A stretch of 24,000 nucleotides of DNA, taken from contig DATFAS010000077.1 of the NCBI GenBank assembly GCA_035254305.1, positions 1 to 24,000 of the forward strand. Reading direction: 5' to 3'. This DNA comes from Bacillota bacterium (GTDB taxonomy: Bacteria > Bacillota > Bacilli > Aneurinibacillales > RAOX-1). Below are positions 1 to 24,000 of this stretch, in pieces. The position numbers were made by a program, and so were the translations under genes. The stretch's first letter is position 1. Each line of letters opens with the position of its first letter. Below the pieces are notes generated by a model. The model had not been told where the DNA came from and ran no database searches. It saw only the letters and a program-made list of their open reading frames with translations.

Positions 1-1197
1 TTCTACTCCAATCGCCCGCCATTGTTCCTGAACAATCTGAGAAACCATTTCTCTTATTTTGTTCCCTTGATTCGTCATCAGTACAAAGGAAAATTTCTTT
101 CCGTCTTTATCTAAGATCCCATCCCCATCATGATCCTGCCATCCTGCTTGTGCTAATAGCTTTTTAGCTAGTTTCGGATTATAAGGGTATTGTTCTAATT
201 GATTGTTGTAGGCCCATTGAAGGGGCGAGCCATGGGTATAAGCCACTTGGCCTTGCCCTTCTAAGACCACATCAACTATTTGTTTTCGATCCAGTGCATA
301 GGTTAGTGCCTGACGTACTCTTTGGTCTGTAAAAAGAGGGTTTTTCAGATTATATCCTATATAGGTATAAGAAAGTGACGGTTGTGAAGCTATCTTAATT
401 TTTCCTTGTTTTTCAAACAAACGACCTACAGATAGGTCTGTAGGAGGAATATTCATCATATCGATCCCACCTGATTGAAGTTGAATCAACTGAGCATTCT
501 GGTCAGGTGCTATTCGAAAATAGACCGTATCAAGCCTTGGTTTTCCCTTGAAAAAGGATGGATTAGCCTTAAGCTTGATATACTGTCCATCCTTCCATTC
601 TATAAAACGAAAAGGTCCTGTCCCAATGGGCTGCTTGGTATTAAAAGGGTGCTCAGCTAGTTTGTCAGAAGAGATTTTGCCTAAAATATGTTCCGGTAAT
701 ATGGCGTACGCACAAGTAGTCAGAAAGGGAGCATAGGGTTCTGAGAGTGTAAACTGCACAGTATATGGATCAATTTCCCGGATTCGTTTTATTTTCTCAA
801 AGTCAGAGCCTCGAGGGCCTGAATAGCCTTTTGCTCTTGGAATACTATAGGAATATATTACATCCTTAGCTGTAACCTCTTCACCATCATGAAACTGAAC
901 GCCTCTCCTAAGATGAAAGGTCCAATTATAACCATCAGGTGAAACATTCCAACTCAATGCAAGATCAGGAATGGGATTTAAATGCTCATCGAAGGTAACT
1001 AAACCGTTATATAAGAGAGATTCTACCTGACTACTAGAAGCGTCAGCTGAATAGTAGGGATTAAATAAAGTGGGAGAACCACTAGAGCCAATAATGATGG
1101 AATTTTTCTTTGTGCCCTCAGCCTGTAGAACGGTGGACGGTAGGATGACAAAAATGAAGGAGAGAATAATAGAAAAAAAGGGATAAATTCGTCGCAT
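1..1197 (-). CDS. ABC transporter substrate-binding protein, family 5 (peptide/nickel, OppA/DppA-like); partial, C-terminus lies beyond the window start
   Basis: My own reverse-strand translation from ATG (complement of 1195-1197) gives MRRIYPFFSIILSFIFVILPSTVLQAEGTKKNSIIIGSSGSPTLFNPYY...LALSWNVSPDGYNWTFHLRRGVQFHDGEEVTAKDV. This is a signal peptide followed by typical SBP_bac_5 motifs. The frame stays open to position 1. It is absent from the ORF track because no stop lies in the window. Confidence 0.85.
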   Translation of the reverse strand, partial: MRRIYPFFSIILSFIFVILPSTVLQAEGTKKNSIIIGSSGSPTLFNPYYSADASSSQVESLLYNGLVTFDEHLNPIPDLALSWNVSPDGYNWTFHLRRGVQFHDGEEVTAKDVIYSYSIPRAKGYSGPRGSDFEKIKRIREIDPYTVQFTLSEPYAPFLTTCAYAILPEHILGKISSDKLAEHPFNTKQPIGTGPFRFIEWKDGQYIKLKANPSFFKGKPRLDTVYFRIAPDQNAQLIQLQSGGIDMMNIPPTDLSVGRLFEKQGKIKIASQPSLSYTYIGYNLKNPLFTDQRVRQALTYALDRKQIVDVVLEGQGQVAYTHGSPLQWAYNNQLEQYPYNPKLAKKLLAQAGWQDHDGDGILDKDGKKFSFVLMTNQGNKIREMVSQIVQEQWRAIGVE

Positions 1198-1282
1198 TCA
1201 ACACACTCCTTTTTGTTCCATTTTCCCCCAAAAGATATTTTTTACTCATAAAAGAAGAGCAAACCATAAGGTTCACTCTTCT

Positions 1283-1390
1283 TTAGCTTGTTTTTTTCTT
1301 TCCTGACTTAATAAACATTAATGCAAGTAAAACTAACGGTACAGCCATAGAACCAATGAGACCAGCCATGGTAATCGTATGCCCATCCAT
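1283..1390 (-). CDS. Small hydrophobic peptide (35 aa, one predicted TM helix plus a basic tail); hypothetical
   Basis: ATG at 1390 is preceded by AAAGGGGGGAAAG (complement of 1397-1410). Translation is MDGHTITMAGLIGSMAVPLVLLALMFIKSGKKKTS. A TCGACA-16-TATAAA promoter-like motif lies upstream, and a hairpin (AAGAAGAG...CTCTTCTT, about 1251-1285) lies at the 3' end. This frame differs from track ORF 1308..1493. Confidence 0.35.
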   Translation of the reverse strand: MDGHTITMAGLIGSMAVPLVLLALMFIKSGKKKTS

Positions 1391-1578
1391 ATGAATACTT
1401 TCCCCCCTTTTCCCTTATATACCTAGATTTTATACAGAAAATGGGTATTCTGTCGATAGGTATATCCGTTAAAAATAGGGGAAAATAGGGCATTTCACAA
1501 AATTGTTATTTTTTACGTTCGTTATTGGTAAAAAGAAATAGTGCCTGGCTTAAATCCAATTAAATGATACCTTCCAAT

Positions 1579-1812
1579 TTAATATTTTGCATTAATCCGT
1601 TCACATTCTGGGCAAACCGCAATACGTCCTGATTTCCCACTCTCATCTTCAACCGTATATCCTTTTAGTAATTCTGAGTCACAGTATAAGCATTCCGAAC
1701 GGAAATCCATATCATGATTCGCTTTCCAAGTGTAGGGCTTGAATGTTTGGCCCACACTGATGGGAGAAAAGGAAACTGTCTCTTCACTACCTAATCGATC
1801 TGCGAATTCCAT
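1579..1812 (-). CDS. Hypothetical small zinc-ribbon protein (77 aa)
   Basis: Track ORF. It has two Cys pairs (CLYCDSE ... CPECE) typical of a zinc ribbon, and GGAGGAAGG lies upstream of the ATG. I recognise no family. Confidence 0.55.
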   Translation of the reverse strand: MEFADRLGSEETVSFSPISVGQTFKPYTWKANHDMDFRSECLYCDSELLKGYTVEDESGKSGRIAVCPECERINAKY

Positions 1813-1908
1813 CTAGCCTTCCTCCTTATCATCTTATAATTAAGTACTATTATTTCCAAAAGAAAGAAGAACCAAACAAAATTTTCAAAAAATAATTTAT
1901 TAAATACA

Positions 1909-1937
1909 CAAAAAAAGCTTGAGGAATACCTCAAGCT
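1909..1937 (-). terminator. Rho-independent terminator downstream of the aminopeptidase gene
   Basis: Perfect 9-bp stem AGCTTGAGG (1916-1924) / CCTCAAGCT (1929-1937) with a 4-nt loop. On the minus strand it is followed by a run of 7-8 T (A-run 1909-1916). Confidence 0.7.
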
Positions 1938-1948
1938 ACATACAAGTA

Positions 1949-3064
1949 CTATTTAAGATTCTCTGGATTTAATACCTCCAGCTCAGGAACAACAAATCGC
2001 CCATCCTTACGAATTAGACGATTATCGAACCAAATTTCTCCTCCACCATATTCAGGTCTTTGGATAAATACAAGGTCCCAATGGATACTTGATACATTCC
2101 CATTAGAAGCCTCGTCATAGCATTGTCCTGGGGTGAAGTGAATGGATCCATCAATTTTTTCGTCAAACAGGATATCTTTCATGGGCTCACGAATGAAGGG
2201 ATTAATCCCAATCGCAAATTCTCCTACATATCTTGCACCCTCATCGGTGTCGAATATCTTATTGATGCGCTCCGTATCATTAGCCGTTGCCTCTATTACT
2301 TTTCCGTTTTCGAAACGAAGTTTTACATTTTCAAATACAAAGCCATTGTATGGGCTTGGTGTATTATACGAAATCACTCCATTTACACTTTCGCGGACTG
2401 GTGCTGTATAGACTTCCCCATCCGGGATATTGAGCTGACCGTCACATTTGATTGCCGGAATCCCTTTGATAGAGAATTTTAAATCTGTTCCTGGTCCCAC
2501 GATTCTAACCTGGTCTGTTTTATTCATTAGTTCAACAAGTCCGTCCATAGCTTTTGACATTTTGCCATAGTCCATAGTGCAAACATCAAAATAGAATTTC
2601 TCAAACGCTTCCGTACTCATTGATGCTAATTGTGCCATGTTCGGATTTGGATAACGTAGAACGACCCACTTTGTCTTTTTAACCCGAATCATCGAATGCA
2701 CGGTATGATTATAATATTTGTTATAAAGCTTTAATTTCTCATCGGGAACATCCGATAACTCATAAATATTTTGCCCACCGCGAACTCCTATGTATGCTTG
2801 CATCATGGTCATCTGATTGGCATCAAACTCAGCCCATGTTTTGATCTGTTCTTCCGTTGCTTCTAGGAGTAGCTCCCGGGTAATTTGGTTATCACGAATA
2901 TTAACAAATGGACGCCCGCCTGCCTTGTGAACCTTTTGAACGAGTGCTCTGACAAGTGCATTCTCAATCCCAAACGCCTCAATTAAAACATTCTCACCAG
3001 ACCCAACCCGAGTGGAATAATTAACAAGTACGTCAGCTAAACGTTCTATACGTGCATCTAACAT
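1949..3064 (-). CDS. ampS: Aminopeptidase, peptidase family M29 (AmpS/PepS type)
   Basis: 371-aa ORF. MLDARIERLADVLVNYSTRV..., the overall length, and ...GEFAIGINP...DEKIDGSIHFTPGQ...HWDLV match thermophilic-metalloprotease (M29) aminopeptidases. A RBS and a terminator are present. Confidence 0.9.
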   Translation of the reverse strand: MLDARIERLADVLVNYSTRVGSGENVLIEAFGIENALVRALVQKVHKAGGRPFVNIRDNQITRELLLEATEEQIKTWAEFDANQMTMMQAYIGVRGGQNIYELSDVPDEKLKLYNKYYNHTVHSMIRVKKTKWVVLRYPNPNMAQLASMSTEAFEKFYFDVCTMDYGKMSKAMDGLVELMNKTDQVRIVGPGTDLKFSIKGIPAIKCDGQLNIPDGEVYTAPVRESVNGVISYNTPSPYNGFVFENVKLRFENGKVIEATANDTERINKIFDTDEGARYVGEFAIGINPFIREPMKDILFDEKIDGSIHFTPGQCYDEASNGNVSSIHWDLVFIQRPEYGGGEIWFDNRLIRKDGRFVVPELEVLNPENLK

Positions 3065-3344
3065 TCTTTTCGCCCCTTTCTTTAAGTTCCACCATAATTA
3101 TACTCTTTTGCCATATAGGACGTAAGTCAAGCATCTTTTCTATTTCTATTTTTTCAATTGTGGAAGATACTAAAATAAGATATAGAATTCCCAAAAATAT
3201 ATAGGATTATCACAAGCCCTTTCCCCCATGCCCAAATTACAAGCAGTCTTTCTCACCTCTACATATATTGTATGATAAGAACCTAACCATTAAATGGAAG
3301 GAAGTTAATCCTAGAAATTTAATTTGGAAGGAGGAAAGACCAGT

Positions 3345-3836
3345 TTGAAGCGCAAACCTATACTGTATAATATGAAGGGTTCTGCTGCTGCTTTCAACCA
3401 TCCTGGGAATTTTTTTGTACCCATTGTTGAGAAAGCAAAGCACAGTGTGATATCAATAGAAACAAAAGATCGCGGAAACAGCCGACAAAGCGATTTCTTA
3501 TTTTCATTCCTTTTTCCTAATAGTGAATCAGTAAGCACAACCAAAAGCTTTGGGACAGGATTTATCATTCATTCCAGCGGCTTTATTTTGACCAGCGAAC
3601 ATGTTGTCCACAATGCACAACAAATCCTAGTCAAACTCTATAGTGGAGAGCAGCGAGTGGCAAAAGTGGTATGGTCTGATGAAAAGAGGGATTTGGCCGT
3701 CCTACAGATTCCTACTCGCAAACCGCTATTCCCCCTCCCCCTTGGTTCTTCCGAAGAAAGTAGGGTTGGGGAATTAGTCATCTCCGTAGGCAATCCGATG
3801 GGTCTTGATCATACTGTAACGATAGAGTGTATATGA
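3345..3836 (+). CDS. 5' segment of a split trypsin-like serine protease gene (S1C/HtrA-like, no PDZ). The authentic coding part is 3345..3821; the last 5 codons (IECI-stop) are read from the inserted element
   Basis: TTG at 3345 lies 10 nt after AGGAGG (3329-3334). Translation contains GTGFIIHSSGFILTSEHVV (catalytic His codon 3600-3602) and KRDLAVLQI (catalytic Asp codon 3690-3692). It ends VGNPMGLDHTVT and then diverges. The catalytic Ser motif is absent from this piece. Confidence 0.85.
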   Translation: MKRKPILYNMKGSAAAFNHPGNFFVPIVEKAKHSVISIETKDRGNSRQSDFLFSFLFPNSESVSTTKSFGTGFIIHSSGFILTSEHVVHNAQQILVKLYSGEQRVAKVVWSDEKRDLAVLQIPTRKPLFPLPLGSSEESRVGELVISVGNPMGLDHTVTIECI

Positions 3837-3882
3837 TCATAGCCAAAAATAAGTGGGGGATTTGTACGAATAAAAATAAACG

Positions 3883-3914
3883 ATAAAAAAACTGAGATAA
3901 TAGGATCTCAGTTT
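3883..3914 (-). terminator. Rho-independent terminator after the HPr gene (end of the mtl-pts transcription unit)
   Basis: Perfect 10-bp stem AAACTGAGAT (3889-3898) / ATCTCAGTTT (3905-3914) with a 6-nt loop. On the minus strand it is followed by TTTTTTT (A-run 3884-3890). Confidence 0.75.
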
Positions 3915-3946
3915 ATGAAAAACCATTCTTATAGATTTTTTACTTT

Positions 3947-4207
3947 CTATTCTACTTCAGTCGTAAGTATTTCTTCTAAAGCAGTAACTGCTTGCTTCTC
4001 ATCAGAACCATTAACAATTAATTTTACTTCTTCACCCTTCTTGATTCCAGCCGCCAGTAATCCCATAATGCTTTTCCCATTTGCTTCTTTCTTATTCGTA
4101 ACTAGTTTGATATCGCTGCTAAAGCTAGTCGCCTTTTGAACGAAAAGTGTAGCAGGACGAGCATGAAGACCATTAGGAAGAGCTATTGTTATGCTTTTTT
4201 CTATCAT
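3947..4207 (-). CDS. ptsH: Phosphocarrier protein HPr (PTS)
   Basis: 86 aa. MIEKSITIALPNGLHARPAT has His15, and GKSIMGL has Ser46. The RBS is AGGAGTGG. Unusually, it lies downstream of ptsI. Confidence 0.9.
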   Translation of the reverse strand: MIEKSITIALPNGLHARPATLFVQKATSFSSDIKLVTNKKEANGKSIMGLLAAGIKKGEEVKLIVNGSDEKQAVTALEEILTTEVE

Positions 4208-4220
4208 TTAAATTCCACTC

Positions 4221-5939
4221 CTATTTTAAAAAATATGTCTTTACGTAAGAAGATACCTCATCAGCCGTATCCATAGATAGGATGTGGTCAATATGAGAAT
4301 CCACATCTCCCTTAGCCATCTGACCAATTTGACTTCTTGCAGCCAATATAGAGGTTGCACTCATACTGAATTCGTCTAGACCTAATCCGATTAATATAGG
4401 GATAGCGATTTCATCACCAGCCATTTCCCCACACATACCTACCCATTTTCCTTCCTGATGCGCAGCCTTAATCACCATTTGTACCAGGCGAAGAATAGCT
4501 GGATTATATGGTTGATACAAATAGGCAACTTGTTCATTCATTCGATCTGCTGCCATGGTGTATTGAACTAAATCATTGGTTCCAATACTGAAGAAATCAA
4601 CTTCCTTACTAAATCGATCAGCCATTACAGCTGTAGCGGGGATCTCCACCATTATTCCAATCTCAAGCTTCTTAGAAACAGCAATTCCTTTCCTGATTAA
4701 TTCCTTTTTTTCCTCTTCAAGGATTTCCTTGGCTTTCCTAAGCTCCCCTAAAGTAGAAATCATAGGGAACATAATCTTGAGATTTCCATAGGCACTCGCC
4801 CTAAGTAATGCCCGCAACTGGATACGGAATAACTCCTGTTGGTCCAAGCATAAACGGATAGCTCGGAAGCCTAGGAAAGGATTAAGTTCTTTCGGCAGCT
4901 CCATGTAAGATAACTGCTTATCTCCACCGATATCTAGTGTACGGATCACCACTGGCTTATCGCCCATTTGCTCTACAACAGATTTATAAGCTTGAAATTG
5001 TTCTTCTTCAGAAGGGAACTCATCTCTTCCCATATATAGGAACTCTGTGCGAAATAGCCCGATTCCTTGTGCTCCGTTTTCAAGAACAGCTACAACATCT
5101 TCCGGTCTTCCAATATTCGCTGCTAATTCAACGCTATGTCCATCCTTTGTAACCGAAGGAGAATTCACCAATTTGGCAAGCTTAGCTTTTCTTAATTCAA
5201 AGTCAGCTTTCTGCTCTTGGTATTCCACGATTTCATCTTCTGTTGGATCGATAAGAATAAGCCCATTAATCCCATCCAAAATAAGCTGAGTGCCCGCTTG
5301 AATTTCTTCTGTTCCACTCTTAGTACCCACAACAGCCGGAATTTCTAACGAACGGGCCATAATAGCTGAATGGGAGGTCCGCCCCCCTATATCAGTAACA
5401 AACCCTTTTACATATTGACGATCTAATTGAGCTGTATCAGATGGGGTTAAATCTTCAGCAATAAGAATAACCTCCTCAGATAAATTGCTCAACGAAGAAT
5501 ATTCTAAACCAAGAAGGTAGTGCAGTACTCGTTTCGAAATATCCCGAATATCTGCTCCACGTTCCTTCATATACTCATTATCCATATTCTCAAACATTTC
5601 AATATACATTTGAGAAACATCATTTAATGCCGACTCTGCATTCACTCTTTCACTTCTCATTTTCTCATTAACCGCATCAAGAAGTTCGGGATCGTCTAGA
5701 ACCAGGAGATGAGCACTAAAAATAGCTGCTTTCTCAGGGCCCATCTCCGCCTGTACTTTATCTCTTATCACGATTAAATCTGCCTTTGACTTCTCAATAG
5801 CTTCTTGCAACCGTTTCATTTCTAAAGAAACATCTTCAACCGTTTTCGTTTCAATCATAAGCTTCGGTGTTTTTAACAGGATTGCCTTCCCTATCGCAAT
5901 TCCTGAAGAAGCTGCAATCCCATACATTTTCTGCGACAA
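4221..5939 (-). CDS. ptsI: Phosphoenolpyruvate-protein phosphotransferase (PTS Enzyme I)
   Basis: 572 aa. It has the [21 protein letters not shown] phosphohistidine motif, and the PEP-utilising C-terminal domain ...GMCGEMAGD.... It has a TTG start 8 nt after GGAGGGG. Confidence 0.95.
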
Positions 5940-5951
5940 GATCTTCCCCTC

Positions 5952-7109
5952 CTATTTCACTTCAAGTTTTCGAAGATCATCGACTTGTTTCATCACAATG
6001 GAAAAGAGAGGGTGATCAACTGGAATTTGCGTATACTTACGGATGGTCTCCTCCATTCCTACCTCTCTAATGCTATTTTGAATTTCCACTGCTTCTGGAT
6101 CGCCAGGATAATCGAATAAAAGAGCACCCGCAATTCCTTTTGCCAGATGTATAGGAGTAATCCCATGTTCAAACGCCTGCATAGCTGGTCCTACCAGACG
6201 ATCATTCGGAGATAGCTTGCGTATGGGAGAACGTCCAACTCTGATCAATTCGTCCGATATAAACGGATTTTGGAACCTATTCATGATTTTATCGGTGTAT
6301 TCTAAATGCTTCTTTTCATCAAATTGATGCTTTGCTTTAAGAAGCTGTCCAGTTTCAAGCAATGTCTGTCTTACGCTATCAACAATGTTTTCATTCTTCA
6401 TAGCTTGATCAATAGTCTTTAGGCCATGTTGGTAACCTAAGTAAGCAGTAACTGCATGCCCTGTATTTACTGTAAACAACTTCCGTTCAATATAAGGGGT
6501 TAAATCCCTGACAAAGGTAATTCCTTCAATCTTAGGAACAGGACCAATAAATTGAGATTCATTAACAACCCACTCATAAAAAGGCTCAACTGTCACAAGT
6601 AATTTATCATCATGATTTTGAAGAGGAACAATTCGATCAACAGCCGCATCTGGAAAGCCAATTTGCGCCATTACCTTAGCTTTAACCGCTTCTTCAATAT
6701 TTTCCAAAACATAGGATTTTAATTGTGTACTTCCACCAACCATATTTTCGCAGGCAATCACATTCAAAGGCTGATCGCTTTTACCGATTCGCAACGAAAT
6801 TCCTTTGGCAATAACCGGTGCAATATACTTAAGAATATTAGGACCGACAGCAGTAGTAACAAGGTCTGCATTAGCAATAACATTGGCTACCGCCTCTTCA
6901 TCTTTCCCAGAAATAGCTCGTACACCTTGGATGGTGAACGTCTCTTGCCCCATATCTGCTAACCTAACTTGATATTCTTTGCGGGAACTGATCTCATTGA
7001 CTAGCTCTTGATTGACATCTACAAAACACACTTCATATCCAGATTGGTATAGTAATTGTCCAATGAACCCTCTTCCGATATTTCCAGCCCCAAAATGAAT
7101 CGCCAGCAT
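5952..7109 (-). CDS. mtlD: Mannitol-1-phosphate 5-dehydrogenase
   Basis: MLAIHFGAGNIGRGFIG NAD-binding N-terminus, about 385 aa. I prefer ATG 7109, which starts 1 nt after the mtlF stop with GAGGG upstream, over the longer track start at 7193, which would overlap mtlF. Confidence 0.9.
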   Translation of the reverse strand: MLAIHFGAGNIGRGFIGQLLYQSGYEVCFVDVNQELVNEISSRKEYQVRLADMGQETFTIQGVRAISGKDEEAVANVIANADLVTTAVGPNILKYIAPVIAKGISLRIGKSDQPLNVIACENMVGGSTQLKSYVLENIEEAVKAKVMAQIGFPDAAVDRIVPLQNHDDKLLVTVEPFYEWVVNESQFIGPVPKIEGITFVRDLTPYIERKLFTVNTGHAVTAYLGYQHGLKTIDQAMKNENIVDSVRQTLLETGQLLKAKHQFDEKKHLEYTDKIMNRFQNPFISDELIRVGRSPIRKLSPNDRLVGPAMQAFEHGITPIHLAKGIAGALLFDYPGDPEAVEIQNSIREVGMEETIRKYTQIPVDHPLFSIVMKQVDDLRKLEVK

Positions 7110-7110
7110 A

Positions 7111-7548
7111 TTACATCCCTCTTTCAAAAATGTCGATAATTTCTGCTTCTGACTGGGCCTTAACAATATCCTCAATATTTTTTTCTTCCGCACAAACCAA
7201 AGCGATATTCGATAACAGCTCTAGATGCTCGTCTCCAACGGCTGCAATTCCAATTAAAAGATAGGCTACATTCCCCTCTCCAAAATCCACACCTTTTGGA
7301 AATTGAACAACGGAAATCCCAGTTGATTGAATCCAGCTTTTAGAATCATTTGTTCCATGAGGAATCGCCACACCGTTGCCTATATAAGTTGTAAGCAATT
7401 CTTCTCTTTCCTGCATCTTCCCAATATATTCTTCTGAGACATGCCCTGCTTCCACTAGTAAGTTCCCAGCTAGTTCAATGGCTTCTCTTTTATTTGAAGC
7501 ATAAGCATTTAGCTTAATTTTTTTTGGTGATAGTACTGTCTGTGTCAT
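7111..7548 (-). CDS. mtlF: PTS mannitol-specific EIIA component
   Basis: MTQTVLSPKKIKLNAY...GNGVAIPHGT (phosphorylatable His). About 145 aa from ATG 7548, with GGGAG 9 nt upstream. The track start at 7614 is an unsupported extension. Confidence 0.9.
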   Translation of the reverse strand: MTQTVLSPKKIKLNAYASNKREAIELAGNLLVEAGHVSEEYIGKMQEREELLTTYIGNGVAIPHGTNDSKSWIQSTGISVVQFPKGVDFGEGNVAYLLIGIAAVGDEHLELLSNIALVCAEEKNIEDIVKAQSEAEIIDIFERGM

Positions 7549-7627
7549 GATGATCTGCTCCCTTTCCTTAAACAAAAGTATATTATCTATTGTTGACATT
7601 ATTAAATATAGCATCTCTTACAATTAA

Positions 7628-7656
7628 AATATAACCTTTAATATTAACATTTTCAA
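7628..7656 (-). promoter_or_regulatory. Candidate sigma-A promoter inside the mtlA-mtlF spacer
   Basis: Read on the minus strand: TTGAAA (7656-7651), a 17-nt spacer, then TATATT (7633-7628). It lies in a very AT-rich spacer, so chance matches are likely. Confidence 0.3.
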
Positions 7657-7723
7657 CAAAACTAAATATAAAACAGTAACAAAACATGTTGCCAAAATTA
7701 AATTTAATATCCCGTGCCCAACC

Positions 7724-7755
7724 AATAAGAAACGCTAGTTTCTAAACTAGCGTTC
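7724..7755 (-). terminator. Terminator-like hairpin immediately after mtlA
   Basis: 11-bp stem AACGCTAGTTT (7731-7741) / AAACTAGCGTT (7745-7755) with a 3-nt loop. It is followed on the minus strand by the weak U-tract TCTTATT. Confidence 0.4.
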
Positions 7756-7761
7756 GCCATA

Positions 7762-9198
7762 TTATCCTAAACGTTTTACCAATTCATCATATTTAGGGCT
7801 ATTTAAGAAATTTTCTACAGAAATATGTTCCACTGATGGGGCCTTAGCCTTTGCTCGTTCTGTAAGAGACTTATGAGTAATAACAATATCTGCATCACTA
7901 GGTATTTCATTTATAGCTGTATTGATTACAGTAATGTCCAAACCGGCATCCTTGACTTTCTTCCGTAGAATAGAAGCTCCCATAGCACTAGACCCCATTC
8001 CTGCATCACAAGAAAAGACGATTTTATTCACCGGAGTAGCCGCACTTGCAACTACTGCTTCCTCTTCCTTATTAGCTACAGATATTGCTGCTTTTCTTCC
8101 TTTAATCGATTCCATTTTTTCTGTTGCCTTCTCTAAATCATCATCTTCCACAGCTTGATTAGTCATCTTAAGTAAAGCTGAAGCAATTGCAAACGATACA
8201 CCCGTAGCAACAACCACCCCTGCTAACACTGGCAATAAACCACCTTTAGGTGCCATAGCCATTAATGCAAAGATACTTCCTGGTGATGGAACTGCAACTA
8301 ATCCTGCGTGAAGCAGTTGGAATGTAAAGGTCCCTGCAACCCCTCCACCAATCGCCGCCAAGATCAACCGAGGATTCATCAATATATAAGGGAAGTAAAT
8401 TTCGTGAATACCACCAAGAAAATGAATGATAATCGCACCTGGAGCAGACTGCTTCGCTGTTCCACGACCAACCAACCAATAGGCTAATAAGATTCCAAGT
8501 CCTGGACCAGGATTTGGTTCTAATAAGAAGAAAATAGATTTTCCTGCTGTTGCAGCATCCTGTAAACCTATAGGGCTTAATACCCCATGATTAATGGCAT
8601 TATTTAAGAAGAGAACCTTTCCTGGCTCAATGAATACATTCGCTAGGGGAAGTAACCCGGCATGTACAATTGCCCCAACCCCAGCAGCCAATAGCTTACT
8701 AACCCCTTCAACAACCGGACCCACTAAACTAAAGGAAAGAAGGGCAAGAATCGCTGCTATAATACCCGCTGAAAAGTTATTGACTAACATTTCAAAGCCA
8801 GATTTAACTTTTCCCTCAATCGATTTATCAAATTGTTTGATCACCCATCCACCTAGCGGACCCATGGCCATTGCGCCTAAAAACATAGGGATATCGGTTC
8901 CAACAATAATACCCATTGTGGCAACAGCCCCTACGACCCCTCCTCTTGTATCATGAACCATCTTCCCGCCTGTATATCCAATCAACAATGGGAGTAAATA
9001 AGTAATCATGGGTCCAACTAGTTTAGCTAGATGCTCATTAGGAATCCAACCAGTCGGAATAAATAATGCCGTAATAAACCCCCAAGCAATAAACGCTCCG
9101 ATATTAGGCATAACCATCCCACTTAAAAATCTACCGAACTTCTGAATACGGACACGTAACCCTACAGATTCTGTGTTTCCTGCTGCAGTACCTTGCAT
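7762..9198 (-). CDS. mtlA: PTS mannitol-specific EIICB component
   Basis: 478 aa. It has the ...[20 protein letters not shown]... EIIC membrane domain, and the C-terminal EIIB motif [20 protein letters not shown] with the phospho-Cys. The RBS is GGAGGAGG. Confidence 0.95.
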
Positions 9199-9260
9199 AA
9201 ATGTGCCTCCTCCAAAATTGAATTTGTTGCCATTTTTTCATTTTATTTTTCCTTGAATCA

Positions 9261-9289
9261 AATATAAACCGTTTTCATTAGGTTATCAA
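9261..9289 (-). promoter_or_regulatory. Candidate sigma-A promoter of mtlA, with an overlapping cre-like site (9264..9277)
   Basis: Read on the minus strand: TTGATA (9289-9284), a 17-nt spacer, then TATATT (9266-9261). TGAAAACGGTTTAT matches the cre consensus TGWAANCGNTNWCA at 12 of 14 positions. Confidence 0.45.
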
Positions 9290-9306
9290 CAGAATGAAAA
9301 CAAGGT

Positions 9307-9329
9307 TTCGTCCATCATGATGTTGACAA
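9307..9329 (-). promoter_or_regulatory. Possible MtlR operator upstream of the mtlA -35
   Basis: TTGTCAACATCATGATGGACGAA on the minus strand loosely resembles the TTGNCACA-N4-TGTGNCAA type operator reported for Bacillus/Geobacillus MtlR. That consensus is recalled from memory. Confidence 0.25.
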
Positions 9330-9367
9330 ATTTTAATTTGTTCAAAGGATTGGAGGCTTGACTTGTC

Positions 9368-11455
9368 CTATTGCATTAAGTCGTAGCAGTATTCATACAG
9401 TTTTTTCGAAAAGTAATCTGCAATGATTTTGGTTTCTTGAGTTTTAAGAGCATCTATCGTTTCATCGTCAATTAACAAGGCACTAATATGACTTAGCACC
9501 TCTAGACCCTCTTTTGTTATCTCCTTCGGACCCAAAAGCATTACAATATTTTCAATCTCAATTTGTTTATTTTCCATGGATCTCATCCATATTGGCTTCA
9601 TTAAATGATGGATTGTAAAAGAAACCTGTGTCATTTGATCATTTCTTCCATGGAATAAAGCCAATCCCGTATTCGGGATTCCAATCCCTGATAATTTTTC
9701 CCTTTCTAATAATTGTTTTACAACTTTCTCTTTATTTTTTATTATTTTCTTTTGGTGCAATAAATTGCATATATGATTTATTATTTCTTCTGTATGTTCA
9801 TAAGGGATACTGATTGTTGGGAAATCAAAGCCTTCAATAATGTCGATGATATGGTGGAAATAACTTTTCATGGATTTCAACTTCTCAAGGGGATTATTTT
9901 GAAGTTTAGGTTTTAATTGCTCAAGGTCTGAACGATGAACCTTAATCCCTCTCATATATAATTTAATTTTTTGGATATCTTCCTTTGTAAGTAAAGGGCT
10001 AACCAATATATATTTATTTGCTTCTATAAGCAATGGAATCGTGGAAATAATCATGTCGTATTCCCTTTTAGGGATGTGATCAATATCGAATAAGGAAACA
10101 TTTCTTATTTCCACTATTTCAGGTATTTCCTTTTCAATCCGAGTTGCCAAAATTTTAGAAGATCCGATCCCACTTGAACAAACAATTAATGCCCTGTAAT
10201 CCCACTCCTTCTCGCTTGTCCTCTCGAGTGCTGCACCAAAATGCATCACTAAGTAACCCGTCTCCTCTTCTGGTACATCTATATTTGAAAACACTACTTT
10301 AACTGCCTCTTGGATCACTCGAAACAAATCTCCATAATTTGCTTTAATCTGATCCAACAGAGGGTTCCTAATTTTCATGTTTCTTTGAATTCTAAATAAG
10401 GCCGGTTCCATATGTGTTAACAAACCGTACAATAAAGATGAATCACGGCTGAACTGGGTATCTAACTTATCTTCACAATAGCGAATAAACTCCATAATTT
10501 TTGCCACAAACTCCGCATTACTAAATTGCAAAGGATCATTCTGGGAATTACGAAGCTTAGCCCCTCGCAGATGCATGGTTATGTATCCGATTTCATCTGC
10601 TGGAATCTCCATTTGAAATATCATTTCTAATCTTTCTAGAATTTGCGCAGCCACTTTGTATTCTTGTGTCCCTTTAAGCTCTTGCAGGTAATTTTCGTCA
10701 AACTTAATTCGTTCTCCCTTTTTTATTCGTTCCATGGCTAGCGCAAGATGTATCACCAAACCGATATAGGCACTATCAGCTAAAGGATATGGCCACTCCT
10801 TCTCAAGATTGCGCAGTGCATTTTCGACCATAATTAGCTTTTCTTTTTCAATAAGTCCGAGTAGACGTTCCGATATCGAATCAATATTTCGTGATGACTT
10901 TCCCTGAATATTCTCTTTGATGAGGCCGATTAATTCTAACTCATTTAAGTGATCTGAAATAAGGTTACTAATTGCTTTTCGTTTGAACGATTCCTTCCCT
11001 TGTAGCTCTACACCATAACCTCGTTTTCGAATCAAGGATAAATCATATTTTTGAATCCAATCCTCCAGATCATCCAAATCATGACTAATCGTTGCTGGTG
11101 TTACCTTAAGATCATAAGCTAAAGAAACTAATTTAATAGGCTCAGTAGAACCAAGTAATAAGCAAAGGATCATTACTTTTCTCTCATCAGCTGTAAAATT
11201 TAACGTAGTTACATTGATCAGAGATAACCGTAGCTCTTCCTTAGCATCAAGGTCCCCTTCCATCAGAATACCGACACCCGCACGTTTAACTAATTTCAGA
11301 TGATATTGCTGGAGGAAAATCTCTATTTCTTCTAATTCTCGATGGATCGTCCTTGAGCTGACTTCAACCTCATCAGCGATTTCCTTAACTGTAATCCCAT
11401 TTTCATGGTCTAATAAAATATCTAAAATCATCCTTTGCCTAGACGAAATATTCAT
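9368..11455 (-). CDS. mtlR: Mannitol operon transcriptional activator MtlR (BglG/PRD-family; HTH, two PRDs, EIIB-like and EIIA-like domains)
   Basis: 695 aa. It has the N-terminal HTH MNISSRQRMILDILLDHENGITVKEIADEVEVSSRTIHRELEE, PRD-type histidine regions (ITMHLRG, LVMHFGA), the EIIB-like segment ALIVCSSGIGSSKILA, and an EIIA(Mtl)-like C-terminus (LALFHGR). Confidence 0.9.
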   Translation of the reverse strand: MNISSRQRMILDILLDHENGITVKEIADEVEVSSRTIHRELEEIEIFLQQYHLKLVKRAGVGILMEGDLDAKEELRLSLINVTTLNFTADERKVMILCLLLGSTEPIKLVSLAYDLKVTPATISHDLDDLEDWIQKYDLSLIRKRGYGVELQGKESFKRKAISNLISDHLNELELIGLIKENIQGKSSRNIDSISERLLGLIEKEKLIMVENALRNLEKEWPYPLADSAYIGLVIHLALAMERIKKGERIKFDENYLQELKGTQEYKVAAQILERLEMIFQMEIPADEIGYITMHLRGAKLRNSQNDPLQFSNAEFVAKIMEFIRYCEDKLDTQFSRDSSLLYGLLTHMEPALFRIQRNMKIRNPLLDQIKANYGDLFRVIQEAVKVVFSNIDVPEEETGYLVMHFGAALERTSEKEWDYRALIVCSSGIGSSKILATRIEKEIPEIVEIRNVSLFDIDHIPKREYDMIISTIPLLIEANKYILVSPLLTKEDIQKIKLYMRGIKVHRSDLEQLKPKLQNNPLEKLKSMKSYFHHIIDIIEGFDFPTISIPYEHTEEIINHICNLLHQKKIIKNKEKVVKQLLEREKLSGIGIPNTGLALFHGRNDQMTQVSFTIHHLMKPIWMRSMENKQIEIENIVMLLGPKEITKEGLEVLSHISALLIDDETIDALKTQETKIIADYFSKKLYEYCYDLMQ

Positions 11456-11573
11456 TTAACTATTACTCCTTATATCCTGATATTCTTTACTGTTATTCTT
11501 ATCGTATATCCCAATTATTAAGTTTACACTAGGAATTCGTCATTCACGAACCTCTAAGGTTAAACCTATCCAT

Positions 11574-11607
11574 GAAAAAACACCACATTCCAAAGAAAAT
11601 GTGGTGT
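11574..11607 (-). terminator. Rho-independent terminator after hom
   Basis: 10-bp stem ACACCACATT (11580-11589) / AATGTGGTGT (11598-11607) with an 8-nt loop. It is followed on the minus strand by TTTTTT (A-run 11575-11580). Confidence 0.75.
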
Positions 11608-11657
11608 TTAAGCCTATCAAAGTCATTTTTCAAATGACCACGAGGTTTAAATCCAAG

Positions 11658-12809
11658 TTATAATCGACAACCAATAATATCTCTAATAATAGGTATTTCT
11701 CCCTTACCCTCTACGGATAATTTGTACTTTTCAACTTCCTCAGCCGGAACAATTTTTCCATTCAACCATTGGTATGAAGATGGCTTACGGTCATAGCTAA
11801 TTTGAATGAATTCCTTTTGATCGTGATCTTGAATACTTGATGATAAGGTATATAAGCTAACTAGATCTTCTAGTATAGCACTAGCTGTTGGTAACGAGCC
11901 TGCCCCTGCTCCAACAAAGGTTAATTCTCCAGCCATATCTCCCGTTACTGCAATGGCATTTAAGACACCATTGATGCTAGCTAGAGGATGATCGTTTGCA
12001 ATTAGTTTAGGGGAAACCTCAAGACGAATGGTATGATGATCCTCCAACTCAACAGAAGCTAGAAGCTTTATCTTATACCCAAGTTCATGGGCTTGTTTCA
12101 GCTCCTCAGCAGTCACCGTTTCTATCCCTACTCGATACACTTTTTCTAACTCTGGTTCAACTCCGAATGCAAGCTTTGTAAGGATGGCTAATTTGTATAA
12201 CGTATCATAGCCACAGATATCTGCTGTCGGATCAGCTTCGGCATATCCTTTAAGCTGTGCTTCTTGAAGAACCTGTTCGAATGATGCCCCCTCATCCAGC
12301 ATCGAGGTTAAAATATAATTGGTTGTGCCATTCACAATTCCGTGTATAGATTGAATATCATTGCATTGCAAATTGTTTCGGAGGGTTTGAATGATGGGAA
12401 TGGCCGCACCTACACTAGCTTCGAAAAAAATCTTAACCCCTTGACGATTCGCTAGCTGTTGCAGCTCTGCCCCATGCTTAGCAATCATCGCTTTATTGGC
12501 AGTAATCACATGACATCCTTGTTCAATGGCCCATTTCACATACTCATAAGCTGGGTAGGCCCCAGCTAAGGATTCAATCATAACATTAGGTCGTTTTGCC
12601 ATTACATCTTTAAAGGAATCAGTCAACAAGGAAGAAATATCAGGAATATCGATATCCCTTCTTTTCATCATCTCTTTCACTAAAATGTTCTGTATCTCTA
12701 CTTTTTTATGTAAACGTTTTTCGATTTTCTGTTGATGGTGATAAAACCTCTGAACTACACCAGACCCTACTGTACCTAATCCTAGAATAGCTATCGATAT
12801 CTTTTCCAT
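11658..12809 (-). CDS. hom: Homoserine dehydrogenase
   Basis: MEKISIAILGLGTVGSGVV NAD-binding N-terminus, ...ANKAMIAKHG...FEASVGAAIPII...GIVNGTTNYILT...AEADPTADI.... ATG 12809 lies 8 nt after AAAGGGGGA; the alternative ATG is 12815. The track start at 12857 would run into the riboswitch terminator. Confidence 0.9.
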   Translation of the reverse strand: MEKISIAILGLGTVGSGVVQRFYHHQQKIEKRLHKKVEIQNILVKEMMKRRDIDIPDISSLLTDSFKDVMAKRPNVMIESLAGAYPAYEYVKWAIEQGCHVITANKAMIAKHGAELQQLANRQGVKIFFEASVGAAIPIIQTLRNNLQCNDIQSIHGIVNGTTNYILTSMLDEGASFEQVLQEAQLKGYAEADPTADICGYDTLYKLAILTKLAFGVEPELEKVYRVGIETVTAEELKQAHELGYKIKLLASVELEDHHTIRLEVSPKLIANDHPLASINGVLNAIAVTGDMAGELTFVGAGAGSLPTASAILEDLVSLYTLSSSIQDHDQKEFIQISYDRKPSSYQWLNGKIVPAEEVEKYKLSVEGKGEIPIIRDIIGCRL

Positions 12810-12837
12810 TTTCATATTCCCCCTTTGTTTATCACAC

Positions 12838-12998
12838 AAAAAAACCCTCTTCAACAAGAAGAAGGTTCTACAGCCCGATCCATTCTTCTTATCTATCAGA
12901 GCACAATTGCTCTGCAGGAATTAGCACCTTACCAATATCAATCGGTCGGTTGCCGGGTTTCATAGGGCCAGTCCCTCCACCACTCTAGATAAGAATTA
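12838..12998 (-). promoter_or_regulatory. SAM-I (S-box) riboswitch with intrinsic terminator, in the hom leader
   Basis: The minus strand reads TTCTTATCTAGAGTGGTGGAGGGACTGGCCCTATGAAACCCGGCAACC...GGTAAGGTGCTAATTCCTGCAGAG...GATAGATAAGAAG. These are the conserved S-box core blocks with P1 CTTATC/GATAAG. The terminator AACCTTCTTC-TTGTT-GAAGAGGGTT plus TTTTTTT follows. Confidence 0.88.
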
Positions 12999-13011
12999 TT
13001 AAATTATGTGT

Positions 13012-13040
13012 ATAATATAGCAAAATCGCATAGATGTCAA
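13012..13040 (-). promoter_or_regulatory. Sigma-A promoter driving the S-box-hom transcript
   Basis: Read on the minus strand: TTGACA (13040-13035), a 17-nt spacer, then TATTAT (13017-13012). It sits about 15 nt upstream of the riboswitch. Confidence 0.7.
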
Positions 13041-13070
13041 AAACAAATATTAAAATAACTTAGAAAACCT

Positions 13071-13108
13071 ACTACAAAAAAATAAAACCTGCATCTTCAT
13101 TTGCAGGT
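13071..13108 (-). terminator. Rho-independent terminator overlapping the stop codon of the 51-aa ORF
   Basis: Stem ACCTGCA (13087-13093) / TGCAGGT (13102-13108) with an 8-nt loop. It is followed on the minus strand by TTTTATTTTTTTT. Confidence 0.65.
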
Positions 13109-13252
13109 AGTCTTCCTAATAAACTGCCTATATAAAGATTCCGTCATATATCTTTTCCAATCATCGAATCCGTCTTTTGTAGCTTGTTTTTCTGCACGTA
13201 ATACACGAATTGTTCCATATTTCCCCTCGATCACCTTCAAGAGCTTACCCAT
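13097..13252 (-). CDS. Uncalled small basic protein (51 aa), divergent from the recombinase gene; candidate recombination directionality factor
   Basis: ATG 13252 lies 8 nt after AGAGAGG. Translation is MGKLLKVIEGKYGTIRVLRAEKQATKDGFDDWKRYMTESLYRQFIRKTTCK (13 K/R against 6 D/E). It has its own terminator. It falls below the ORF-track length cutoff. Confidence 0.4.
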   Translation of the reverse strand: MGKLLKVIEGKYGTIRVLRAEKQATKDGFDDWKRYMTESLYRQFIRKTTCK

Positions 13253-13386
13253 TCCAAACACCTCTCTTGAATTCAGCCTATTCTTGTAAACTGCCTATTA
13301 TGCTTGGGTGGAGTGGGTTATTAGATGGTTATACTTTAATCATTTCTAGCCATATGGTATGTATAAGAACCAATTGGAGGGGACAT

Positions 13387-14988
13387 ATGAAGCTGCCTGA
13401 ATGGGTCGAACAGATTATTTGCTACCTCCGTCGTAGCAGACAAGATATCGAGAAGGAAAGGAAGACCGGAGAAGACACCCTTGCCCAACAGAAGCAAATC
13501 ATGGAGAGAGTTTTGGCTGACTATAACCTCCCCTATCAAGTATTTGAGGAGATTGGAAGCGGAGATAAAATTGAAACAAGACCTGTGTTCTGTGCCGTAT
13601 TAGATCTGCTTGAGGAAGGAAAATACAAGGCTATAGCTGTCCGGGAACTGAGCCGTTTAGGGCGTGGTAGCTATACAGACATGGGCCGGATCTATGACCT
13701 AATCATTCAAAAGGATATATTAATTATCACTCCATACAAAATATACAATCCAACCAATCACGCAGACCTAAGGCAAATCCGTTTTGAGCTTTTTCTTTCT
13801 CGTGAAGAATTTGAAACCATTAAAGAAAGATTAATGAGTGGAAAAACAGCATCTGCTATGCAAGGAAAGTGGTCTTCAGGAGGAACAGCCCCCTTCGGAT
13901 ATAGAGTGAATGACAATACCCAAAAACTCGAGATCTATGAGGATGAAGCAAAAATTGTTCGTATGATCTTTGATTTATATGTTTACGGGCTTGAAGGTAA
14001 AGAAAAAGGATTCAGAGCAATAGCAACCTACTTAACTAGAAATGGGAACCCATCTCCAAGTGGGATGAATAATTGGAATGTCAGCATGGTAAAGAAAATC
14101 CTCATTGAAAAACAAGAACTATATGCTGGGTCATTCTTGTTTGGGACGACCAAAATGGTGAATGGAAAGAAAATAAAAAAACAAAAAGAAGAATGGATCA
14201 TTGTCGGGAATTCCCATCCAGGAATTATTAATGAAGAGATGCTAGAAAAGGTAAAAAAGAAGCATCAATTGCTTTACAAAACACGAACAAAGGTAGATTT
14301 TAATACCTCAGAGCTAGCAGGGCTTCTAATATGTTCGAAATGTGGTAGGAAAATGATTAGGCAAGCTAATTATCGTGAATACATCTCCAAAAAAACAGGA
14401 GAAATCACCATCCACAGCAAAGAAACCCTATGGTGCAATACGATCGGTTGTACTTTCGTCAGCTATCGGGCAGTAGAAGAAGCACTCCTTGAATTTTTGG
14501 CTACAATCGGGCATTTAAAAGATGAAGATTTTCAAGTGTTCATCCAACAAACACAAGAGAAACATAATGTAGATTTACACGGAGAAGAACGAATTCAACT
14601 AGCTACAGAAACAAAGAATCATTTAATTAAAAAACTTGCTTTCATTTATGAAAAATTTGAGGAAGGAATCTATTCTAAGGAAGAATTCATTACAAGACGC
14701 GAAGGCATCAACCAGAAAATTGGGGAATTAGAAAAGACCATTCGGCTTCTTCTAAATGTAGAATCACCAGCTCGCAAGCTGCAAGTGGATATAAACCAAA
14801 TGAAACAAATCCTACTGTCAGTATACAGAACATATCGAACGATTGAGAATACAGAAGAAAAAAATCGAATTCTTCATGGCATTATTGACCACGCCGTATT
14901 AGAACTGACTGAAAAAGTAAGAGGGAATAAACCCAGCAGATTTAACCTTGATGTTTATTTTCGCATGGAAGATTTCCTCATTCTATGA
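13387..14988 (+). CDS. Large serine recombinase (resolvase catalytic domain, recombinase domain, zinc ribbon and coiled-coil)
   Basis: ATG 13387 follows GGAGGGG. The N-terminus has ICYLRRSRQDIEKERKTGEDTL with the catalytic Ser codon at 13435-13437. It also has ...RELSRLGRGS..., the recombinase domain GGTAPFGYRV, the zinc ribbon CSKCGRKM...CNTIGC, and a coiled-coil-like C-terminal region. It is 533 aa with no disruptions. From memory, the N-terminal motif resembles SprA-type recombinases of SPbeta-like elements. Confidence 0.95.
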   Translation: MKLPEWVEQIICYLRRSRQDIEKERKTGEDTLAQQKQIMERVLADYNLPYQVFEEIGSGDKIETRPVFCAVLDLLEEGKYKAIAVRELSRLGRGSYTDMGRIYDLIIQKDILIITPYKIYNPTNHADLRQIRFELFLSREEFETIKERLMSGKTASAMQGKWSSGGTAPFGYRVNDNTQKLEIYEDEAKIVRMIFDLYVYGLEGKEKGFRAIATYLTRNGNPSPSGMNNWNVSMVKKILIEKQELYAGSFLFGTTKMVNGKKIKKQKEEWIIVGNSHPGIINEEMLEKVKKKHQLLYKTRTKVDFNTSELAGLLICSKCGRKMIRQANYREYISKKTGEITIHSKETLWCNTIGCTFVSYRAVEEALLEFLATIGHLKDEDFQVFIQQTQEKHNVDLHGEERIQLATETKNHLIKKLAFIYEKFEEGIYSKEEFITRREGINQKIGELEKTIRLLLNVESPARKLQVDINQMKQILLSVYRTYRTIENTEEKNRILHGIIDHAVLELTEKVRGNKPSRFNLDVYFRMEDFLIL

Positions 14989-15024
14989 GATCTTCTTTTT
15001 GGCAACTATCTGCTACATCCTTTT

Positions 15025-15261
15025 ACGAAAGGAATCATCAGTGCAAAAAACCGTCCCGTGAAGATCTCCGGTAAATTATATGAGGATATCATTCAAACAG
15101 ATTGTGCAATTAACCCTGGAAATAGTGGGGGGCCATTAATTAATCTGAACGGTGAAGTTATTGGTATGAATGCCTTTATTATTAAGAACAATCAAGGGCT
15201 GGGTTTTGCTGTAGGGATCGACAGTATTAAGGCGCAAATTGGCAGATACATTCATGAATAG
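15025..15261 (+). CDS. 3' segment of the split S1C serine protease gene (carries the catalytic Ser)
   Basis: The frame, open from the junction, reads [51 protein letters not shown]...[12 protein letters not shown]. The Ser codon is at 15124-15126. No RBS or plausible own start lies at the junction. The track's GTG at 15058 is internal. Confidence 0.85.
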
Positions 15262-15290
15262 AAGGTCAATGATTCCATTGGCCTTTTCTT
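15262..15290 (+). terminator. Terminator of the protease gene
   Basis: Stem AAGGTCAATG (15262-15271) / CATTGGCCTT (15276-15285) with one mismatch and a 4-nt loop, followed by TTTTCTT. It starts directly after the TAG stop at 15259-15261. Confidence 0.6.
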
Positions 15291-15298
15291 ATCAGCAT

Positions 15299-15607
15299 CT
15301 ACATCCAAGATTCTCCCCAATGCTGAATAGCTTGTATAACTGGTTCCAGGCTTTTTCCTTTTGACGTTAGTTCATATTCAATCCTTACGGGTGTCTCAGG
15401 GTAGACTCTGCGAGTAAGAACCTGTGCATCCTCTAGCTCCTTCATTCTCTCCGAAAGCACACGATCACTCATTTCCGGTATCTGTTCCTTTATATCCTTA
15501 AACCGGCGAGGTCCACCAAGCAAAACACGTATTATTAAGCCTGTCCATTTTTTTCCTAGTAATTCTATTGCTGCCTCATAACGTGGACACATGGAGGAAT
15601 AATCCAC
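15299..15607 (-). CDS. HxlR-family (MarR-like winged-helix) transcriptional regulator
   Basis: 102 aa. CPRYEAAIELLGKKWTGLIIRVLLGGPRRFKDIKEQIPEMSDRVLSERMKELE...VRIEYELTSKG is a classic HxlR signature. It has a GTG start 7 nt after AGGAGG. Confidence 0.85.
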   Translation of the reverse strand: MDYSSMCPRYEAAIELLGKKWTGLIIRVLLGGPRRFKDIKEQIPEMSDRVLSERMKELEDAQVLTRRVYPETPVRIEYELTSKGKSLEPVIQAIQHWGESWM

Positions 15608-15678
15608 TGTAGTCCCTCCTTCCTGTTGCTTTATTCTTATTATACTCCATCCCTAGTTAATTGTAAAAAGTAAGGATT

Positions 15679-15707
15679 AAAAAGAAAGCGAGCCGATTAG
15701 GCTCGCC
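15679..15707 (-). terminator. Terminator after the 48-aa ORF
   Basis: Stem GCGAGCC (15688-15694) / GGCTCGC (15700-15706) with a 5-nt loop. It is followed on the minus strand by TTTCTTTTT. Confidence 0.55.
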
Positions 15708-15710
15708 ATT

Positions 15711-15857
15711 TTATTCTTTACTCTTTTTGAATGCAATGATATAAATTTCTTCATTTTTTTCTTTATTCATGGATTGCTCGGCTGTCTGTAACAAATTTAG
15801 TTGGTCATAATTAAGATTGGCTATTGGCAGCTCATCTAAGTGATTGAACTTTTCCAT
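15711..15857 (-). CDS. Uncalled small acidic protein (48 aa), hypothetical
   Basis: ATG 15857 lies 8 nt after AAGAGGAG. Translation is MEKFNHLDELPIANLNYDQLNLLQTAEQSMNKEKNEEIYIIAFKKSKE. It is followed by a terminator. It falls below the track cutoff. Confidence 0.5.
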   Translation of the reverse strand: MEKFNHLDELPIANLNYDQLNLLQTAEQSMNKEKNEEIYIIAFKKSKE

Positions 15858-15910
15858 TTGATCAACTCCTCTTTGTTATCGGTTCATAGTGTATGTAGTC
15901 ACCGTCGTTT

Positions 15911-16312
15911 TTACAATACTAATTGTGATTCCATAATATTTCGTACGGTGGAAATATCTGCTGGAGCCCAATTCAGTTCCCATAGTTGATCAATAGGTAC
16001 CCATCTTAATTCCTTATGCTCTAACGCCTTTGGCGATCCTTCCACAAGTCTTGATTTATATGTAGTGAGATGAACCTCGATTTCCGGATAAGGATGGATC
16101 ACATCAGCTATTTGATCCTCTACTTGAATAAGGCAATCCAGTTCTTCCTTGATTTCTCGTATTAAGGCTTGCTTTGGATTTTCTCCCGGTTCAATCTTCC
16201 CTCCTGGAAACTCCCAAAAACCCTCCATAGACCTATTTGGCCCTCTAAGCGCACATAGTATCCGTTTGTTCTCATCATAGATGACTGCCCCAACAACATC
16301 GATTCGTTTCAC
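15911..16312 (-). CDS. NUDIX hydrolase (MutT-like nucleoside triphosphate pyrophosphohydrolase)
   Basis: 133 aa. The Nudix box is GFWEFPGGKIEPGENPKQALIREIKEELD. It has a GTG start 7 nt after GGGAGG. Confidence 0.85.
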   Translation of the reverse strand: MKRIDVVGAVIYDENKRILCALRGPNRSMEGFWEFPGGKIEPGENPKQALIREIKEELDCLIQVEDQIADVIHPYPEIEVHLTTYKSRLVEGSPKALEHKELRWVPIDQLWELNWAPADISTVRNIMESQLVL

Positions 16313-16413
16313 TCAACAACCTCCCTTTTAACCAGCCGAATTCATGAGTATGAGTAGAAAACTAATATGAATTAGTATGTCGGAAAAGGTAAAAATAATG
16401 AACATAAACTTTC

Positions 16414-16448
16414 AACAGTAAAAGAGATCGGTAAATGAACCGATCTCT
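16414..16448 (-). terminator. Hairpin at the end of lutC
   Basis: 9-bp stem AGAGATCGG (16423-16431) / CCGATCTCT (16440-16448) overlapping the lutC stop codon. It is followed on the minus strand by TTTACTGTT, a modest U-tract. Confidence 0.45.
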
Positions 16449-17139
16449 AATCCTTCAAAAGAATCACGTAGACTTTTCCAGGGCCATGGACTCCTAGTGC
16501 TAAATCCATTTCAATATCACCTGTACGGCTTGGTCCTGTTATAAAGTTAATGCAAGAAGGTAATCCATCAGGTATCTTGGAGTGAACCTGTTGTACAGCT
16601 TGTGTTAATCTTGGTACAATGCTTTTTTCAGATAGTATACAAAGAAATGCAGGGGGTAGAAGACTAACTACTCTTCCTCTGCCACCTCCGTTGAAAAGAA
16701 CGACTGTCCCTGTCTCAGCCAACCCAATATCTCCCCATGCTATCCCTAGATCAACCTGTGCAGCTTCTCTTCTTAATTCCATAGGGGATCCAGTGGTATT
16801 CCATTCAACGGTTTTTATGCCCTTTTCTCGAAGATGATCGGCAAGCTTCAAATCATGAAAAACTTGGTCGTCCCAGAAAATTGTGCTCTTAACTCCAAAG
16901 CCTTGCAAAACAGATTCAAGAGTAGATGTTATTTCACTCCTGTAAATACGATCTACCGGTGTATTTAGAGCTTCTAGATTATCCATAAATTGCTGGATTA
17001 AATCTTCCTGTGTTTTCCCTTCATACAAATGAACATAAGGCTTTGCTTCCCAGTCAGGTGGCCTAACCCCAGATCTTCTCGGGCGTCCTAATCGATTCGC
17101 AATTTTATTTAAGAAGGCATCTTGTTTTTCCATGCTCAT
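16447..17139 (-). CDS. lutC: Lactate utilization protein C (LutC/YkgG family)
   Basis: 230 aa. It is last in a tight three-gene lutABC-type cluster, and its length and sequence are consistent with LUD-domain proteins. Confidence 0.88.
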   Translation of the reverse strand: MSMEKQDAFLNKIANRLGRPRRSGVRPPDWEAKPYVHLYEGKTQEDLIQQFMDNLEALNTPVDRIYRSEITSTLESVLQGFGVKSTIFWDDQVFHDLKLADHLREKGIKTVEWNTTGSPMELRREAAQVDLGIAWGDIGLAETGTVVLFNGGGRGRVVSLLPPAFLCILSEKSIVPRLTQAVQQVHSKIPDGLPSCINFITGPSRTGDIEMDLALGVHGPGKVYVILLKD

Positions 17140-17140
17140 G

Positions 17141-18553
17141 TTAACCCCGATCCTTTCCTTCCTTCTTCCACCAATCCCTAAATGATTGCTTTGCTGGTTG
17201 TGGTAAATCCCTTACATCCGTCCATCCCCCAAGCATTCCTGGTCCGCTTGTTATCACACCATCCTTAGCCATGACGCCCATTCCGGTATGAGCCATCTTC
17301 ACCGCAAGATCGTAAACCGTAGGATGGCTTGTGACATATCCAAATCCTTTAAAAGCAAGCTTCTCCGATGCAGGTGTGAAACCTTGTTCTACCTCATCCT
17401 TACGATGCTCAATCAATAATTCATGGAGGGGAATTTTCACTGGGCAAACCTCTGTACATGCTCCACATAAACTAGAAGCATAAGGAAGTTCCTTAAATTC
17501 CTCATACCCATCAAAGAGAGGGGATAACACAGCTCCAATCGGTCCACTATATACCCCACCGTAAGCATGACCACCAATATGACGATAAACCGGACAAACA
17601 TTCAAGCAAGCACCACAACGAATACATTTCAGTGCTTCTTGATAGGCTGTTCCAAGAATCTTCGATCGACCATTATCAATAATCACGATATGTACATCAT
17701 CAGGGCCATCTAAATCAGCTTCCTTGCGAGGTGAATTAATTCCTGTTACATACACACTAATCTTTTGACCGGTAGCACTTCGCGTTAACATGGAAACAAC
17801 CATATCTAATTCTTGCCAGCCTGGAACAATCCTCTCCATTCCCATCATAACGATATGGGTTTTCGGTAAAGTAGTTGTTAATCGTGCATTCCCCTCATTA
17901 CTAATGAGAACGACTGACCCAGATTCTGCTACTGCAAAATTACAACCTGAAATTCCAATGTCTGCATTTAAGAACTCTTCACGAAGCTTTTCTCTAGCGA
18001 ATGAACAGAGCTCTGTCGTTTCTTGGGAAAGCTGTCTGCCTGCCACCTCTGAGAATAATTCTGAAACTTCTTTTCTTGTTTTGTGAATAGCAGGTGCAAT
18101 GAGGTGAGAGGGTGTCTCGTCTGCTAACTGAATGATATATTCTCCTAAATCTGTTTCAACGACACGCACACCCATTTCTTCAAGATGTTTGTTTAAGTGC
18201 ATTTCTTCAGAAACCATAGACTTAGATTTTACAACCGTTTTGGCTCCCTTTTCCTTCGCAATTCCCGTTATAATTTGAACTGCCTCATCTGCTGTATCTG
18301 CAAAGTGGACATGTCCGCCTTTTTTTCGAACATTCGTGGCAAACTGCTCAATATAGCTATCTAAATTCTCAATCGTATGCATCCGAATAGCCGAAACATG
18401 ATCCCGCCATTCTTCGAAATTACCCACTAGCTCAGCAGCCGCTATCCTACCCGCACGAAACTTATCTTGAGCTAATGGAACCGCCTTTTTTAACACAGGA
18501 TCGGCTAGTGCCTTCTCTACTCTCTCGTGAAACGGTAATCGTTGTGTACTCAT
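17141..18553 (-). CDS. lutB: Lactate utilization iron-sulfur protein LutB
   Basis: 470 aa. It has two 4Fe-4S ferredoxin motifs, CIRCGACLNVCP and CGACTEVCP. It starts 2 nt after lutA ends. Confidence 0.92.
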   Translation of the reverse strand: MSTQRLPFHERVEKALADPVLKKAVPLAQDKFRAGRIAAAELVGNFEEWRDHVSAIRMHTIENLDSYIEQFATNVRKKGGHVHFADTADEAVQIITGIAKEKGAKTVVKSKSMVSEEMHLNKHLEEMGVRVVETDLGEYIIQLADETPSHLIAPAIHKTRKEVSELFSEVAGRQLSQETTELCSFAREKLREEFLNADIGISGCNFAVAESGSVVLISNEGNARLTTTLPKTHIVMMGMERIVPGWQELDMVVSMLTRSATGQKISVYVTGINSPRKEADLDGPDDVHIVIIDNGRSKILGTAYQEALKCIRCGACLNVCPVYRHIGGHAYGGVYSGPIGAVLSPLFDGYEEFKELPYASSLCGACTEVCPVKIPLHELLIEHRKDEVEQGFTPASEKLAFKGFGYVTSHPTVYDLAVKMAHTGMGVMAKDGVITSGPGMLGGWTDVRDLPQPAKQSFRDWWKKEGKDRG

Positions 18554-18555
18554 GA

Positions 18556-19284
18556 TTATTGCTTTCCTCCCTGCGCGAGAACTTCAGCAACGTGCATGAC
18601 CTTGATATCTTTTTGTGTTCGATTTAATCTTCCACCGATATTCATCAGACAGCCCATATCCGAACCAATCAGTATTTCTGCACCTGTTGACTCAATGTTG
18701 CGGATCTTCTCGTCAACCATTTTCTCCGAGATTTCACTCATCTTCGCTGCGAAAGTTCCACCGAATCCACAACAATCATTACAATAAGGAAGATCCACCA
18801 CCTCTAGCCCCTCTACTTGCCCGAGAAGCGCCTTTGGTTCTTCCTTTATTCCTAAACCGCGGGCCATATGACAGGATTGATGGTAGGTGGCTTTCCCCGG
18901 AAGCTTGAGGTCACTCATCTCTACCTTCAATATTTTAACTAAGAATTCAGAGAATTCATATGTTTTATCCACTAATTTTTGCGCCTTCTCTAGCCAAACC
19001 GGTTCTTCCTTAAATAGGCCTGGATAGTAGTGGCGAATCATGGAGGCACAAGAACCTGAAGGGGTTACAACGATCTCACTCTTCTCGAAGGCTTTAATCA
19101 GCTGCCTGGCTGCTTCTTTGGCATCCTTCTGGTATCCACTGTTAAATGCTGGTTGACCACAGCATGTTTGTTCAGCAGGGAAATCTACTTCTACTCCATT
19201 TCTCTTTAAAACTTCCACCACGCTTATTCCCACATTCGGATAAAATACGTCGGCCAAACAGGTTATAAAGAGTGAAACCTTCAT
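18556..19284 (-). CDS. lutA: Lactate utilization protein A, (Fe-S)-binding oxidoreductase with CCG domains
   Basis: 242 aa. MKVSLFITCLADVFYPNVG...EQTCCGQP...CCGFGG are the cysteine-rich CCG motifs of LutA/GlcF-like proteins. The RBS is GGGAGGAAA. Confidence 0.92.
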   Translation of the reverse strand: MKVSLFITCLADVFYPNVGISVVEVLKRNGVEVDFPAEQTCCGQPAFNSGYQKDAKEAARQLIKAFEKSEIVVTPSGSCASMIRHYYPGLFKEEPVWLEKAQKLVDKTYEFSEFLVKILKVEMSDLKLPGKATYHQSCHMARGLGIKEEPKALLGQVEGLEVVDLPYCNDCCGFGGTFAAKMSEISEKMVDEKIRNIESTGAEILIGSDMGCLMNIGGRLNRTQKDIKVMHVAEVLAQGGKQ

Positions 19285-19327
19285 TGTATTTCCTCCCTTT
19301 CTATTTACTACGAAACTATGAAAATCA

Positions 19328-19370
19328 GGTTATCGGATGACCTATCAATAAAATTTATTGAATTATAACA
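19328..19370 (-). promoter_or_regulatory. Candidate lutA promoter (extended -10) plus a palindromic operator
   Basis: The minus strand has TGTTATAAT (19370-19362), an extended -10. About 20 nt downstream is the 15-bp imperfect palindrome GGTTATC-G-GATGACC (19328-19342). This is the kind of site bound by GntR/FadR-type repressors such as LutR. Confidence 0.4.
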
Positions 19371-19380
19371 TATTTTATAG

Positions 19381-19410
19381 AAAAAAAAGGCTATTTCATT
19401 ACAAAATAGC
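19381..19410 (-). terminator. Rho-independent terminator after the 121-aa gene
   Basis: Stem GCTATTT (19390-19396) / AAATAGC (19404-19410), followed on the minus strand by TTTTTTTT (A-run 19381-19388). Confidence 0.6.
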
Positions 19411-19429
19411 GTGAAAAGATAAACTAGTC

Positions 19430-19795
19430 TTATGCAAGTACGATCCGAACGACTGATTTAACATTCAGACAATCACTTTCATACCCCGGGACATAAAGTC
19501 TTACAGGATATCCTTTTTTTAATGGCTCTCCTTTTTGTTTATACAAAAGGAACGCTGAGTGAAGTTCAGCCATTGGAATCCTTTGTTCAAAACCATCATT
19601 AGCAATAAAGCTAGCAAATTCATAGTGACAATCAATAGATAATTCCTGAAAAACCCTGGTAAGATAAACAGCCTCTCCACCTTTAAGTACATAATCTTCA
19701 ACAGGAACCGTTTCATCCGTCCATTTCTCTAGATCACTCCATTTGATCGGATAAATTTGATCCGGAGTGATGAGTTCAAGCTTCCAATTCTGCAC
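19430..19795 (-). CDS. Small protein resembling an oxidoreductase molybdopterin-binding domain (sulfite-oxidase/MsrP-like fold fragment)
   Basis: 121 aa. The C-terminal KKGYPVRLYVPGYESDCLNVKSVVRIVL resembles the G-x-P-x-R-L-x-V-P...VK-x-V-x-x-I motif of Moco-binding domains. It lies immediately downstream of moaC-moaB. Confidence 0.5.
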   Translation of the reverse strand: MQNWKLELITPDQIYPIKWSDLEKWTDETVPVEDYVLKGGEAVYLTRVFQELSIDCHYEFASFIANDGFEQRIPMAELHSAFLLYKQKGEPLKKGYPVRLYVPGYESDCLNVKSVVRIVLA

Positions 19796-19806
19796 ATATA
19801 CTCCCC

Positions 19807-20304
19807 CTAAACGGTATCATTATGTTCTATATTATTCTGCAATAATTGCAAAGCATGGGGTAGAACATCCACAATCGCTTCGAAGCATTCCCGTACAGCC
19901 TTCGGGCTCCCTGGTAAATTAATAATCAATGTATTTCCACGAATTCCCGCAGTCGCCCTAGAAAGAATTGCATATTTTGTTTTAACCAAAGAGGCAGCTC
20001 TCATTTTTTCTGGTATTCCAGGTACCTCTTTTTGAATGACAGCTTTTGTGGCTTCGGGTGTAATATCTCTTGCAGCAAATCCGGTTCCACCTGTTGTTAA
20101 GATCAGCTGGCACTGATCTTGATCCGATAATTGAATCAAATAATTTTCAATAATGGTTTGTTCATCAGGGATCACATGGTATTGAATGACTTCCCCTTTT
20201 ATCTCTTCAACAAGAGACTTTAATAATTCACCACTTAGATCAACACGTTCCCCCTTGCTTCCTTTATCACTCGCTGTTAAAACTCCAACCTTCCACTTAG
20301 ACAT
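19807..20304 (-). CDS. moaB: Molybdenum cofactor biosynthesis protein, MoaB/MogA family
   Basis: 165 aa. It has the LILTTGGTGFAARDITPEAT and NLPGSPKAV motifs of the MoaB/Mog fold. Confidence 0.85.
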   Translation of the reverse strand: MSKWKVGVLTASDKGSKGERVDLSGELLKSLVEEIKGEVIQYHVIPDEQTIIENYLIQLSDQDQCQLILTTGGTGFAARDITPEATKAVIQKEVPGIPEKMRAASLVKTKYAILSRATAGIRGNTLIINLPGSPKAVRECFEAIVDVLPHALQLLQNNIEHNDTV

Positions 20305-20316
20305 GATTACACCCTC

Positions 20317-20817
20317 CTATTCCACATATCCTTCTCGAACGAAATCTCCACTCTTGCCACCGGACTTTCTTAACAAATACGTAGGACCAATAACCATTCC
20401 TTTATCCATTGCCTTGCACATATCATAAATCGTCAACGCAGCAACACTTGCGGCTGTTAATGCTTCCATCTCCACTCCAGTACTGCCTGTGGTCTTGGCT
20501 CTTGCCTTAATCTCAATTTTTTGCTCTGACAAAAAAGAAAACTCAATATCCACACCTGTTAATGGAATAGGATGGCACATAGGAATGATTTCGGATGTCT
20601 TTTTCGCAGCCATAATTCCAGCCACCTGTGAAACAGCAAGTACATCTCCTTTACCTATTCGCCCTTCCTTAATCCTTGCCATTGTTTCAATTTCCATCTC
20701 TACATAACTCATAGCAATGGCTTCTCTTTTGGTTGTTTGTTTATCGGATATATCGACCATCTTAGCTCGACTTTGTTCATTAAAATGGGTTAATTTATCG
20801 CTCATTGTTACCACCAT
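20317..20817 (-). CDS. moaC: Cyclic pyranopterin monophosphate synthase MoaC
   Basis: [18 protein letters not shown]...[16 protein letters not shown]...[24 protein letters not shown] is the classic MoaC sequence. The start could be ATG 20817 or ATG 20805. Confidence 0.9.
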
Positions 20818-20891
20818 TCTGCCCTCAAATTTATCTTGATTTTATTATAACAAAATTGTCTATCATATTTTTAACTAAAAAGAAAAGCTCC

Positions 20892-21914
20892 TCATTTCTT
20901 AATCCCTTTCTCTTGATAATACTTGACAGCACCAGAATGAAGCTCTAGGCTGACTCCCTCAAGAGCTGTTTCAAGTTTAATCTGTTCAGCTTGCTTTTGT
21001 ATCTTCTTCATTTGGTCTAGATTTTCAAATAGTGTTTTTGTTAAATGATAGACCATCGCCTCATCTAATTCAGACCGGGCAACTAGCTGGGTCTTAACAG
21101 CAACTGTCTGAACCTCTTGGTCAAATCCAGGATATGTACCCTTAAGGATCGGCTGCTCCACATAGTATGGATACTTTTGGATTAACTGCTTCATATGCTC
21201 AGCATCAAGCCCAATGATGCGAATTCCTTTCGTTATCGCAAGCTCATTAACAGCAGCAATGGGAGCTGGCGCTGTAATGAAAGCTGCATCGATACTTCCA
21301 TCCTGTAAATGGCTAGACGCTTCTCCAAAATCAAGATATTCTGTCTTACCTAAATCACTAAATTTTATACCGTATATTTCAAGTAGCTGCTCAGCATTTG
21401 CCTCGATTCCACTATTAAATGCACCAATAGCTACACGTTTTCCCTTTAGATCCTGTATCGTTCGAATGGTACTATTCTTAGCAACTACAATCTGAATCGT
21501 TTCATTATACAGTGAAGCTATCACTTTCAAATTTTTGATAGCACCACTTTCTTTAAACATGTTGACCCCTTTCGAGGCATAATCAGCGATATCCCCTTTG
21601 GTTAGAGCCAAGTCAACTTGTCTCTTCTTAATTACACGCATGTTCTCGATAGAATTACTTGTACTCTGGACAGAGGCGTTAACCTGAGCTTTTTCCGTAA
21701 AGATTTTGGCTATTCCTGCACCAAGTGAATAGTAAGTTCCAGATGTCCCTCCTGTTGCAATGATGATTGAATCAGGCGTTCCATATTGCTGTTGATCTGT
21801 TGGCTTGTTGGCTTGATGGTTCAATCCCTGATCTGTTCCTCTACCACAACCTAATACAAATAAACTAAGACCAAGAGTTAATACTAACATCGAAAGAAGC
21901 CCTTTCTTTCTCAA
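20892..21914 (-). CDS. TAXI-family TRAP transporter solute-binding lipoprotein
   Basis: 340 aa. It has the lipobox LGLSLFVLGCG, then ATGGTSGTYYSLGAGIAKI, typical of the TAXI (TRAP-associated extracytoplasmic immunogenic) family. It has a TTG start after AAAGGGGGA. Confidence 0.85.
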   Translation of the reverse strand: MRKKGLLSMLVLTLGLSLFVLGCGRGTDQGLNHQANKPTDQQQYGTPDSIIIATGGTSGTYYSLGAGIAKIFTEKAQVNASVQSTSNSIENMRVIKKRQVDLALTKGDIADYASKGVNMFKESGAIKNLKVIASLYNETIQIVVAKNSTIRTIQDLKGKRVAIGAFNSGIEANAEQLLEIYGIKFSDLGKTEYLDFGEASSHLQDGSIDAAFITAPAPIAAVNELAITKGIRIIGLDAEHMKQLIQKYPYYVEQPILKGTYPGFDQEVQTVAVKTQLVARSELDEAMVYHLTKTLFENLDQMKKIQKQAEQIKLETALEGVSLELHSGAVKYYQEKGIKK

Positions 21915-22002
21915 GTTTTATAGATCCCCCTTTGGTTAGCTAATATTCAATCAAAACTTATTACCATTCTGTAACATTATTCTTTAAGAAGGTGAAATAA
22001 TC

Positions 22003-22458
22003 ATGCGACTCATTTTAATCCTTATTCTAATTATTTTTCATTCATTCACTTCCTTTGCTTCTGCAGAGGAGGAGGAGGTATATCTATTAATTGATAAATC
22101 AAGTAACCAATTGATTGTTATACTGAATGATCAACCTATTTTCCATTTTCCCATCGCAACAGGGAAAGCTGTTCATCTTACCCCAATAGGAAGCTTCCAA
22201 ATAACACGTAAAGTAAAAAACCCCTGGTACATTCCAAAGAATATACCAGGGGGAGATTCACGAAACCCAGTAGGGACCCGTTGGCTTGGCTTGAATGTTC
22301 CTCATACAGACGGCTATAAATACGGTATACATGGTACCAATGATCCTAGTTCTATCGGTAAACATGTGAGTCAAGGCTGCATTCGAATGAAAAATGAAGA
22401 TATTGAATGGCTCTATCAACATATCCCATTAAGCACGAGGGTAGTCATTCAACCTTAA
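22003..22458 (+). CDS. L,D-transpeptidase (YkuD/ErfK domain), secreted
   Basis: 151 aa. It has a signal peptide and the catalytic motif HGTNDPSSIGKHVSQGCIRM (His...Cys). Confidence 0.85.
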   Translation: MRLILILILIIFHSFTSFASAEEEEVYLLIDKSSNQLIVILNDQPIFHFPIATGKAVHLTPIGSFQITRKVKNPWYIPKNIPGGDSRNPVGTRWLGLNVPHTDGYKYGIHGTNDPSSIGKHVSQGCIRMKNEDIEWLYQHIPLSTRVVIQP

Positions 22459-24000
22459 CCAAAAAGATTCCGATACTCATCCATTTTTAGTAATACCTCT
22501 CTTGGTTTACTTCCAGATTGAGCTGATATAAACCCTTCTGCTTCCATCATGTCAACCAAACGGGCTGCACGGTTATATCCAATCCGAAAGCGACGCTGTA
22601 GAGATGACGAAGAAGCTTGTCCCTGTTCCACTACAAAAAGTAAAGCTTCTTCAAATAATTCATCGTCATTTTCCATAGGATTCGATGTGGCTTTAGAAAG
22701 TTCCTCTTTATCAAATAGATAGACCGTTTTTTGTTGAGCCTTTATATGATCGACAACTAACTCAATCTCATCATCAGATACAAAATTACCCTGAAGACGA
22801 GTAGGCTTTGCTTCACCAACAGGATAGTAAAGCATATCCCCTTTTCCAAGTAATCTCTCAGCTCCTGACATGTCGAGAATCGTTCGTGAATCCACTTGTG
22901 ATGATACCGCAAAAGCAATGCGAGTAGGAATATTAGCTTTAATTAAACCGGTTATAACATCAACGGATGGTCGCTGGGTTGCTAATAATAAGTGAATACC
23001 ACAAGCACGTGCCTTTTGTGCAATTCGACAAATCGACTCTTCTACATCATGGGGGGATACCATCATAAGGTCTGCTAGTTCATCAATAATGATAACAATA
23101 TAAGGAAGCTTTTCTTTTCCTTCACGTTGGACTATCAAATTATAACGTTCAATATCTCTAGCACCTGTATCCGCAAATTTCTCATACCGCCCGTCCATCT
23201 CTTCAACAGCCCACTTCAGTGCTGCTGTTGCTTGTTTGGGGTCTGTAACAACAGGTGTTAGAAGGTGTGGAATATGATTATATGGAGCTAATTCAACCAC
23301 CTTCGGATCAATAAGAATCAATCGAACATCTTCAGGCTTCGCTTTATATAAAAGACTGATAATAATGGAATTTACACAGACACTTTTTCCTGAACCAGTA
23401 GAACCCGCAATAAGTCCATGAGGCATTTTCTTTAAATCCCCAATAACTGGGTTCCCAGAAATATCTCTACCTAATGCTATGGCAAGAGGGGATTTGTTTT
23501 GAATAAACTCTTCTGATTGAAGAATTGATCGGATAAAAACTGGTAAACTTACCTCGTTAGGTACCTCAACTCCAATAGCAGATCTTCCCGGGATCGGCGC
23601 TTCCATTCGTATATCCTTTGCTGCCAATGCTAACTTAATGTCATCAATTAGGTTAGTAAATTTATTAACCTTAACACCTGGTGCAGGTTGTAATTCATAT
23701 CGAGTAACAGTTGGACCCTTTACCACACCAATTACATCCGCTTTTACACTGAAATTCTCTAATGTCACGATAAGCTTCTCAATTTGCTGATCCGTATAAT
23801 GATCATCCACATAGGATAGCCTAGGCTCCTCCTGAAGATAACCTAAGTCAGGAAAGATATAATTACCAGTAGCTATAGAGCTAGCTGTGGTGTACCCTTC
23901 CGATTTCCTCGGTGAAATAGGGGAGAATTGTTCTTGCTTAACCCCTACATCCAAACCTGAAGCTGGCTGTTCGTAAATTTTATGTTGGTTCGTGGTTTCA
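22455..24000 (-). CDS. FtsK/SpoIIIE-family DNA translocase; partial, N-terminus lies beyond the window end
   Basis: Walker A is LIAGSTGSGKSVCVN and Walker B is IVIIIDELADLMM. The C-terminal winged-helix gamma domain is ASSSSLQRRFRIGYNRAARLVDMME. The reading frame is open upstream of the track's TTG 23954 all the way to position 24000. Confidence 0.9.
   Translation of the reverse strand, partial: ETTNQHKIYEQPASGLDVGVKQEQFSPISPRKSEGYTTASSIATGNYIFPDLGYLQEEPRLSYVDDHYTDQQIEKLIVTLENFSVKADVIGVVKGPTVTRYELQPAPGVKVNKFTNLIDDIKLALAAKDIRMEAPIPGRSAIGVEVPNEVSLPVFIRSILQSEEFIQNKSPLAIALGRDISGNPVIGDLKKMPHGLIAGSTGSGKSVCVNSIIISLLYKAKPEDVRLILIDPKVVELAPYNHIPHLLTPVVTDPKQATAALKWAVEEMDGRYEKFADTGARDIERYNLIVQREGKEKLPYIVIIIDELADLMMVSPHDVEESICRIAQKARACGIHLLLATQRPSVDVITGLIKANIPTRIAFAVSSQVDSRTILDMSGAERLLGKGDMLYYPVGEAKPTRLQGNFVSDDEIELVVDHIKAQQKTVYLFDKEELSKATSNPMENDDELFEEALLFVVEQGQASSSSLQRRFRIGYNRAARLVDMMEAEGFISAQSGSKPREVLLKMDEYRNLFG

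Follow-up and report, generated by a model that had tools for sequence, protein, structure and literature searches.

In the 24,000-nucleotide stretch of contig DATFAS010000077.1 analysed here (the window), the 236-codon gene of a PDZ-less S1C (HtrA-type) serine protease is interrupted at Thr codon 159 (ACG, 3819-3821 / 15025-15027) by an 11.2-kb element. The reading that we consider probable is a non-phage gene-intervening element of the sporulation type, a SprA-family unit that would be excised in the mother cell, rebuilding the protease gene. Spore formers are known to excise intervening elements as they sporulate; for such an element, both the cargo and the target are unusual.

Structure of the split protease gene

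An earlier note on this DNA had described a protease gene split in two, and all its coordinates hold to the base (Table 1). The 5' piece keeps its ribosome-binding site, as claimed (GGAAGGAGG at 3326-3334, ahead of TTG 3345), and its TTG start is conserved among orthologues. It terminates ...VGNPMGLDHTVT at ACG 3819-3821, past which four element-encoded codons lead to a stop at 3834-3836. In the integrated state, the gene product is a 163-aa stump lacking the nucleophile serine. The 3' fragment is followed by a hairpin at about 15263-15291. Both halves are open and in frame, undegraded as the earlier note had it.

Once joined, the halves give one unbroken, full-length match to Trypsin_2 (1-144/144, E 7.7e-35) and match TIGR02037 over positions 3-224, with scores under the equivalog cut-offs. 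Their alignment with a DegP-like structure is continuous across the junction, and the proposed colinearity with S1C proteases is borne out. The catalytic residues lie on the expected sides of the insert: His (CAT 3600-3602) and Asp (GAT 3690-3692) in the left half, Ser (AGT 15124-15126) in the right one. The His-Asp-Ser order of the chymotrypsin-fold (S1C) domain is complete only in the joined gene. The prediction that excision would rebuild a single ORF with the full triad withstood this structural test. A domain search found no PDZ domain in the joined protease or in its intact 236-238-aa orthologues. By its sequence, the enzyme is a member of a PDZ-less S1C subfamily, and we propose that it is cytoplasmic.

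Table 1 Features of the interrupted protease locus (positions in the window).
Feature	Position	Strand	Details
Promoter-like box of protease gene	3262..3283	+	CATATATTGTATGATAAGAACC; σE/σK-type CATA -10 box plus TAAGAACC
5' protease fragment	3345..3821	+	Codons 1-159, TTG start, RBS 3326-3334; contains catalytic His and Asp
attL	3791..3848	+	Host B arm, crossover AC 3819-3820 (probable), element P' arm GATAGAGTGTATATGATCATAGCCAAAA 3821-3848
Intervening element	3821..15026		11,206 bp; missing from syntenic empty sites
ptsH (HPr)	3947..4207	-	PF00381, E 4e-30
ptsI (PTS enzyme I)	4221..5939	-	PEP-utilizers domains
mtlD (mannitol-1-phosphate 5-dehydrogenase)	5952..7109	-	Mannitol_dh, Mannitol_dh_C
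mtlF (mannitol EIIA)	7111..7614 (ORF as listed)	-	PTS_EIIA_2, E 2e-34; probable start ATG 7548
mtlA (mannitol EIICB)	7762..9198	-	PTS_EIIC, PTS_IIB
mtlR-type PRD/EIIA transcriptional activator	9368..11455	-	HTH_11, Mga, two PRD domains, PTS_EIIA_2
hom (homoserine dehydrogenase)	11658..12815	-	PF00742, E 1e-63; NF004976, 400 bits
SAM (S-box) riboswitch leader of hom	12886..12995	-	RF00162, 97.6 bits (gathering score 44.4)
Conserved 51-aa ORF	13097..13252	-	Divergent from recombinase gene; own terminator-like hairpin 13108-13087
Promoter-like box of recombinase gene	13351..13371	+	CATATGGTATGTATAAGAACC; near copy of protease-gene box
Large serine recombinase, SprA family	13387..14988	+	533 aa; Resolvase and Recombinase domains; start ATG 13387
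attR	14997..15054	+	Element P arm TTTTGGCAACTATCTGCTACATCCTTTT 14997-15024, crossover AC 15025-15026 (probable), host B' arm
3' protease fragment	15025..15261	+	Codons 159-236 plus stop (15259-15261); Ser in GNSGGP

Empty sites in related genomes

The uninterrupted orthologues that the earlier note proposed to look for exist in related genomes. They are 236-238 aa long and 79-84% identical to the joined protein. The joined halves align to them without a gap, both as protein and at the rebuilt DNA junction, which confirms the anticipated single ORF of about 236 aa without frameshift. The orthologous loci share synteny with both flanks of the window and lack all genes of the insert; the split is therefore not a product of chance. 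A rejoined allele of this strain was not found among 5.8 billion protein clusters, where the best full-length match is 84% identical.

In the closest relative (L054), the site occupied in the window, hereafter site 1, is empty. Fixation of the element in the lineage has therefore not occurred, and part of the insertions could be recent, so that the intact fragments carry less weight as an argument.

The window flanks are 77-90% identical to genomes of Ammoniphilus, an endospore-forming genus of Paenibacillaceae. The host is thus most probably an Ammoniphilus-like endospore former of that family, a soil bacterium, and the organism behind this metagenome-assembled genome (MAG) would be expected to sporulate itself. 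The protease subfamily is confined to spore-forming Bacillales; to our knowledge, it has no characterised role in sporulation and no B. subtilis orthologue.

Content of the element

All ORFs of the element except the one of 51 aa were assigned to metabolism, MtlR-type regulation or the recombinase. The GC content of the element (about 0.39) is the same as that of its flanks. ptsH is followed by a terminator-like hairpin (3914-3889), and the nearest non-self relative of ptsI is 72% identical. The mtlD frame extends over 5952-7193, with a probable start at ATG 7109 that overlaps the mtlF stop. Upstream of hom, the SAM riboswitch is accompanied by a terminator-like hairpin (12869-12841). A domain search of the ORFs revealed no phage structural, lysis or replication genes and no conjugation or transfer genes, nor did we find a repressor, an SOS box or a phage lytic module in the element. 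When four element proteins were searched against PHROGs, the integrase alone matched (phrog_95 integrase). On these searches, the element does not qualify as a prophage or defective prophage.

Attachment sites

The borders of attL and attR were set by alignment to intact genes and by dyad analysis of the rebuilt attP. In attL, we observe the inverted repeat TGATCATA/TATGATCA. Once rebuilt, attP forms an imperfect palindrome of 58 bp with its best dyad axis on AC and 18 of 29 pairs complementary, a score reached by 2 of 2000 shuffles. In a relative (L050), the homologous palindrome lies uninterrupted beside that genome's recombinase gene, again centred on AC, with 21 of 29 pairs. The core common to attB and attP is ACGA, and the crossover dinucleotide is probably AC. 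An attP of about 50 bp, its dyad around a 2-bp crossover and only a short identity with attB are the marks of large serine recombinase sites. The outer motif of the P arm, TTTTGG, is conserved in L042, L048 and L049 and shortened to TTTTG in L051.

Recombinase and adjoining small ORF

The recombinase, said in the earlier note to be undisrupted and to retain its catalytic serine, has an N-terminal resolvase domain (PF00239, E 3e-14) followed by a Recombinase domain (PF07508, E 6e-18). The active-site motifs YLRRSRQD and SRLGR, read from the sequence, align with SprA and agree with that description. Zn_ribbon_recom (PF13408) stays sub-threshold at 21 bits (cut-off 25.3); the alignment with SprA runs over residues 8-527, CxxC...C region included. 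The best solved relative is SprA/YokA of SPβ (PDB 9dxh, E 7.6e-113, full length), and full-length comparison of the enzyme with SPβ SprA and SPβ-like phage integrases gives 38-41% identity. The NCBIfam XisF model matches weakly, below its cut-off (E 6e-21). Judged from these alignments, the protein is a large serine recombinase of the SprA/YokA clade. The likeness to skin and SPβ, first suggested as one of architecture, thus turns out to be homology in the case of SPβ. The recombinase gene stops 36 nt ahead of the crossover, adjoining the att site.

The 51-aa ORF, also singled out in the earlier note, is real, with its 51 codons at 13100-13252 on the minus strand, and is conserved beside the recombinase gene: it has a 57% identical counterpart at the same position in L048 and is 51% identical to a 55-aa protein (P0362). 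Searches of Pfam, PHROGs, PDB and phage records gave no hit for it, and in these searches it resembled neither SprB nor any other directionality factor known. We regard it as a candidate recombination directionality factor.

Recurrent targeting of the protease gene

At site 1, recombinases 48-67% identical adjoin a protease 3' fragment that starts from the same codon in L042, L048 and L049 and in L051-53. The same attR junction is present in four other, independent assemblies. In L042 and L048, where upstream sequence is available, the neighbouring genes are unlike those of the window. The gene of A. resinae is split about 30 bp upstream (site 2), beside a recombinase of 27% identity, by an element that has SPβ-like tail genes. 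In L054 the gene is split next to the catalytic His (site 3), by a third recombinase, unrelated like that of A. resinae to the site-1 enzymes. At least six independent split alleles are found at three sites; every fragment is open, with frameshifts or stops in none. The fragments have dN of 0.065-0.17, with synonymous sites saturated, and the branches of split alleles are no longer than those of intact ones. Sister recombinases of 47-48% identity adjoin a truncated prkA. Three entry sites in one gene, a different recombinase lineage at each, intact fragments throughout and sister enzymes in prkA make up a pattern reported for sporulation genes, and the independent hits point towards a possible sporulation role of the protease.

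Promoter-like boxes

Of 16 upstream regions of protease orthologues, 13 contain a CATA[CTA][AG]NT box; among 150-nt windows of background the share is 7%. The block around it is conserved in L062 and A. resinae. In a scan of 2 Mb, the composite box, a pattern composed after the sequences had been seen, occurs nowhere but in front of the protease gene and the recombinase genes of site 1. At the equivalent place, the L048 recombinase gene has ATATATTGACATAAGAACC; a CATAATA box precedes the 51-aa ORF. The -35 region in the Ammoniphilus group matches neither the σE nor the σK consensus, so the sigma-factor assignment is drawn from the -10 box. From this conserved σE/σK-like box and the restriction of the subfamily to spore-forming Bacillales, we infer that the protease may be a mother-cell gene.

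Proposed mechanism

In the window, in-frame and undegraded halves of a coding gene, an apparently endospore-forming host and a recombinase encoded beside the att site occur together, as in gene-intervening elements of sporulation genes such as skin, SPβ, vfbin, vrin, gin and yin. The element would have integrated by recombination of attP with attB; its own SprA-family recombinase would have catalysed this step, crossing the strands over within Thr codon 159, at its AC. Expression of the protease gene in the mother cell would be driven by a σE/σK-type promoter, of which a near copy would drive the recombinase gene. During sporulation, the recombinase and the 51-aa protein, acting as directionality factor, could then recombine attL with attR in the mother cell; large serine recombinases need such a factor for this reaction and recombine attP with attB alone. 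Two products are predicted, an intact protease gene of 236 codons and a circle that bears the mannitol-PTS and hom genes. Since the mother cell is terminal, the spore genome would retain the element. Both halves of the gene, together with the recombination unit, would be protected from decay by selection on sporulation.

Alternative explanations

It is also possible, if somewhat unlikely, that an ordinary integrative island, a serine-recombinase island with the mannitol module, inserted into a protease paralogue that the cell can spare, inactivating it; excision would be rare and serve transfer, and the halves would be intact since the event is recent. The cargo is indeed a typical fitness-island module, the empty site of L054 speaks for ongoing gain and loss, the branch lengths are compatible with recent insertion, and the absence of a rejoined allele from the protein clusters fits as well. 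Moreover, the conserved coding motif DHTVTKGIIS would offer a dependable attB to any element. Such an island, however, accounts poorly for the lack of frameshifts and stops across the split alleles at all three sites, and for site-1 recombinases that have diverged to 48-70% identity while the codon is unchanged, which argues for a long association rather than a single recent event. Nor would one expect of it a recombinase of the SprA clade with sister enzymes in prkA, a promoter-like box common to recombinase and target gene, or the lack of transfer machinery of its own. A chimeric MAG contig joining unrelated DNA inside the protease gene is extremely improbable. The contig is metagenome-assembled, but both junctions are those expected of serine-recombinase attL and attR and rebuild a palindromic attP, the attR junction recurs in the four independent assemblies, the GC content is uniform and the isolate genome of A. 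resinae DSM 24738 has a split protease gene too.

Excision itself might instead answer a vegetative, non-sporulation cue (DNA damage, carbon source, stationary phase) and turn the protease on in a subpopulation, as a reversible or stress-triggered switch of the active-lysogeny type. SPβ is excised on SOS too, besides sporulation (PMC5499854), yin of Clostridium botulinum was excised at all time points (PMC10747680), and the cargo here includes the sugar-responsive regulator MtlR. We nevertheless consider such a switch very unlikely: the element has none of the repressor, SOS box or lytic module searched for, ahead of the recombinase gene, only one regulatory signal was detected, the CATA/TAAGAACC box also present at the target gene, and dividing cells would pay dearly for losing ptsHI and hom on a non-replicating circle.

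Within the preferred reading of a sporulation-type element, a bolder extension can be drawn, which we hold to be rather unlikely. The PDZ-less S1C protease would have a mother-cell role in sporulation that has so far escaped notice in spore formers of the Paenibacillaceae type, and the SprA-type unit would be fully domesticated, having shed all its phage genes, placed its recombinase under a copy of the target promoter and come to hold core-metabolism genes like those of a host (hom and a self-contained EI-HPr-EII-Mtl system). If true, a single recombination in the mother cell would at once turn the protease on and remove from the chromosome a module for carbon uptake and amino acids.

Comparison with known intervening elements

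The closest counterpart is SPβ in spsM of B. subtilis, where SprA reconstitutes spsM during sporulation (PMC4191935, PMC5499854). The homologous recombinases apart, both elements lie within a coding region with the halves in frame, encode the recombinase at the element end beside an att site, and have an attP whose symmetry is centred on a 2-bp crossover. The SPβ directionality factor, SprB, has only 58 aa and is under a σE/K promoter (PMC5499854), to be compared with the 51-aa ORF and its CATAATA box, although the two proteins lack similarity. In contrast to our element, SPβ is a 134-kb active phage. Its shared core is 16 bp long (ACAGATAA/AGCTGTAT, crossover AA), whereas here only ACGA is shared; and sprA is constitutive, while the recombinase gene of the window itself has a target-like box.

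A non-prophage element excised by a large serine recombinase is already known in gin, which interrupts gerE in Bacillus cereus ATCC 10987. Its recombinase GirC works with GirX, an orphan directionality factor of just 42 aa, and the genes of both are transcribed during sporulation (PMC5595907). Unlike the present element, for which excision is predicted, gin has been demonstrated experimentally to excise; it spans 28.6 kb, has three recombinase genes and targets a transcription factor gene, whereas the element here carries a single coherent metabolic module. In yin, inserted in yabG of C. botulinum, the directionality factor is by prediction only (PMC10747680), as for our 51-aa ORF. Its serine recombinase also adjoins the junction, and the interrupted gene encodes a sporulation protease, a role that ours may share. 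YabG is, however, a cysteine protease of another fold, and yin is prophage-like, occurs in one strain only and has a clostridial host. The claim of novelty made in the earlier note thus stands in part: we found no report in the literature of an S1C protease target or an all-metabolic cargo in intervening elements, but non-phage elements (gin) and a protease-gene target (yin) were known.

The skin elements of sigK in B. subtilis and C. difficile (SpoIVCA, Skr) use different recombination units at different sites of the one gene in different species (PMC6957869), like the protease entered at three sites. There, a serine recombinase excises the element in the mother cell and rebuilds the gene, as we propose here. 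In contrast, skin is a defective prophage, it interrupts the gene of a sigma factor without which sporulation fails, and SpoIVCA is a more distant recombinase. The fdxN element of Anabaena heterocysts is likewise excised from a gene by a large serine recombinase, XisF, in a terminally differentiated cell, albeit in a cyanobacterial host with another developmental programme and with a similarity to our enzyme at the family level only.

The protease gene is split by a true insertion

Both fragments of the protease gene lie exactly where the earlier note had placed them, and the window sequence confirms that the catalytic His and Asp are separated from the Ser by the insert. The left part begins at a TTG codon preceded by the ribosome-binding site GGAAGGAGG and runs through VGNPMGLDHTVT up to ACG 3819-3821, after which four foreign codons lead to a stop. 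In the same frame, the right part continues from ACG 15025-15027 through GNSGGPL to the stop at 15259-15261. The joined 236-aa protein gives one full-length match to Trypsin_2 (positions 1-144 of 144, E 7.7e-35), matches the protease half of Do/HtrA models and aligns to a DegP-like structure continuously through the junction, in agreement with the colinearity with HtrA/S1C proteases claimed before; a domain search found no PDZ domain in it.

A scan of one genome per species, following the earlier note's proposal to look for uninterrupted orthologues, retrieved intact ones of 236-238 aa with 79-84% identity in Ammoniphilus-type genomes, and weaker ones in Aneurinibacillus, Brevibacillus, Paenibacillus, Cohnella and relatives. 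The rebuilt DNA junction, GATCATACTGTAACG followed by AAAGGAATCATCAGTGC, aligns to the intact genes without a gap. The closest intact locus (L062/L063, protease 84% identical) matches the window in gene order on either side, through orf77, M29 peptidase, protease, HxlR, Nudix, lutCBA, moaB, moaC, ykuD and ftsK, and holds none of the insert's genes. The insert is thus a true insertion, 11,206 bp long and equal in GC to its flanks.

Features of the split protease locus and of related loci
Feature	Location	Strand	Description
Protease box	3262-3283		CATATATTGTATGATAAGAACC
Protease 5' fragment	3345-3821		
Catalytic His	3600-3602		left of insert
Catalytic Asp	3690-3692		left of insert
Terminator-like hairpin of hom riboswitch	12869-12841	-	
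SAM riboswitch	12886-12995	-	RF00162, 97.6 bits; precedes hom
Element gene order		-	hom, mtlR, mtlA (EIICB), mtlF (EIIA), mtlD, ptsI, ptsH
51-aa ORF	13097-13252	-	
Recombinase box	13351-13371		CATATGGTATGTATAAGAACC; 16 nt ahead of recombinase RBS
Recombinase gene	13387-14988	+	533 aa
Protease 3' fragment	15025-15261		
Catalytic Ser	15124-15126		right of insert
attB junction			rebuilt in silico; GGTCTTGATCATACTGTAACGAAAGGAATCATCAGTGC
attP junction			rebuilt in silico; CTGCTACATCCTTTTACGATAGAGTGTATATGATCATAGCC
attP			rebuilt by arm swap; 28 + AC + 28 bp; TTTTGGCAACTATCTGCTACATCCTTTT-AC-GATAGAGTGTATATGATCATAGCCAAAA
L050 palindrome	L050:6440-6500		near-perfect, 58 bp; CTTTGGGTGTTATGATGTCACTTCCGTC-AC-GTTGATATTGACATGATAACACCCAAAA
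A. resinae split locus	L012:10430-17965; L016:1-10008		protease gene split at VGNP
A. resinae recombinase gene	L012:10474-12063	-	529 aa
Third-site split locus	L054:1-1681		recombinase gene ends at 1202
prkA-adjoining recombinases	L055:10001-12490; L056:10001-12470; L057:2664-5133		AAA_PrkA fragment of 289-296 aa

A SprA-family recombinase and its att sites

The recombinase gene occupies the right end of the element, its stop 36 nt from the crossover. Among solved structures, its product is closest to SprA/YokA of B. subtilis SPβ (E 7.6e-113, residues 8-527 against 13-532); the closest phage enzymes, the integrases of SPβ-like phages, are 38-41% identical to it. The borders attL and attR share only ACGA and stand in direct orientation, so that recombination would delete the element rather than invert it. 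The best dyad axis of the rebuilt attP coincides with AC; 18 of its 29 pairs are complementary, a score reached by 2 of 2000 shuffles. The probable AC crossover is non-palindromic, which would give directionality.

Directly after a recombinase gene whose product is 51% identical, the locus L050 has a similarly built palindrome without interruption (TTTGGG...-AC-...CCCAAA, 21 of 29 pairs), which supports both the element borders and the non-palindromic AC crossover. It looks like an uninterrupted attP, that of an element caught free or unintegrated. Further copies of the element were sought by scanning metagenome and viral contigs for the recombinase, with no useful result.

The protease gene is interrupted recurrently

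Recombinases related to that of the window adjoin the protease gene elsewhere, at the same codon (site 1): three are 64-67% identical (L042, L048, L049) and a more distant group 48% (L051-53). All lie directly ahead of a protease 3' fragment and have similar P arms, and the genes upstream of the recombinase in L042 and L048 differ from those of the window. The database protein P0123 (L042:1597-3603, 668 aa, with an EAL-domain match) is an over-extended call: the recombinase proper begins at about 1999, and the 130 residues upstream are unrelated sequence. Just downstream of the split protease gene, the genome with the most divergent of the site-1 elements carries an encapsulin locus, consisting of an IMEF/Flp cargo protein and a Linocin_M18 shell (L051:3725-5204).

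A second site, about 30 bp upstream of the first, is used in the isolate Ammoniphilus resinae DSM 24738; joining the two halves there restores a perfect ORF of 237 codons. Its recombinase, of 27% identity, stands at the other end of its element. Since SPβ-like tail genes (YOMG_N, Prophage_tail) occur on the L012 side of the insert and FtsK/SpoIIIE and Replic_Relax genes on the L016 side, it may be composite. The strain is cultivable.

The third site is found in L054 (Logan ERR12143017), the closest relative of the window's allele, with 92% identity and the same downstream synteny. There, a third serine recombinase interrupts the protease gene, which resumes with ...LTSEH right at the catalytic His, and site 1 is intact.

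All protease fragments seen are open, those of the window included, which agrees with the undegraded halves reported before. Among Ammoniphilus-type alleles dN is 0.065-0.17 and, with synonymous sites saturated in every pair, dN/dS can be stated only as much less than 1. Root-to-tip distances of the split alleles (0.185-0.208) fall inside the range of the intact ones (0.171-0.237). Taken with the open fragments, these distances argue against decay of the split alleles; they are also compatible with a recent insertion, as site 1 is empty in L054.

Promoter-like boxes and the 51-aa ORF

Of 16 orthologues from several genera, 13 have a CATA[CTA][AG]NT box 30-120 nt before the protease start codon, against a background of 7% of 150-nt windows; the box fits a -10 element of the σE/σK type. 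A σK-like -35 (AC, 16-nt spacer) occurs only in Aneurinibacillus-type promoters; the -35 region of the Ammoniphilus group gives no fit. The window's protease box has a near copy ahead of the recombinase gene, with the equivalent ATATATTGACATAAGAACC in the same place in L048. In about 2 Mb (window plus loci), a pattern covering these boxes has six occurrences, each before this protease gene or a site-1 recombinase gene; this specificity is only suggestive, because the pattern was written after the sequences had been seen. The stretch 13351-13364 (CATATGGTATG) is nearly palindromic, so each strand bears a CATAnnnTA box; one of the two points to the recombinase gene, the other (CATACCATA) to the 51-aa ORF.

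This ORF lies between hom and the recombinase gene, divergent from the latter, and has its own terminator-like hairpin. A search of 1.84 billion representatives gave only two real relatives. The ORF is conserved, with 57% identity at the same position in L048 and 51% in P0362; CATAATA precedes it in both loci with upstream sequence. Its product is a candidate directionality factor. Homology to SprB was considered and dropped, there being no PDB, phage, Pfam or PHROG match, and no likeness to known directionality factors was found. A single-sequence AlphaFold model, one long helix with pLDDT 77, was uninformative.

A metabolic cargo

The mannitol PTS of the element is self-contained, as the general components enzyme I and HPr are encoded with it. 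From mtlF to ptsH the genes are joined by 12-13-nt gaps or overlapping stop and start codons. In the unusual order of this operon (3947-9198, minus strand), mtlA, mtlF and mtlD are followed by ptsI before ptsH; the usual order is ptsH-ptsI. The Ammoniphilus type species is an obligate oxalotroph. A SAM riboswitch controls hom, whose protein matches only positions 2-323 of a 430-position model and so differs in the C-terminal regulatory region. Neither phage nor conjugation genes were found in the element, and a scan of the region for σ70-type promoters and terminators gave counts not above those of shuffles.

The cargo was at first read as foreign from PtsI, which had no Ammoniphilus-named match among its best 120. 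That reading was dropped: the best match (72%), found in the MAG that also contains the empty-site locus L001, is within the 56-90% range of the flanking genes, and GC is uniform.

Interpretation

We consider the locus best explained as a non-phage member of the gene-intervening elements typified by skin, SPβ and gin. The SprA-family recombinase would integrate it into the protease gene, and excision in the sporulating mother cell would rebuild that gene. In published systems the halves are in frame, a serine recombinase sits beside an att site and the directionality factor is a tiny orphan protein; different units occupy different sites of one gene, and the targets are mother-cell genes (PMC4191935, PMC5499854, PMC5595907, PMC6957869, PMC10747680). 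The element shares the first two of these traits, different units likewise hit different sites of the protease gene, and the 51-aa ORF and the protease gene are candidates for the other two. Ammoniphilus is an endospore former.

The strongest alternative is an ordinary genomic island whose insertion inactivated a dispensable protease gene. It accounts for the cargo and for the empty site 1 in L054, but leaves unexplained why interruptions are repeated, independent and non-degrading, and why protease and recombinase genes have a promoter-like box in common. A stress-triggered vegetative switch is unlikely, and so is an assembly chimera.

The earlier note knew of no such element in a PDZ-less S1C protease gene or with purely metabolic cargo. 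That novelty is narrower than supposed: the mechanism was already known, as were cargo of a non-phage type (gin) and a protease gene as target (yabG), while our literature search found no report of a PDZ-less S1C target. What appears new is this target, the cargo, which is wholly metabolic, host-like in composition and equipped with an EI and HPr of its own, and, suggestively only, a recombinase gene that may carry its target's box. The element shows that a SprA-type recombination unit can persist without any phage or conjugation genes, carrying a complete mannitol PTS and a riboswitch-controlled hom. With its defined attP/attB and candidate directionality factor, the new serine integrase is of practical interest for genome engineering.

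Intervening elements are natural markers of genes needed only in the terminal mother cell. The PDZ-less S1C protease has no known sporulation role and, to our knowledge, no B. subtilis counterpart. Because three recombinase lineages split its gene at three sites, it is a strong candidate for a sporulation protein not yet recognised in the Ammoniphilus, Aneurinibacillus, Brevibacillus and Paenibacillus group.

Sister recombinases and neighbouring genes

In two other lineages, sister recombinases with 47-48% identity adjoin prkA, which is truncated there and in B. subtilis encodes a sporulation protein. One of these elements (L056) has Tcp-type conjugation genes, another (L055) HTH genes and a tyrosine-integrase gene. 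A literature search found no report of prkA-intervening elements, and these enzymes suggest that more sporulation genes are interrupted than are listed so far.

In the window, the M29 aminopeptidase gene (1949-3064) is inverted relative to the two closest relatives (L062:8643-9758 and L012:8730-9845); a search for inverted repeats that might explain this gave weak pairs only, with no clear flanking repeat. Both orf77 and the promoter block of the protease gene keep their places nevertheless. The 77-aa ORF (1579-1812, minus strand) has CxxD...CPxC motifs and no family match. At 55-70% identity it is conserved in A. resinae, Aneurinibacillus and the locus L010, where it lies ahead of the protease gene and points away from it.

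Follow-up and report, generated by a model that had tools for sequence, protein, structure and literature searches.

The locus analysed here raises the question of why an apparently complete set of genes for mannitol uptake, including those for the general PTS proteins Enzyme I (EI) and HPr, should lie inside the coding sequence of a protease. The window, i.e., the whole stretch of DNA that was analysed, comprises 24,000 nucleotides (GCA_035254305.1, DATFAS010000077.1:1-24000) of a 25.7-kb contig from a metagenome-assembled genome (MAG) of a Bacillota bacterium. In this window, an 11.2-kb insertion (positions 3821 to 15026) interrupts, in frame, the gene for a PDZ-less S1C (HtrA-like) protease, so that the catalytic His and Asp residues are parted from the catalytic Ser by the 11.2 kb of inserted DNA. 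The flanking genes are closest to those of Ammoniphilus (76 to 78% identity), the nearest named genus, which is endospore-forming and includes an obligate oxalotroph; the host, too, appears to be an Ammoniphilus-like endospore-former. On balance, the insertion probably belongs, as a non-phage member, to the skin/SPbeta/gin class of sporulation gene-intervening elements, the reading favored because of its SprA-like recombinase, the recurrent targeting of one protease codon, the promoter motif of the target gene, and the purifying selection on that gene.

The limits of the element follow from the alignment of both window flanks to an empty site, in which positions 3380 to 3820 correspond to positions 10033 to 10479 of locus L003 on the left and positions 15025 to 15252 to its positions 10478 to 10705 on the right. 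This comparison places the element at 3821-15026 with the common core ACGA (attL, 3819..3822; attR, 15025..15028; both unstranded), and the limits proposed in the first-pass annotation (3822..15024) were therefore essentially right. The crossover dinucleotide is likely the AC at 3819-3820, and the reconstructed attP shows symmetry at 19 of 30 positions around the point between A and C. Apart from the 4-bp core, the element lacks long direct or inverted repeats at its ends, and no inverted repeats were found on either side of the inverted M29 gene. The 5' part of the protease gene (3345..3821, plus strand; residues 1 to 159; Pfam Trypsin_2 and alignment) encodes the catalytic His86 and Asp116, is 100% identical to the NCBI protein P0012, and reads on into the element up to a stop codon at 3836. 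The 3' part (15028..15261, plus strand; residues 160 to 236; alignment with intact orthologues) encodes the catalytic Ser192. Joining position 3821 to position 15028 restores the reading frame exactly, so that precise excision would turn the interrupted coding sequence into an intact one, and the rejoined 236-aa protease aligns end to end, with 76 to 83% identity, with intact proteins of 236 to 238 aa from Ammoniphilus and metagenomes. The protease gene is intact in six other loci (L003 to L006, L099, and L100) and in named genomes of Ammoniphilus, Aneurinibacillus, and Brevibacillus; locus L002 is intact at the insertion position of the window, and the intact orthologues of related organisms share the same gene neighborhood. 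The first-pass annotation had allowed for a block fixed across a clade with no empty sites; such sites do exist in relatives.

The segment between the att sites carries ptsH, ptsI, mtlD, mtlF, mtlA, mtlR, hom with its SAM riboswitch, an open reading frame (ORF) of 51 codons, and the recombinase gene; all named genes are intact, and the gene content is as first annotated. Mannitol PTS operons of Bacillaceae consist of mtlA-mtlF-mtlD and the gene for the PRD-containing activator MtlR. The same four mtl proteins are encoded here, all on the minus strand, by mtlR (9368..11455; two HTH regions, two PRDs, and an EIIA-like domain in Pfam), mtlA (EIICB-Mtl; 7762..9198; NF011663, 750 bits), mtlF (EIIA-Mtl; 7111..7548; PF00359), and mtlD (mannitol-1-phosphate 5-dehydrogenase; 5952..7109; NF002652, 527 bits). 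Unlike in the Bacillaceae operons, ptsI (EI, 572 aa; 4221..5939, minus strand; TIGR01417, 791 bits) and ptsH (HPr, 86 aa; 3947..4207, minus strand; PF00381; TIGR01003, 93.6 bits versus the cut-off of 47.9) are appended after mtlD, with ptsI placed 3' of mtlD and 5' of ptsH, which reverses the usual ptsH-ptsI order, and the whole set is found inside a predicted excisable element. EI, the HPr family, MtlA, and MtlD were assigned above the NCBIfam curated cut-offs, and EIIA and the MtlR domains were assigned by Pfam; HPr, which has the His15 and Ser46 motifs, scores above the family cut-off and below the equivalog cut-offs. A terminator search placed an intrinsic terminator downstream of ptsH (3889..3914, minus strand). 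The putative sigma-A-like promoter of mtlA, TTGATA-17-TATATT (9261..9289, minus strand), overlaps a cre-like TGAAAACGGTTTAT, both being consensus matches only; the Bacillaceae operons likewise have a cre-like site at this promoter. The strict cre consensus matched once, within mtlR, which is no more than expected by chance. The self-sufficient mannitol PTS of the first-pass annotation is formally complete, with EI, HPr, EIICB, EIIA, MtlD, and MtlR all intact in the block.

The remaining metabolic gene, hom (homoserine dehydrogenase; 11658..12815, minus strand; NF004976, 400 bits), encodes a protein that departs from the profile in its C-terminal ∼60 aa, which show no match to the ACT region. 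It is preceded by a SAM-I (S-box) riboswitch aptamer (12886..12995, minus strand; Rfam RF00162) that covers the full model, positions 1 to 108, with 97.6 bits versus the gathering score of 44.4. The riboswitch terminator (12841..12869, minus strand) lies between the aptamer and the hom start at 12815, and a promoter-like site of the sigma-A type, TTGACA-17-TATTAT (13012..13040, minus strand), could serve both the riboswitch and hom. The 51-aa ORF (13097..13252, minus strand) has a ribosome-binding site, is divergent from the recombinase gene, and is accompanied by a terminator (13087..13108) detected in the terminator search. Its product is a candidate, if unproven, directionality factor; it had no match among protein family profiles or PHROGs, and no homologues were found adjoining related recombinases.

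A search of the element ORFs against PHROGs returned "integrase" only (the recombinase), with no structural or lysis match, and Pfam domains of relaxases, coupling proteins, type IV secretion systems, capsids, tails, and lysis proteins are absent from the ORFs between the att sites. A prophage or prophage remnant and an integrative conjugative or mobilizable element were rejected on these respective grounds, and the earlier claim that phage and conjugation genes are lacking holds both for the element and for the adjoining sequence. The sole match in the packaging category, between the MtlR helix-turn-helix and the small-terminase family, is weak (E = 6e-4, 20.8 bits).

Another reading is that of a self-sufficient catabolic cassette, acquired recently and horizontally by a host that otherwise lacks a PTS and would hence have its only ptsHI copies in the element. 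The grouping of all six PTS components in one block, the obligate oxalotroph in the nearest named genus, and the presence of other cargo in related elements (see below) are in its favor, as is the absence of any Ammoniphilus or Aneurinibacillus EI among the 120 best EI relatives, in contrast to the proteases of these genera, which were recovered at 76 to 78% identity. Nevertheless, this reading is somewhat unlikely. The cargo correlates with its flanks in relative codon usage (RSCU, r = 0.93) and in tetranucleotides (r = 0.97), and its codon usage, GC3, and tetranucleotides agree with the flanks no less closely than the flanks agree among themselves; because of this match, a recent transfer is unsupported and the acquisition of the cargo does not look recent. 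The element has no transfer genes, and no near-identical copy of its cargo was found in the protein, metagenome, and plasmid collections searched. The best non-self relative of EI shows 72% identity, MtlR had no match in JGI metagenomes, and neither EI nor MtlR had an exact match in the contig collection. Matches to EI were found in 375 plasmid records, mostly megaplasmids or chromids; the best of these, a 35-kb Priestia "plasmid" with glcT-ptsG-ptsH-ptsI and a rib operon, looks like chromosomal DNA and was rejected as a precedent for a mobile EI. A literature search found no paper on PTS genes in Ammoniphilus. The "transferable catabolic cassette" of the first-pass annotation is thus unsupported, its composition being indistinguishable from that of the host, and the cargo appears to be long resident. 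The same annotation had opposed such a cassette to a block holding the only ptsHI copies of the genome, but the two are not mutually exclusive, since an EI- and HPr-encoding cassette that entered a PTS-less host would also hold the only copies.

The interrupted protease gene is probably a sporulation gene, a role suggested by its recurrent targeting and its predicted promoter. The putative mother-cell (sigma-E/K-type) promoter CAGTCTTTCTCACCTCTA-CATATATTG (3244..3270, plus strand), recognized by motif conservation, has a -10-like CATAnnnTG at 3262-3270, and its -35 element is CA, not AC, which is atypical. The -10 element is common to sigma-E and sigma-K (PMC517825). The motif CATAnnnT[AG] is present once, 15 to 131 nt 5' of the start, in 13 of the 15 protease-family loci (with a spacing of 55 to 131 nt in 12 of these 13); shuffled controls gave a mean of 2.2, and none of 2,000 reached 13, in a comparison that treats related sequences as independent. 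Among 158 control ORFs from the same loci, 13% have this motif. The two-block motif AC-N16-17-CATAnnnT[AG] occurs in 7 of the 15 protease loci versus 3.8% of the controls, with kinship ignored. Expression of the protease gene in the mother cell from a sigma-E/K-type promoter is therefore plausible. A search of genome contigs with the protease alignment was driven by generic HtrA motifs and yielded Do-type proteases of every phylum, all unrelated, and a literature search found no paper that ties either prkA or an S1C protease to intervening elements.

The right end of the element is occupied by the gene for a 533-aa large serine recombinase of the SprA family (13387..14988, plus strand), whose stop codon is ∼40 nt from attR and which would be expected to act on the flanking att sites. 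The protein has the domain layout of the SprA family (Resolvase, PF00239; Recombinase, PF07508; Zn ribbon, PF13408), shares 38 to 41% identity with the SPbeta YokA/SprA over 98% of its length (E = 3e-101), and contains the motif YLRRSRQD, which is invariant in the recombinase alignment. A strict sigma-K-type motif, AC-N16-CATATGGTA (13333..13359, plus strand), is one of only two matches in the whole window, both strands included, and ends 28 nt 5' of the recombinase start codon; it was not found upstream of six related recombinases, and the upstream regions aligned across relatives show weak conservation. No recombinase relatives were found in the search of genome contigs, and a viral search of IMG/VR with the single recombinase gave no close relative.

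The recombinases of L007, L009, and L010 to L012 (66%, 64%, and 48% identical to that of the window, respectively) cluster with it in a neighbor-joining tree (without support values), and each is followed by a protease 3' fragment that starts at the same codon as in the window. This clade consists of four lineages, with the same protease codon every time and a different cargo in each, which is what the first-pass annotation had in mind when it suggested a survey for the same recombinase with different cargo. With a constant recombinase and target codon and a variable cargo, the recombination module seems to act as a stable docking platform. Recombinases with 40 to 47% identity adjoin split copies of the mother-cell sporulation genes prkA, spoVFB, and spsM. 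The N-terminal fragments of prkA, found in L096, L144, L147, L150, L154, L156, L166, and L171, all end in ...RFALISADE (...RFALIYADE in L166), which makes prkA a further frequent target of the SprA-type recombinase family. A spoVFB fragment is found in L161, next to a recombinase 43% identical to that of the window, and spsM fragments are found in L168 and L178.

It is unlikely that the insertion represents an ordinary integrative genomic island, i.e., a mannitol fitness island that has inactivated a dispensable protease and undergoes no developmental excision. Since ordinary prophages, too, employ large serine recombinases of the wider SprA-like family, developmental control is not proved by family membership alone; the lack of conservation of the recombinase promoter motif in relatives would also fit an island. 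No excision product, either a 100%-identical intact protease or an attP circle, was found among the sequences searched, and most protease-family loci are intact, from which it follows that the insertion is optional. An inactivated gene, however, would hardly show what is seen here: both protease halves are under strong purifying selection (pN of 0.04 to 0.21 versus pS of 0.70 to 1.0, split-allele pairs included), and five independent split alleles have no stop codon, no frameshift, and no relaxed selection. In addition, the protease gene of L002, whose product is 92% identical, is split ∼80 codons earlier by a recombinase with only 25% identity, making the PDZ-less HtrA-like protease a recurrent target of two unrelated recombinases; independent repeated targeting of one gene is a known pattern for sigK and gerE (PMC5595907). 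The splitting of prkA, spoVFB, and spsM by sister recombinases and the conserved sigma-E/K-type motif at the target gene argue against a plain island as well. An assembly chimera, in which the MAG contig misjoins a metabolic region to the protease gene, is extremely improbable: the source is metagenome-assembled and many related metagenome contigs end close to the recombinase, but the attL junction is reproduced at 100% identity in a separate assembly (Logan SRR5177929, L001), three other lineages share the attR layout of a recombinase stop codon, a P arm, and the same protease codon, the frame is restored exactly, and attP is symmetric about the core.

If the insertion is a gene-intervening element, the protease gene would be transcribed in the mother cell from its sigma-E/K-type promoter; in the course of sporulation, the recombinase would recombine attL and attR at the dinucleotide AC, probably with the aid of a small directionality factor, and so release the element as a circle and rejoin the His/Asp half of the protease to the Ser half. 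The forespore chromosome would retain the element, which would therefore be inherited vertically. In skin/SPbeta-type elements, excision takes place in the terminal mother cell, where the circle stays, and the genome of the spore still contains the element (PMC4191935); the earlier claim that excision would delete carbon-signaling genes was accordingly overstated. The MtlR-controlled mtlA-mtlF-mtlD-ptsI-ptsH operon would work without any host PTS protein, and the hom unit would be served by a sigma-A promoter and a SAM-riboswitch attenuator of its own. The cargo would be a working metabolic unit, not a set of phage remnants, that probably helps prevent the loss of the element; useful spore-inherited cargo would offer a simple reason for the persistence of gene-intervening elements.

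EI and HPr are normally encoded by core chromosomal genes. That the element could be the only source of EI, HPr, the mannitol PTS, and perhaps homoserine dehydrogenase for its lineage, within an oxalate-specialized PTS-less group, is a tentative and rather doubtful proposition. If it were so, an excisable element would be the chromosomal home of core carbon-signaling genes, the cargo would widen the host diet and make the element effectively impossible to lose, and excision in the mother cell would put ptsHI on a non-replicating circle just as the protease gene is restored.

Descriptions of elements that interrupt sporulation genes and undergo excision in the mother cell mostly concern decaying prophages, gin being one known non-phage case. 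What the present locus would add to the skin/SPbeta/gin class is an element that combines a recombinase with purely metabolic operons, including genes for EI and HPr; the PDZ-less HtrA-like protease, in turn, is probably a so far unstudied mother-cell sporulation gene in Paenibacillaceae. The recombinase belongs to the same family as that of SPbeta, which resides in spsM of Bacillus subtilis and employs the SprA integrase and the SprB directionality factor (PMC4191935, PMC5499854). As in SPbeta, the recombinase gene is at one end by an att site, a mother-cell gene is split in frame, and the core is short. SPbeta, however, is a 134-kb active phage, whereas the 11.2-kb element has no phage gene and no recognizable SprB-like factor, carries metabolic cargo, and targets an S1C protease instead of spsM. 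The gin element in gerE of Bacillus cereus ATCC 10987 (GirC/GirX; PMC5595907) is likewise a non-prophage element with a serine recombinase, and its target gene is also hit by an unrelated element in another species. It differs in having 31 genes, three recombinases, a restriction-modification system, recJ, and a GC content lower than that of its host (PMC5595907), as opposed to one recombinase, nine genes, and a host-like composition here. In skin, located in sigK (SpoIVCA/Skr), and vfbin, located in spoVFB, a mother-cell gene is also restored through excision by a large serine recombinase, but these are degenerate prophages whose target genes have an established function in sporulation, one that is only predicted for the protease. 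Finally, yin in yabG of Clostridium botulinum (PMC10747680) similarly interrupts the gene for a sporulation-linked protease; it is, however, a prophage that occurs in one strain only, and YabG, being a cysteine protease, is not related to the S1C proteases.

The element (11.2 kb, positions 3821-15026) interrupts a protease gene of the trypsin-like type (S1C, HtrA-type, PDZ-less). Past the M29 peptidase gene (1949-3064, reverse strand), a 170-aa open reading frame on the forward strand contains the first two thirds of the protease; the last third lies at 15028-15261, also on the forward strand, and is followed by hxlR, a NUDIX gene, lutCBA, and molybdenum-cofactor genes. Joining 3821 to 15028 yields a 236-aa protein that is collinear over its full length with intact proteins of 236 to 238 aa and is 83% identical to the metagenomic protein P0001, 78% to that of Ammoniphilus oxalaticus, and 77% to that of Ammoniphilus sp. 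CFH 90114. By alignment, the catalytic residues His86 and Asp116 are encoded before the insertion and Ser192 after it. The contigs that encode P0001 (L003-L006) carry the window's neighbors (M29 peptidase, hxlR, NUDIX, lutCBA, and moaC) around a whole protease gene, and blastn defines the break at single-base resolution, with window 3380-3820 corresponding to L003 10033-10479 and window 15025-15252 to L003 10478-10705. The tetranucleotide ACGA is the only sequence common to the element ends attL and attR, which lack any terminal repeats longer than this core. In the reconstructed attP, 19 of 30 positions are symmetric around the A|C of the core, as would be expected of a large serine recombinase site with a central dinucleotide. 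The contig of origin, 25.7 kb long, is metagenome-assembled and labeled "Bacillota bacterium"; its attL is reproduced at 100% identity by an independent Logan assembly (L001). These alignments show a genuine insertion whose ends are precisely defined.

Downstream of the protease, L003 also carries the genes for an SLH-domain protein (10764-12380) and an HpcH/HpaI aldolase (13856-14623), both missing from the window (compared with 15262-16446); the protease neighborhood thus varies in ways unconnected with the element. A single gene, that of the M29 aminopeptidase, lies in the opposite orientation to its counterpart at L003 8643-9758; the DNA to either side is collinear, and no inverted repeats were found beside the gene in the window.

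The observation made in the first-pass annotation was confirmed; its gene list was borne out by the ORF listing and the Pfam, NCBIfam, and Rfam scans, with start codons refined through profile alignments and ribosome-binding sites. The reverse strand carries ptsH (3947-4207), ptsI (4221-5939), mtlD (5952-7109), mtlF (7111-7548), mtlA (7762-9198), mtlR (9368-11455), and hom (11658-12815); a 51-aa ORF with its own terminator (13097-13252) separates hom from the forward-strand gene of the large serine recombinase (13387-14988). The only PHROGs match is "integrase," apart from a weak one (E = 6e-4, 20.8 bits) of the MtlR helix-turn-helix to a small-terminase family. The mannitol PTS module is self-contained. 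In it, mtlA, mtlF, mtlD, ptsI, and ptsH are joined by short gaps or overlaps, with a terminator after ptsH (3889-3914) and, ahead of mtlA, a sigma-A-like promoter with the cre-like sequence TGAAAACGGTTTAT. The ptsI-ptsH order is opposite to the usual one, and HPr retains the His15 and Ser46 motifs while scoring under the equivalog cut-offs. The single RNA detected by Rfam in the window is a full-length SAM-I riboswitch (12886-12995, reverse strand, 97.6 bits), whose leader includes a promoter (TTGACA-17-TATTAT, 13012-13040) and a terminator (12841-12869). Hom aligns to the homoserine dehydrogenase profile as far as position 323 of 430 and no further; the C-terminal (ACT) region of the profile has no counterpart in the ∼60 residues at the end of the protein. 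Hom may be a paralogue dedicated to methionine and insensitive to feedback, which would be in keeping with a SAM riboswitch as its regulator.

The first-pass suggestion of a transferable catabolic cassette finds no sign of recent transfer. In GC content (0.383 in the element, 0.399 in the flanks), codon usage, and k-mers, the cargo is not distinguishable from its surroundings: the GC3 ranges overlap, relative synonymous codon usage correlates better between cargo and flanks (0.93) than between the two halves of the flanks (0.84), the tetranucleotide correlation is 0.97, and the sign of the GC skew is that of the neighboring genes. Such a composition implies either long residence or origin in a very similar genome. 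The EI protein is without close relatives, the best being encoded by a lone ptsI in GCA_036676475.1 (L093; 72%), followed by those of Fictibacillus and Brevibacillus (67 to 69%); no EI from Ammoniphilus or Aneurinibacillus is among the best 120 matches, although their proteases are found at 76 to 78%. A. oxalaticus, an obligate oxalotroph, belongs to the nearest named genus, which makes it plausible that this "PTS in a box" would extend the diet of the host.

The closest phage relatives of the recombinase are the SPbeta integrases YokA/SprA (38 to 41% identity over 98% of the length), and the nearest in the protein collection are P0122-P0124 (64 to 67%), followed by hundreds of relatives from spore-formers at ∼45%. 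In five loci with related recombinases (L007, 66% identity; L009, 64%; L010-L012, 48%), the 3' fragment of the protease begins 10 to 40 nt past the recombinase stop codon and at the identical codon, T159|K160. The DNA immediately upstream of the recombinase gene differs: the 51-aa ORF and the riboswitch-controlled hom in the window, a membrane protein, two DUF3231 genes, and an EAL remnant in L007, and an unannotated 131-aa ORF with no Pfam match in L010. Thus, the recombinase and its target site are conserved and the cargo turns over. Probably decayed cargo, the L007 remnant (1597-2001; 135 codons, with an EAL-domain match) lies in an open frame that continues upstream from the recombinase, which is why the gene caller gives a 668-aa "EAL-recombinase" fusion. 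The separate assemblies L010 (1-1047), L011 (1-1033), and L012 (1-1047) all break ∼1 kb upstream of the recombinase gene, within the 131-aa ORF, which suggests strain-variable cargo or a repeat there.

The same protease gene has a second insertion site. The L002 protease, 92% identical to that of the window, is uninterrupted at the att site of the window and is cut ∼80 codons earlier (GF|ILTSEHV, about residue 80; L002 3-1215), next to a large serine recombinase, truncated by the contig end, that shares only 25% identity with the window's. A metagenomic allele (L110 780-840) has an in-frame deletion of ∼34 residues (66-99) that removes the catalytic His and covers the L002-type site; the deletion may be an assembly artifact or the mark left by imprecise loss of an element.

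Simple inactivation of the protease would be hard to reconcile with the substitution pattern, unless all of the insertions are very recent. Synonymous sites have reached saturation (pS, 0.70 to 1.0) and pN is 0.04 to 0.21, a contrast seen in every comparison, including split versus split (window versus L009, L010, and L007), and no stop codon or frameshift occurs in five independent split alleles. A gene that remains in use, being restored in some cells, would show such a pattern.

Its upstream region points to the mother cell as a candidate site of that use. A metagenome scan with the reconstituted protein returned 14 family loci (L099-L112), none of which is interrupted at the site used in the window. 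The consensus letters of the sigma-E/sigma-K promoter motif were sought in the 220 nt upstream of the start codon in 15 protease family loci. Exactly one CATAnnnT[AG] lies 15 to 131 nt before the start in 13 of these (55 to 131 nt in 12), against a mean of 2.2 loci in shuffles, none of 2,000 reaching 13, and the full AC-N16-17-CATAnnnT[AG] is present in 7 of the 15 (shuffle mean, 0.31), probabilities that are too optimistic since the loci are kin to each other. Among 158 other ORFs of the same loci, the two patterns occur in 13% and 3.8%, respectively. In the Ammoniphilus-type loci, the window among them, the -35 element is CA, not AC. This match makes the protease promoter a putative sigma-E/K-type one; the two kinds of promoter have a common -10 element, and a single base distinguishes their -35 elements (PMC517825).

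In known systems, the recombinase or its directionality factor is the sporulation-controlled partner (PMC5595907). A strict sigma-K-type pattern has only two matches on both strands of the window, one of them (13333-13359) on the recombinase strand and ending 28 nt before the recombinase ATG. The motif is not conserved upstream of the recombinase in six relatives and is at best a weak candidate for the control of excision. The 51-aa ORF, as the sole gene of the element without an assignment, is by default the candidate directionality factor; neither a family match nor, in the related recombinase loci, a homologue was found for it.

The wider recombinase family points to sporulation genes. In L096, a recombinase 47% identical to the window's adjoins a 296-aa N-terminal PrkA fragment ending in RFALISADE (11600-12490). 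An IMG/VR scan with the family alignment found 36 prophage-type contigs with recombinases 38 to 47% identical to the window's (53% in the best aligned segment of L179), mostly at contig ends, and in seven of the loci (L144, L147, L150, L154, L156, L166, and L171) the host DNA after the recombinase encodes the same PrkA fragment. With L096, eight loci have prkA split at a single conserved position (...GNFKAGRFALISADE; FALIYADE in L166), in each case by a prophage-type element, and the recombinases of these elements are 42 to 47% identical to the window's. A DpaB/SpoVFB fragment (residues 1-110 of 196) follows the recombinase in L161, and the 3' part of SpsM does so in SPbeta-like contigs. Mother-cell rearrangements that target spsM and spoVFB have been published (PMC4191935, PMC10747680), and prkA is a sporulation gene (PMC9512850, PMC4415436) for which no description as a target of an intervening element was found in the literature searched. 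In a neighbor-joining tree without support values, the protease-associated recombinases form one clade, apart from the prkA/spoVFB and SprA/spsM clades.

The first-pass annotation had set the transferable cassette against excision that would delete the only ptsHI copies from the cell. These scenarios are not alternatives to each other, and the latter overlooks that excision in the skin/SPbeta class is limited to the terminal mother cell, the spore retaining the element (PMC4191935). The element most likely belongs to the known class of recombinase-bounded elements that interrupt sporulation genes, together with skin, SPbeta, vfbin, gin, and yin, to which it would add a new target gene, a new recombinase clade, and a cargo that consists of metabolic operons only.

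Follow-up and report, generated by a model that had tools for sequence, protein, structure and literature searches.

A conserved 51-codon gene beside a SprA-like recombinase encodes a probable SprB-family directionality factor in an element that splits a protease gene

The window, that is the whole stretch of 24,000 nucleotides that was analysed (positions 1 to 24,000 of contig DATFAS010000077.1 in the Bacillota assembly GCA_035254305.1), contains a gene for a PDZ-less HtrA-like serine protease which is split into two parts by an element of 11,206 bp, extending from 3823 to 15028 as defined by the ACGA cores of its two junctions (Table 1). Its extent is not 13041-15050. ACGA is the sole sequence common to both junctions, and the arms TTTTTGG and CCAAAAAT stand about 20-22 nt either side of the core and recur in the related loci L016 and L018. 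The attL arm TATATGAT(C/T)ATA(G/C)CCAAAAAT is common to the window element and the L018 element, and the attR arm TTTTTGG is found also in L016, with the related TCTTTGG in L031 and L034. The two protease pieces, of trypsin-like, PDZ-less HtrA type, are collinear and the joined reading frame is kept exactly across the junctions. The protease gene is contiguous in the relatives G002-G005 and G012, and in four genomes of the same family it forms an uninterrupted open frame of about 243-280 codons, with 80-83% identity and with the halves abutting exactly. No phage genes were found among the element contents. The host genome holds Spo0A, with a score of 412 bits that exceeds the curated family cut-off. 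With a gene split in frame and intact in relatives, and with a sporulating host, the element belongs with the intervening elements of which skin, SPbeta and gin are examples, and it has no phage genes.

Table 1. Coordinates of the split protease gene, the element inserted in it and the small gene with its signals
Feature	Position	Strand	Details and basis
5' part of PDZ-less HtrA-like serine protease gene	3372..3821	+	ends ...GNPMGLDHTVT
Left junction attL	3819..3850	+	ACGA core 3819-3822; element-side arm ends in CCAAAAAT (3843-3850)
Cargo: ptsH, ptsI, mtlD, mtlF, mtlA, mtlR, hom	3947..12995	-	NCBIfam
SAM riboswitch leader of stand-alone hom	12886-12995	-	Rfam RF00162, 97.6 bits
Intrinsic terminator of small gene	13077..13108	-	stop codon within loop
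Small gene (SprB-like, candidate directionality factor)	13097..13252	-	ATG at 13252, stop TGA 13097-13099; translation, relatives, probable SprB homology
Ribosome-binding site AGAGAGG of small gene	13261..13267	-	8 nt before ATG; read from sequence
Possible mother-cell (sigma-E-type) promoter of small gene	13275..13303	-	GCATAAT 13297-13303, 14 nt, aATAggcT 13275-13282; inference, weak -10
Promoter-like pattern before recombinase gene	13333..13359	+	AC, 16 nt, then CATATGGTA; read from sequence
Large serine recombinase P0002, 533 aa, SprA-like	13387..14988	+	divergent from small gene, 134 nt away
Right junction attR	14996..15028	+	arm begins TTTTTGG (14996-15002); ACGA core 15025-15028
3' part of protease gene	15025..15261	+	contains GNSGGP active-site serine motif

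The cargo of this element is metabolic. The mtl genes are present on the element only and none were found elsewhere in the genome, and for the remaining cargo genes paralogues occur elsewhere in the genome with identities of 57-62% (ptsI), 39-51% (ptsH) and 43% (hom). The ptsH and ptsI genes of the element (3947-5939) are thus extra copies, with paralogues in G000:C114 and G000:C10, and a near-consensus promoter TTGACA-17-TATTAT is located at 13040-13012 for the SAM riboswitch and hom. With these genes, the riboswitch and the recombinase accounting for the remainder, the earlier statement that a 51-codon ORF upstream of the recombinase is the only unassigned coding capacity of the element proved essentially right. 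Outside the element, a 48-codon ORF (MEKFNHLDELPIANLNYDQLNLLQ...) lies downstream of the protease gene at 15711-15857 on the minus strand, with conserved counterparts adjoining that gene in G231 (L034), G119 (L032) and G003 (L039). In another genome of the same family, G001, the protease gene is broken elsewhere, near residue 146 (G001:C8:190910-191347 and G001:C36:17231-17497), and the break is adjoined by a distantly related recombinase (27% identity, G001:C8:191596-192825, minus strand); no SprB-like ORF was found. The protease gene seems to be a repeated landing site.

The minus strand upstream of the recombinase encodes MGKLLKVIEGKYGTIRVLRAEKQATKDGFDDWKRYMTESLYRQFIRKTTCK, followed by TGA, and this 51-aa ORF was found as originally described, with its position, its translation, the AGAGAGG ribosome-binding site at a distance of 8 nt and the terminator with the stop codon in its loop all present. 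The terminator consists of a hairpin of 7 pairs, ACCTGCA-AATGAAGA-TGCAGGT, followed by the T-run TTTATTTTTT, has a folding energy of -12.3 kcal/mol (z = -3.2 versus shuffles) and separates the small gene from the hom promoter and the SAM riboswitch. On a contig of 2.3 kb (L013), a 51-codon relative, MKEPIRVIQGKYGMIRVFHSEEKASQDEFRDLKRYMTEALYRQKIKKAANP, which is 53% identical to the window small protein, is preceded at a similar distance by GAGAGGAG as ribosome-binding site and is divergent from a recombinase (P0003) which, at 67% identity, is the nearest recorded to that of the window, the spacer being 134 nt, exactly as in the window. Comparison of the two small ORFs gave a nucleotide identity of 64%, with differences distributed as 17/13/26 over the three codon positions, and values of dN = 0.36 and dS = 2.2 with a dN/dS ratio of about 0.17. 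The small gene is under purifying selection, and the 51-codon ORF is a real, conserved gene. Since the window ORF and its L013 counterpart are both already called genes in a public protein collection, the ORF is not hidden from gene callers, as had been supposed.

The recombinase gene encodes a protein with the Pfam domains Resolvase and Recombinase above cut-offs and Zn_ribbon_recom weakly, and it matches the integrase family phrog_95. It is full length, is 38% identical to SprA of SPbeta over 530 aa (E 8e-126) and has the N-terminal YLRRSRQD catalytic-serine motif in common with SprA, which by sequence places it within the SprA clade. Between the two divergent genes, the control regions of the window (13253-13386) and of L013 (498-631) are both exactly 134 nt in length and have in common the block CTGCC.AT...GCTTGGG.GGA as well as ATAAGAACCAA just 5' of the recombinase ribosome-binding site; such shared blocks could be binding sites of a regulator. 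Two other assignments were considered for the small ORF and rejected, namely a structured RNA, since Rfam shows only the SAM riboswitch further left, and a leader peptide for the recombinase, since the small ORF is located on the opposite strand.

Relatives of the small protein were collected by several searches. A phmmer search against 1.84 billion representatives retrieved P0122, encoded at locus L018, the second match of that search being a spurious repeat protein, and a word-index protein search gave three family members only. Six-frame searches of whole genomes gave members in G012, G119, G132, G231, G331 and G394, and a profile that included SprB added those of G129, G247 and G188 and two weak matches in G140. 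In total, 13 clear relatives and two weak matches, both in G140, were found, with the family motif (I/L)KVI(E/Q)GKYGxIR conserved among relatives. Pfam, PHROGs and NCBIfam hold no family for the small ORF, a match to MIF4G being at chance level; pattern scans of genome contigs and viral contigs revealed no family member, and tblastn against 50,697 phage records returned chance matches only. Such a short ORF of 51 codons, with no match in curated family libraries, might be thought to have arisen by chance in the AT-rich spacer upstream of the recombinase, but the 13 clear relatives in different genomes, the conserved motif, a dN far below dS and HMM matches with E values of 2e-10 to 4e-12 per genome already refute this explanation, whose probability is practically negligible.

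Distribution of the family was compared with that of SprA-like recombinases. The first family profile matched 7 of 401 sampled genomes of the class, and a SprA-like recombinase at E <= 1e-70 was present in 20 of the 401. All seven genomes with the small ORF fall within these 20, with recombinase and ORF on one contig in each, and an overlap of this size is expected by chance with a probability of about 2e-10 by hand arithmetic that treats related genomes as independent. With the broader profile, 10 genomes contain both genes, or 11 when G140 is counted. Among the 401 sampled genomes, no family member was found in any genome without a SprA-like recombinase. Conversely, a clear match to the small ORF was lacking in 9-10 of the 20 genomes that have a SprA-like recombinase, and no SprB-like ORF was found in G041, which among the whole genomes searched has the closest recombinase (66% identical, in an EAL-domain gene). 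Co-divergence of small protein and recombinase identities was not significant (mirror-tree Mantel r 0.27, p 0.08). As for the proposal that the ORF should be conserved next to homologous recombinases, the co-occurrence check was positive, with SprA-like partners, unrelated cargo and two target genes.

Examination of the individual loci revealed that 12 of the 13 relatives are located 0.1-32 kb from a large serine recombinase gene, the 13th, in L018, belonging to an element that runs off the contig before its recombinase end is reached. The split target is the same PDZ-less HtrA-like protease gene in at least seven elements and prkA, a known sporulation kinase gene, in two. Among the elements in the protease gene, that of G394 (L031) is about 4.4 kb long with the small ORF 26 nt inside attL and the recombinase at the other end, and that of G132 (L033) is about 11 kb long with the small ORF at attL and the recombinase 9.6 kb away. 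In G231 and G119 the small ORF is located 0.9 kb and 1.4 kb, respectively, from a recombinase that lies beside the protease 3' part. In L018 the protease gene is split two codons from the junction of the window by a prophage-like element with cI- and cro-like genes, and the small ORF lies 1.6 kb from attL. Elements in prkA are about 34 kb (G012) and about 31 kb (G331) in length, and in both the small ORF is the last gene ahead of the 3' part of prkA and lies some 150 nt from the element end, with the recombinase at the other end, 32 kb and 29.5 kb away. The prkA pieces themselves were located in G012:C46 (L002 502-1383, L023 1787-2740) and in G331:C1 (L030 8919-9863), and prkA was not found named as a target in the literature on gene-splitting elements cited here. 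The small ORFs of G129, G247 and G188 lie each 2.7-15 kb from their own recombinase, and the two weak matches of G140 lie 0.6 and 2.4 kb from the two recombinases of that genome.

At L014 1597-3603 (GCA_041640875.1), a 66%-identical recombinase follows immediately on the 5' part of an EAL-domain gene, with which it is fused in one 668-codon frame, at the left end of the element, so that the EAL-domain gene is a third target of the clade. In L016, which has a 64%-identical recombinase and the same protease target, a divergent ORF begins with MKHKAKTIFLAMTS...; since the contig breaks off within this ORF and its start does not resemble the small-gene family, the locus carries no weight either way as to conservation of the pair. 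A family member of 53 codons (2498-2659, plus strand) is present on a metagenome contig, L020, where it is convergent with a recombinase gene (2767-4323, minus strand) at a distance of 108 nt, an arrangement that resembles SPbeta in its joined attP form. The L020 recombinase is of another subfamily, with about 20% identity to that of the window; ArsR- and ArsC-type genes and an aquaporin-like (MIP-type) channel gene occur in its neighbourhood.

These elements range in size from 4.4 to about 34 kb. In G012, G331, G394 and G132 the small ORF is the last gene before a junction, which is an SPbeta-like layout, and the small gene points to attL in the window and likewise in G394. The pair is adjacent and divergent in the window and in L013; with the small gene of the window facing attL, this is what would be expected had the cargo entered the interval from attL to the small gene. 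Cargo is unrelated between the elements, the common parts being the recombinase and the small ORF, and this points to a function in recombination.

The relation of the small protein to SprB, the recombination directionality factor of SprA in the Bacillus phage SPbeta, also designated YotN (PMC4191935, PMC5499854, PMC11722253), was assessed at the levels of sequence and predicted fold. Alignment of a family profile of 10 sequences with a SprB profile of three sequences by hhalign gave a probability of 74% and an E value of 2.8e-5 over 44 columns, and the L020 member (RQPIKVIQGKYGEIRIFKPVTPASQNDLDEFYRF) matched SprB in BLASTP with an E value of 4e-6. In searches with a SprB HMM, 4 of 500 shuffles scored as high as the window protein and none of 500 as high as the L020 or the G394 member, six of 10 family members having scores that only 0 to 4 of 500 shuffles reached. 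Direct BLASTP of the window protein against SprB gave an E value of 0.04 in a shifted register, which is not significant; identity between the two is about 21% in the multiple alignment, and a five-sequence family profile retrieved nothing at E <= 10 from the PDB sequence set. The link of the window protein to SprB thus runs through profiles and the L020 member as an intermediate, and since the direct comparison is not significant and the PDB sequence search was empty, homology of the family to SprB is probable, not certain.

An AlphaFold2 model built on four sequences (pLDDT 83.6) predicts a hairpin at residues 4-18 (strands 4-10 and 13-18) and a helix at residues 26-49, the latter with pLDDT values of 83-91. 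When this model was compared by Foldseek with 350,542 PDB chains, the first-ranked matches were 9dxd_D and then 9dxd_B, which are the directionality factor chains of the SPbeta integrase complex, at a level that is not significant (E 1.9, probability 0.35, TM 0.45). According to the cryo-EM study of the SPbeta integrase, SprB can dispense with its N-terminal helix (residues 1-13), and the C-terminal helix (37-58) is essential, with the double mutations L37D/F40D and A45D/L49D abolishing function (PMC11722253). In the alignment the small-protein family is without the N-terminal helix of SprB only and is otherwise collinear with it; the columns of SprB L37/F40 and A45/L49 are occupied in the window protein by F29/W32 and T37/Y41, and across the family these four columns contain mostly hydrophobic or small residues, a few members having a gap or a polar residue there.

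Taken together, the 51-aa protein is best explained as a shortened SprB-family recombination directionality factor of the SprA-like recombinase whose gene lies at a distance of 134 nt on the opposite strand, a reading to which we assign a probability of about 0.78. The analogy with SprB and SprA drawn in the sequence-only reading is supported by conservation beside recombinases, by the similarity of the partner recombinase to SprA and by the hhalign match, and on these sequence comparisons it is likely to reflect true homology. As a real, conserved gene product that is a distant relative of SprB, the small protein is very probably the factor that enables excision of the 11.2-kb element, with restoration of the protease gene. 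It may alternatively be argued that the protein is a real and conserved element protein with another role, such as regulation of transcription, maintenance of the element or immunity, which travels with the recombinase because both are located near the element ends. The L018 relative comes after a cro-like HTH gene, itself opposite to one of cI type, in a location that early regulators also occupy, the pairing with SprA-like recombinases is incomplete, the L020 partner is of another subfamily and the similarity to SprB is modest. Against this stand the missing DNA-binding motif, the absence of any match in Pfam, PHROGs and the PDB sequence set, the restriction of the shared parts to recombinase and small ORF and the collinearity with SprB including positions needed for its function; the window element moreover has no other element genes to regulate. 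We consider such a different role unlikely. A further and bolder proposition, rather doubtful at this stage, is that the 51-residue hairpin with its helix represents the minimal working core of the SprB fold, a portable directionality module for the SprA-like clade in non-phage elements of Bacilli and, in L020, maybe for another subfamily.

If the protein acts as a SprB-family directionality factor, the following sequence of events would be expected. On its own the recombinase would be limited to insertion of the element, through joining of attP with attB. If the SPbeta cryo-EM structures are a guide, the 51-residue protein, with its hairpin and amphipathic helix, would bind the recombinase at the place where its zinc-ribbon DNA-binding domain adjoins the coiled-coil base, and this binding would redirect the coiled coil in such a way that recombinase dimers at the cores of attL and attR pair and exchange strands. 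The 11.2-kb element would then leave as a circle and the protease gene would be rebuilt in frame. With expression of the small gene as the timing switch, excision would take place in the mother cell during sporulation. What we infer for this protein from the comparisons above is that it binds the recombinase and stimulates excision, together with the timing of its expression.

Signals that might direct such timing were sought upstream of the small gene and its relatives. In the window, neither a sigma-A-type promoter nor a clear sigma-E/K -10 box was found upstream of the small gene, and a degenerate -10 box only was observed: relative to the sigma-E consensus, GCATAAT is a good -35 box and aATAggcT a poor -10 box. 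In five of 10 family members, CATAnnnTA or CATACnnT is present at -33..-23 from the start codon. Within the same loci this -10-type pattern has a background frequency of 1.7% per 50 nt, which gives a P value of about 3e-7 that is generous because the pattern was fixed after the sequences had been seen. Transcription of SPbeta sprB takes place in the mother cell, starting at a promoter of sigma-E/K type and giving a leader of 20 nt (PMC4191935). Excision in the mother cell during sporulation is most likely in view of the presence of Spo0A in the host, the splitting of prkA by relatives and the mother-cell-type -10 that half of the members carry where sprB has its promoter.

That no clear promoter precedes the window ORF, and that the element carries metabolic cargo only, would also be in keeping with a decaying remnant, a former directionality factor which is no longer expressed or needed in a domesticated, phage-free element, with the protease permanently split. 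Such decay is very unlikely, given that the frame is intact with ribosome-binding site and terminator, that purifying selection is evident in comparison with L013, that the recombinase is full length and keeps its YLRRSRQD motif, that both junctions keep the protease reading frame exactly and that the conserved attP-type arms are present.

The lack of a common motif makes the directionality factors of large serine recombinases difficult to identify (PMC12286644, PMC11795197), and they are the limiting part when these recombinases are to be used as reversible genome-editing tools. The short SprB-like family described here is recognisable by sequence and position and accompanies about half of the sampled SprA-like recombinases of the class, thereby providing at least a dozen new candidate pairs of recombinase and directionality factor with att sites that can be read from the split genes. 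If one small family of directionality factors works across recombinase subfamilies, this would contradict the current view, in which every large serine recombinase is paired with an unrelated factor of its own, and would, if true, furnish a rule for finding such factors from sequence. To the gene-splitting elements of spore-formers, these findings add two targets, the PDZ-less HtrA-like protease gene and prkA, and one element with metabolic cargo only.

Several systems with small directionality factors in sporulating bacteria can be compared with that of the window. The gin element in gerE of Bacillus cereus ATCC 10987 encodes GirX, a protein of 42 aa that is a proven directionality factor acting with GirC; it is needed together with the large serine recombinase for excision and blocks integration (PMC5595907). 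GirX and the window protein are alike by description in that each is a tiny protein without known motif in a non-phage gene-splitting element, the split gene of gin being a sporulation gene, and gin differs from the window element by having three recombinases, 31 genes and another target gene. In the skin elements, CD1234 with CD1231 in Clostridium difficile and Skr with SpoIVCA in B. subtilis are pairs in which a small directionality factor limits excision from a sporulation gene to the mother cell, and the skin-type factors, all described as different, bind the same region of their recombinase (PMC5025042, PMC10747680). CD1234 and Skr are set apart from the window protein by their described folds and families.

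The closest counterpart is SPbeta, in which sprA (yokA) is the first and sprB (yotN) the last gene, each adjoining an att site, and a stem-loop is annotated over the sprB stop codon. The window differs in that its small gene is beside and divergent from the recombinase, not at the far end of the element, and in that the element is without phage genes, splits another target gene and has the core ACGA as compared with the 16-bp sequence of SPbeta. The likeness extends from the proteins to their genes: SprB and the window protein are both small (58 aa versus 51), with the same order of a hairpin and a C-terminal amphipathic helix, predicted in the case of the window protein, and with collinear alignment; the window gene too has a stem-loop over its stop codon, its relatives include small ORFs at an att site opposite the recombinase, and both proteins are encoded in gene-splitting elements of spore-formers together with recombinases that are 38% identical to each other.
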